From Ranitomeya imitator (lineage: Eukaryota), in assembly GCF_032444005.1 (NCBI RefSeq), contig NC_091283.1:168578001-168642000 (forward strand): a stretch of DNA of 64,000 nucleotides, written 5' to 3'. The position numbers were made by a program, and so were the translations under genes. Below are positions 1-64,000 of the stretch, piece after piece. Each line of letters begins with the position of its first letter. Position 1 is the first letter of the stretch. The notes beneath the pieces were generated by a model, which was not told the origin of the DNA, did not search any database, and saw nothing but the letters and a program-made list of their open reading frames with translations.

Positions 1-461
1 ACCGCCGTGCTGTTAGTTCGGCACGGTGGGTCTTTTTGCCCCTTTGCGTGGTTTTCGTTTTAGGGTTTTTTGTAGACTGCATAGTTCTCTTTGCTATCCT
101 CGCTCTGTCTAGAATATCGGGCCTCACTTTGCTGAATCTATTTCATTCCTACGTTTGTCTTTTCATCTTGCTAACAGTCATTATATGTGGGGGGCTGCCT
201 ATTCCTTTGGGGTATTTCTCTGAGGTAAGTCAGGCTTGTATTTCTATCTTCAGGCTAGTCAGCTCCTCAGGCAGTGCCGAGTTGCATAGGTAGTTATAGG
301 CGCAATCCACTGCTGCTTATAGTTGTGTGAGGATAGATCAGGTACTGCAGTCTACAGAGATTCCACGTCTCAGAGCTCGTCCTATTGTTTTTGGTTATTG
401 CCAGATCTCTGTATGTGCGCTGATTACTGCACGCTGTGTTGCCTGATTGCCAGCCATAACA
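1..461 (+). mobile_element. 3' part of a gypsy LTR (type A, element A), inserted into the pol gene of element B
   Basis: Near-identical to 25730-26190 of element E's LTR. Ends in ...CATAACA at 461 and is joined directly to RT coding sequence (GTTATGTGAAGGAG...). Confidence 0.93.
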
Positions 462-3400
462 GTTATGTGAAGGAGTCCTTGGAGAAGGGGCATATTCGCC
501 CGTCATCGTCGCCATTAGGAGCAGGGTTCTTTTTTGTAGCCAAGAAGGATGGTTCACTGAGACCTTGTATAGATTACCGCCTTCTAAATAAGATCACGGT
601 TAAATTTCAGTACCCCTTGCCGTTGTTATCTGATTTGTTTGCTCGGATTAAGGGGGCTAGTTGGTTCACCAAGATAGATCTTCGTGGTGCGTATAATCTT
701 GTGCGTATTAAGCGAGGCGATGAATGGAAAACTGCATTTAATACGCCCGAGGGCCATTTTGAGTATCTAGTAATGCCATTCGGACTTGCCAATGCTCCAT
801 CAGTGTTTCAGTCCTTTATGCATGACATCTTCCGAGAGTACCTGGATAAATTCCTGATTGTGTACTTGGATGACATTTTGATCTTCTCGGATGATTGGGA
901 GTCTCATGTGAAGCAGGTCAGAACGGTGTTTCAGGTCCTGCGTGCTAATTCTTTGTTTGTGAAGGGATCAAAGTGTCTCTTTGGTGTTCAGAAGGTTTCA
1001 TTTTTGGGGTTCATCTTTTCCCCTTCTACTATCGAGATGGACCCTGTTAAGGTCCAAGCCATCCATGATTGGACTCAGCCGACATCTCTGAAAAGTCTGC
1101 AAAAGTTCCTGGGCTTTGCTAATTTTTATCGTCGCTTCATCTGCAATTTTTCTAGTATTGCTAAACCATTGACCGATTTGACCAAGAAGGGTGCTGATGT
1201 GGTCAATTGGTCTTCTGCTGCTGTGGAAGCTTTTCAAGAGTTGAAGCGTCGTTTTTCTTCTGCCCCTGTGTTGTGTCAACCAGATGTTTCGCTTCCGTTT
1301 CAGGTCGAGGTTGATGCTTCTGAGATTGGAGCAGGGGCTGTTTTGTCGCAGAGAGGTTCTGATTGCTCGGTGATGAAACCATGCGCCTTCTTTTCCAGGA
1401 AGTTTTCGCCTCCTGAGCGAAATTATGATGTAGGCAATCGAGAGTTGCTGGCCATGAAGTGGGCATTCGAGGAGTGGCGTCATTGGCTTGAAGGAGCTAA
1501 GCATCGCGTGGTGGTCTTGACTGATCATAAGAACTTGACTTATCTTGAGTCTGCCAAGCGGTTGAATCCTAGACAGGCTCGTTGGTCGCTGTTTTTTGCC
1601 CGTTTTGACTTTGTGATTTCGTACCTTCCGGGCTCTAAAAATGTGAAGGCGGATGCTCTGTCTAGGAGTTTTGTGCCCGACTCTCTGGGTTTATCTGAGC
1701 CGGCGGGTATCCTCAAAGAGGGAGTAATTGTGTCTGCCATCTCCCCTGATTTGCGGCGGGTGCTGCAAAAATTTCAGGCTAATAAACCTGATCGTTGCCC
1801 AGCGGAGAAACTGTTTGTCCCTGATAGGTGGACGAATAAAGTTATCTCTAAAGTTCATTGTTCGGTGTTGGCCAGTCATCCTTGAATCTTTGGTACCAGA
1901 GAGTTAGTGGCTAGATCCTTTTGGTGGCCATCTCTGTCGCGGGATGTGCGTTCTTTTGTGCAGTCCTGTGGGATTTGTGCTCGGGCTAAGCCCTGCTGTT
2001 CTCGTGCCAGTGGGTTGCTTTTGCCCTTGCCGGTCCCGAAGAGGCCTTGGACACATATCTCTATGGATTTTATTTCAGACTAGATGGCAGCCCGATTCTA
2101 AAGAATCGGGAGTCTAGAATCCATATATACTTGAAATTCGGCAGGAGCTTGAAGAGCAACGTCACTAGGCCCGCCTCCACGCAGTAGAAACTTGCTGTGA
2201 GGTAAAAATTCAAAAATCACACCAAAATGGCGGGCGGAGTGTGTCACAGTACGGCACGTTTCTGATTGGTCGCTCGCAGCAGGCGGCAACCAATCAGACA
2301 CTGGACACTATTGACGTCACTTATCTCCGGACATTAGCTCCGGACATTAGCTCCGGACATTAGCTCCGGACATTAGCTCCGGACAAAGCCACGGAAGTTG
2401 GCACAAATTGCAGGAAGTAGTATTCTAGGCAATTATATATAAGATCTTCCCGTCTCTCAAAAGATGTCAGTCATTTGGGTGGTCTGTGATCGCTTCTCTA
2501 AGATGGTCCATTTGGTACCCTTGTCTAAATTACCTTCCTCCTCTGATTTGGTGCCATTGTTCTTCCAGCATGTGGTTCGTTTACATGGCATTCCAGAGAA
2601 TATCGTTTCTGACAGAGGTTCCCAGTTTGTTTCGAGGTTTTGGTGAGCCTTTTGTGGTAGGATGGGCATTGACTTGTCTTTTTCCTCGGCTTTCCATCCT
2701 CAGACTAATGGCCAGACCGAACGAACCAACCAGACCTTGGAAACATATCTGAGATGCTTTGTTTCTGCTGATCAGGATGACTGGGTGTCCTTTTTGCCTT
2801 TGGCTGAGTTCGCCCTTAATAATCGGGCCAACTCGGCTACCTTGGATTCGCCGTTTTTCTGCAACTCTGGGTTCCATCCTCGTTTCTCTTCAGGGCAGGT
2901 TGAGTCTTCCGACTGTCCTGGTGTGGATACTGTGGTGGACAGGTTGCAGCAGATTTGGACTCATGTAGTGGACAATTTGACCTGGTCCCAGGAGAAGGCT
3001 CAACATTTCGCTAATCGCAGACGCTGTGTGGGTCCCCGACTTCATGTTGGGGATTTGGTTTGGTTATCTTCTCGTCATATTCCTATGAAGGTTTCCTCTC
3101 CTAAGTTTAAACCTAGTTTCATTGGTCCGTATAGGATTTCTGAGGTTCTTAATCCTGTGTCTTTTCGTCTGACCCTTCCAGATTCTTTTTCCATACATAA
3201 CGTATTCCATAGGTCATTGTTGCGGAGATACGTGGCACCTATGGTTCCATCTGTTGATCCTCCTGCCCTGGTTTTGGTGGAGGGGGAGTTGGAGTATATT
3301 GTGGAGAAGATTTTGGATTCTCGTGTTTCAAGACGGAAACTCCAGTATCTGGTTAAGTGGAAGGGTTATGCTCAGGAAGATAATTCCTGGGTCTTTGCCT

Positions 3401-3675
3401 CTGATGTCCATGCTCCCGATCTTGTTCGTGCCTTTCATATGGCTCATCCTGGTCGTCCTGGGGGCTCTGGTGAGGGTTCGGTGACCCCTCCTCAAGGGGA
3501 GGGTACTGTTGTGAATTCTGTGGCAGAGCTCCCTCCTGTGGTCACAAGTGGTACTTCGGCTGATTCTCTCTGTGAGCTTCCGTTGGTGGAGGAAAGTGGT
3601 ACTGCGGCTTCTGAGTTTCCTTCCTCAGGTGATGTGGTGAAGTCGTTAGGTGCTGCTCTATTTAACTCCACCTAG
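462..3675 (+). pseudogene. Disrupted pol of element B
   Basis: Premature TGA at 1883-1885, Helitron insertion at 2080-2444, TGA at 2644-2646. Otherwise colinear with the intact ORF of element E. Confidence 0.9.
2080..2444 (-). mobile_element. Non-autonomous Helitron (365 bp)
   Basis: On the minus strand it starts 5'-TC, ends CTAG-3' and sits between host A and T with no TSD. Subterminal hairpin CCCGATTCT-AA-AGAATCGGG (2091-2110) lies 7 nt from CTAG. Internal 13-mer (CGGACATTAGCTC) repeated about 4 times. Removal restores ATTTCAGA|TCTTCC in integrase. Confidence 0.9.
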
Positions 3676-6102
3676 TGCTTTCATCCTGGCCTCCAGTCAA
3701 TGTTCTAGTATTGGACCTGTTTCCTCCTGGATCGTTCCTGTGGCCTGCTGCTCTGCATAGCTAAGTTCTGCTTTGCTATTTTGTTTGCTGTTTTTTTCTG
3801 TCCAGCTTGTCTATTTGTTTTTTCCTGCTTGCTGGAAGCTCTGGGACGCAGAGGGTGTACCTCCGTGCCGTTAGTTCGGTACGGAGGGTCTTTTTGCACC
3901 CTTTGCGTGGTTTTTGTAGGGTTTTGTGTTGACCGCAAAGTTACCTTTCCTATCCTCGCTCTGTTCAGAAAGTCGGGCCTCACTTTGCTAAATCTATTTC
4001 ATCTCTACGTTTGTCTTTTCATCTTAACTCACAGTCATTATATGTGGGGGCTGCCTTTTCCTTTGGGGTATTTCTCTGAGGCAAGGTAGGCTTATTTTCT
4101 ATCTTCAGGCTAGCTAGTTTCTCAGGCTGTGCCGAGTTGCATAGGGAGCGTTAGGCGCAATCCACGGCTGCCTCTAGTGTGGTTGGAGAGGATTAGGGAT
4201 TGCGGTCAGCAGAGTTCCCACGTCTCAGAGCTCGTTCTATGTTTTTGGGTTATTGTCAGGTCACTGTATGTGCTCTGACCTCTATGTCCATTGTGGTACT
4301 GAATAACCTTATCATAACAATTTCCCATGCCTGCTGGTCTGAATGAGTCTATGTCTTTGGCCATTCAGATCGATCGACGCTTGCGTGAGCGTAAAGCTGT
4401 GCACCATTTGGCGGTACTGTCTGAGCATGGGCCTGAGCCTATGCAATGTGATAGGACTTTGACCAGAGCTGAACGGCAAGAACACAGACGTCGGAATGGG
4501 CTATGTTTTTACTGTGGTGATTCCACTCATGCTATCTCCGATTGTCCTAAGCGCACTAAGCGGTTCGCTAGGTCTGACACCATTGGTACGGTACAGTCTA
4601 AATTTCTATTGTCCGTTACTCTGATTTGTTCTTTGTCATCCTATTCTGTTATGGCATTTGTGGATTCAGGCGCTGCCCTGAATTTGATGGACTTGGAGTA
4701 TGCTAGGCGCTGTGGTTTTTTCTTGGAGCCCTTGCAGTATCCTATTCCATTGAGAGGAATTGATGCTACGCCTTTGGCCAAGAATAAGCCTCAGTAGTGG
4801 ACCCAATTGACCATGTGCATGGCTCCTGCACATCAGGAGGATATCCGCTTTCTGGTGTTGCATAATCTGCATGATGTGGTCGTTTTGGGGTTGCCATGGC
4901 TACAGGTTCATAATCCAGTATTGGACTGGAAATCTATGTCTGTGTCCAGCTGGGGTTGCCCAGGGGTACATGGTGATGTTCCATTTTTGGATATTTCATC
5001 TTCCACTCCTTCTGAAGTTCCAGAGTTTTTGTCGGATTATCGGGATGTATTTGATGAGCCCAAAGCCAGTGCTCTACCTCCTCATAGGGATTGCGATTGT
5101 GCAATTAATTTGATTCCTGGTAGTAAGTTTCCTAAGGGCCGATTGTTCAATTTATGTGTGCCAGAACACGCCGCTATGCGGAGTTATATAAAGGAGTCCT
5201 TGGAGAAAGGCCATATTCGCCCATCGTCATCACCGTTAGGAGCAGGGTTCTTTTTTTGTGGCCAAGAAGGATGGTTCTTTGAGACCTTGTATTGATTACC
5301 GCCTTCTCAATAAAATTACAGTCAAATTTCAGTATCCTTTGCCGTTGCTGTCTGATTTGTTTGCTCGTATTAAAGGGGCTAGTTGGTTCATCAAGATAGA
5401 TCTTCGAGGGGCGTATAATCTTGTGCGTATTAAACAGGGCGATGAATGGAAAACAGCATTTAATACGCCCGAGGGCCATTTTGAGTACGTGGTTATGCCA
5501 TTCGGGCTTTCCAATGCTCCATCAGTATTTCAGTCCTTTATGCATGACATCTTCCGAGAGTACCTGGATAAATTCCTGATTGTGTATTTGGATGGTATTT
5601 TGGTCTTTTCGGATGATTGGGAGTCTCATGTGAAGCAGGTCAGAATGGTGTTCCAGGTCCTTCGTGCGAATTCCTTGTTTGTGAAGGGGTCAAAGTGTCT
5701 CTTTGGAGTTCAGAAGGTTTAATTTTTGGGGTTCATTTTTCCCCCTTCTACTATCGAGATGGACCCTGTTAAAGGCCAAGCCATTTACGATTGGACTCAG
5801 CCGACATCTGTGAAGAGCCTGCAAAAGTTCCTGGGCTTTGCTAATTTTTATCGGCGCTTCATCGCTAATTTTTCTAGTGTTGCTAAACCGTTGACTGATT
5901 TGACCAAGAAGGGTGCTGATGTGGTCAATTGGTCTTCTGCAGCTGTAGAGGCTTTTCAGGAGTTGAAGCGTCGTTTTTCTTCTGCCCCTGTGTTGTGCCA
6001 GCCAGATGTTTCGCTCCCGTTTCAGGTTGAGGTTGATGCTTCTGAGATTGGAGCTGGGGCTGTTTTGTCGCAAAGAAGTTCTGATGGTTCGGTGATGAAG
6101 CC

Positions 6103-9100
6103 TGTTGTGAATTCTGTGGTCAGGCTCCCTCCTGTGGTCATGAGTGGTACTTCGGCTGGTTCTGTCCATGAGCTTCCTTTGGTGGATGTGAGTGGGGCTG
6201 CGGCTTCTGAGTTTCCTTCCTCAGGTGACGAGGTTAAGTCGTTAGGTGCTGCTCTATTTAACTCCACCTAGTTCTTTGTTCCTGGCCTCCAGTCAATGTT
6301 CCAGTATTGGTCTTGCTCTCTCCTGGATCGTTCTTGTGGCCTGTCTGCCCTGCATAAGCTAAGTTCTGCTTGTGTTACTTTTGTTTGCTATTTTTTCTGT
6401 CCAGCTTGCTCTATTGGTTTGTTTTGCTTGCTGGAAGCTCTAGGACGCAGAGGGAGCACGTCCGTACCGTTAGTCGGTGTGGAGGGTCTTTTGCGCCCTC
6501 TGCGTGGTTGTTTGTAGGTTTTTGTGCTGACCGCAAAGCTATCTTTCCTATCCTCGGTCTATTCAGTAAGTCGGGCCTCACTTTGCTAAAATCTATTTCA
6601 TCTCTGTGTTTGTATTTTCATCTTTACTCACAGTCATTATATGTGGGGGGCTGCCTTTTCCTTTGGGGAATTTCTTTGAGGCAAGGTAGGCTTATTTTTC
6701 TATCTTCAGGGCTAGCTAGTTTCTCAGGCTGTGCCCGAGGCGCCTAGGTCTGGTCAGGAGCGCTCCACGGCTACCTCTAGTGTGGTGTGATAGGATTAGG
6801 GATTGCGGTCAGCAGAGTTCCCACGTCTCAGAGCTCGTCCTATGTTATTAGTAACTATCAGGTCATTTTCAGTGCTCTTATCCACCAGGTCCATTGTGGT
6901 TCTAAATCACCAGTTCATAACAGTACTGGAGGCCCAAAGTACTAATGCTTCTCAATTGAGGGAAAAGAGAAGTTCTGAGACCATTTTTTTTTTTCTCTGC
7001 ACTGTGTTTTGTCTTTCTTTTCCCCTAGACATTTGGGTGGTTCAGGACACAGGTGTAGTGATGGACATTCAAGGCCTGTCTTCTTGTGTGGATCATCTCA
7101 CTGCAAGAGTACAAAATATTCAAGACTTTGTGGTTTAGAATTCTATGTTAGAACCTAGAATTCCTATTCCTGATTTGTTTTCTGGAGATAGAGCTAAGTT
7201 TCTGAGTTTTAAAAATAATTGTAAACTATTTCTGGCTTTGAAACCCCGCTCCTCTGGTGACCCAGTTCAACAAGTTAAGATCATTATTTCTTTATTACGT
7301 GGCGATTCTCAAGACTGGGCATTTTCCCTTGCGCCAGGAGATCCTGCATTATGTGATATTGATGCGCTTTTTTCTGGCGCTCGGATTGCTGTATGATGAA
7401 CCTAATTCAGTGGATCAGGCAGAGAAAAATTCGCTGGCTCTGTGTCAGGGTCAGGATGAGGTAGAGATATATTGTCAGAAGTTTAGGAAGTGGTCTGTGC
7501 TCACTCAATGGAATGAATGTGCGCTGGTAGCAATTTTCAGAAAGGGTCTCTCTGAAGCCCTTAAGGATGTCATGGTGGGATTTCCTATGCCTGCTGGTCT
7601 GAATGAGTCTATGTCTTTGGCCATTCAGATCGATCGACGCTTACGTGAGCGTAAAACTGTGCACCATTTGGCGGTACTATCTGAGCATAAACCTGAGCCT
7701 ATGCAATGTGATAGGACTTTGACCAGAGCTGAACGGCAAGAACACAGACGTCGGAATGGGCTGTGTTTTTACTGTGGTGATTCCACTCATGCTATCTCCG
7801 ATTGTCCTAAGCGCACTAAGTGGTTCGCTAGGTCTGCCACCATTGGTACGGTACAGTCGAAATTTCTTTTGTCCGTTACTTTGATCTGCTCTTTGTCATC
7901 CTATTCTGTCATGGCATTTGTGGATTCAGGCGCTGCCCTGAATTTGATGGACTTGGAGTATGCTAGGCGCTGTGGGTTTTTCTTGGAGCCTTTGCAGTAT
8001 CCTATTCCATTGAGAGGAATTGATGCTACGCCTTTGGCCAAGAATAAGCCTCAGTACTGGACCCAACTGACCATGTGCATGGCTCCTGCGCATCAGGAGG
8101 ATATTCGCTTTTTGGTGTTGCATAATCTGCATGATGTGGTCGTGTTGGGGTTGCCATGGCTACAAGTCCATAACTCAGTATTGGATTGGAAATCTATGTC
8201 TGTGTCCAGCTGGGGTTGTCAGGGGGTACATGGTGATGTTCCATTTCTGTCTATTTCATCATCCACCCCTTCTGAGGTCCCAGAGTTCTTGTCAGATTAC
8301 CGGGATGTATTTGATGAGCCCAAGTCCAGTGCCCTACCTCCGCATAGGGATTGCGATTGTGCTATCGATTTGATTCCTGGTAGTAAATTTCCTAAAGGTC
8401 GACTGTTACGGAGTTACGTAAAGGAATCCTTGGAGAAGGGTCATATTCGCCCGTCGTCGTCGCCATTGGGAGCAGGGTTCTTTTTTGTGGCCAAGAAGGA
8501 TGGTTCGTTGAGACCTTGTATTGATTACCGCCTTCTAAATAAAATCACAGTCAAATTTCAGTACCCCTTGCCGCTGCTGTCTGATTTGTTTGCTCGGATT
8601 AAGGGGGCTAGTTGGTTCAGCAAGATAGATCTTCGTGGTGCGTATAATCTTGTGCGTATTAAACAGGGCGATGAATGGAAAACAGCATTTAATACGCCCG
8701 AGGGCCATTTTGAGTACCTGGTTATGCCATTCGGGCTTTCCAATGCTCCATCAGTATTTCAGTCCTTTATGCATGACATCTTCCGAGAGTACCTGGATAA
8801 ATTCCTGATTGTATACTTGGATGATATTTTGGTCTTCTCGGATGATTTGGAATCTCACGTGAAGCAGGTTAGAATGGTGTTCCAGGTCCTGCATGCGAAT
8901 TCTTTGTTTGTGAAGGGGTCAAAGTGTCTCTTTGGTGTTCAGAAGGTTTCATTTTTGGGTTTCATTTTTTCCCCTTCTACTATCGAGATGGACCCTGTTA
9001 AAGTTCAGGCCATTTATGATTGGACTCAGCCGACATCTCTGAAGAGTCTGCAAAAGTTCCTGGGCTTTGCTAATTTTTATCGTCGCTTCATCAATAATTT

Positions 9101-11915
9101 TTCTAGTATTGCTAAACCGTTGACTGATTTAACCAAGAAGGGTGCTGATGTGGTCAATTGGTCTTCTGCTGCTGTGGAAGCTTTTCAGGAGTTGAAGCGT
9201 CGTTTTTCTTCTGCCCCTGTGTGGTGCCAGCCAGATATTTCGCTCCCGTTCCAGGTCGAGGTTGATGCTTCTGAGATTGGAGCAGGGGCTGTTTTGTCGC
9301 AAAGAAGTTCTAATGGCTCGGTGATGAAACCATGTGCCTTCTTTTCCAGGAAGTTTTCGCCTGCTGAGCGTAATTATGATGTTGGCAATCGAGAGTTGCT
9401 GGCCATGAAGTGGGCATTCGAGGAGTGGCGACATTGGCTTGAAGGAGCCAAGCATCGCGTGGTGGTCTTGACTGATCACAAGAACTTGACTTATCTCAAG
9501 TCTGCCAAACGGTTGAATCCTAGACAGGCTCGTTGGTCGCTGTTTTTCTCCCGTTTTGACTTTGTGGTTTCGTACCTTCCGGGCTCTAAGAATGTGAAGG
9601 CGGATGCCCTGTCTAGGAGTTTTGTGCCCGACTCTCCGGGTTTGCCTGAGCCGGCGGGTATTCTCAAAGAGGGGGTAATTGTGTCTGCCATCTGCCCTGA
9701 TTTGCGGCGGGTGCTGCAAAAATTTCAGGCTGATAGACCTGACCGTTGCCCAGCGGAGAAACTGTTTGTCCCTGATAAATGGACGAGTAGAGTTATCTCT
9801 GAGGTTCATTGTTCGGTGTTGGCTGGTCATCCTGGAATCTTTGGTACCAGAGATTTGGTGGCTAGATCCTTTTGGTGGCCGTCTCTGTCGCGGGATGTGC
9901 ATTCGTTTGTGCAGTCCTGTGGGATTTGTGCTCGGGCTAAGCCCTGCTGTTCTCGTGCCAGTGGGTTGCTTTTGCCCTTGCCGGTCCCGAAGAGGCCCTG
10001 GACACATATCTCTATGGATTTTATTTCGGATCTCCCCGTCTCTCAAAAGATGTCGGTCATCTGGGTGGTTTGTGATCGCTTCTCTAAGATGGTCCATTTG
10101 GTACCCTTGTCTAAATTGCCTTCCTCCTCTGATTTGGTGCCATTGTTTTTCCAGCATGTGGTTCGTTTACATGGCATTCCGGAGAACATCGTTTCTGACA
10201 GAGGTTCCCAGTTTGTTTCGAGGTTTTGGCGAGCCTTTTGTGCTAGGATGGGCATTGATTTGTCTTTTTCCTCGGCTTTCCATCCTCAGACAAATGGCAA
10301 AACTGAACGAACCAATCAGACCTTGGAAACATATCTGAGATGTTTTGTTTCTGCTGATCAGGATGATTGGGTGTCCTTTTTGCCTTTGGCTGAGTTCGCC
10401 CTTAATAATCGGGCCAGCTCGGCTACTTTGGTTTCGCCGTTTTTCTGCAATTCTGGTTTCCATCCTCGTTTCTCTTCAGGGCAGGTTGAGTCTTCGGACT
10501 GTCCTGGTGTGGATACTGTGGTGGATAGGTTGCAGCAGATTTGGACTCATGTAGTGGACAATTTGACATTGTCCCAGGAGAAGGCTCAACGTTTCGCTAA
10601 CCGCAGGCGCTGTGTGGGTCCCCGACTTCGTGTTGGGGATTTGGTTTGGTTGTCGTCTCGTTATATTCCTATGAAAGTTTCCTCTCCTAAGTTTAAGCCT
10701 CGTTTCATTGGTCCGTATAGGATTTCTGAGGTTCTTAATCCTGTGTCTTTTCGTTTGACCCTCCCAGCTTCTTTTTCCATCCATAATGTATTCCATAGGT
10801 CATTGTTGCGGAGATACGTGGCACCTGTGGTTCCATCCATTGATCCTCCTGCCCCGCTTTTGGTTGAGGGGGAGTTGGAGTATATAGTGGAGAAGATTTT
10901 GGATTCTCGTATTTCGAGACGGAAACTCCAGTACCTGATTAAGTGGAAGGGTTATGGTCAGGAAGATAATTCCTGGGTCTTTGCCTCTGATGTTCATGCT
11001 GCCGATCTGGTTCGTGCCTTTCATTTGGCTCATCCTGGTCGGCCTGGGGGCTCTGGTGAGGGTTCGGTGACCCCTCCTCAAGGGGGGGGGGGTACTGTTG
11101 TGAATTCTGTGGTCAGGCTCCCTCCTGTGGTCATGAGTGGTACTTCGGCTGGTTCTGTCCATGAGCTTCCTTTGGTGGATGTGAGTGGGGCTGCGGCTTC
11201 TGAGTTTCCTTCCTCAGGTGACGAGGTTAAGTCGTTAGGTGCTGCTCTATTTAACTCCACCTAGTTCTTTGTTCCTGGCCTCCAGTCAATGTTCCAGTAT
11301 TGGTCTTGCTCTCTCCTGGATCGTTCTTGTGGCCTGTCTGCCCTGCATAAGCTAAGTTCTGCTTGTGTTACTTTTGTTTGCTATTTTTTCTGTCCAGCTT
11401 GCTCTATTGGTTTGTTTTGCTTGCTGGAAGCTCTAGGACGCAGAGGGAGCACGTCCGTACCGTTAGTCGGTGTGGAGGGTCTTTTGCGCCCTCTGCGTGG
11501 TTGTTTGTAGGTTTTTGTGCTGACCGCAAAGCTATCTTTCCTATCCTCGGTCTATTCAGTAAGTCGGGCCTCACTTTGCTAAAATCTATTTCATCTCTGT
11601 GTTTGTATTTTCATCTTTACTCACAGTCATTATATGTGGGGGGCTGCCTTTTCCTTTGGGGAATTTCTTTGAGGCAAGGTAGGCTTATTTTTCTATCTTC
11701 AGGGCTAGCTAGTTTCTCAGGCTGTGCCCGAGGCGCCTAGGTCTGGTCAGGAGCGCTCCACGGCTACCTCTAGTGTGGTGTGATAGGATTAGGGATTGCG
11801 GTCAGCAGAGTTCCCACGTCTCAGAGCTCGTCCTATGTTATTAGTAACTATCAGGTCATTTTCAGTGCTCTTATCCACCAGGTCCATTGTGGTTCTAAAT
11901 CACCAGTTCATAACA
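6103..11915 (+). mobile_element. Full-length gypsy element C with 820-bp LTRs (6103-6922, 11096-11915) and 6-bp TSD GAAGCC
   Basis: TGTT...AACA termini. GAAGCC at 6097-6102 and 11916-11921. LTR-derived ORF translations are identical at both ends (offset 4993). Removal restores the RNase H sequence of element D. Confidence 0.95.
7061..11264 (+). pseudogene. gag-pol of element C; gag N-terminus broken, remainder open
   Basis: ATG at 7061, TAG at 7136-7138 and a frameshift near 7370. A long open frame (7257-11264) then covers zinc knuckle, PR, RT, RH, IN and chromodomain. There is a 30-nt in-frame deletion near 8408 relative to D and E. Confidence 0.88.
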
Positions 11916-14496
11916 GAAGCCATGTGCTTTCTTTTCTAGAAAGTTTTCGCCTGCTGAGCGCAATTATGATGTTGGTAATCGAGAGTTGTTGGCCATGTAG
12001 TGGGCATTCGAGGAGTGGCGTCATTGGCTTGAAGGAGCCAAGCATCGCGTGGTGGTCTTGACAGATCACAAGAATTTGACTTATCTTGAGTCTGCCAAAC
12101 GGTTGAATCCGAGACAGGCTCGATGGTCGTTATTTTTCTCCCGTTTTGATTTTGTGGTTTCGTACCTTCCGGGCTCTAAGAATGTGAAGGCTGATGCCCT
12201 GTCAAGGAGTTTTGTGCCTGACTCTCTGGGTGTTCCTGAGCCGGCGGGTATTCTCAAAGAGGGGGTAATTTTGTCTGCCATCTCCCCTTATTTGCGGCAG
12301 GTGCTGCAAAAATTTCAGGCTGATAGACCTGACCGTTGCCCAGCAGAGAAACTGTTTGTCCCTGATAGATGGACTAGTAGAGTTATCTCTGAGACTTATT
12401 GTTCAGTGTTGGCTGGGCATCCTGGAATCTTTGGTACCAGAGATTTGGTGGCTAGATCCTTTTGGTGGCCGTCTTTGTCACGGGATGTGCGTTCTTTTGT
12501 GCAGTCCTGTGGGACTTGTGCTCGGGCTAAGCCCTGCTGTTCTCGTGCCAGTGGGTTGCTTTTGCCCTTGCCGGTCCCGAAGAGGCCCTGGACGCATATT
12601 TCTATGGATTTTATTTCGGATCTCCCCGTCTCTCAAAAGATGTAGGTCATTTGGGTGGTTTGTGATCGCTTTTCTAAGATGGTCCATTTGGTACCTTTGT
12701 CTAAATTGCCTTCCTCCTCTGATTTGGTGCCATTATTTTTCCAGCATGTGGTTCGTTTACATGGTATCCCGGAGAACATCGTTTCTGACAGAGGTTCCCA
12801 GTTTGTTTCGAGGTTTTGGCGATCTTTTTGTGCTAGGATGGGCATTGATTTGTCTTTTTCCTCGGCTTTCCATCCTCAGACAAATGGCCAAACCGAACGA
12901 ACTAATCAGACTTTGGAAACATATCTGAGATGCTTTGTTTCTGCTGATCAGGATGATTGGGTGTCCTTTTTGCCGTTGGCTGAGTTCGCCCTTAATAATC
13001 GGGCCAGCTCGGCTACTTTGGTTTCGCCGTTTTTCTGCAATTCTGGTTTCCATCCGCGTTTCTCTTCAGGGCAGGTTGAGTCTTCGGACTGTCCTGGTGT
13101 AGATACTGTGGTGGATAGGTTGCAGCAGATTTGGACTCATGTAGTGGACAATTTGACATTGTCCCAGGAGAAGGCTCAACGTTTCGCCAACCGCCGGCGT
13201 TGTGTGGGTCCCCGACTTAGTGTTGGGGGATTTGGTTTGGTTGTCGTCTCGTTATGTTCCTATGAAGGTTTCCTCTCCTAAGTTTAAGCCTCGTTTCATT
13301 GGTCCGTATAAGATTTCTGAGGTTATCAATCCTGTGTCATTTCGTTTCGCCCTTCCTGCTTCTTTTGCCATCCATAATGTGTTCCATAGGTCGTTGTTGC
13401 GGAGATACGTGGCGCCTGTGGTTCCATCCGTTGATCCTCCTGCCCCGGTGTTGGTTGAGGGGGAGTTAGAGTATGTGGTGGAGAAGATTTTGGATTCTTG
13501 TATTTCGAGACGGAATCTCCAGTACCTGGTCAAGTGGAAGGGTTATGGTCAGGAAGATAATTCCTGGGTTTTTGCCTCTGATGTTCATGCTGCCGATCTG
13601 GTTCGTGCCTTTCATTTGGCTCGGCCTGGTCGGCCTGGGGGCTCTGGTGAGGGTTCGGTGACCCCTCTTCAAGGGGGGGGTACTGTTGTGAATTCTGTTG
13701 TCGGGCTCCCTCCTGTGGTCATGAATGGTACTTCGGCTGGTTCTGTACATGGACTTTCTCTGGTGGCTGTGGGTGTTTCTGAGTTTCCTTCCACAGGTGA
13801 CAATGTTAATTCGTTAGCTGGCTCCTCTATTTAACTCCACTTAGATCTTTGCTCCATGCCACCTGTCAATGTTCCAGTATTGGTCTAGTTCACTCCTGGA
13901 TCGTTCTTATGACCTGTCTTCCCAGCAGAAGCTAAGTGACTGCTTGTTTTTCTCTGGTTTGCTATTTATCTGTCCAGCTTGCTATTTGGATTGTTGTCTT
14001 GCTTGCTGGAAACTCTGGGACGCAGAGGGAGCGCCTCCGCACCGTGAGTCGGTGCAGAGGGTCTTTTTGCGCCCTCTGCATGGTCTTTTTGTAGGTTTTT
14101 GTGCTGACCGCAAAGCTACCTTTCCTATCCTCAGTCTGTTCAGTAAGTCGGGCCTCACTTTGCTTAATCTATTTCATCTCTGTGTTTGTATTTTCATCTT
14201 TACTCACAGTCATTATATGTGGGGGGCTGCCTTTTCCTTTGGGGAATTTCTCTGAGGCAAGGTAGGCTTTATTTTTCTTTCTTTAGGGCTAGCTAGTTCC
14301 TTAGGCTGTGCCGAGTTGTATAGGGAGCGTTAGGAGCAATCCACGGCTATTTCTAGTGTGGTTGATAGGATTAGGGATTGCGGTCAGCAGAGTTCCCACG
14401 TCCCAGAGCTCGTCCTATATTATCAGTAACTATCAGGTCATTTCGTGTGCTCTTAACCACCAGGTCCATTATTGTCCTGACCACCAGGTCATAACA

Positions 14497-17400
14497 CATT
14501 ATACTTTATGGAGGACTATGGGCGTGAATTATACTTTATGAAGGACTGTGGGCGTGAATTATACCTTATGGATGACTATGGGCCATGCATTTTACTTTAT
14601 GGATGACTATGGGCTGTGCATTATACTTTATGGATGACCATGAGGTGCATTATACTTTATGGAGGACTATGGGCTGTGCATTATACTTTATGGATGATCA
14701 TGAGGTGCATTATACTATATGGTGGACTGTGGGCTGTGCATTATACTTTATGGATGACTATGGGCGTGAATTATACTTTATGGTGGTCTATGGGCTGTGC
14801 ATTATACTTTATGGATGACTATGGGTGTGAATTATACTTTATGAAGGACTGTGGGCTGTGCATTATACTTTATGGAGGACTATGGGCTGTGCATTATACT
14901 TTATGGAGGACTATGGGCTGTGCATTATACTTTATGGAGGACTATGGGCTGTGCATTATACTTTATGGATGACTATGAGCTGTGCATTAAACTTCATGGA
15001 AGACTATGGGCTGTGCATTATACTTTATTGATGATTATGGGCTGTGCATTATACTTTATGGAGGACTATTGGCTGTGCATTTTACTTTATGGATGACTAT
15101 GGGCTGTGCATTATACTTTATGGAGGACTATGGGCTGTGCGTTATACTTTATGGATGATCATGAGGTGCATTATACTATATGGTGGACTATGGGCTGTGC
15201 ATTATACTTTATGGATGACTATGGGCGTGAATTATACTTTATGAAGAACTATGGGCTGTGCATTATACTTTATGGATGACTATGGGCTGTGCATTATACT
15301 TTATGGAGGACTATGGGCTGTGCATTTTACTTTATGGATGACTATGGGCTGTGCATTATACTTTATGGAGGACTATGGGCTGTGCATTTTACTTTATGGA
15401 TGACTATGGGCTGTGCATTATACTTTATGGATGACTATGGGCTGTGCATTTTACTTTATGGATGACTATGGGCTGTGCATTATACTTTATACTTTATGAA
15501 TGATCATGAGGTGCATTATACTTTATGGAGGACTATGGGCTTTGCATTATACTTTATGGATGACTATGGGCGTGAATTATACTTTATGAAGGACTGTGGG
15601 CTGTGCTGTGCATTATACTTTATGGAGGACTATGGGCTGTGCATTATACTTTATGGATGATCATGAGGTGCATTATACTTTATGGAGGACTATGGGCTGT
15701 GCATTATACTTTATGGAGGACTATTTTCTGTGCATTTTACTTTATGGATGACTATGGGCTGTGCATTATACTTTAAGGATGACCATGAGGTGCATTATAC
15801 TTTATGGGGGACTATGGGTTGTGCATTATACTTTATGGAGGACTATGTGCAGTGCATTACACGTTATGGAGGACTATGGGCTGTGCATTATACTTTATGG
15901 ATGATCATGAGGTGCATTATACTATATGGTGGACTATGGGCTGTGCATTATACTTTATGGATGACTATGGGCGTGAATTATACGTTATGAAGAACTATGG
16001 GCTGTGCATTATACTTTATGGATGACTATGGGCTGTGCATTATACTTTATGGAGGACTATGGGCTGTGCATTTTACTTTATGGATGACTATGAGCTGTGC
16101 ATTATACTTCATGGAAGACTATGGGCTGTGCATTATACTTTATTGATGATTATTGGCTGTGCATTATACTTTATGGAGGACTATTGGCTGTGCATTTTAC
16201 TTTATGGATGACTATGGGCTGTGCATTATACTTTATGGAGGACTATGGGCTGTGCGTTATACTTTATGGATGATCATGAGGTGCATTATACTATATGGTG
16301 GACTATGGGCTGTGCATTATACTTTATGGATGACTATGGGCGTGAATTATACTTTATGAAGAACTATGGGCTGTGCATTATACTTTATGGATGACTATGG
16401 GCTGTGCATTATACTTTATGGAGGACTATGGGCTGTGCATTTTACTTTATGGATGACTATGGGCTGTGCATTATACTTTATGGAGGACTATGGGCTGTGC
16501 ATTTTACTTTATGGATGACTATGGGCTGTGCATTATACTTTATGGATGACTATGGGCTGTGCATTTTACTTTATGGATGACTATGGGCTGTGCATTATAC
16601 TTTATACTTTATGAATGATCATGAGGTGCATCATACTTTATGGAGGACTATGGGCTTTGCATTATACTTTATGGATGACTATGGGCGTGAATTATACTTT
16701 ATGAAGGACTGTGGGCTGTGCTGTGCATTATACTTTATGGAGGACTATGGGCTGTGCATTATACTTTATGGATGATCATGAGGTGCATTATACTTTATGG
16801 AGGACTATGGGCTGTGCATTATACTTTATGGAGGACTATTGACTGTGCATTTTACTTTATGGATGACTATGGGCTGTGCATTATACTTTAAGGATGACCA
16901 TGAGGTGCATTATACTTTATGGGGGACTATGGGTTGTGCATTATACTTTATGGAGGACTATGTGCAGTGCATTACACTTTATGGAGGACTATGGGCTGTG
17001 CATTATACTTTATTGATGATCATGAGGTGCATTATACTATATGGTGGACTATGGGCTGTGCATTATACTTTATGGATGACTATGGGCGTGAATTATACTT
17101 TATGAAGAACTATGGGCTGTGCATTATATTTTATGGATGACTATGGGCTGTGCATTATACTTTATGGAGGACTATGGGCTGTGCATTTTACTTTATGGAT
17201 GACTATGGGCTGTGCATTATACTTTATGGAGGACTATGGGCTGTGCATTTTACTTTATGGATGACTATGGGCTGTGCATTATACTTTATGGATGACTATG
17301 GGCTGTGCATTATACTTTATGGAGGACTATGGGCTGTGCATTTTACTTTATGGATGACTATGGGCTGTGCATTATACTTTATACTTTATGGATGATCATA

Positions 17401-17791
17401 AGGTGCATTATACTTTATGGAGGACTATGGGCTGTGCATTATACTTTATGGATGACTATGGGCGTGAATTATACTTTATGAAGGACTGTGGGCTGTGCTG
17501 TGCATTATACTTTATGGAGGACTATGGGCTGTGCATTATACTTTATGGATGATCATGAGGTGCATTATACTTTATGGTAGACTATGGGCTGTGCATTATA
17601 CTTTATGGAGGACTATTGACTGTGCATTTTACTTTATGGATGACTATGGGCTGTGCATTATACTTTATGGATGACCATGAGGTGCATTATACTTTATGGG
17701 GGACTATGGGCTGTGCATTATACTTTATGGAGGACTATGTGCAGTGCATTACACTTTATGGAGGACTATCGACTGTGCATTATACTATATG
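14497..17791. repeat. 31-bp minisatellite (CTATGGGCTGTGCATTATACTTTATGGAGGA)n with higher-order blocks
   Basis: Direct reading of about 105 units. Variant-unit patterns recur at offsets of 1115 and 777 bp. The array resumes at 19556-19640. Confidence 0.95.
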
Positions 17792-18923
17792 TTTTTCACT
17801 AATTTCCAATCCCATCAGGATAGAAATATAGAAGAGATCCTTTGTTTAAAAATAAAATTTTATTTGAATCAATGTTAAAATACAACAATAGCAAGAGTAT
17901 GTCACAGAAAGGGACATCACCAGGATCCAGATATGTTACAACAATTATAACCAAGAAAAACCATCAGTTAACATTTTAATATTGGAGATATTGCATATAT
18001 ATTAATATGCCAGAGAAACAAATAAATAAATTCCACTTAATAATAACTTCACCATAATCAGTGTTATATAGTAATGCTCTGCTTCTTCAATCCATATATA
18101 TTAATATGCCAAAGAAAGAAATAAATAAATACCACTTAATAATAACATCACCATAATCAGTGTTATATAATAATGCTCTACTTCTTCAATCTATGACAAA
18201 TATCAGAAAGATGTAATTATTGTCTATATGTACCCAGACAATAAATAGGCATAAAGTTTTCTCCAATATATATAATCTTTTATTGCACTATATGTCCGCA
18301 GCCTAGTTTTAAGTATATGGTGATACTATAACGCTAGAGGGGTGGTAAAGAAGAAATTTATCTAACATGTGAATTACTAAAATGGAGGTATATATAGAAC
18401 CAAGCGCAACAGTATATAGGGATATAATACAATAAAGTGATCCAAATAAGGGGAAGTCCCTATTGGAAAGTTATATACCCCATTTCAACTTGTAATTCCA
18501 TAGCTGCCTTTTAAATGGCTGAGTCACATAGCAATTGCTACTATACAAAGAGTGCCGTGTTGATATATTTCTAGATCCTATTTCAGTCAATGGTCTATCA
18601 AGGTGCAGTGCGGAAAAAAGTGCATTAGTGCCAATACCTGTGAGGCTGGTATGCTCGTGCTGTCCTGGGTCTGCAATGGCGATGTTCCTTCACACCGACG
18701 CGCGTTTCGCCGGGTCGGGGGCGGAAGAAGCTGGCGGGTGATGTCCCTTTCTGTGACATACTCTTGCTATTGTTGTATTTTAAAATTGATTCAAATAAAA
18801 TTTTATTTTTTAACAAAGGATCTCTTGTATATTTCTATCCTGATGGGATTGGAAATTAGTGAAAATTATGATGAATGAAGTGCCTTTATTTAGGATATTA
18901 GTTGGACTCTATTGGTTAAACTA
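17792..18923. mobile_element. AT-rich insertion with a 129-bp inverted duplication; Penelope-like fragment (tentative)
   Basis: 17793-17921 is the reverse complement of 18737-18865. ATTATACTATATG flanks both sides (17779-17791, 18924-18936). Internal 99-bp tandem duplication (17994/18093). GAAACGCGCGTCGG motif on the minus strand near 18700. The family assignment is inference. Confidence 0.5.
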
Positions 18924-18936
18924 ATTATACTATATG

Positions 18937-19555
18937 TGTCATGATTCATTATGGGACTCTTGGCAGCTCAGGTTTTGCTGTAATTTAGATGTTATTATTT
19001 TTTTTTGGTCCAGCAAAAGTTAATGTCTTTCTCTTGTCTGTTTGTTTAAGTAGGTCAGCTGATATTGGTTGGTAACCACTCTCGCCATCCTTTAGTCACA
19101 TGACCCATCAGCTGATTGTTGGTAATAGAGTTACTTCTTTGCAAACCAGCAAGGGGTTTGGAGCTCTCCTGTTTCAGTGGTGGTGTTGCTGCTGTGGGAG
19201 TTCAGATTCCTGGTGCTGTATTTTCTGCTGCTTTCGAGCTTAGCAGCAGACCCTGAAGCTGAGTATTTCTTCCTTTTTCTTTGTTTGTCCCGTGTTTGTC
19301 ACTTCCCCTTTGTGTTTCCATCTGCAGTGCAATAGCGAGGGTACATTGAAGTGACAATCCGGGACTACGCACGTGAGGTCGGTGGGGGGAAGGACCCGCA
19401 TAGGGCATTAGGGGAGATTAAGGACAGGCACAGGTTGGTGTCAGGAGGTATCCCATCCCTTGCTCCCTACCATTAGGGCCTTCCTCTCCCTTTTCCATCC
19501 CGTCGTTTTTGTGTGCTGTATCGTCCACTGGACTTATCCGTGTCTGAGCGTGACA
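18937..19555. mobile_element. Solo LTR of a second LTR family (619 bp) with 5-bp TSD ATATG
   Basis: TGTCA...TGACA termini. ATATG at 18932-18936 and 19556-19560. Removal restores a minisatellite unit. Confidence 0.82.
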
Positions 19556-19734
19556 ATATGGAAAACTATGGGCTGTGCAGTATATTATATAGAGGACTAT
19601 GGAATGCCTTATGCTATATGGAGGACTTTGAGGAGTGTATTATACTTATGCTACGTGGTCCCATGATGCCCGTGGTGATTATAATGGTTTATTTTTTTCT
19701 ATGCATTAAAGAACAGCAGCACAACGTGGGACAT

Positions 19735-19885
19735 TTACCTGGATGGGGGATAGATACACCAGGATGGGGAATATATGTACCTGGATGAGGGACATATACA
19801 CCAGGATGAGGGACATACACACAAGGATAAGGGACATATACACCAGGATAAGGGACATATACACCAGGATGAGGGACATATACAC
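19735..19885. repeat. 21-bp tandem repeat (ACATATACACCAGGATGAGGG)n
   Basis: About 7 copies read directly. Confidence 0.85.
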
Positions 19886-19894
19886 CCTGTCCAA

Positions 19895-19934
19895 ATCTTG
19901 CACTGGGGCCCATCAGACTCTAGTTACACCACTG
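19895..19934 (-). mobile_element. Probable right terminus of a satellite-bearing non-autonomous hAT-like element
   Basis: The end reads CAGTGGTGTAACTAG on the minus strand, preceded by GGGGCCC. This resembles frog hAT-type termini. The partner end is not in the window. Confidence 0.45.
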
Positions 19935-19967
19935 GATTTATGTATTAGTATGGATGCATGTAATTAC

Positions 19968-20230
19968 TAGTGATGAGCGAACATGCTCTGATAAGGTGTT
20001 ATCCGAGCATGCTCGTGTGCCAACTGAGTGTCTTCGGATTGCTCGAAAAGCTGCACAGGGACCCGGAGGTTGAGGGGGAGCCATGCCCGAGGTTTCCGTG
20101 CGGTCCATGGCCAGATTGCCCTTATGTGTGGCGGGCTGGGGGCGATCCCTGCAGCTCCAATGCCTACAGGAGAAAATGGCATTGGAGTTTCAGGGGACCG
20201 TCCTGTATCCTAGCTGGAGCTTTCTGTCTG
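19968..20230. mobile_element. Left part of a TAGTGATGAGCG-type hAT/MITE-like repeat
   Basis: Starts with TAGTGATGAGCGAAC. The matching right end was not found. Confidence 0.35.
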
Positions 20231-20239
20231 ACATAGACG

Positions 20240-20920
20240 CACGCAGATGGATGACGTCAACAAGCAGCAGGAGGTGGGAGAGAAAGCAACGATGGAAGTG
20301 GGTGCAAAGGAAATTATGGAGGTGGGGAGAAGGCAAGGATGGAGGCGGGGAGAAGGCAAGGATGAAGATGGTGAGAAGGCAATAATGGAAGTAGGGGAGG
20401 ACATTGATGGAGGTGGAGGAGAACAATGATGTGGGTGGGGGAGAGGACAATGATGGAGGTGGGGAGAAGGCAATGATTGAGGTGGGGAGAAGACAATGAT
20501 GGAGGTGAGGGAGGACAATGATGGAGGAGGAGAACAATGATGTGGGTGGTGAAGAGGACAATGATGGCGGTGGGGGAGAGGACAATGATGGAGGTGGGGG
20601 AGAGATCAATGATGGAGGTAAGGGAGAGGACAATTATGGAGGTGGGGAGAAGGCAATGATGGAGGTTGGGAGAAGGCAATGATAGAGGTGGGGGAGAAGG
20701 CAAGGATGGAGGTGGGGGAGAAAGCAATGATGGAGGTGGGAAGGACAATGATGAGATGGAGGAGAACAATGATGTGGGTGGTGGAGAGGACAATGATGGA
20801 GGTCGAGGAGAACAATGATGTGGGTGGAGGAGAGGGAAATGATGGAGGTGGGAGAGGACAATGATGGAGGAAGGGTACTTATAATGGAGTTATGAACATG
20901 GGGAGGGGGAGGAGGATGTT
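20240..20920. repeat. Degenerate purine-rich ~23-bp repeat (AGGACAATGATGGAGGTGGGGAG)n
   Basis: Direct reading. It explains the low-complexity PPPSLSS-type ORFs on the minus strand. Confidence 0.85.
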
Positions 20921-21745
20921 TGTTGTGAATTCTGTTGTCGAGCTCCCTCCTGTGGTCATGGATGGTACTTCGGCTGGTTCTGTCCATGGGCTTCCTCTGG
21001 TGGTTGTGAGGGGGCTGTGGCTTCTGAGTTTCCTTCCACAGGTGACGAGGTTAATTCGTTAGCTGGCTGCTCTATTTAACTACACTTAGATCATTGCTCC
21101 ATGCCACCTGTCAATGTTCTAGTATTGGTCTAGTCCGCTCCTGGATCGTTCTGGTGACCTGTATTCTCCAGCAGAAGCTAAGTTCCTGCTTGTTTTTCTC
21201 TTGTTTGCTATTTTTCTGTCCAGCTTGCTATTTTTATTTTATTTTTGTCTTGCTTGCTGGAAGCTCTGGGACGCAGAGGGAGCGCCTCCGCACCATGAGT
21301 CGGTGCAGAGGGTCTTTTGCTCCCTCTGCGTGGTTTTTTTGTAGTTTTTGTGCTGACCGCAAAGTTACCTTTCCTATCCTCTGTCTGTTCAGTAAGTCGG
21401 GCCTCTCTTTGCTAAATCTATTTCATCTCTGTGTTTGTGATTTTCATCTTTACTCACAGTCATTATATGTGGGGGGCTGCCTTTTCCTTTGGGGAATTTC
21501 TCTGAGGCAAGGTAGGCTTTATTTTTCTATCTTTAGGGCTAGCTAGTTCCTTAGGCTGTGACGAGTTGCATAGGGAGCGTTAGGAGCAATCCACGGCTAT
21601 TTCTAGTGTGTGTGATAGGATTAGGGATTGCGGTCAGCAGAGTTCCCACGTCCCTGAGCTTGTCCTGTATTATTGTAACTATCAGGTCTTTCCGTGTGCT
21701 CTTAACCACCAGGTCCACATTTGTCCTAACCACCAGGTCATAACA
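20921..21745 (+). mobile_element. Solo LTR (D-type, 825 bp) with 6-bp TSD GATGTT
   Basis: TGTTGTG...CATAACA. GATGTT at 20915-20920 and 21746-21751. Closely similar to LTR 13684-14496. Confidence 0.93.
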
Positions 21746-22319
21746 GATGTTAGATATGGATGTAGAATGAATTGGGTGGTGGAGGAGGGTTCTAAGCCCC
21801 TGATAGCCTCCTCCCCCATCTTACAATTCATTATGGCACTAAAACAGACTTAAAATTTATGTATTGGGGATTGGGAGAAGAGGAGGTAAGGTGCATTGGA
21901 CACTTTATAATGAATTGAAAGGTGGGAGAGGACGCTGTCAGGGACTTGTAATGAATTGAGAGGGGGCGGAGGATGCTCAGTACCTGATGGTGTCTTCTCC
22001 AACCCCTAAATTCATTATGATGCTAATAAGTACTTATAATGAATGTGGGGGGGGGGGGGGAAGACACAGGACAGGGACTAAGGCTATGTGCACACGTTCA
22101 GGATTTGCAGGAGAAAATTCTACTGCATGTCCTAAAGTGTTGGCAGGAAGAATGCTGTGTAAAATGCATTTATTTTTTGCCACGTTTTTACCCCCACTCA
22201 TTAATGTGGATAAAAAATGCTGCAAGAATTTACATTCAGGTGCGTCACAGGAAGTTTTGAACTGTGGAAGGAAAAAATAAACATTTACTTTTCTTTCACA
22301 AAAATGTTCCTTTAGACCT

Positions 22320-23340
22320 AATTTTTTTACTTTTGCAATGATAGGAGAAAATGGAACATGAAATTTGTTGTACAATTTCTCCTGAGCATGCCGATACCCC
22401 ATATGTGGGGAAAATCTACCGTTTGGGCGCACGGCAGGGCTCGGAAGGGAAGGAGCGCCATTTCACTTTTTGAATTTAAAATTTGTTGGCATAATTCGTG
22501 GATGCCATGTCATGTTTGGAGAACCCTGATGTGCATAGACTTTGGAAACCCCCAACAAGTCACACCATTTTGGAAACTAAACCCCTTAGGGAACTCATCT
22601 AGATGTGTATTGAGCATCTTGAACCCACAGGTGCTTCACTAAAGTTTATAACGTAGAGTTGTGAAAACAAAAAAAATCACAATTTTCCTGCAAACATAAT
22701 TTTTAGCTCCAAATTTTGTATTTTCACAGGGTAATGAGAGAAATGGACCTCAAAATTTGTTTTGCAATTTCTCCTGAGTTCACCAATACCCCATATGTGG
22801 TCAAAAACTACTTTTGAGGCACAGTGCAAAGCTCAGAAGGGAAGATTTTGCTGCACTTGTTTGAGGGTGCCATGTTACATTGGCAGAGCCCCTGAGGTGC
22901 CAGAACAGCAGAACCCCCCATAAGAGACCCAATTTTACCAATTAAACCTCTCAATTAATTCATCTAGGGGGGCAGTGATTATATTGACACCATAGGTGTG
23001 TCACAGACTTTTATAAGATTGGGCAGTGAAGAAAAAATAATTAACATTTTTGCAGCTAAGATTGTGTGTTAATCCAAAGTTTTACATTTTCATACTGGGA
23101 ATTTTTCCCACAATTTCTACTGAATGTGGCTATACCCCATATGTGGCTGTACAGTACTACCAAGCCATACGGAGTGACTCGGGAGGGACGGAGCGCTATT
23201 TGTCTCCGGGAATGCAGATTTTCCTAGACTAGTTTGCGGACACCATATACAGAGCCCCTAAGTGCTAGAAAAGCAGAATCCCCCCTCAAGTGACCCGGTT
23301 TTCGAAATTATATCCCTTTGGGAACTTATCTACAAGTGTA
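22320..23340. repeat. Degenerate interspersed repeat with ~390-bp internal periodicity
   Basis: Motifs such as GAGAAAATGGA, CCCCATATGTGG and CCCCCAACAAGT recur near 22340, 22740 and 23100. Confidence 0.5.
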
Positions 23341-23463
23341 ACCAAGGACAAAGAGACTTACATATAAGCAGGGATCACCATAAAACAATTATTAAAAATG
23401 TTATTAGTACATTCAACACCACATATGAAATTTAAAAACATTTAAAAGGAAAGTTACATAATA

Positions 23464-24196
23464 CAGTTATATGAAAAAGTTTGGGCACCCCTATTAATCT
23501 TAAGCTTAATGTTTTATAAAAATTGTTTTTTGCAACAGCTATTTCAGTTTCATATATCTAATAACTGATGGACACAGTAATGTTTCTGCCTTGAAATGAG
23601 GTTTATTGTACTAACAGAAAATGTGCAATCTGCATTCAAACTAAATTTGACAGGTGCATAAGTATGGGCACCCTTATCATTTTCTTGTTTTAAATACTCC
23701 TACCTACTTTTTACTGACTTAGTAAAGCACTTTTTTTTGGTTTTCTAACCTCATTGAGCTATGAACTTCATAGCCAGGTGTATGCAATCATGAGAAAAGC
23801 TACTTAAAGTGGCCACTTGCAAGTTGTTCTCCTGTTTGAATCTCCTCTGAAGAGTGGCATCATGGGCTCCTCAAAACAACAGTCTAATGATCTGAAAACA
23901 AAGATTATTCAATATAGTTGTTCAGGGAAAGGATACAAAAAGCTGTCTCAGAGATTTAACCTGTGAATTTCCACTGTGAGGAACATAGTAAGGAAATGGA
24001 AGAACACAGGTACAGTTCTTGTTAAGGCCAGAAGTGGCAGGCCAAGAAAAACATCAGAAAGGCAGAGAAGAAGAATGGTGAGATCAGTCAAGGACAATCC
24101 TCAGACCACCTCCAGAGAGCTGCAGCATCAACTTGCTGCAGATGGTGTCACTGTGCATCGGTCAACTATACAACGCACTTTGCACAAGGAGAAACT
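23464..24196 (+). mobile_element. 5' fragment of a Tc1 transposon
   Basis: TA followed by the CAGTTATATGAAAAAGTTTGGGCACCCC terminus, an inner direct repeat (GGGCACCC), and a transposase paired-like N-terminus (ARSGRPRKTS...TTSRELQ). Truncated. Confidence 0.85.
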
Positions 24197-24437
24197 TAAA
24201 AAATGTGATCACATATACAGTATATCAGTACATAGCATCAAAAACTATACGTGAAATAAAGTGCATATGTTTAAAGGTGCACAGAAGGTTATATAAAGTA
24301 TATTTCAAAGTGCCATGTGCATGTGCATAAAATACTATATAGTATATATTTTAAAGTGCCATGTGCATGTGCACAAAAGAGGAAGACAATATTAGGGGGA
24401 TATAACTTTAAATGCCACCAAGATCTTGATACCGCGC

Positions 24438-24476
24438 ACCCTGACGCGAGTTTCGGAATGTAATTCCTTCGTCAGG
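24438..24476 (-). ncRNA. Minimal hammerhead-ribozyme-like motif (possibly degenerate)
   Basis: Minus strand CTGACGA-A-GGAAT(TAC)ATTCC-GAAAC-TCGC-GTC: conserved core, 5-bp stem II and a GUC triplet. Stem I pairing is poor. Confidence 0.35.
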
Positions 24477-25099
24477 TTCTCACTTGAATACAACTCTCAT
24501 TCTCCCAGCTTGCGCTGATCGCCGGCAGAGCAAGGGAGAATGATGAGAGCCGGAGAACAACTCTTACTGTTCTCTGTGTGCACGTGTACGGGACGTTTTG
24601 CAGCCCATGCTGATGGTAAAAAATGGACATGCCAGCGTGTTTTGCCCATGGACACACGGTCCATGGAAACACACTGACATGTGCACAGACCTATTCACTT
24701 GAATGGGTCTACGCCTGTCAGTGTCTCCAGTATGTGTGAAAACTGTCACCACATGCAGGACCAGCATTAGGGGCAGGCAGAGCAGGCAACTGCCTAGGGC
24801 CCCCTCTCCTCCAGGGGCCCCCAGCCACTGGCTTGCCGCGGCACACCGCTCGGCTGCTATGGGGCCCCTGAGTAGGAGGGACCCTACGCCACCCCCTGCA
24901 TTGCGCATTCAGCTTATTGGCATCATAGATGCCGGTTACAGTTGAAGGCAGGGATCACTCCCCCTCTGCCTCTGACTCAGCGTATGCCAGCAGTGGAGCT
25001 GATGAGACGCTGAGATGCTCTGAAAAAGCCAGAGCAGCAGGGAAACAATTAGGGAAGGTAAGTATTGTGTGTGTGTGTCTGCTGCACGATAATGTGTGC

Positions 25100-25442
25100 T
25101 TGGGGGCTGCATTATACTGTGTGTGGGGGTCGCACTATACTGTGCGTGGGGGCTGTACTATACTGTGTGTGTGAGGGGACTGCACTATACTGTGTGAGTG
25201 TGGGGGCTGCATTATACTATGGGTGTGGGGGGGGCTGCATTATACTATGTGTGGGTGGGGGCTGCATTATACTATGTGCGTGTGGAGGCTGCATTATACT
25301 ATGTGCGTGTGGAGGCTGCATTATACTGTTTGTGGGGGGATGCACTATACTGTGTGTGTTTGTGGGGGGCTGAATTATACTGTGTGCAGGGGCTGCTTTA
25401 TGCTGTGTGGGTGGGGATTCAGTATACTCTGAGGGGGCTGCT
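25100..25442. repeat. GGGGGCTGCATTATACT(GT)n minisatellite, left part (continues at 31131-31960)
   Basis: Direct reading. The array is split by element E. Confidence 0.85.
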
Positions 25443-28400
25443 TGTTGTGAATTCTGTGGCTGAGTTCACTTCTGTGGTCACAAGTGGTATTGCAGTCTCT
25501 GGGCTTCCTCCCTCAGGTGTTTTGGTGAGCTCGTTGGCTGCCTTGCTATTTAGCTCCACCTGAGTCTGTCTTCCTTGCTCCTTGTCAATGTTCCAGTGTT
25601 GGATCTGAGCTACTGCATCTTTCCTTGGGCCTGCTGCTCTGCTAGATAAGTGCTTCTAGTTTGTTTTCTGTTTTTTCTGTCCAGCTTGCTATTAACTTTT
25701 GCTGGAAGCTCTGAGAAGCAAAGGGGTGCACCGCCGTGCTGTTAGTTCGGCACGGTGGGTCTTTTTGCCCCTTTGCGTGGTTTTCGTTTTAGGGTTTTTT
25801 GTAGACTGCATAGTTCTCTTTGCTATCCTCGCTCTGTCTAGAATATCGGGCCTCACTTTGCTGAATCTATTTCATTCCTACGTTTGTCTTTTCATCTTGC
25901 TAACAGTCATTATATGTGGGGGCTGCCTATTCCTTTGGGGTATTTCTCTGAGGTAAGTCAGGCTTGTATTTCTATCTTCAGGCTAGTCAGCTCCTCAGGC
26001 AGTGCCGAGTTGCATAGGTAGTTGATAGGCGCAATCCACTGCTGCTTACAGTTGTGTGAGGATAGATCAGGTACTGCAGTCTACAGAGATTCCACGTCTC
26101 AGAGCTCGTCCTATTGTTTTGGGTTATTGCCAGATCTCTGTATGTGCGCTGATTACTGCACGCTGTGTTGCCTGATTGCCAGTCAGAACAGTACAAGGAG
26201 CCCTTCAATGATTTCCAATAGAGGGAAAAAAGAAATCCTGACATCATTTTTTTTTCTTAGCTCTGTCTTCAGTCTTTATTTTCCCCTAGACATTAGAGTG
26301 CTTCAGGACACAGCTGTGGACATGGATATTCAGGCTCTGTGCTCCTCAATGGATAATCTCGTTGTAAATGTACAAAAGATTCAAGATACTATTGATCAGA
26401 AATCGATGCTAGAACCAAGAATTCCGATTCCTGATTTGTTTTTTGGTGACAGAACTAAGTTCCTGAGCTTCAGAAATAATTGTAAGCTATTTTTGGCCTT
26501 GAAACCTCATTCTTCTGGTAATCCTATTCAACAGGTTTTGATTATTATTTCTTTTTTGCGCGGCGACCCACAGGACTGGGCGTTTTCTCTTGCACCAGGA
26601 GATTCTGCATTGAGTAATGTTGATGCATTTTTCCAGGCGCTGGGATTGCTTTACGATGAGCCTAATTCAGTGGATCAAGCTGAGAAAAATCTGCTGGCTT
26701 TATGCCAGGGTCAGGATGATGTAGAAGTATATTGTCAGAAATTTAGAAAATGGTCAGTACTCACTTTGTGGAATGAATCTGCACTAGCGGCTTTGTTCAG
26801 AAAGGGTCTCTCTGAAGCTCTTAAGGATGTAATGGTGGGATTTCCTATGCCTGCTGGTTTGAATGAGTCTATGTCCTTGGCCATTCAGATCGGTCGTCGC
26901 TTGCGCGAGCGTAAATCTGTGCACCATCTGGCGGTATTGTCTGAGAGTAAGCCTGAGCCTATGCAGTGCGACAGGACTATGACTAAAGTAGAACGGCACG
27001 AACACAGACGTCTGAACAGACTGTGTTTCTATTGTGGTGATTCTACTCATGCTATTTCTAATTGTCCTAAACGCACTAGGCGGTTCGATAGCTCTGCCGT
27101 TATTGGTACTGTACAGTCCAAATTCCTTTTGTCCATTACCTTAATGTGCTCTTTGTCATCGTATTCTGTCATGGCGTTTGTGGATTCAGGCGCTGCCCTG
27201 AATCTGATGGATTTGGATTATGCTAAACGTTGTGGATTTTTCTTGGAGCCTTTGCGGTGTCCTATTCCGTTGAGAGGAATTGATGCTACACCTTTGGCCA
27301 AGAATAAGCCTCAGTACTGGGCCCAGCTGACCATGTGCATGGCTCCTGCACATCAGGAAGTTATTCGCTTTTTGGTACTGCATAATTTGCATGATGTGGT
27401 CGTGTTGGGGTTGCCATGGCTACAAACCCATAATCCAGTATTGGATTGGAACTCTATGTCGGTAACCAGCTGGGGTTGTCAGGGAGTACATGGTGATGTT
27501 CCATTTTTGTCTATTTCGTCATCCATTCCTTCTGACATCCCAGAGTTCTTGTCGGACTTTCAGGATGTATTTGAAGAGTCCAAGTCTGATGCCCTACCTC
27601 CGCATAGGAATTGTGATTGTGCTATCGATTTGATTCCTGGTAGTAAATTCCCTAAGGGTCGTTTATTTAATTTGTCCGTACCTGAACACACCGCTATGCG
27701 CAGTTATGTGAAGGAGTCCCTGGAGAAGGGACATATTCGCCCATCGTCGTCACCATTGGGAGCAGGGTTCTTTTTTGTAGCCAAGAAGGATGGTTCGCTA
27801 AGACCGTGTATTGATTACCGCCTTCTTAATAAGATCACTGTTAAGTTTCAGTATCCCTTGCCATTGATTTCTGACTTGTTTGCTCGGATTAAGGGGGCTA
27901 GTTGGTTTACTAAGATTGATCTTCGTGGTGCGTATAATCTGGTGAGAATCAGGCAGGGAGATGAATGGAAAACGGCATTTAATACGCCCGAGGGTCATTT
28001 TGAGTATCTGGTGATGCCGTTCGGACTTGCCAATGCTCCATCTGTTTTTCAGTCTTTTATGCATGACATTTTCCGTGAGTATCTGGATAAATTCTTGATT
28101 GTTTACTTGGATGACATTTTGATCTTCTCAGATGATTGGGAGTCTCATGTGAAGCAAGTCAGAATGGTTTTCCAGGTACTGCGTGCTAATTCCTTGTTCG
28201 TGAAGGGATCAAAGTGTCTCTTCGGTGTGCAGAAAGTTTCATTTTTGGGGTTCATCTTTTCCCCTTCTACTATCGAGATGGATCCGGTTAAGGTTCAGGC
28301 CATCCAGGATTGGACTCAGCCGACATCTCTAAAAAGTCTGCAGAAATTCCTGGGCTTTGCTAATTTTTATCGTCGCTTCATCTGTAATTTTTCTAGCATT

Positions 28401-31130
28401 GCCAGACCATTGACCGATTTGACCAAGAAGGGTGCTGATTTGGTTAATTGGTCTTCTGCTGCCGTGGAAGCTTTTCAGGAGTTGAAGCGTCGTTTTTGCT
28501 GTGCCCCTGTGTTGTGTCAACCTGATGTTTCTCTTCCGTTCCAGGTCGAGGTTGATGCTTCTGAGATTGGTGCAGGGGCGGTTTTGTCACAGAGAGGTTC
28601 TGGTTGCTCAGTGTTCAAACCATGTGCTTTCTTTTCCAGGAAATTTTCTGCTGCTGAGCGTAATTATGATGTGGGCAACCGAGAGTTGCTGGCCATGAAG
28701 TGGGCATTCGAGGAGTGGCGTCATTGGCTTGAGGGTGCTAAGCATCGCGTGGTGGTTTTGACTGATCATAAGAACCTTACTTATCTTGAGTCTGCCAAGC
28801 GCTTGAATCCTAGACAGGCCCGTTGGTCGTTATTTTTTGCTCGTTTTGATTTTGTGATTTCATACCTTCCGGGCTCTAAAAATGTGAAGGCGGATGCTCT
28901 GTCTAGGAGTTTTGTGCCCGACTCTCCGGGGTTATCTGAGCCGGCGAGTATCCTCAAGGAAGGAGTCATTGTGTCTGCCATCTCCCCTGATTTGCGGAGA
29001 GTGTTGCAGAAATTTCAGGCTAATAAACCTGATCGTTGTCCGGCCGAGAAACTGTTCGTCCCTGATAGGTGGACTAGTAAAGTTATCTCTGAACTTCATT
29101 GTTCGGTGCTGGCCGGTCATCCAGGAATCTTTGGTACCAGGGAGTTGGTTGCTAGATCCTTCTGGTGGCCATCTCTGTCACGGGATGTGCGTGCTTTTGT
29201 GCAGTCCTGTGGAATTTGTGCTAGGGCTAAGCCCTGCTGTTCACGTGCCAGTGGGTTGCTTTTGCCCTTGCCGGTCCCGAAGAGGCCTTGGACACATATT
29301 TCGATGGATTTCATTTCTGACCTTCCCGTTTCTCAAAAAATGTCTGTCATTTGGGTGGTCTGTGATCGCTTTTCTAAAATGGTCCATCTGGTGCCCTTGG
29401 TTAAATTGCCTTTCTCCTCTGATTTGGTGCCTTTGTTCTTCCAGCATGTGGTTCGTTTACATGGCATTCCTGAGAATATTGTTTCTGACAGAGGTTCCCA
29501 GTTTGTCTCGAGGTTCTGGCGAGCCTTTTGTGGTAGGATGGGCATTGACCTATCTTTTTCCTCGGCCTTCCATCCTCAGACTAATGGCCAGACCGAACGA
29601 ACCAAGCAGACCTTGGAAACATATCTGAGATGTTTTGTTTCCGCTGACCAGGATGATTGGGTGTCATTTTTGCCGTTGGCTGAGTTCGCCCTTAATAATC
29701 GGGCCAGCTCGGCTACCTTGGTCTCTCCATTTTTCTGCAATTCTGGGTTCCATCCTCGGTTCTCTTCAGGACAGGTTGAGTCTTCGGACTGTCCTGGTGT
29801 GGATTATGTGGTGGACAGGTTGCAGCAGATCTGGACTCAGGTAGTGGACAATTTGACCTTGTCCCAGGAGAAGGCTCAGCTTTTCGCTAATCGCAGACGC
29901 CGTGTGGGACCCCGACTTCGTGTTGGGGATCTGGTTTGGTTATCTTCTCGTCATATACCTATGAAGGTTTCCTCTCCTAAATTTAAACCTCGTTTTATTG
30001 GTCCGTATAGGATTTCTGAGATTCTCAATCCGGTGTCTTTTCGTCTGACCCTCCCAGACTCCTTTTCCATACATAATGTATTCCATAGGTCGTTGTTGAG
30101 GAGATACGTGGCACCTATGGTTCCATCTGTGGAGCCTCCTGCCCCTGTTTTGGTGGAGGGGGAATTGGAGTATATTGTGGAGAAGATTTTGGATTCTCGT
30201 GTCTCTAGACGGAAACTCCAGTATCTGGTCAAATGGAAGGGTTATGCTCAGGAAGATAATTCCTGGGTTTTTGCCTCTGATGTCCATGCCCCAGATCTTG
30301 TTCGTGCCTTTCATGTGGCTCATCCTGGTCGGCCTGGGGGTTCTGGTGAGGGTTCGGTGACCCCTCCTCAAGGGGGGGGTACTGTTGTGAATTCTGTGGC
30401 TGAGTTCACTTCTGTGGTCACAAGTGGTATTGCAGTCTCTGGGCTTCCTCCCTCAGGTGTTTTGGTGAGCTCGTTGGCTGCCTTGCTATTCAGCTCCACC
30501 TGAGTCTGTCTTCCTTGCTCCTTGTCAATGTTCCAGTGTTGGATCTGAGCTACTGCATCTTTCCTTGGGCCTGCTGCTCTGCTAGATAAGTGCTTCTAGT
30601 TTGTTTTCTGTTTTTTCTGTCCAGCTTGCTATTAACTTTTGCTGGAAGCTCTGAGAAGCAAAGGGGTGCACCGCCGTGCTGTTAGTTCGGCACGGTGGGT
30701 CTTTTTGCCCCTTTGCGTGGTTTTCGTTTTAGGGTTTTTTGTAGACTGCATAGTTCTCTTTGCTATCCTCGCTCTGTCTAGAATATCGGGCCTCACTTTG
30801 CTGAATCTATTTCATTCCTACGTTTGTCTTTTCATCTTGCTAACAGTCATTATATGTGGGGGCTGCCTATTCCTTTGGGGTATTTCTCTGAGGTAAGTCA
30901 GGCTTGTATTTCTATCTTCAGGCTAGTCAGCTCCTCAGGCAGTGCCGAGTTGCATAGGTAGTTGATAGGCGCAATCCACTGCTGCTTACAGTTGTGTGAG
31001 GATAGATCAGGTACTGCAGTCTACAGAGATTCCACGTCTCAGAGCTCGTCCTATTGTTTTGGGTTATTGCCAGATCTCTGTATGTGCGCTGATTACTGCA
31101 CGCTGTGTTGCCTGATTGCCAGTCATAACA
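25443..31130 (+). mobile_element. Intact chromovirus-type gypsy retrotransposon (element E), 748-bp LTRs (25443-26190, 30383-31130), 6-bp TSD GCTGCT
   Basis: GCTGCT at 25437-25442 and 31131-31136. Only two LTR differences seen by eye. PPT lies before 30383. Single uninterrupted ORF. Confidence 0.96.
26322..30503 (+). CDS. Gag-Pol polyprotein (about 1393 aa): gag, CCHC knuckle, aspartic protease, RT, RNase H, integrase, chromodomain
   Basis: Lies within ORF 26022-30503, with ATG 26322 homologous to the gag start of C. Motifs CFYCGDSTHAISNC, FVDSGAA, YLDD, SDRGSQF and YLVKWKGY. The stop lies inside the 3' LTR. Confidence 0.93.
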   Translation: MDIQALCSSMDNLVVNVQKIQDTIDQKSMLEPRIPIPDLFFGDRTKFLSFRNNCKLFLALKPHSSGNPIQQVLIIISFLRGDPQDWAFSLAPGDSALSNVDAFFQALGLLYDEPNSVDQAEKNLLALCQGQDDVEVYCQKFRKWSVLTLWNESALAALFRKGLSEALKDVMVGFPMPAGLNESMSLAIQIGRRLRERKSVHHLAVLSESKPEPMQCDRTMTKVERHEHRRLNRLCFYCGDSTHAISNCPKRTRRFDSSAVIGTVQSKFLLSITLMCSLSSYSVMAFVDSGAALNLMDLDYAKRCGFFLEPLRCPIPLRGIDATPLAKNKPQYWAQLTMCMAPAHQEVIRFLVLHNLHDVVVLGLPWLQTHNPVLDWNSMSVTSWGCQGVHGDVPFLSISSSIPSDIPEFLSDFQDVFEESKSDALPPHRNCDCAIDLIPGSKFPKGRLFNLSVPEHTAMRSYVKESLEKGHIRPSSSPLGAGFFFVAKKDGSLRPCIDYRLLNKITVKFQYPLPLISDLFARIKGASWFTKIDLRGAYNLVRIRQGDEWKTAFNTPEGHFEYLVMPFGLANAPSVFQSFMHDIFREYLDKFLIVYLDDILIFSDDWESHVKQVRMVFQVLRANSLFVKGSKCLFGVQKVSFLGFIFSPSTIEMDPVKVQAIQDWTQPTSLKSLQKFLGFANFYRRFICNFSSIARPLTDLTKKGADLVNWSSAAVEAFQELKRRFCCAPVLCQPDVSLPFQVEVDASEIGAGAVLSQRGSGCSVFKPCAFFSRKFSAAERNYDVGNRELLAMKWAFEEWRHWLEGAKHRVVVLTDHKNLTYLESAKRLNPRQARWSLFFARFDFVISYLPGSKNVKADALSRSFVPDSPGLSEPASILKEGVIVSAISPDLRRVLQKFQANKPDRCPAEKLFVPDRWTSKVISELHCSVLAGHPGIFGTRELVARSFWWPSLSRDVRAFVQSCGICARAKPCCSRASGLLLPLPVPKRPWTHISMDFISDLPVSQKMSVIWVVCDRFSKMVHLVPLVKLPFSSDLVPLFFQHVVRLHGIPENIVSDRGSQFVSRFWRAFCGRMGIDLSFSSAFHPQTNGQTERTKQTLETYLRCFVSADQDDWVSFLPLAEFALNNRASSATLVSPFFCNSGFHPRFSSGQVESSDCPGVDYVVDRLQQIWTQVVDNLTLSQEKAQLFANRRRRVGPRLRVGDLVWLSSRHIPMKVSSPKFKPRFIGPYRISEILNPVSFRLTLPDSFSIHNVFHRSLLRRYVAPMVPSVEPPAPVLVEGELEYIVEKILDSRVSRRKLQYLVKWKGYAQEDNSWVFASDVHAPDLVRAFHVAHPGRPGGSGEGSVTPPQGGGTVVNSVAEFTSVVTSGIAVSGLPPSGVLVSSLAALLFSST

Positions 31131-31596
31131 GCTGCTTTATACTTTGGGGGGCTGCATTATACTCCAAGGGGGCTGTTTTATACTCTGGTGGGCTGCATTA
31201 TACTGTGTGTGCGGGGTGCTGCATTGTACACTGAGGGCACTGCATTATACTGTGTGGTGGGGCTGCATTATACTGTGTGTGGGGGGCTGCATTATACTGT
31301 GTGTGAGGGGGCTGAACTATACTACTGTGTGTTTGTGGGGGGCTGAATTATACTGTGGGGGCTGCATTATTCTGTGCATGTGGGGCTACGTTATACTCTG
31401 AGGGGGCTGCATTATGCTCTGAGGAGAGTACGTTATACTCTGAAAGGGCTGCGTTATACTCTGACGTGGCGGCATTATACTGTGTGTGGAGGCTGGATTA
31501 CACTCTGAGGGGCTACATTACACCCTGAGGGGGCTGCATTTTACTCTGAGGGGACTACACTATACTCTATGAGGGGGGCTGAAGTATACTCTAAGG

Positions 31597-31782
31597 CAGT
31601 GTTCCCCAAATCTGGTCCTCAAGAGCCACCAACATGTCATGTTTTCAGGATTTCCTTAGTATTGCACAGGAGATAATTGCATCACCTGGACAGGCAAGCA
31701 TTCAATCACCTGTGCAATACTAAGGAAATCCTGAAAACATGACCTGTTAGTGGCTCTTGAGGATCGGAGTTGGGGAACACTG
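31597..31782. mobile_element. hAT MITE (186 bp)
   Basis: TIR CAGTGTTCCCCAA/TTGGGGAACACTG. Perfect 8-bp TSD CTCTAAGG (31589-31596, 31783-31790). Palindromic interior. Confidence 0.92.
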
Positions 31783-31978
31783 CTCTAAGGGGCTGCATTA
31801 TACTCTATGAGGCGGGCTGTAGTATATTCTGAGTGGGCTGCAGTACACTCTGAGGGGGGCTGCATTATACTCTATCAAGGACCTTGGGGAGTGCATTTTG
31901 CTATATGTACTATTTGGGATTTGCATTATACTGTATTGAGGACTATCTGTACCAATCATTCTTCCTCAGGCACAGTAA

Positions 31979-32351
31979 GGGTAGGTGCACACGGTAAGTG
32001 AACAAGGCGGATTGGATGCTGCGTACTTGTGCAGCGTCCAGATGTTACAGCATAGTGGATGGGATTTCAAGAAATCTCATGCCCACTATGCGTGCACAGA
32101 CGCCAGCAGCTCACCCGCAGAGATGGACATACGACGCGTCTCTCCAGACCGCAGCATGTCTATTTATCTTGCGGAGATGCGAGCCTTTGCAAGATAAATT
32201 TTACCCGTACACTGTATTGGATGCCGTGAATCCTCACGGTTCAATGAACACATGTGGAATCACCTGTGTTCAATAGCCGGCAGCGCTTTGGACACAGTGA
32301 ACATGTGCTGCTCCCAAAGCGCTGCCAATTACTGAAGGTGTGCACCTACCC
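31979..32351. mobile_element. MITE (373 bp)
   Basis: 14-bp TIR GGGTAGGTGCACAC/GTGTGCACCTACCC. The TSD is ambiguous (TAA vs TAG). Confidence 0.75.
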
Positions 32352-32556
32352 TAGGGAAACAAACATCGGACGACTTCAATATTGTCGCTCACGCTCGTTT
32401 AGTGTGGTCTGAACTTAGCGCTTGTAAGTGCAACAGAAATATTTCTGTGTGATGGTGCAATATGTGAGCATTTGAGGCCCCACTTTAAACTTTTGCCCGG
32501 GGCCCCACTTTGTCTAAAACCGTCCCTGAGCACGTTTCGGAAACAGTGCTTTGCTT

Positions 32557-32976
32557 GTAGTAATTTAATGCTATCACTAGGTGGTAGTAGAGATTAATGT
32601 ATTAGCATTGATGCATGGAATTGCCTAGATTTATCACCAGGCGGCAGCAAAAAACATGTGCTCTGCATGTAGTAATTTAATTCTACCACTAGGTGGTAGT
32701 AGAGATTAATGTATTAGTATTAATGCATGTGATTACCTAGCTTAATCACCTAGTGGCAGCAAATTAAAACTTGCTCTGCATGTAGTAACTTAATTGCACC
32801 ACTAGGTGGTAGTAGAGATTATTGTATTAGTATTAATGCATGTGATTACCTAGCTTAATCACCAGGTGGCAGCAAATAAAAACTTGCTCTGCATGTAGTA
32901 ATTTAATTGCGCCACTAGGTGGTAGTAGAGATTTTTGTTGTATGTAGTAATTTCTTTCTGCCACTAGATGCCAGTA
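32557..32976 (+). promoter_or_regulatory. ~113-bp tandem repeat (3.5 copies) containing 8 same-orientation CTCF-like motifs; candidate insulator
   Basis: Motifs start near 32574, 32634, 32686, 32746, 32799, 32859, 32911 and 32960 (e.g. CCACTAGGTGGTAG, TCACCAGGTGGCAGCA), against the CTCF core CCASYAGRKGGCR. Binding is not shown. Confidence 0.5.
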
Positions 32977-33124
32977 GACTACAGTAAAACGCTGCATTAT
33001 TATTCGTCGATTTACTTCGCACGTTGATTTAGATTTATAATTTACTTGCATTTTTTCAGTTTAGAATACAGAAATCACAACTATCAAAATGTCATTTTAT
33101 TACTTATGTGTTAAATCCACGCTT

Positions 33125-33435
33125 AGTCCCGCCTCTTTATATGCTTAATTGGCCAATACATCTGGCATTCAGGTCAGTCGTTTAGCTGATTGGTGGCGTG
33201 TAACGTTCCCTGACTTCCTGGTTTTTGATTGGACCAGCTGTCGGATTCTTTCCTATGATTGGCTGGTTGCTGCTGTTTCTGTCCGTGACGCGCATAGTTA
33301 TTCGTCTCTGATTAGTCAGGATTCTCATATTCTGTTATGTCATTGGTCGGTTTTCTCTGTTCTTTAATTGGGCTCCAGGATGCAGTTCTGTGTTGTGATT
33401 GGTGGAATTTCCCTATCCTCAGTTCTTACTGGTTG
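33125..33435 (+). promoter_or_regulatory. Putative PORCN promoter with clustered CCAAT boxes
   Basis: ATTGG at 33148, 33189, 33228, 33258, 33342, 33367 and 33398, CCAAT at 33153, and a GC-box-like CCCGCC near 33128. It lies 200-500 bp upstream of the first coding exon. Confidence 0.5.
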
Positions 33436-33660
33436 GTTACATGCAGCAGTGATAAGAGCATCCCCCTGCCGGGGAGAATGGCAGCAGTGTCTGCAGCAGG
33501 GATGGCATAGAGGAGGCACAGAGGAGCTGCAGCTGGTAGTGACTGCTCTGCCATGTTCTTATGTCCCAGGTGTCTACACATTCATCTATGTAAGTGATGG
33601 GATTTCTCTTTGTTTCTGCAGGTCGGGACCACTGAGCCCCCAGATTTCCAGGACCAAAAA

Positions 33661-34046
33661 ATGGCTGCCTTCAGCCGCAGAGAATTTTATGAACAGCTCC
33701 TTCATGGCTGCATTCTCCCCACCGCCCTGCAGGGTCTGGAGCAGATCTGGGTGCTGCTGCTGATGTGTCTGGGCTGCCGGCTGCTGTGGAGGTTCGGTAA
33801 GGTCACGGTCCAGGAGCACAAACAAGACGGGGGACGAGATAGGCAGGAACAAGTGCACGTAGCGCCGAAAACCACACATCGAAATACACGGCCGCTATGT
33901 GTGCCGCAGTCGTGCGTGTGCCGCAGGTGCGCGTGTGCCGCAGTCGTGCGTACCGCAGTCGGTTGTGTGCGTGCCGCATTTGTGTGTGTGCGTGTGCACG
34001 CCGCAGTCATGTGTGTGAGCGTGCTGCAGTCGTGTGAGTGCCGCAG

Positions 34047-34080
<34 letters not shown>

Positions 34081-37000
34081 TCCGCTGTCAAAAATGTGCA
34101 CATTACAGAGCTCCTCACATAGGGAGAAAGGCTGGAATGTCCTCCGGAAGCTAAGTTGAAGGGTCTGCAGTACGTATTACCCACACCGATACTCTGTAAC
34201 AAACTCCAGAGTGTGCAGAGGTTTGTGCTGCAGATGTGTGTAGTGTCAGAAGTGTTGGTTCTGTACAGGTAGTCAGCCGTAGAGCAGATTGTTTCTTCAC
34301 TGAGCGAGCAGAGATCTGTTTCTACTCTGTATGCTCTGTGTGTGTGTGCTTTCCCGCTTGGTGTCTGTGTGTGCGTGCGCTCTCCTGCACGGTGTGTCGG
34401 TGTGTGTGTGCTCTCCCGCGTGGCGTGTGTGTGTGCTGTCCCGCGCGGCGTCTGTGTGTGTGCTCTCCTGCACCGTGTGTGCGTGCGTTCTCCTGCGTGG
34501 TGTCTGTGTGTGTGCTCTCCTGCGTGGTGTCTGTGTGTGTGTGCTTTCCTGCGTGGTGTCTGTGTGTGTGTGCTTTCCTGCACTGTGTGTGTGTGTGCTC
34601 TCCTGCACTGTGTGTGCGCTCTCCTGCACTGTGTGTGCGCTCTCCTGCACTGTGTGTGCGCTCTCCTGCACTGTGTGTGCGCTCTCCTGCACTGTGTGTG
34701 CGCTCTCCTGCACTGTGTGTGCGCTCTCCTGCACTGTGTGTGCGCTCTCCTGCACTGTGTGTGCGCTCTCCTGCACTGTGTGTGCGCTCTCCTGCACTGT
34801 GTGTGCGCTCTCCTGCACTGTGTGTGCGCTCTCCTGCACTGTGTGTGCGCTCTCCTGCACTGTGTGTGCGCTCTCCTGCACTGTGTGTGCGCTCTCCTGC
34901 ACTGTGTGTGCGCTCTCCTGCACTGTGTGTGCTCTCCTGCACTGTGTGTGTGTGTGCTCTCCTGCACTGTGTGTGTGTGTGCTCTCTCCCGCGCGGTGTG
35001 TGTGTGTGTGCTCTCCCGCGCGGTGTCTGTGTGCTCTCCTGCACTGACTGTGTGTGTGTGTGTGCGCTCCCGTGCGGTGTCTGTATGTGCGTGCTCTCCC
35101 GCCCTGTGAGCTGTAGCTTCTGATGTTTCCCTTTCCCCATCGCTCTCCGCAGGCCTCCCTTCCCACATGAAGCACCTGTTCACCATTGCCGGGGGCTTCT
35201 TCTGCCTCTACCACTTCTTCCAGCTGCAGATGATTTGGGTGGTCCTCCTCAGCCTGCTGTGCTACCTGGTGCTCTTCTTGTGCCGTCACTCGCACCATCG
35301 CGGGGTCCTGCTGTCCATCACTATCCTCATCTATCTGCTGATGGGGTGAGAGCCGCCGTTCTGCGCCTCACAGTGCGGCACACGGGTCACATCGCTGCCA
35401 CTGTACAGACACTCACTGATGCCTTTGTCTCCTCCTTCCAGGGAGATGCACATGGTGGACACCATCAGCTGGCACAAGATGCGAGGTTGGTCTTCCATCC
35501 CGGACCCCTTTGTTTCTGGGTTGACCTTTGCCTGTCTGATGCTTCTCCTTTTCTCTTTCTCGCCATGAAGGTGCACAGATGATCGTGGCCATGAAAGCCG
35601 TGTCTTTGGGCTTCGATGTGGATCGTGGCAGTGTGCGCTCCATTCCATCTCCGGTGGAGTTCATGGGATATGTCTACTTTGTGGGCACCGTCATCTTCGG
35701 CCCTTGGATAAGTTTTACCAGTTACTTGGATGCAGTAAATGGGCGGAAAATGGTGAGGATAATGGCGGGAACTGGGGGCTGATGGGAGCGGATAGTGAAG
35801 AAAAATGAATTGGATCAGAGGTTGATTTGTGTCGTATGCATTGTCAGGAGGGATGGGGCATGCTCAACGGCAATATGCCCGATCTGTCCTGAAAGGAGAG
35901 AACCCATCCGCAGAGGTGCCTGGCAGCAGCCTACTCCCCATAGACAGCACCCGCCTGCTTGGTCCCGCCTGTGCAGGTGTATGGGGGGCTCCAGGGGGTC
36001 AGCAGCTATTTGAGGTGTATGGCCACTTGCGGAGTTGTCTGTGCCCCTCTTAGTGATCAGTGTCGCGTGTCCTGGAGCGGCGTCCACTGAATCTGCCGCT
36101 TACTCATTACATTCATTGTGCGGCATTCTCCCAGTATGGCCGTGCAGGAAACCTGCGGCGGGGCATTGGGGGCTTCCCCCCAATATGTATTTCCGGTGTG
36201 CTCTCATTCCTCCTTCTCCGCAGACTCTCAGCTGGTTCCGGCGGGTGGTCCGCAGCCTGATCCTCTGCGTATTCTGCCTCCTGGTGTCCACCTGCATTTC
36301 TCCATATCTCTTCCCTTACTTCATCCCCCTCTACGGAGACCGGCTGCTGAGAAAGTGAGTACAAAGCACCAGCAGGAGCCCAGTTTTCCAGGTTCCATAG
36401 TTTATTTCTGGTTCCTGACGGTAAACCGCTTCTTTCCATCCGGAGACCCATATTGCTCTGATGTTCTGTAACGAGCCATGGCGCTGTGTCAGGGGGATTG
36501 CAGCCTCTGGATGATTCACTGACAGCAAGCAGAGGTCTTAATGCTGAAAAATTGAACCTTGGTCATTTAGAAAGTTGCAGATGATTCATTATACGTCAGT
36601 TTCTCAGAGCCGGTAGCAGCAGGTGACAGTGCTCTGCAGGATATGGCCAGAGGTGACGGGTGTGCCGATTTCCTGCAATCATAAAGCAGCATTTCCGAGA
36701 CCCCCGACCCCTCCACTGAACCCAGATTGTGATAATTCTCCCCCATGATCCAACCACAAGATCTGTGTGAACATTCACACATTTAGGATTTGCCTGTGGC
36801 AAAAATACACGAGGGGGGGGGGGTCTAGTGAAGGATGTGACCCCCGACCTCGCATGTAGTGACGGCACTGGGGGTCTCGTCCTTCCTGGAAATCGCTGCT
36901 GTCCTGCTCTTCATCCTTACTATGTATTTCTCAGGATCTTTTCTTTGTTCCTTTTCCTTTATGTTCCCCCGGATTCTCCAGTAAGAAACGTAAAGCCAGG

Positions 37001-40000
37001 TATTCTCTGTCCTCCCTGATCCATTCTTTCCTCATGGAACAGATTTATCCGGACTGGTGCAAAGGAAAAGTAATTGCCCCCAGTAACTGCTCCCCCTGCA
37101 CCCGTCCTGGTCAATCTGCCAAACCGTGCACAGCGATACAAAGCAGCGTCCACTCATTGTAAAGAGATTGTGCACAGGTCCCGTCCCCATCAGCGGGACA
37201 CGTGCACCATGGCTGCCCGGAGGGAGCACGCTTTCCTGCCTCTCCACCCCAATGGGAGAGAGGGAGAAAGCATCGGGAATATTATGCACAGTCTGTGCTG
37301 ACTTTGTCCTGCTGTGCCGCTTCCTTCATAGTTACAGGTCGTGATCATTATAATGTCATCTCAGCCGCCTCACCTCGTGTAACCCATAACTTACACCCCC
37401 GACTCTGACCACCCAACCCCCGACACCCACATTCACCTTCTCGTCATTATCCATCATCTTGATATTTTATTTTTTTCTCTCGGTGACAGGGGTCTTGTTG
37501 TACGGTAAGTAAGCTATCTTGGGCTTTTTTTTCCTTTTAATTGGGCAATTGTTCACTTAGTTCGCCTGCTGCGGACAGGTGACTGATGCCCACAAGTTAT
37601 TTCACTGTACAGACACATTTTTAATAACATCTAATTTTTTGTTGTAAAAACTCCATGGAGAATAATATGTGTACACTTACCCCGTCCCCAGCGGCTCAAC
37701 TGTAGGGGGTGCGTGGGGTGCAGTCACCGCTTTGCCATGGTGGCCCAATATGTGACCCCAGCCCTCGATACTACATGACCCCACTGCCCGTGGTATTATC
37801 TGGTGATGCTACACTTCATACACTGTGACTAGTTGGGCACTTTTGGGGGGTGGGAGGTATTGCCGATCCCCTTGCTCAGCGCTGATACTTTGTTGTCCTG
37901 TCTGCAGGTGGCTGCGGGCCTACGAGAACACGTCATCTTTCCATTTCAGTAATTATTTTGTCGGCTTCTTGTCTGAGGTCACCGCCGTCCTATCCGGTGC
38001 TGGGTTCACAGAGGAGAAAGATCACGTTCAGTGGTGAGTCCACACGTGGCCGCGATCCATCGTCCTCCGCCCCGGCCATCATGGGGTAATCCACCTGTTT
38101 CTCTTCAGGGATCTCTCGGTCTCTCAGCCACTGAATGTAGAGATTCCTCGCTCCATGGTGGACGTGGTGACGAGCTGGAACCTGCCCATGTCCCGATGGC
38201 TGCATACATGTAAGGATACCCCCTGGGGCGCAGGATGGCGGCTTTCAGACAGCACGTTCTGCTGCCCGTCTGCTCTCCTAGGGCGTCTCGCATACAGGAC
38301 CATGGCTGTAGGAAAGCTTGGAGACGGGATTTAATCAGATCCTCGCCCCCTTTACTAACCTTCCTACATCTTCTCATCAGATGTGTTCAAGAACGCTCTG
38401 AAGCTCGGCACGTTTCACGCCATCATTGTAACGTATGCCGCCAGCGCTTTACTTCATGTGAGTGTCATGTTAGATGCATTGCTGCGATGTCTGTACACGT
38501 TTACAGTGGTTGTCCACTTTTAAGTAAAATGTTGTGTTTTTTTTGTTTAAATTCATGGATAAAAATAATTTTTGCAAATAAGCATCAATAACAATTTTGC
38601 ACCATTCAACCTTAATGTGGTCGGTGACCATCAGATTTTTATAATGAGTTCACTGATGGCTTCTCAGTTACCTCATTCTGCAGCCAGCGATAGACCGTGC
38701 AGTACAGAGGTGAATGACAGAAGGCAAACATTGCAAGATCTTTAATGAAATCCATTTTAGCACCAAATTCTGGTATTTGAGTAAGAAAAATAAGGCCTCA
38801 CATGTGGTTAATTCTCTTAATTACATATATTCCTTTGTGTCCTCCTCAGGGTCTCAGCTTCCACCTTGCGGCTGTGCTTTTATCTCTTGGTTTCATCACT
38901 TACGTCGAGCATGGTAAGTCGTCCGTCTGTTTTCCATCCATATTTGAGACCCAGGAGTGTGTGGTCGCGCCTGGGTGTGTGGTCGCGCCTGAGTGTGTGG
39001 TCGCGCCTGAGTGTGTGGTCGCGCCTGGGTGTGTGGTCGCGCCTGAGTGTGGTCGTGATTCTGTCTCGTAATATTTCCCACTGTGATTGTAGCCCAGGAA
39101 CCCATCCCATTGTGGATCTAACTGGTCTTAATGTTTTGGAGCATCTTCATTGATCGCTTCTCTGGAGGATGCCCCCATACCATTTGGACAATTATTTCCA
39201 TGTTTGCCTCCTTGATGTTGCTTTATAGCCCCCCTAATTTGCCTCCCTCTCCATCAGTGCTCCGGAGGAGACTTGCAGAGGTCTTCAGTGCCTGCATCCT
39301 GTCAAAGAAATGCTCTTCGTCCTGTACCCACCATAACAGAAAGGTAAGACGTTGGTAGGATCACGGCACATTTACCCACACACCCCGCCTGTGTGCATCC
39401 CCTATTCTAGAACAAGCAGCCATTGGCTTTGTATGTGAGCCGTCTCTCGTGTTTCGCCTTCTCCCAGGGCCCTCTGGTGTTCCTGATTAACATGCTGTTC
39501 GGCATCATGGCTCTACTTCAGCTGACGTACTTGGGGTCTTTATTTGATACAGACTCTGAGGATACCAGCGAAGAAGAGGTAAAACAGTGTATGAATGAAT
39601 TAGTAAAATAAAATGATGTTCCTGATAAGTTGTCCGCTAGGGGTCACTTCCTTTCCAATTTTGTGAAACGCGACTCATCCTTACCGACAATTTTATTTTC
39701 TGGGTAATCGGTGTGACCACCGCAATAGCTGACATTATCCAGGCTGCTCAATGTATGCTGCTGCCATAAAGGGTTCGTTGACTTTTTGGAGACTTTTATT
39801 TGTTACATAAATCCATTTATTTAGGGGATATAATTATTTTTTGTAACTGAAACATGTTGCACCGTCTGGCTCTTACAGGCTTTTTGATTTAATATAATAT
39901 AAATCAGTTATCAGATAAAAGTGTTAGAAACTACCCGGCAGAGCATCGCAGTGAGCTCACTGATGGATTCTCAGTTACCTCATTCTGCAGCCAGCAGTAG

Positions 40001-40296
40001 ACCGTGCAACACAGAGATTACAGGAGACAAACTGTGCAGAAGTTTTAATGAAACTAATTGCTAAAAATATATGCATTTAAGAAAATGATGGTCTCCAAAG
40101 GTGAACAAGCCCTCTAATTAGCCATTTACCGGTCGGGCGGCAGCCCAATATTGGTAGCTATTGTGTAATTTTTGCTTCCTCTCTCATTATCCAGGGCTAT
40201 GGGATGGCACATACCGTTAACAAGTGGTCCGAGCTGAGCTGGGCCGGCCACTGGATCACATTTGGCTGCTGGGTTTTCTATCGTTTGATTGGCTGA
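33661..40296 (+). CDS. PORCN: Protein-serine O-palmitoleoyltransferase porcupine (461 aa, MBOAT family)
   Basis: Coding exons, all GT-AG: 33661-33796, 35153-35345, 35442-35485, 35571-35752, 36224-36354, 36982-36999, 37490-37504, 37908-38033, 38109-38209, 38381-38457, 38850-38913, 39258-39343, 39468-39578, 40195-40296. They sum to 1386 nt. N-terminus [17 protein letters not shown], catalytic SALLH, C-terminus FYRLIG*. AATAAA at 40563. Confidence 0.97.
34330..35095. repeat. 21-bp minisatellite (CTCTCCTGCACTGTGTGTGCG)n with degenerate flanks, in a PORCN intron
   Basis: About 15 perfect units at 34600-34925. It explains the long repetitive ORFs. A (TG)n run lies at 34047-34074. Confidence 0.93.
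36982..36999 (+). CDS. PORCN: PORCN 18-nt microexon (N-KKRKA-R)
   Basis: CCAG|TAAGAAACGTAAAGCCAG|GTATT; in frame. Confidence 0.85.
37490..37504 (+). CDS. PORCN: PORCN 15-nt microexon (R-GLVV-R)
   Basis: ACAG|GGGTCTTGTTGTACG|GTAAGT with an upstream pyrimidine tract; in frame. Confidence 0.8.
38955..39055. repeat. 18-bp tandem repeat (GTGTGTGGTCGCGCCTGA)n, about 5 copies
   Basis: Direct reading; PORCN intron. Confidence 0.9.
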
Positions 40297-41253
40297 AAGG
40301 GAGACATCTGTAAGACTCGGTGCCATCTGCTGGCACCTGCCGCGGTGTGACCAATCTCTGCCACGCAGACCAGAGCTGGAGCCTTTACAGCTGGCATAAT
40401 GGGTGCATAGGGGCATCGAATGACCAAGATGTCCCCTCATGGAGGACGTTGTTAGGAACAGCCGCCTCCGCCACATCATCCTATATATCCTCTGGGCGTA
40501 ATACGGGCGGATAAAATTAGGGTCAGAAAGGTCGTGACCTCTCCATCTGCCTGGATTCCACGAATAAAGTTGTTTTGTAAGAATTGTGTTATGTGTAAGA
40601 TCCATAAAGTCTAGTGACACGGCCACCATTGCAGCACATTCTTTATTCCAGAAGCCACACAACATCACGTATGGACAGGAAAGCTCCACTGCACGTATGT
40701 GCCCTCCGGGCTGGAGGGCTCACGGCCAGGTCCTCATTCACACACGGTGCGGTCCCTCACGTGCGCTCATCCACTAACGCTCTCACACTCGGACCCCGCG
40801 GTCGGCTCGCACCAGGAGAAAGGGTCTGACAGGAAGACTGTGGCGGTGCCAGGACATAAAGGTTTTGCTGGTCTGCACGTGCTCGGTGGAGGTGTGATGG
40901 GTTCCGCGTTTTCTGCGACATGAACCCAGCAACGTCTCCAGTGCCATTCGCAGAAAGGACTGGAAATTACCGCTTCGCTCTCGGCGGCTGTCCTTGGGGG
41001 GAGATAAGGGGGCAGGAAGAAGGTCAGATGTTACTAAAAGGTGTCCGAGTAGATGCATAGGAAGTAATATCCGTGTTATGGAGTTGGATCTGCACGAGGC
41101 CTGCATACCCCACCACACCCTATGTCGCCATAAGTCTCCCTCAGTAGTGCAGCCTCAGGCTTAGGGCCTGTAACATTAAATGGTCAGATCACCACATAGA
41201 GGAAGGCACTATAGCCTTAATAGCCATCTTTTCTAGCATCTCACTTCTTTTAA

Positions 41254-41700
41254 AGAGAATGTATCTGCTAAAGTATATTCTGGTCGAGCTGTACGCTGAC
41301 TTTATGGGAGAGAGTTGTGGGCATGCTCAGTGACCTGTGCAGAAGTCATTGTACAGGGAGAGGAGGAGGTGAGCTGTGAAATCACCTATGGTGTATGGCC
41401 CTGTTGACAGTGTGCTTGCTATGGTGCCTGATTCCCTGTATAGAGAAATAGGATTCAGACGGACCCTTGATGGGGCCACAGACTGCAATGACCGGGACGG
41501 GGTTCAATTTCTAGAAGTATCCGCTTGTTCAGATGAGCACAGAAACCTAGCGGACTATGTGATCTCTACAGGGCAGCTGGGGCCCGCACAACTAGAGGCT
41601 CAAAGTAAAAACTGCACAATTTTCTGATTCTTTTAAATGTAGATTGTTATATCTATCTGTTGTGTTATATGCATAGGTCATTTTCTGATACACTTTCCCT
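41254..41700. mobile_element. T2-type (TTAA-flanked) MITE
   Basis: TTAA at 41250-41253 and 41701-41704. Imperfect TIR AGAGAATGTATC / GATACACTTTCCCT. Confidence 0.7.
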
Positions 41701-41947
41701 TTAAGTGAAAATGGGCATGAATGGTGAGAAATTAATATAGTACAGAAATTAGATTGTTCTAGAATTATTCACCCCCTTATCCTCCCTGTTTTTAAAATGG
41801 ACACAAATGAAATGGAATGGGCCGTGTGTTTATATAAAAAGACAAAAACCCTGTATGTAGCTGTGCAGAACCACAGAGATGAGTGGGGAGGATTACCAGT
41901 GTCATGGTCTGCCCCCTCTTGTTTCTGAACTTTTTATTTGTCCATTG

Positions 41948-43195
41948 ACTATAGCTCCTCCCACAATCCCTGCCCCTTCAGTGTAATGAATATAGCTCCT
42001 CCCACAATCCCTGCCCCTTCAGTGTAATGAATATAGCTCCTCCCACAATCCCCGCCCCTCCAGTATAAATGATTATAGCGCCTCCCACGCTCCCTGTCCC
42101 TCTTGAATTATGACTGGCTCCTCCCACAATCCCTGCACACCTGTATGACTATAACTCCTCCCACAATCCCTGCCCTTCAGTGTAATGAATATAGCTCCTC
42201 CCACAATTCCTGCCCCTTCAGTGTAATGAATATAGCTCCTCCCACAATCCCTGCCCCTTCAGTGTAATGAATATAGCTCCTCCCACAATCCCCGCCCCTC
42301 CAGTATAAATGATTATAGCGCCTCCCACGCTCCCTGTCCCTCTTGAATTATGACTGGCTCCTCCCACAATCCCTGCACACCTGTATGACTAACTCCTCCC
42401 ACAATCCCTGCCCCTTCAGTGTAATGAATATAGCTCCTCCCACAATCCCCGCCCCTCCAGTATAAATGATTATAGCGCCTCCCACACTCCCTGTCCCTTT
42501 TGAATTATGACTACGGCTCCTCCCACAATCCCTGCACGACAATAGCTCCTCCCACAATCCATGCCCTCTTGTATAATGAGCATAGCTCCTCCCACAATCC
42601 ATGCCCTCTTGTATAATGAGCATAGCTCCTCCCGCAATCCCTACCCCCTTCTGTATAATGACTATAGCGCCTATCACAATCCCTGCCCCTTTCGTATAAT
42701 GTATATAGCTCCTCCCATAATCCATGCCGTATAATGAATAGAGCTCCTCCCACAATCCCTGCCCCTTCTGTATAATGACCATAGCTCCTCCCACAATCCC
42801 TGCTGTAATGACTATAGCTCCTCCCACAATCCATGCCCTCTTGTATAATGAGCATAGCTCCTCCCGCAATCCCTACCCCCTTCTGTATAATGACTATAGC
42901 TCCTATCACAATCCCTGCCCCTTTCGTATAATGTATATAGCTCCTCCCATAATCCATGCCGTATAATGAATAGAGCTCCTCCCACAATCCCTGCCCCTTC
43001 TGTATAATGACCATAGCTCCTCCCACAATCCCTGCTGTAATGACTATAGCTCCTCCCACAATCCCTGCCGCATAACTAGCTCCTCCCACAATCCCTGCCC
43101 CTTCCGTATAACTATAGCTCCTCCCACAATCCCTGCCCTTCCAGTATCATGACTATAGCTCCTCCCACAATCCCTGCCCCTTCTGTATAATCATG
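41948..43195. repeat. ~41-bp minisatellite (ATAGCTCCTCCCACAATCCCTGCCCCTT...)n with ~240- and ~232-bp higher-order blocks
   Basis: Direct reading. Variant blocks recur at 42061/42301 and 42661/42893. Confidence 0.9.
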
Positions 43196-43204
43196 ACAAT
43201 TTAA

Positions 43205-43989
43205 AGAGAACCTGTCACCCCAAAAATCGTATATTATTATTTATATAGCACCATTGATTCCATGGTGATGTACATGAGAAGGGGTTACATACAAATTACA
43301 GATATCACTTACAGTAAACAAACTAACAATGACGGACTGATACAGAGGGGCGAGGACCCTGCCCTTGCGGGCTTACATTCTACAGTATATGAGCTGTGGG
43401 CACCAGCATCAGGGGATCATCTACAGCATTCTGTAATACATTCTGTAATGCTGTAGATAAGCCCCCGATGTATCCTGAAAGATGAGAAAAACAGGTTATA
43501 TTATACTCACCCAGGGGCGGTCCCGCTGCGGTCTGGTCCAATGGGCATCACGGTCCGGGGCCTCCCATCTTCTTACGATGACGTCCTCTTCCTGCCGCGG
43601 CTCTGGCGCAGACGTACTGTTTGCCCTGTTGAGGGCAGAGCAAAGTACTGCAGTGCGCAGGCGCCGGGAAAGGTCAGAGAGGCCCAGCGCCTGCGCACTG
43701 CAGTACTTTGCTCTGCCCTCAACAGGGCACATAAAGTATGCCTGCGCCGGAGCCGCGGCAGGAAGAAAAGAAGAGGACGTCATGGTATGAAGATAGGAGG
43801 CGCCGGACCTGGTCGCCCATCAGACCGGACCGCCCCTGGATGAGTATAATATAACCGCTTTTCCTCATCTTTCAGGATACATCGGGGGCTTATCTTCAGC
43901 ATTACAGAATGCATTACAGAATGCTGTAGATAAGCCCCTGATGCCGGTGGCCACAGCTCATATACGATTTTGGGGGTGACAGATTCCCT
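43205..43989. mobile_element. T2-type palindromic MITE with an antisense LINE-like 3' tail fragment inserted (about 43233-43383)
   Basis: TTAA-AGAGAACCTGTCACC ... GGTGACAGATTCCCT-TTAA with long mirrored arms. The insert begins (TTA)nTTTATATAGCACC, i.e. a (TAA)n tail on the minus strand. Confidence 0.8.
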
Positions 43990-45008
43990 TTAAGTCTTTT
44001 CCAAATTTTGACTTTTTGTGAAATTTTGTTTTACTTTGTTACCTCTTTGCTTCTTAACATGTGTTTTTTTCTCCTGCACCCGATGCCGGTGTTCTGGCAG
44101 ATTCTGAGGATAGAATAAAGGTACAGATCGTCACAAGAAAAGACTGGCGAACAAGATCCCCAACAGGTGAAGGATCCTGACCGCGCACGTTTCCTTACCT
44201 CACTGCTGTGTACACTAGACCGCTCTCATTCTGGACAGGAAGGCGCAATAAATCTGGAACAGGTTTCATATTAATCTCCCTTTAAACGGGATCGATCACC
44301 GGATTTCACAATACAAACTGCATAGATTAATAAATATCTTGGACCTGCTGAGACCGGTGTACTTACAGCCATTTTTACATGTATTTTAAAGTATCCGCCA
44401 TGAAAATTTTGCTGACATATTAAATTAGCTCTAGCAGAATTCAAGGAATGCTCGTATTAATATTGGGGTTATACTGCAGAGCCATCCTGACATGGATTAT
44501 CAAAGTAAACACACCAGCCTCATCAGCTGTACACGCTTCACATTGCAAAATCTGGTGAAAGACTGCATTACGTGATTGACATTTCTCCATGTGACAAGTC
44601 TATGGGTAAGTTTGACTAAGCAAAATGTTGATCCATGGGTACGGCAGCCATGAGGCGGCACAAGGAAGAGAAATGCAAGAATCTATTATCCCATCTGCGC
44701 CATTTACGGATTGTTTCATTTTTGCCCCCTCTTCCACTGTTTGAGGCCCCAAGAGCCCCAGGCTGCCCTTACCTTGTACAGAGATCTCTCCGCCTTGTCC
44801 CCTGCGGGTGAAAACAGAACCAATTAATCCGAATCATCGAAATGCATCCAAACGTGTGACCACCAATCCACCACCAGAAAGACCCCTGAATCCCCAGTAA
44901 GTATTCGCCCGAGTCAGACACAGTGTGGGCACCACCACCTAGAGCAATCCTAGGAGCAGAAATCCTGCCTAATTAGTCATAGTCCCCCACATTCTCATAC
45001 ACAGCTGT

Positions 45009-45905
45009 GCAGGGGTCCTAACAGCGCAGGGGTCCTAACAGTACAGGGGGTCCTAACAGTGCAGCGTTCCTAACGGCGCAGGGGTCCTAACGGTGCAGGA
45101 GTCCTAGCGGTGCAGGTCCTAACAGTGCAGGTCCTAACAGTGCAGGGGTCCTAACAGCCCAGGGGTCCTAACAGTACAGGGGGTCCTAACAGCGCAGCGT
45201 TCCTAACGGCGCAGGGGTCCTAGCGGTGCAGGAGTCCTAGCGGTGCAGGTCCTAACAGTGCAGGGGTCCTAACAACCCAGGGGTCCTAAAAGCGCAGGGG
45301 TCCTAACAGCACGGGGTCCTAACAGCGCGGGGTCCTAACAGCGCAGGGGTCCTAACAGCGCAGGGGTCCTAACAGCGCAGGGGTCCTTACAGCACAGGGT
45401 CCTAACAGTGCAGCGGTTCTTACAGTGCAGGGGTCCTTACAGTGCAGGGGTCCTAACAGCACAGGGGTCCTAACAGCGCGGGGTCCTAACAGCGCAGGGG
45501 TCCTAACAGCGCAGGGGTCCTAACAGCACAGGGTCCTAACAGTGCAGCGGTTCTTACAGTGCAGGGGTCCTTACAGTGCAGGGGTCCTAACAGCACAGGG
45601 GTCCTAACAGCGCGGGGTCCTAACAGCGCAGGGGTCCTAACAGCACAGGGTCCTAACAGTGCAGCGGTTCTTACAGTGCAGGGGTCCTTACAGCGCAGGG
45701 GTCCTTACAGCACAGGGTCCTAACAGTGCAGCGGTTCTTACAGTGCAGGGGTCCTTACAGCGCAGGGGTCCTAACAGCACAGGGGTCCTAACAGCGCGGG
45801 GTCCTAACAGCGCGGGGTCCTAACAGAGCAGGAGTCCTAACAGCGCAGGGGTCCTAACAGCGCAGGGGTCCTAACAGTGCAGGGGTCCTAACAGTGCAGG
45901 GTCCC
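45009..45905. repeat. 17-18-bp minisatellite (GGGGTCCTAACAGCGCA)n
   Basis: About 50 variant units read directly. Confidence 0.93.
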
Positions 45906-46417
45906 CTCTTTGGATGCAGCTTCCTATAATGGGTCCCCAGAGCTGATGATACGGATTGCGTTTCCCATTAGGTCTGGTCTGCCCGTGCTCGGCCACCGCG
46001 CACAACCTACCTTTTCCCTCTGGCATCTTGCCCCAGTGGCTGGGTGGTTTGTACGATGGAGTGTGAGGGTCTCTGTGCTCTGAACACGCAGGTCCTGGCA
46101 CCACCCACATTTATTCCCTGAAAGCCCCCACAGTGCCGGACAGAAGGGGCAGATTCCAGAACTGGGCAGAGATTCTGCATATTCAGGGAGAGATGTGCTG
46201 ACCCAGGCACAGAGAGGACCCATCCCCTGCACCCACTGTCACCCCTCTCACTGCATTAACCCCAACATGGCCAAATACGGCTACTTCCCACTGGTAGGGA
46301 GAGTTTCTGTATTGTTGTTTTTGCCTTTTTTAATCAGACTATCTTTTCAATGGCTAACACAAAAAGGGCCGATATCACATTCCAGAGATTTCTGATGCAG
46401 TTTCCATTAAACTTTAA

Positions 46418-46795
46418 GGCTATGTGCACATGTTGCGGATTAGGTTTAGGAATTTCTGGTGTGGATTCTGCCTCTCCTGGCAGAAAACGCAGCTGCGGAT
46501 CTGTCGCTTTTTTGTGCGTTTTTGCTGCGGATTTTTTTCGGATTTACTGCGTTTTTTACCCCTGCGGATTTCTATAATGGAATGGGTACAAAAACGCTGC
46601 AGATCCGCAAAAAAGTGACATGCTACTTCTTTTAAACCGCAGCGTTTCCGCACTGGATTTTCCGCAACGTGTGCACAGCTTTTTTTTTTTCATTGATTTA
46701 CATTGTACTGTAAATCAATTTCGGATCTGCAGCGTTTCTGCACCGCAAAAAAACGCTGCGGATCCGCAGAGAATCTGCAACGTGTGCACATAGCC
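46418..46795. mobile_element. TTAA-flanked MITE (378 bp)
   Basis: TTAA-GGCTATGTGCACA ... TGTGCACATAGCC-TTAA. Confidence 0.88.
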
Positions 46796-47272
46796 TTAAG
46801 AATTTGATCTCGGATTGGGCAAAAAAATAATATAAAATGTTTGTACCTATAGGCCTCCAGCATAGACACAAGACTTCCCCTACCCCCGCGTCAGCTTATT
46901 ACCAGATTGTGAATGTCTGCATCCTCATGATGACAACACTTCCATTCTGCGCTCTAACGCTTCTGTGTTATCAGAGGGACATGCTGGGAATTGCAATCAC
47001 ATGTATCAGTGCAGTTTAGACCTCAGGAAAAAGTCGCGGTCACGGCTCCGATTTGTAACAAATGGCGTTACTCGCTCAGGAGACCCAATAGCTTAATGGC
47101 TGCCCGAAACAGGAACACATCATCAGGTCTCCATGTTGCCAACATAAGACCAAAATTTGATGCCACTAAGAGGAATCACAATCTATGTTGTCATAGGGCA
47201 TCAAGAGCAGAGGTGCAGATAAAGGCCTCAAATTTAAAAAAAAAAACAGGCAAACAAGTGAGCAATGACATA

Positions 47273-48240
47273 CAGTTAGGTCCAGAAATATTTGGACAGT
47301 AACAAGTTTTGGCATTTTAGCTGTTTACCAAAACATATTCAAGATACAGTTATATAATCAATCTGGGCTTATAGGGCAGACCCTCGGCTTTAATTTCAGG
47401 GTATTCACATCATAATTGTAGCAAGGGTTTAGGAATTACAGATCCTTAATATGTAGTGTCTCTTTTTTAAGGGACCGAGAGTAATTTTCCTCACTAGTCC
47501 TTCATCAATTAAGCAGGAAACAGGTCTGGAGCCGATTCCAGGTGTAGCATTTGTATTTGGAAGCTGTTGTTGTGAACCCACAACATGCAACCAAAGGAGC
47601 ACTCAATGGAAGTGAAAAACACCATTATTAGGCAGAAAAAAAAATAAGAATACGTTCATCAGAGAGATAGCGGAAATATTAGGAGTGGCCAAATCAACAG
47701 TTTGGTACATTCTGCAAAAAAAAAAAAGTGCACTGGTGAGCGCGGGAACTCAAAAAGGCCTGGACGTCAATGGAAGACAACAGTGGTAGATGATTGCAGA
47801 ATCCTTTCCAATGTGAAGAAAAACTTCTTCACAACATCCACCCAAGTGCAGAACACTCTCCAGGAAGTCGCTGTTTCGGTATCTAAATTTACCATAAGGA
47901 GAAGACTTCATGAGAATAAATACAGAGGGTTCACCACAAGGTGCAAACCATTAATCATCCTTAAAAATAGAAAGGCCAGATTAGACTTTGCCAAGAAACA
48001 TCTAAAGAAATCGCCCGGTTCTGGAAAAGCAAAGCTAAGATCAACTTGTATCAGAATCATGGGAAGAAGAAAATATGGAGGTTTGGAACGGCGTTTGATC
48101 CACAGCACAGCCTCTGTGACACATGGTGGAGGTGGGGTGATGGCACCGGCCTGTATGGCTTCCAATGGCACTGGGTCACTAGTGTTTATTGATGACAGAA
48201 TCAGCCGGATGAATCCTGTGTGTACAGGGAGATACTTCAG
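47273..48240 (+). mobile_element. Degenerate Tc1 transposon, 5' portion
   Basis: TA-CAGTTAGGTCCAGAAATATTTGGACAG terminus. Transposase remnants (KRPGRQWKTT, KYRGFTTRCKPL, VTHGGGGVM). Confidence 0.8.
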
Positions 48241-48242
48241 AT

Positions 48243-48680
48243 TCAAACTCATGTTCTCCTTCACCAAACCCAGACTCCTCCATCAGACGTCAGATAAAGT
48301 GCGATCCATCATTGCACAGAACACGTCTCATCCAGAGTCCAGTGGTGGCGGCTTTACACCACTCCATCCGACGCTCAGCATTGTGCTTGGTGATGTAAGG
48401 CTGAATGAAGCTTCTCGGCCACGAAGCTAATGGCGGAGGTGCAGCGTTTGTACCAGAGGAGGTCTGGACTCTGTAGTTATGGAGTCAGCAGAGCATTGGT
48501 GACTTTTCTGCCGTTGGCTCCTCAGCACTCAGTTCCCCGCTCTGTAACATTACGGGGTCTCCACTTTGTGGCGTCCACTAATGGGGGAACATTTAGGAGG
48601 AAAAAATGCCATGAACTGACTCGTTACATGGGTGGCTCCTATTACAGGACCGCGCTGGTATCAGACCTCTTTACCGTTTT
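48243..48680 (-). mobile_element. Fragment of a different Tc1 family in reverse orientation
   Basis: The reverse complement encodes degenerate Tc1 transposase segments (PYITKHNA.RRMEWCK.., VWVW). Confidence 0.55.
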
Positions 48681-49644
48681 TTCATAAGTTAGTACATCCA
48701 GACAGCCTGGCGGGGGCCAGAGGTTATACATGGGGGGCAGGAGGATGGGTTAGGGGGGACGGATGTTACACACTGACGGTAACTCAAATTCAGTGCCTAA
48801 TCATACAGTATGCGAATATGTTCATCCATACAGTACAGATATATTTACTTACCCATCTTGGTGCTGGTGCCAGGTCTCCAGATTTCCTGGAATGATCCTA
48901 TAGACACCAATAAACATAAAACGCTCCTTCCTTTGGTCTACAGTAATAACACACAGTCATAAAACCTAGCAATGGAGACTGTAGTAAACAGGGTCATGCA
49001 GAAGTCAGGCCATTCCAGGAGCCCGGCCTTAAACATGCATGTTCTGGGGTTACTTATTGACTCGTATGATCATATATATTAATCCCAATATTTCCAAAAT
49101 TTCAGTGGTCCAATGTATGGGTGGAAGGACCTTGAACAGTGATAGTAGACATTTCACATTGCCCTTTTATTTGGGGACGCTCCGTGCCCAGGGCCAGGGG
49201 TGTGACTGTGACCGCATTTCAATAAGCTTTATTTATCTCTAGAGAACACTTACCGCTTTCCGCTACTGTAGAAATCATTGGACCTGCCAAATTCAAGGTA
49301 AATGGCTTTTGTAAGGGGCATCCGAGTATCATGACCTCGATTAGGAAGTCTGCATTTCAGGGTCACATGACAGTCTTTGATAATGCAGCACTATAATGAT
49401 AATCAATGGAAAGGTGGGTGTGAATGACGCCGTATCCAGGTAGATGTCACCTGTGGACTTCAGTCAGTTACCTGGACGCCCGCACCAGCCCCTATTAATG
49501 ATTAATGCAGAGGTTGGGAGCATCCTCAAGAGTGGAGGGAGATCGCTGGATCCGGGAAGGAGGCGGATGTCTCAGGAAATGGGGAGAGGCCGCCCAGAAA
49601 AGATGGATGGCTCAGAAGAATAACAGGAACGACGGGAGCACACC

Positions 49645-52600
49645 ATGGTGAAGGGGGCTAACTGTTCCATGGACGGGGGGAGCTTCCCCCTATCATCTGA
49701 GTTTTTCCAAGGTAGTATGGTGCTCAGACATAAGCTACAGTACACAGGCTGATGCTGAACAGCTCACACCCCTCCTATAAGCTGCACTAGGCCTATACAT
49801 TGGGCGAGCATGGTCATAGTCTGACACGTCTTGGGTAGCGATGGTTGAACATGTGGTCATTGCTGAGTGGGCAGACTTTCCTCTATTGTCATCGTCTAGC
49901 TTTAATGTGTCATCTGGTGGGACCCCTTTCCCACACTCTCAGGAGAGTGCCCCCTGTTTATTCGCCATCTACCCTTCTGTGCTTTCACCTTTATAGTGAT
50001 AAAGAAGGACCTGTGGATATTCATCATTCCCGTGCTGGTCGGGTGTGTGCAGCTGGCGTTATTTCTGGAGGAGATGGGGTTCTTCCTGCGGAACGTTCGG
50101 AGCACGCGCAGAACCTGCCTATACCTATGGATTCTGGGGGTGTATCCGGTGAGAATCAAGGGCTGTGCAAAGAGTTAACATGCATATAGATATATACAGT
50201 AGGGAAAAAAGTATTTAGTCAGCCACCAATTGTGCAAGTTCTCCCACTTGCAAAGATGAGAGAGGCCTGTAATTGACATCATACACTGTGTGCAGAATTA
50301 TTAGGCAAGTTGTATTTTAGAGGATTATTTTTATTATTGATCAACATCTATGTTCTAAATCAACCCAAAAGACTCATAAATATCAAAGCTTAATATTTTT
50401 GGAAGTTGGAGTGGTTTTTTTTTTTAGATTTGGCTATTTTAGGAGGATATCTGTTTGTGCAGGTAACTATTACTGTGCAGAATTATTAGGCAACTTAATA
50501 AAAACTAAATATATTCCCATCTCACTTGTTTATTTTCACCAGGTAAACCAATATCACTGCACAAAATTTAGAAAAAAACATTTCTGACATGCAAAAACAA
50601 AGCCCCAAAAAATGAGTGACCAATATAGCCACCTTTCTTTATGATGACACTGAACAGCCTTCCATCCATAGATTCTGTCAGTAGCTTGATCTGTTTACGA
50701 TCAACATTGCGTGCAGCAGCCACCACAGCCTCCCAGACATTGTACCGAGAGGTGGACTGTTTTCCCTCCCTGTAGATCTCACATTTTATGAGGGACCACA
50801 GGTTCTCTATGGGGTTCAGATCAGGTGAACAAGGGGGCCATGTCATTATTTTTTCTTCTTTGAGACCTTTACTGGCCAGCCACGCTATGGAGTAGTTGGA
50901 GGCATGTGATGGAGCATTGTCCTGCATGAAAATCATGTTTTTCTTGAACGATACGGACTTCTTCCTGTATCACTGCTTGAAGAAGTCTTCCAGAAACTGG
51001 CAGTAGGTCTGGGAGTTGAGCTTCACTCCATCCTCAAACCGAAAAGTTCCCATAAGTTCATCTTTGATGATGCCAGCCCATACCAGTACCCCACCTCCAC
51101 CTTACTGGCGTCTCAGTCGGAGTGGAGCTCTCTGCCCTTTACTGATCCAGCCTCTGGCCCATCCATCTGGCCCATCAAGAGTCACTCTCATTTCATCAGT
51201 CCATAAAACCTTTGAAAAGTCAGTCTTAAGATATTTCTTGGTCCAGTCTTGACATTTTATTTTACGTTTCTTGTTCAAAGGTGGTCGTTTTTCAGCCTTC
51301 CTTACCTTGGCCATGTCCCTGAGTATCGCACACCTTGTGCTTTTTGTTACTCCAGTAACGTTGCAGCTCTGAAATATGGCAAAACTGGTGGCAAAAGGCA
51401 TCTTGGCAGCTTCACGCTTGATTTTCCTCAATTCATATTTTGCGCCTTTTTTGCCCAACACGCTTCTTGCGACCCTGTTGGCTATTTGCCATGAAACGCT
51501 TGATTGTTCGGTGATTGCGCTTCAATTTCAAGACTGCTGCATCCCTCTGCAAAACCTCTCACAATTTTGGCCTTTTCAGAGCCCGTCAAATCTCTCTTCT
51601 GACCCATTTTGCCAAAGGAAAAGTTGCCTAATAATTAAGCACACCTTATATGATGTCATTAGACAACACCCCTCCTCATTACAGAGATGCACATCACCTG
51701 ATTTACTTAATTGGTAGTTGGCTCTCAAGCCTGAACAGCTTGGAGTAGGACAACATGTATAAAAAGTATCATGTGATCAAAATACAAATTGCCTAATAAT
51801 TCTGCACACAGTGTAGGTAGACCACAACTATGAGAGTCAAAATGAGAAAACAAATCCAGAAAATCACTGTGTCTGATTTGGCAAGATTTATTCTGCAAAT
51901 TATGGTGGAAAAGAAGTATTTGGTCATTAACAAAAGTCCAATATTTTGTTATATATCCTTTGTTGGCAATGATAGATGTCAAACGTTTTCTGTAAGTCTT
52001 CGCAAGGTTGGCACACACTGCTGGTGGTACGTTGGCCCATTCCTCCATGCAGATCTCCTCTAGAGCACTGATGTTTTGGGCCTGTCGTTGGGCAACATGA
52101 ACTTTCAACTCCCTCCAAAGGTTTTCTATAGTTTGAGATCTGGTGACTGGCTAGGCCACTCCAGGACCTTCATATGCTTCTTACAAAGCCACTCCTTTGT
52201 TGCCCTGGTGGTGCGCTTGGGATTATTATCATGCTGAAAGACCCAACCACGTTTCATCTTCAATGCCCTTGCTGATGGAAGGAGGTTTGCATGCAAGATC
52301 TCACGATACATGGCCCCATTCATTCTTTCATGTACACGGATCAGTCGTCCTGGTCCCTTTACAGAGAAACAGCCCCAAAGCATGATGTTGCCACCCTCAT
52401 GCTTCACAGTAGGTATGGTGTTCTTTGGATGCAACTCAGCATTGTCTCCTTCAAATACAAGTTTTGTTTCTACCAAACAGTTCTACTTTGGTTTCCTCAG
52501 ACCATATGACATTCTCCCAATACTCTTCTGGATAATCCAAATGCTCTCTAGCACACTTCAGACGGGTCCGGACATGTACTGCCTTAAGCAGCGGTACCCG

Positions 52601-55600
52601 TCTGGCACTGCAGGATCTGAGTCCCTGGTAGCGTATTGTGTTACTGATGATAGCATTTGTTACGGTGGTCCCATCTCTATACAGGTCATTCGCTAGGTCC
52701 CCCCGTGTGGTTCTAGGATTTTTGCTCACCGTTCCTGTGATCATTTTGACCCCACGGGGTGAGATCTTGCTTGGAGCCCCAGATCGAGGGAGATTATCAG
52801 TGGTCTTGTATGTCTTCCATTTTCTTATTATTGCTCCCACCGTTGATTTCATCACACCAAGCTGTTTGCCTATTGCAGATTCAGTCTTCCCAGCCTGGGG
52901 CAGGGCTACAATTTTGTTTCTGGTGTCCTCCGACAGCTCTTTGGTCTTCACCACAGTGGAGTTTGGAGTGTGATTGTTTGACGTTGTGGACAGTTGTCTT
53001 TTTACTGGTAAGTTCAAACAGGTGTCATTACCACAGGTAATGAGTGGAGGACAGAGGAGCCTCTTAAAGAAGTTACAGGTCTGTGAGAGACAGAAATCTT
53101 GCATGTTTTTAGGTGACCAAATACTTATTTTCCTCCATAATTTGCAAAATAAATCTTGCCAAGTCAGACAAGGTGATTTTCTGGATTTTAATTTTAAGTG
53201 TGAGAACTTGCACACTTGGTGGCTGAATAAATACTTTTCTCCCCACTGTAGATGTGTATGCTCTGGGAGAAGAGGGGTTAATGTATCCTCATCACAACAA
53301 AATATAATCAGGCGATGCTCCCTGTAGACAATTTGCAAGACGACATTCGAAATGTCAAGTCAATTGGAGACGCTGGGGCCGTTTTGGTAAATTATGAGTT
53401 AACAGCTCCTTTATTTCTCCTTGGCCAGGTAATCTGTATCGCCTCCATTATAGGAATGTACATTCCTCGCTCATCCTCCATCTGTAACTTCGTGGCTTCC
53501 ATGTAAGTTGTGATTTACTCTGAACACATCTGTCTACATTCCACAGGAGCAGCGCCCCCCAGAGGTGTCTTACAGTGGAACTAGGCTGGGTGCATATTTG
53601 GGGGCTTTGTATAATTTCCCCAGTGCCAAAGACACAGATAAATCCCACTCACACACAATGCCATTGCTCCGGCTATGGATGATCACTGCTGCGACCATCA
53701 CACCCCTGCTGCCAGTCTGACTTATGGACGTGGCGTCATCACTGCTCCTGTCTGTTTGCAGATATCACTCCATAACACTCTGGAAATTCTTGGACCTGAT
53801 AACAGATTTCTTTGGTGGCAAAGCAAGAATGTTAGAAGAACTAGGGGGTCAGACTGTCGCCCCCAACCCGCCCCCGTGCTGCTGTTGCTGCTGTTTCCCC
53901 AACATTGTGGTGAACAGGTGGGTACATTAGAATGATGCCCTGCGTGTGGTGTGGGCATCGGGAGAAAAAAAAACGCACGTTCATATTGTTTTGCAGCAAA
54001 ACATAAATGGAGGAGGTGGGCTATAGCATCCGCAGGGAGTCAGATTAAAGGGCAAAACACAGGGTGATGTCGAGAGTCTGGTTTTGTAAAAACCATGAAA
54101 AAGCTTTTTTAGAAAAGCTTATGAAAAAAAAAAAAAATGATATAACACGTACCCATTATAGTCTATAGTTCTTTTCACACACCTGGAACATCGGTCTACA
54201 AAAAAAGAAGGCGACATGTCAGAGTTAACGCCGATTCGCCACCCATGAATGGGTCCATGACATAATTGACAGCACATAGCTCCCATCATTATAAACAAGG
54301 ATGTGTGAATTAGGCCTAACTAAGGTTGATACTTCCCATGATATTAGTACACAACAGTCCAGCATGTCTTGCTCCCTGTCTCAGGAGTAACCTGCGGTGG
54401 ATGAATATTGCCGTGTACCAGCTGTCAGTGGTGCGGACCCTTCTGTTCTTCATGGGCCTCATTCTCTGGACCGATGAGAAGTATGACTATGGGGATGTGA
54501 GTATGAACACATGGACGGCTTTGCTCTATTATCATTAACATAGCGCCTCTAGTGGCCACATGACTAACTGACACACACAGAACCAGTCTTATGCTCCGTC
54601 CCTCCATTCTTACACTCCGAAAAAAGGATTTCACATCTGCTTTTTATACAAAATCTATTTTATACTTACTGATTCATTCAATACGGATGACACAAGCCCT
54701 AGATCTGCATGCGACGGCTGTACTTCTAGATGGCAAAAGGCATTTCTTTAGGTCTATTCTATGACTTCCAGGTGGACTACACCAACCCCAACTCCTACAT
54801 CAACATCATCATCAGCCTGTCTACGTTCCTCTCTTTCTACGGCTACCTGCTGTTCTACAAAGCCACAAAGAAAGCATTGGAGGGTTACAGTCCGAGATCC
54901 AAGTTCATCTGCATCACCCTGGTGCTGGTCTTGTGTGGGCTGCAGAACGGCATCCTAGAGACCATGTCAGCCCTGGGAGCCATTCCTTGTGTCCCGCCCT
55001 TCACGGTGGAGACGCGCTCTCAGAGTAAGTGACTTCACATGATCCATTGCCTACATAGAAGGGTACATGTTATAGCCGGACATTATGCCGTCATCAGAGA
55101 TTTAATATCTACACAGAGCCATGATGTGGCCATATGGTGACATCACAGCTTGGAGAACTTTCAAAGTTAGATTGAGCAAAAGCTGCCACCAGATTTCACA
55201 ATACATACATTATTAGATATCGTAGACCTGATGAGGCCAGTGTACTCATTGTGAAAATCTGTATCCGAAATGCGATATAATTCCAATATTAAAATGAGTC
55301 CAGAGTGAGAGGGTAGCCATGGTGTATTCCGCATTTGTCGATTCAACCTGACAGCTGCAGCTTGTACTGAGCAGTGTGCGATCTCAGCTACAGCAGGGAG
55401 GAGGAACACTGATGAGCTGTCAATTAAACTAAGTGGGAGTTAGATGAGTTGTAACGATCATAAAGTGTTATACAGCCATTCTGGCATGGAATATCAAAGT
55501 AAGCACACCAGCCTCATCAGATCTACAGCTTGTATTGTGAGGTCTGATTGCAGATCCCCTTGAAAGGGTGTTTCATTATTACCATTTATCACCCTTCTGG

Positions 55601-56320
55601 TGTTCGATAAAATCTCTCCAGATTAGGTGGTGGTGAGATAACTATCCAGTTGGAAAAATGTCTACTTGTAGGTGGAAAATCTTAAAGGGACAGTTGAAAG
55701 TGCAGACAGCGTGTTATGGAGCAGAAGGTCTGAGCAGGTGATGTAGACGTTTGTGGAAAAGGTCCACTATAGCTTGTATTTTATCCACCTAGATATCTGT
55801 TTCTACGCTCAGGGGTCCAATTTGCATCCGAATTCTGCAGCATAGTAAATCTTCCCAATTTTTCCCCTCCGCAGCAATCTACAATTATTCCGTAACAATG
55901 GAGATGTTTTTCATCAGCCTCTTTGCCCGTTATTGTTTCCGGAGGGTGGAGCCATGCTCGGACGACGACTCTATCAGCCGGCAGGAGATGCATAATAAAT
56001 CCTCTCAGACCACCCTGACGGATCTGTACAGCCTCTCAGAGGAGGATTTGAGGGGCACCAACGCTGGTTACATGAGTGAGGGAGACGAGACCCTCTGCCA
56101 CATCGAGCATGCGCCACTTGACAAGTACGACTTCCTGCAGAACAACGTGGTCCTACCCAGACAAACTATGGCCAAACCTCAGTCCCGAGGCATAGAAATG
56201 GGAAACATGACTCCTACAGATGCCTATGAAGCAGCAAAACCACAAGCACCAGCCAAGGGGGGACTACAAGTACAAGCACAGATAAACTATATTGGCATCA
56301 ATGATGCAACAGTAGTCTGA
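49645..56320 (+). CDS. Organic solute transporter alpha (SLC51A/OST-alpha)-like protein, about 419 aa
   Basis: Exons, all GT-AG and phase-compatible: 49645-49711, 49997-50148, 53429-53502, 53762-53917, 54385-54496, 54772-55024, 55875-56320 (1260 nt). Kozak CACCATGG. Family features include LFLEE, a Cys cluster [35 protein letters not shown] and multiple TM segments. Orthology to SLC51A itself is not established. Confidence 0.85.
50197..53248 (-). mobile_element. Tc1 transposon (outer), both TIRs present, degenerate transposase
   Basis: TA-CAGTAGGGAAAAAAGTATTTAGTCAGCCACCAA ... TTGGTGGCTGAATAAATACTTTTCTCCCCACTG-TA. Minus-strand peptides [37 protein letters not shown]. Confidence 0.92.
50284..51813 (-). 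mobile_element. Tc1 transposon (inner, 1530 bp, IR/DR type) nested in the outer Tc1
   Basis: TA-CACTGTGTGCAGAATTATTAGGCA ... TGCCTAATAATTCTGCACACAGTG-TA with inner direct repeats. Peptides [29 protein letters not shown]. Frameshifted. Confidence 0.92.
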
Positions 56321-56488
56321 AAGCTAATCCCATGGAAATAGATGGCACTCCAGAGAGACAAAGTTGGTTGGTGGCCAAAGCTTTAAATACGTTTGTGAAA
56401 CATCCCGGAGAAGATATCTGGCTGTCACATATTGCACTCCCCTCTCCGCCCTTTATACCCACACTCCATGCAGATGGATAAAACCTTG

Positions 56489-56557
56489 TTTATTTGTTGC
56501 AATAAAATTGTAATAAATAAAAGTTTTTCATTAAAAAAAAAAAAAAAAAAAAAAAAA
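56489..56557. terminator. Back-to-back poly(A) signals for FTSJ1 (-) and the OST-alpha-like gene (+), plus a genomic A25 tract
   Basis: TTTATT at 56489-56494 (AATAAA on minus). AATAAA at 56501, 56512 and 56516 on plus. A25 at 56533-56557. Confidence 0.6.
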
Positions 56558-56832
56558 GTTTAACAAATCATCAACTTAAAACATAAGATTTTTAAATATT
56601 AGAGGGCTGCTCCGCCACGCTCAATTCTGCATCTGTAGGAGAGCGGCGCTGGTAACTGTCGACAGGTGCCTGCCAGGACATGTGCAACAGTCCTGTCCAT
56701 TAAAGTCGTGTGCACCTACCCAGCAGCCCTGTACATGTCCTACCAGGCACCTGTGGACCGGATGTCATCAGAGCCATTCGCCTCCTGACACAGAAGTGGA
56801 CGAGTCGCAGGCAGCAGCCGCTAAATAACCAA

Positions 56833-59800
56833 TCAAGAGGAAATGGATAGTTTCTGGATAGCGGCCCCCTCACTAACACCTGACGCATCATCTTCACTGT
56901 TTGTCGTGGTTGAAGGGGTGGTCACGGGTGAAAGTGGCCTTTCTTTTGCTAGGAGATTGTTCTTCTTTAAAAAGCAGGCCTCCTGATAGGGCGGACGAAT
57001 AGGGGGCTGGTTTGGAGGCACATAGCTGTACTCTTTACCATTTTCCAACTGTAGGAGAAAAGACCAGAAGTATTTATTTCTGAAGCCTCCATGCACAGCA
57101 AGGCCTCCTGGGGTTGAGTCACCTTACCCTGATGCCTCCACGCACAGCAAGGCCTCCTGGGGTGGAGTCACCTTACCCTGATGCCTCCACGCACAGCAAG
57201 GCCTCCTGGGGTTGAGTCACCTTACCCTGATGCCTCCATGCACAGCAAGGCCTCCTGGGGTTGAGTCACCTTACCCTGATGCCTCCACGCACAGCAAGGC
57301 CTCCTGGGGTGGAGTCACCTTACCCTGATGCCTCCACGCACAGCAAGGCCTCCTGGGGTGGAGTCACCTTACCCTGATGCCTCCACGCACAGCAAGGCCT
57401 CCTGGGGTTGAGTGGCCTTACCTGTAGAGGGTATGTCTTGTCGGAGTCGTATGCACTTAAGTCTCCACAGGCCAGAAATGGAACTATCACGCGGTTTGGA
57501 CCCTCAAGCTGGTTAAAGTCCACATCTAAAAAGAGGTAAAAAGTATTAATTATTCAGTCTCATGTTCCTATATAAAGGTCCCAAAATCCAGACATCTGTG
57601 TATTTGGCACTCACTATAGCAGTGGTCCAGCAGGGGATTTGACATGTTGGGTACATATCCCACTGGCGGGCTGTATCCCTGACATACAACGAACGCCTCT
57701 GTACAGGAGAAAAATGAATTACTAACATGCAGTGAAATAACCATTCTGTCTGCTCCGTACATCTCGTAGGATATAGGTGTGTAAAGAAAAGGTGTGTAGA
57801 GAAAAGGCCTGGCACGAGGTCACCCAATATTAACTCCAGATTGCCTCTTCTATATAAAATAGGATTATCTATATTTAAAAGGGTTGTCCACTACTTCTCT
57901 ATCTGAATGTTTGCCCCCGTAAAACTAAAAACACATACTCACGTCCCACACAATTCCAACGGTGTCAGCACTCGCGTTCCCGGGGTTCGTGTGCGGTTGT
58001 GATGACACATGAGCCCGGCGCCCAGTCAGCGCTGGCGTTGCTGTCCCTTCTTTTGGACGTGTTAGTTATCAAGAGGAGGTCCGGGCTGTGGCTGGCTCTC
58101 ACTTACTCTATTACTTATACGCTAGAAGGCAGGGACAGTGACGCTAGTTCTGATTAGCTGCAAAGCTCACGTATCATCACAACAGCACATAAGCCCTGGG
58201 AGCGCGAGTGCCGACACCACTGGAACAGCGCAAACATGGGAGGCAAGTATAAAGGTACCGTCACATTAAGCGACGCTGCAGCAATATAGACAACGATGCC
58301 GATCACTGCAGCGTCACTGTTTGGTCGCTGGAGAGCTGTCACACCAGACAGCTCTCCAGCGACCAACGATGCCGAAGTCCCCGGGTAACCAGAGTAAATA
58401 TCGGGTTACTAAGCGCAGGGCCGCGCTTAGTAACCCGATGTTTACCTGGATTACCATTGTAAATGTAAAAAAAAAAACAAAAAAAAACACTACATACTTA
58501 CATTCCGGTGTCTGGTCACGTCTCTCGCCTTCAGCTTCCCGCACTGACTGTGAGCGGCGCGCCGGCCGGCCGTAAAGCAGAGCGTTGACGTCACCGCTGT
58601 GCTCTGCTTTACGGCAGGCCGGCGCTCACAGTCAGTGCAGGAAGCTGACGGCGAGGGACGTGACCAGACAACGGAATGTAAGTATGTAGTGTTTTTTTTT
58701 TTTTACATTTACAATGGTAACCAGGGTAAACATCGGGTTACTAAGCGTGGCCCTGCGCATAGTAACCCGATATTTACCCTGGTTACCAGTGAAGACATCG
58801 CTGAATCGGTGTCACACACACCGATTCAGCGATGTCAGCGGGAGATCAGCGACCAAAATAAAGTTCTGATCATTCCCCAGCGACCAACGATCTCCCAGCA
58901 GGGGCCTGATCGTTGGTCGCTGTCACGCATAACAATTTCGGTAACGATATCGTTGCTACGTCACAAAAAGCAACGATATCGTTAACGATATCGTTATGTG
59001 TGACGGTACCTTAAGTGGTTTTATTTTCATGGGGCACGCATTCAGATCGAGGAGGGGTTATCCTAGTAGCAGACAATCCCTTTAATGCTGCCATATTATG
59101 CACTGTACCCGATACAATTGATTTAGGGCAGGGATCAGCATCCTACAGCTGCTGTGAAACTGGGCTCACAAAATGTAATGACAGCGGTCTGCTAGTCTGT
59201 GTCTGGCAGAAAATGCTGGGATTTGTAGTTTGATGCCGCTGGGGTGCTGATCCTGATATTGGGAATGATATCATTGGTCAGCTCTGAGCTTCCCTGTACA
59301 GATATATTATGAAGGAGGAATTATGGCATTTGGGGGTGATCCCATTCTGAGATTCTAGGATTTCAGTACACTTGCTTCACCTATACTGGAGTTCCGGCTG
59401 CTCCGAGGCTTGGCACATGTGACTTCTCGGAAAAAGATCTTGAGCTGGGAATACAGGAGTGTGACATCTTTTCCACGAAAAATCTAAAAATAGATAATTT
59501 AAAAAAATCAGAAATGTTCTCATCTTCAGAACATATGGCCAGGAAAGGAAGAGAGGTGGCAATCAGCAGCTCACCCACCTTAGCCACAAATGTGCCCCCT
59601 GCTCTCAGCACATGAGTTGTGATGTTCAAAGCCTGCAAGGAAATTGGATACAGCATTACTACAGCTTGTGAACAGAAACCATAATCCGCCCATTATTCTG
59701 TACACCAGACGTGCCACTCAGGATTCTGGAAGAGCTGGGTGACCGTCCTTGTGGAAATTGTAATGGGACAGATGCACCATAGAATCCTTCTATCACGGTT

Positions 59801-62224
59801 TCTATTGCTATCGGTTTCTCCATAGGTGCAGTCCTAATATTTTTCCTACATCCATCACAGATTTTTTGCTGTTGTAGCGGTGTAGAAATGCTAGTACCCA
59901 TCTTCTCTCACGAGGTATGGGGTCCAGCTTCTGGAAGGACACTCACCGCCAGGAGAAGCTGAGCCTGAATGTACTCATCAATATCGTGCAGTCCAGTAAC
60001 TACAAGCCAGAGAAAAAGGCATTGCATGAAATGGCATCCTAACAAACCCAGAGAACATATGGTGCAAAGCTGGGAGAGATATCCGATATTACCATCTGGA
60101 GCCCCGTCACACACCACAAGATCCGCAGGCTGACCCTCAAAGTGTTGGATGATCTCATGAGCGGTGGAGACCTGAAAATAGGAAACCAGAACAAGTTACA
60201 ATTCCTGTCCAGACGATGGTGACGATTTCTTCCAAGCACAAATCACCTTGGTAATATCTCCTTGTATCTGGATGACTCCGGGTAGAGGCGCCATCGCCTG
60301 AAGATCCACTGCTACAATCTTCACCTCTGTAGTCTCATTGCTGGACCTGAGGAGACAGGAGGGGAGACACTGATTATGTGCTGCAGCTCCCGCACCCCTC
60401 ATGGGGCTTCAGATTTGGCATAGAAAACACCATTCACCTGAGCTTCCTGCTAAGAACCTGGCTCCAGCTCCCGGGGGCCGCACACAGGTCCACCGCTCTC
60501 TGTACTCCTGGGGGAGGAACACAAGAGCTGCTGTTTTATCTGTTACAGGATCTGTGCACACACTAAGTATTTGGTGCAGACATTTCTGCATCTCTTAACA
60601 TGCAGAGGAAAAAATGCATGTTTTTGGTGCAGACTTTTCCCCGCTCATTGGTACAAGGGAAATCTGAAGCAAAAAAGCTGAAAGAATGGACATCCAGAAA
60701 ATGTATATCTTCACCAAATCTGCAGGTCACAAATAAGCACCGTGTGCATGAGACTTCAGGATTCTCATTCACTTTGCTGGAACCAGGAAACCCTTCAGGT
60801 TTTGTGACACGCGTTTCGCGTGTGCTTCTTCCTGGGGGTCACGCGCGTCGGGGCTGTAAGGTTCAGCGTGCCATTTGGCCGAGCACTTTGGAAGTGACAT
60901 GGAGCAGGTAATATGTACAGGGCTTGGGGCGTTTTGCAATTTACTCGCTTTGTGATTATAGCAACAATGTGAAGCACGGAGTGTGTGGGTTCTGATAGAT
61001 CCATAGTTTAGGGGCTTGGTCAAGTCTTAACATTGCATTTATAGGATTGCATTAAATTAGATGTATCCTTCAACACCCTGACACATGCTTTTCTAATTCC
61101 TGCCTTAAAATATAGCATGTCCTGCTCTTGCTGACCTTAGTTATACTTGTTTGGATTTGAGGCACCTTTTTAAATATTATGTTTATATGTATTTTTAATA
61201 TTGGTAATAAAGATACTGAGTTTTAATATTTTTTTCTGTGACACTCCTTTAATTCTTTGTAGATCGGTCCTTAGACACTCACAGAATTCTCAGAAGTGAC
61301 AAGCATCTGTCCGAGAACACCGGAGTATGGATTTAGGAGTAAGACTATAGCTTTTTATTTACTCTGTACTCCACGCCTGACTCCAGCACTATGAAGACTT
61401 TTGAGTAGAGAAGACCGACATCCCCGGCTCCTCTTCTGATTAGCCAGCCTTGCCTTTCGTGCGCTACATCGCAACGCTGACGTCACTCCAGGCCGACAAA
61501 TCAAAAGAGTGGGGTGTGGGGAAGGGAAGAGAGGCGTGGGGAAGGGAAGAGAGGCGTGGGGGGAGGAGGAAGGCGTCAAGGGGGGGGGGGGAAGGCATGA
61601 AGAAGGCGTGAAGGGGGGGAGGAAGGGGGGGAGGAAGGCGTCAAGGGGGGGGAGGAAGGCGTCAAGGGGGGGGAGGAAGGCGTCAAGGGGGGGGAGGAAG
61701 GCGTCAAGGGGGGAGGAAGGCGTCAAGGGGGGGAGGAAGGCGTCAAGGGGGGAGGAAGGCGTCAAGGGGGGGAGGAAGGCGTGAGGGAGGGAGGAAGGCG
61801 TGAGGGGGGGGAGGAAGGCGTGAGGGGGGGGAGGAAGGCGTGAGGGGGGGGAGGAAGGCGTCAAGGGGGGGAGGAAGGCGTCAAGGGGGGGAGGAAGGCG
61901 TCAAGGGGGGAGGAAGGCGTCAAGGGGGGGAGGAAGGCGTCAAGGGGGGGAGGAAGGCGTGAGGGGGGGATGAAGGTGTGAGGGGGGGGAGGAAGGCGTG
62001 AGGGGGGGGAGGAAGGTGTGAGGGGGGGATGAAGGTGTGGGGAGGGGGGGGATGAAGGTGTGGGGAGGGGGGAGGAAGGTGTGTGGGGGGGGGCGCTGGA
62101 TACCTTGGAAGAGCCGATACTCCTCGTCCAGCTGCAGCAGCTTGAATGCACTGCGCGCTCTCCAGCCTTCCTCCTTGGCCAACCGGTAGTAGATGTCCCT
62201 CTTGTCCTTTGAGGAGCGCCCCAT
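56833..62224 (-). CDS. FTSJ1: tRNA (cytidine32/guanosine34-2'-O)-methyltransferase (Trm7 homolog), 327 aa
   Basis: Coding exons on minus: 62224-62104, 60507-60438, 60346-60247, 60171-60093, 59999-59947, 59632-59579, 59483-59381, 57698-57615, 57525-57422, 57048-56833 (984 nt, all GT-AG). Motifs [56 protein letters not shown]. Confidence 0.97.
57084..57421 (-). repeat. 49-bp intronic VNTR, each unit starting with a GTAAGG donor motif
   Basis: GT positions at 57421 (true donor), 57372, 57323, 57274, 57225, 57176 and 57127. Confidence 0.93.
57879..59081. mobile_element. T2-type MITE in a FTSJ1 intron, containing a second MITE
   Basis: TTAA-AAGGGTTGTCCACTAC ... GTAGCAGACAATCCCT-TTAA. Confidence 0.65.
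58254..59010. mobile_element. Palindromic MITE (757 bp)
   Basis: TIR GGTACCGTCACA / TGTGACGGTACC, TTAA on the right and TAAA on the left, with long mirrored internal arms. Confidence 0.85.
61555..62093 (+). repeat. G-rich ~21-bp minisatellite (AGGAAGGCGTCAAGGGGGGGG)n
   Basis: About 25 units, each with a run of 6-8 G, in the first coding intron of FTSJ1. Confidence 0.92.
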
Positions 62225-62582
62225 GATGTTCCTCCTAAAAGGGAAAACCCACTGTAAATCCCTGCACCCGGCGCCGGCCCTGCTATAGGGGCAGCTCACA
62301 GGACTCGGGGGTTGTGGGGGGAAACTACTAAACGAATGATCCGACTTCCCCCGTGATGGCACCAGACGGACGTATAATAAAGGCTCTCCTCCAGGTCAGG
62401 GGGCTCTGGGTTTACAGAGAAAGGACAATCGGACCATGAAGTTCTTCATCCTCCGAATAACGCTGAGGGGACACTTCCTCTACATCTCTGCTTGCTGTCT
62501 ATGAATGGAGGAGACGAGGCCATGCCCTGTGCACACTGACGGCGGCCGCTCCGGCTCATCCCGTGCGGTACCGCACACTCAC

Positions 62583-62805
62583 CGTTACCGGCGCCGCTCA
62601 GGGCGATCTCAGTCTCCGCAAAAATGTCCGCTCGCCAGTAAGGATTGGAAGCGGTCACATAAAAAAAGTTCTCCCAAGCTTTATTAAACTGACAGAGGCG
62701 GAACCGCTGTGTCGCAGGCCATCGAGGTGACGAAGGCGGAAGTTCAGTTGCCATGGAGACGTTCATCTAGCTTTATTTACACGGACAGAGGCGGACGTCG
62801 TCACC
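62583..62805. promoter_or_regulatory. Bidirectional promoter region FTSJ1/SFT2D3, including a putative FTSJ1 non-coding first exon
   Basis: Minus-strand donor G|GTGAGT at 62583/62582 and acceptor TTTTAG|G at 62235/62234. ATTGG at 62644 and ETS-like CGGAAGT near 62737. CpG-rich. Confidence 0.6.
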
Positions 62806-63420
62806 ATGGCGGACCTAGGCCGGCAGTTACAGGAGTACGTAGCGCAGAATAAGGCCGGGAGCAGCGGCGGTTCTGCGGCCTCCTCCCCCGCGGAGCGCCA
62901 GAGCTCGGAGCCGGGATGGCGGGCCTGGTTCTCTCCTCCCAGCAGCGGCCTCTCGTGGTCATGGAGTCCTATGGACCCGGATCCTTTCCTGCCCGGGATG
63001 TCCGGGACGCAGAGGCTGATGGCGGCCGGTGTGTGCGCGGGCATGGCCGCTCTGTGCTTCGGCCTGGCCGGACTCTATGTGCCGCTGTTGCTGCTCCGGG
63101 CTCGGAAGTTCGCGATGCTCTGGTCTATGGGCTCGCTGCTGGGCCTGTGTGCCGCCGGCCTCCTGCGGGGCCCCAGCCGCATGCTCCGGGAGCCCGACCC
63201 GTGGGCCTTCTTCTACCTGGCCGCCCTGGGGGGCACGCTGTACGCCGCGCTAGGCTTCCGGAGCACCCCGCTCACATTACTGGGGGCCGCCGCGCAGATC
63301 GTCACTGGCGCCGCGCTGCTGCTGGGCATGTTACCGGGCGGCGCCGCGGGGAGGCGCTACATCAGCGGGCTGTGCGGGAGTCTGATGCGGAGAGGGGTCT
63401 CCAAAGCCCTGCCCGTGTAA
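62806..63420 (+). CDS. SFT2D3: Vesicle transport protein SFT2C (Got1/Sft2 family), intronless, 204 aa
   Basis: Kozak ACCATGG. MADLGRQLQEY N-terminus, ARKFAMLWSMGSLL, LYAALGFRSTPLT and four hydrophobic segments. CpG-island context. Confidence 0.88.
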   Translation: MADLGRQLQEYVAQNKAGSSGGSAASSPAERQSSEPGWRAWFSPPSSGLSWSWSPMDPDPFLPGMSGTQRLMAAGVCAGMAALCFGLAGLYVPLLLLRARKFAMLWSMGSLLGLCAAGLLRGPSRMLREPDPWAFFYLAALGGTLYAALGFRSTPLTLLGAAAQIVTGAALLLGMLPGGAAGRRYISGLCGSLMRRGVSKALPV

Positions 63421-63552
63421 TGACTGTGGCCCCCGCTGTGGAGCTGAAGACCAGGGACACACAAGGCCTAATGGGAGTTGTAGTATTGGAATAACTTGAG
63501 ACACCGCTTGGGAAACTACTCAGAGCTCGGTCCCGTTAGTCTGAGTGATCGG

Positions 63553-63773
63553 GACTGTGGCCCCTGTGATGCTGAAGGCTCCTCTATGGGTTTCTGACTG
63601 TGGCCCCTGTGATGCTGAGGGCTCCTATCAGGGCCCTGGACTGTGGCCCCTCTGAAAATGAGGGCTCCTATCTGGGTTTCTAACTGTGGCCTGTGATGCT
63701 GAGGGCTCTTATCAGGGCCCTGGATTGTGGCCCCTGTGATGCTGAGGGCTCCTATCAGGGCCCTGGACTGTGG
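63553..63773. repeat. ~43-bp tandem repeat (GACTGTGGCCCCTGTGATGCTGAGGGCTCCTATCAGGGCCCTG)n, about 5 copies
   Basis: Unit starts at 63553, 63596, 63639, 63682, 63723 and 63766. Confidence 0.88.
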
Positions 63774-64000
63774 CTTCTCCCTACAGCTTTATATGGAACA
63801 ATCAGACACTTGGTGCCTGGCTGTGGCCGCTGTGACTCTGCTGCTTATATTAAGCATACCATACACTATAGGGAGGCGGACACCAGACTCTTATCTCCCC
63901 TGAGAACAAAGGATCAGACCTGATGAAATCCAACATGTCTGACCCTTTTCCTCCAGCTGCTGGCAGGACACCCATGTACATGTTAGATGGTCGGCCAATC

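What the first reader, a model, noticed from the sequence alone, without database searches (positions are those of the whole stretch)
32557..32976. Tandem array of about 8 co-oriented CTCF-like motifs exactly at the repeat-block/gene-cluster boundary
Seen: a 113-bp unit, repeated 3.5 times, carries two motifs per unit (CCACTAGGTGGTAG and TCACCAGGTGGCAGCA types) spaced about 55-60 bp apart in otherwise AT-rich DNA. It starts about 30 bp after the last transposon end and stops about 150 bp before the PORCN promoter. Established: the CTCF core is CCASYAGRKGGCR, and clustered co-oriented sites mark strong boundaries. Inference: tandem duplication amplified an insulator that shields PORCN from a 32-kb transposon and satellite block. 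Several copies carry a C-to-T change that may weaken binding.
Basis: partly seen in the sequence, partly recalled or inferred. Interest (0 to 1): 0.7.

Follow-up and report, generated by a model that had tools for sequence, protein, structure and literature searches.

The report
CTCF-motif minisatellite upstream of frog PORCN
A short tandem repeat just upstream of a poison frog's PORCN gene really does carry seven same-direction matches to the binding motif of the genome-folding protein CTCF. It looks like an ordinary repeat expansion of one older site, and its proposed role as an insulator is possible but untested.

Summary
Window 32547-32933 is a 113-bp tandem repeat (3.4 copies, 88% matches). 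Each unit is two diverged 56-57-bp subunits (A and B), and a degenerate fifth A-like subunit runs to 32983. Seven of the eight subunit cores score p<1e-5 with the vertebrate CTCF matrix, all on the + strand, pointing towards PORCN (ATG 33661). The eighth is weak.

- No site matches the 13-mer consensus perfectly.
- None has the upstream (ZF9-11) motif that most tested insulator sites carry.
- Within each subunit type, the cores vary as much as the spacers do.
- Tandem repeats cover 16% of the window, and shuffling predicts tens of CTCF-motif arrays by chance in the DNA already scanned. The scan has noted at least 11 such arrays elsewhere in this genome.
- The array units (84-94% identical) look older than two of the three Gypsy insertions upstream (LTR pairs 100% and 99.3% identical).

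Points in favour: the two motifs in one unit cannot be two chance events, so one motif-bearing segment was duplicated and both copies kept the core. The only perfect consensus site in the window lies convergently, just after the PORCN stop codon.

The parts
32547..32933 (+). Higher-order minisatellite: 113-bp unit x 3.4, each unit an A subunit followed by a B subunit of about 56-57 bp
   Evidence: TRF period 113, 88% matches. Copies are 83-94% identical to the reference. Unit-to-unit identities are 94%, 87% and 84%.
32939..32983 (+). Degenerate fifth A-like subunit at the 3' edge of the array
   Evidence: 64% identity to the A reference copy. nhmmer E 0.15.
32571..32589 (+). CTCF-like core, A type, edge copy (TCACTAGGTGGTAG)
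   Evidence: 13.4 bits, p 8e-6
32631..32649 (+). CTCF-like core, B type, with GGCGGC in place of GGTGGC
   Evidence: 13.4 bits, p 8e-6
32683..32701 (+). CTCF-like core, A type (CCACTAGGTGGTAG)
   Evidence: 18.0 bits, p 5e-7. One mismatch to the IUPAC consensus.
32743..32761 (+). Damaged B core (CACCTAGTGG). It reads as the reverse complement of the A core.
   Evidence: 4.9 bits on +, 6.3 bits on -
32796..32814 (+). CTCF-like core, A type
   Evidence: 15.9 bits
32856..32874 (+). CTCF-like core, B type (TCACCAGGTGGCAG)
   Evidence: 17.8 bits, p 6e-7
32909..32927 (+). CTCF-like core, A type
   Evidence: 16.7 bits
32958..32976 (+). CTCF-like core in the degenerate last subunit (CCACTAGATGCCAG)
   Evidence: 15.1 bits
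33148..33402 (+). Cluster of eight CCAAT/ATTGG boxes: the presumed PORCN promoter. The transcription start was not determined.
   Evidence: Pattern count. Sequence read.
33661..33797 (+). PORCN first coding exon
   Evidence: The ORF 33610-34122 matches human PORCN 7ura_A residues 6-62, E 2.7e-18. A later exon also matches PORCN.
40318..40336 (-). Strongest CTCF-matrix hit in the window and its only perfect IUPAC match, about 25 bp after the PORCN stop codon. It is convergent with the array.
   Evidence: 19.6 bits. Zero mismatches. The last PORCN exon ends at 40293.
30374..31131 (+). 3' LTR of the nearest Ty3/Gypsy (chromodomain) retrotransposon copy
   Evidence: 99.3% identical to 25433-26191. 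Pfam RVT_1, RNase H, rve and Chromo domains lie between the two LTRs.
31131..31949 (.). Minisatellite with 19-24-bp units (related repeat at 25066-25441), interrupted by a hairpin MITE at 31596-31783. The Gypsy copy inserted into it.
   Evidence: TRF. Inverted repeat of 79 nt, 92% complementary. The same repeat lies on both sides of the Gypsy copy.
31978..32352 (.). MITE-like element bounded by 22-nt inverted termini
   Evidence: Inverted pair I2, 86% complementary. No second copy in the window.

Best explanation
This is a lineage-specific minisatellite that multiplied one older CTCF-type site.

Inferred history: a segment of about 56 bp carrying a CTCF core was duplicated once, giving the A and B subunits. 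The two diverged almost to saturation outside the core. Later the 113-bp A+B pair was copied head-to-tail about 3.5 times by slippage or unequal exchange, leaving degenerate edges.

The result is seven good ZF3-7 core motifs, 49-60 bp apart, free of CpG, all pointing towards PORCN. They sit in AT-rich DNA between a growing Gypsy/satellite block and the CCAAT-rich PORCN promoter.

Inferred function: CTCF probably occupies some units. If so, the array would act as a promoter-proximal anchor facing right. It would stall cohesin arriving from the PORCN side and pair with the perfect reverse-strand site just after the PORCN stop codon.

Shown here: the repeat structure, the motif quality and orientation, the lack of the upstream motif, and the relative ages. 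Not shown: binding, insulation, or selection for copy number.
For: - Repeat structure.
- Motif scores and shared strand.
- Use of the mammalian matrix in a frog is justified. Core and upstream motifs are almost identical in lamprey, chicken and human (PMC5504073). The standard CTCF motif (HOMER scan) shows convergent orientation at X. tropicalis TAD borders (PMC8270788).
- Shared ancestry of A and B. GCATGT sits at the same distance from the core in both, and flanks match at 16 of 38 positions against 11.5 expected (P 0.07). Two same-strand hits never arose in 200,000 shuffles of the unit.
- The core is kept better than the flanks between A and B: 11/14 against 16/38.
- The array is ordinary for this DNA. 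The window holds 23 tandem arrays covering 16% of it. Chance predicts 0.04 motif-bearing arrays per window. Earlier notes on the same genome report many similar arrays, and their follow-ups read them as ordinary expansions.
- The convergent perfect site lies after the PORCN stop codon.
Against: - No occupancy data of any kind were available.
- The core-versus-flank contrast is biased, because the motif is the reason the array was picked. It is also weak (Fisher P 0.03 for the 14-bp core, 0.09 for the 19-bp matrix window).
- A/B homology outside the core is only suggestive (P 0.07).
- I could not test whether the unit is a fragment of a dispersed element. If it is, the 'one older local site' step would be wrong.
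- A 7.4-kb convergent pair is small for a CTCF/cohesin loop and may be coincidence.
Confidence: 0.6

Rival explanations
1. One reading: the array is a selected, amplified insulator or heterochromatin barrier. Its multiple CTCF sites shield the PORCN promoter and the gene cluster from the 32-kb retrotransposon and satellite block.
For: - Seven co-oriented strong cores lie exactly between the repeat block and the promoter.
- Insulation grows with the number of tandem sites (10.1101/2020.07.07.192526).
- Forward sites sit on the right side of domain borders, and divergent patterns mark borders (PMC7422557). All hits of 12.5 bits or more in the upstream block are on the - strand.
- The upstream elements carry chromodomain integrases, which from memory target heterochromatin.
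- The core was retained in both A and B subunits.
Against: - There is no ZF9-11 upstream motif at any site: best 5-6 of 10 matches, the same as background. Most characterised insulator and barrier sites have it, and it is needed for strong blocking (PMC12885311, PMC11417384).
- Tandem arrays of strongly bound non-boundary sites did not insulate.
- Deleting the CTCF-rich Firre repeat left its TAD border in place (PMC5899154 title and abstract).
- Variable columns are not depleted in the cores within A or B copies, and two of three B cores are damaged.
- Two of the three upstream Gypsy copies (LTR pairs 100% and 99.3% identical) are younger than the array units (84-94%).
- The - strand hits in the block are mostly one transposon-borne word with G at the near-invariant A of matrix position 9.
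- CpG observed/expected shows no step at the array. The MITE-like element just upstream is as CpG-rich as the promoter.
Confidence: 0.12
2. The unit is a piece of a dispersed transposon or hairpin repeat family that already carried the motif. The array grew from one inserted copy, as earlier follow-ups concluded for a 57-bp and a 26-bp CTCF-motif array elsewhere in this genome.
For: - Earlier notes s1-294811 and s1-288135 describe transposon-arm origins for similar arrays, one with a 57-base unit close to the 56-57-bp subunit here. I did not check these notes.
- The array sits in a run of small elements: a hairpin MITE, a MITE-like element with inverted termini, and a possible terminal repeat ending at 32528.
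Against: - There is no other copy of the unit or subunit in the 64-kb window. The best outside hit is 27 bp of AT-rich spacer.
- No inverted termini bracket the array.
- A sequence look-up in the scan's notes found nothing.
Confidence: 0.15
3. The resemblance to CTCF is incidental and CTCF does not bind. One possibility is that the near-palindromic GGTGG/CAGGTGG core is what makes the repeat unstable, as a minisatellite-core or Chi-like sequence next to a promoter. Another is that a different factor reads it: the B core contains the E-box CAGGTG, bound by ZEB, SNAI and E-proteins.
For: - Every site departs from the consensus at a strongly weighted position. None is perfect, and three have two or more mismatches.
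- Both cores are near-palindromes (CCAC-TAG-GTGG and CACC-A-GGTG). One copy has flipped to the reverse complement of the A core.
- Chance predicts roughly 14-31 CTCF-motif arrays in the 755 windows scanned so far.
- From memory: Jeffreys' minisatellite core contains GGTGGGCAGG, and in vertebrates without PRDM9 recombination concentrates at promoters.
Against: - Scores of 13-18 bits (p about 1e-5 to 5e-7) are in the range normally used to call CTCF sites.
- A tested insulator site has the core CCACTAGGGGGAGACA, close to the A type (PMC12885311).
- The cores lack CpG (one exception, GGCGGC at 32631), so methylation would not block binding.
- For this AT-rich unit only 70 of 200,000 shuffles reach 13 bits.
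Confidence: 0.2

Closest known systems
CTCF-binding tandem repeats of mammals (DXZ4, Firre, the H19/IGF2 imprinting control repeats, DXPas34)
   Same: Head-to-tail repeats in which each unit carries a CTCF site in one orientation, in some cases next to a promoter. DXZ4 binds CTCF and diverges fast in sequence while keeping the binding (PMC3491370). Dxz4 orientation controls long-range contacts (10.1101/165340).
   Different: Those are kilobase units or long arrays with shown CTCF occupancy and allele- or X-specific regulation. Here the units are 113 bp, there are only 3.4 copies, no CpG lies in the cores and no binding data exist. H19 and DXPas34 are recalled from memory, not checked here.
Clustered CTCF sites at TAD boundaries and synthetic tandem CTCF-site insulators
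   Same: Several same-direction sites within a few hundred bp. Insulation rises with site number (10.1101/2020.07.07.192526). Clustering gives robustness (PMC10497529 and PMC6945661 abstracts).
   Different: Natural clusters are usually unrelated sites spread over kilobases. Tested units are 139 bp or longer with native flanks, and flanks decide whether insulation occurs. Here the spacing is 49-60 bp, about one CTCF footprint (from memory), and the upstream motif is absent.
Transposon-borne waves of CTCF sites (for example SINE B2 in rodents)
   Same: Lineage-specific multiplication of a CTCF motif by a repeat mechanism. That CTCF sites spread by retrotransposition in mammals is stated in PMC5504073.
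   Different: Those spread by transposition to dispersed places. Here copying is local and tandem, and no dispersed copy was found in the window.
Other CTCF-motif minisatellites noted by this scan in the same poison-frog genome
   Same: Co-oriented CTCF-type motifs in tandem units of 26-57 bp, several abutting gene starts (NUDT18, AXDND1, ATPAF2/GID4, PRODH2, TERF2 intron 1). Follow-ups read them as ordinary expansions with an untested insulator role.
   Different: This one is among the smallest, at eight motifs. It has a two-subunit higher-order unit and is AT-rich. It also has a perfect convergent partner at the 3' end of the adjacent gene.

Membership tests
CTCF binding site | Match to the 15-19-bp core motif read by zinc fingers 3-7 | tested here: met
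Five are within one mismatch of CCASYAGRKGGCR and none is perfect.
CTCF binding site | Upstream motif for zinc fingers 9-11 (CAGCTGTTCC / CTGCAGTTCC-like, 2-10 bp upstream). It is present in 13-15% of sites but in most insulator sites. | tested here: not met
   Best 5-6 of 10 matches at any linker of 0-12 bp, equal to the window background. Consensus taken from PMC12885311.
CTCF binding site | Occupancy by CTCF in vivo or in vitro | not testable with these tools
Insulator / domain boundary | Cluster of CTCF sites with forward sites on the right of the border and a divergent pattern across it | tested here: inconclusive
   The array is + and all hits of 12.5 bits or more in the upstream block are -. 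Five of those are one transposon-borne word with a poor base at matrix position 9. The rule is from PMC7422557.
Insulator / domain boundary | Enhancer blocking, or a drop in contact frequency or chromatin marks across the element | not testable with these tools
   The only proxy was CpG observed/expected, which shows no step at the array.
Insulator / domain boundary | Evolutionary conservation of the site(s) at the orthologous place | not testable with these tools
The other collections hold no frog genomes.
Minisatellite (higher-order tandem repeat) | Head-to-tail copies of a 10-100+ bp unit, with the most similar copies inside and degenerate copies at the edges | tested here: met
   Period 113, 3.4 copies. 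Unit 2 versus 3 is 94% identical, unit 1 versus 2 is 87%, and the last subunit is 64%.
Minisatellite (higher-order tandem repeat) | Copy-number variation between individuals | not testable with these tools
Dispersed transposon-derived repeat | Further copies with unrelated flanks; terminal inverted repeats or target-site duplication | tested here: inconclusive
   No other copy in the window and no bracketing inverted repeat. The rest of the genome could not be searched.

The most novel reading that the evidence does not exclude
In this very large, repeat-laden frog genome, local tandem duplication is a regular route by which CTCF sites multiply at gene starts, playing the part that SINE waves play in mammals. 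Here it would have built a seven-site anchor that, with the perfect reverse site behind the stop codon, encloses PORCN in its own small loop. That loop would keep a dosage-sensitive Wnt-secretion gene active beside a still-growing block of chromodomain retrotransposons.
Probability: 0.1. Interest if true: 0.6.

Novelty: new member of a known kind. Interest (0 to 1): 0.3.

Why it matters
If CTCF binds the array, the locus offers a natural copy-number series for a practical question: do closely packed same-direction CTCF sites without the upstream motif add up to a stronger loop anchor or barrier? The setting is a young retrotransposon block against a housekeeping-type promoter. Together with the other arrays noted in this genome, it could show whether tandem duplication is a general source of new CTCF sites in amphibians. 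As it stands, it is one more minisatellite with a suggestive motif. The base-rate calculation here shows that such arrays are expected by chance at this genome's repeat density.

Tried and rejected
I did not look for the stretch in public DNA collections by another tool. There is therefore no depth-based copy number, no polymorphism data and no transcription start.
No DNA of the stretch was sent to any collection scan.
The big protein searches were therefore pointless and were not run.
4. Rfam gave no match in the window.
5. nhmmer with the eight-subunit alignment returned nothing, and the single-unit query found only the array itself.
6. I searched for the candidate transposon terminus ending at 32528. 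It occurs only once in the window, so it remains unverified.
7. I tested the conserved TGCATGT block as a CTCF upstream motif. It lies 15 bp from CCA, outside the reported linker range, and does not match the consensus, so I rejected that reading.
8. A look-up in the scan's notes by sequence was blank and carries no weight. One by a bare motif word was not accepted.
9. PORCN was checked exon by exon by reference only.

Full report
**What is there.** The sequence at 32547-32933 is a tandem repeat with period 113, 3.4 copies and 88% matches. The repeat finder puts three full 113-nt copies in register, at 83-94% identity to the reference. It also finds five copies of a 64-nt segment, the last of which (32924-32987) is only 64% identical. 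Cutting the array at its motif cores gives eight subunits of two kinds. The A kind reads GCATGTAGTAATTTAATTGCA-CCACTAGGTGGTAGTAGAGATT. The B kind reads GCATGTGATTACCTAGCTTAA-TCACCAGGTGGCAGCAAATAAA. Subunits of the same kind are 78-95% identical. A and B are only 43-55% identical. The array is therefore a higher-order repeat (A+B) x 3.4, plus one decayed A-like subunit. Unit 2 versus unit 3 is 94% identical, and unit 1 versus the others is 84-87%. This is the usual picture of fresher copies inside and older copies at the edge. The DNA is 35-37% G+C and almost free of CpG.

Its column sums run from 913 down to 908, as in the published matrix, but the matrix should be re-checked with FIMO.
- Seven of the eight cores score 13.4-18.0 bits (p 8e-6 to 5e-7), all on the + strand.
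- The eighth (32743, CACCTAGTGG) scores 4.9 bits on + and 6.3 bits on -. It has become the reverse complement of the A core.
T replaces the first C of CCA in all B copies and in the first A copy. T replaces the C of GGC in all A copies.

Using a mammalian matrix in a frog is justified. The core and upstream motifs found by ChIP-seq are almost identical in lamprey, chicken and human (PMC5504073). In Xenopus tropicalis, motifs located with the standard HOMER scan show the convergent orientation at TAD borders (PMC8270788).

**More than chance?** Locally, yes. Seven hits of 13 bits or more in 405 bp compare with about 0.008 expected, and none of the other 22 tandem arrays in the window has a hit. 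But the seven are copies of each other, so the real question is how many independent events there were. Shuffling the 113-bp unit 200,000 times gives a 13-bit hit in 70 cases and two same-strand hits in none. The A and B motifs are therefore not two accidents. One motif-bearing segment was duplicated, which fits the shared GCATGT block at the same distance from the core. It also fits flank identity of 16/38 against 11.5 expected (P 0.07).

At genome scale the picture changes. Tandem repeats fill 16% of the window. Shuffling every array's unit predicts 0.041 arrays per window with a 13-bit motif and 0.018 with a 15-bit motif. That is about 31 and 14 in the 755 windows of this genome already scanned. 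The scan's notes hold at least 11 'CTCF tandem array' findings in this same poison-frog genome, and the follow-ups read them as ordinary expansions, some seeded by transposon arms. A CTCF-motif minisatellite is thus not in itself evidence of function.

**Signs of constraint.** Between the A and B consensus, the 14-bp core keeps 11 positions and the flanks keep 16 of 38. Fisher P is 0.03 for the core and 0.09 for the whole 19-bp matrix window. This points the right way but is biased, because the motif is the reason the array was chosen. Within A copies and within B copies, variable columns are no rarer inside the matrix window than outside: 4/19 against 11/38, and 4/19 against 8/38. Two of the three B cores carry damaging changes. 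So there is weak evidence that the core was kept over the long A/B divergence, and none that individual copies are protected now.

**Upstream motif.** Well-studied insulator and barrier sites usually carry a second motif for zinc fingers 9-11 (CAGCTGTTCC / CTGCAGTTCC-like) a few bp upstream of the core. It raises affinity and is needed for strong enhancer blocking (PMC12885311; PMC11417384). None of the eight sites has it. The best match is 5-6 of 10 at any linker of 0-12 bp, the same as random places in the window. The conserved TGCATGT block lies 15 bp from CCA and does not match. In a mouse reporter, arrays of six or fifteen strongly bound CTCF sites from non-boundary regions did not insulate at all, although insulation did rise with the number of boundary-derived sites (10.1101/2020.07.07.192526). 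Motif number alone therefore predicts little.

**Surroundings.** Downstream, eight CCAAT/ATTGG boxes lie at 33148-33402. The ORF 33610-34122 contains the PORCN N-terminus from the ATG at 33661 (7ura_A residues 6-62, E 2.7e-18). A later exon also matches PORCN, and the last exon ends at 40293. The transcription start is unknown, so 'about 150 bp before the promoter' really means 172 bp before the first CCAAT box and 685 bp before the ATG.

Upstream, the window is self-repetitive up to 31949.
- It holds several Ty3/Gypsy copies with chromodomain integrases, all on the + strand, and a 31-bp satellite of about 106 copies.
- The nearest Gypsy copy has LTRs at 25433-26191 and 30374-31131. It inserted into a minisatellite of short (about 20-27-bp) units that continues on both sides of it.
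- Next come a hairpin MITE (31596-31783), a MITE-like element with 22-nt inverted termini (31978-32352), and 170 bp ending in a possible terminal repeat at 32528. That terminal repeat occurs only once in the window.

The array does sit between the repeat block and the promoter. However, minisatellites also fill PORCN intron 1 (33899-35102), so its position is not exceptional for this DNA.

**Relative ages.** The three Gypsy LTR pairs are 100%, 99.3% and 91.8% identical. The array units are 94%, 87% and 84% identical. If rates are comparable and gene conversion is ignored, the array is older than two of the three insertions. It was not amplified in answer to them. At most it was already there while the block grew. 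These figures are given only for dating.

**Orientation and a possible partner.** All seven motifs point towards PORCN. By the loop-extrusion rule, the ZF3/N-terminal side faces downstream of the core, and forward sites lie on the right of borders (PMC12885311; PMC7422557). The array would therefore stall cohesin coming from the PORCN side and form the left edge of a domain to its right. It is not the orientation that best blocks anything arriving from the transposon side. The strongest matrix hit in the window, and its only perfect consensus match, lies on the - strand at 40318-40336, about 25 bp after the PORCN stop codon. The gene is thus bracketed by a convergent pair 7.4 kb apart. This is suggestive, but it may be coincidence and is small for a CTCF loop. 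The - strand hits in the upstream block are mostly one transposon-borne word with G at the near-invariant A of matrix position 9. The 'divergent border' pattern is therefore weak evidence.

**Verdict.** The most likely reading (0.6) is an ordinary lineage-specific higher-order minisatellite that multiplied one older CTCF-type site. Some units are probably bound, and a promoter-proximal anchoring role is possible.

| Rival reading | Probability |
|---|---|
| Selected-insulator reading | about 0.12 |
| Transposon-fragment origin | about 0.15 |
| No CTCF binding (motif incidental, or read by another factor such as an E-box protein) | about 0.2 |

These readings overlap in part.

**What could not be done.** Genome-wide copy number, polymorphism, expression and orthologous loci are therefore untested. 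Similar arrays have been found before by this scan on other DNA of the same genome.

Noticed in passing
window 40318-40336 (- strand): The only perfect CCASYAGRKGGCR match and the strongest CTCF-matrix hit in the window (19.6 bits). It lies about 25 bp after the PORCN stop codon, convergent with the upstream array.
   Followed up: partly
window 6102-6923 / 11095-11916; 25433-26191 / 30374-31131; 13684-14499 / 20921-21748: Three Ty3/Gypsy chromodomain retrotransposon copies, all on the + strand, with LTR pairs 100%, 99.3% and 91.8% identical. The block upstream of PORCN has kept growing recently. The copy nearest PORCN inserted into a minisatellite of short (about 20-27-bp) units that continues on both sides of it.
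   Followed up: partly
window 3526, 6122, 11115, 13703, 20940 (- strand): The same CTCF-like word TGACCACAGGAGGGAGC recurs in the Gypsy copies. It scores 12.5-14.4 bits despite a G at the near-invariant A of the core, so the elements carry a weak CTCF-like motif in one orientation.
   Followed up: no
window 33148-33402: Eight CCAAT/ATTGG boxes within 255 bp, six of them reading ATTGG and five as GATTGG, upstream of the PORCN start codon. This is an unusually dense candidate NF-Y promoter.
   Followed up: no
window 33899-35102: PORCN intron 1 starts with over 1 kb of GC-rich minisatellites (17-27-bp units) with CpG observed/expected up to 1.3. These create long spurious ORFs on both strands.
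   Followed up: no
window 32743-32761: One B-type core reads CACCTAGTGG, the exact reverse complement of the A-type core CCACTAGGTG. The near-palindromic core has in effect flipped strand in this copy.
   Followed up: partly
window 31596-31783: A hairpin MITE with 79-nt arms, 92% complementary, separated by a 30-nt loop. It is inserted in the minisatellite just downstream of the nearest Gypsy LTR.
   Followed up: no
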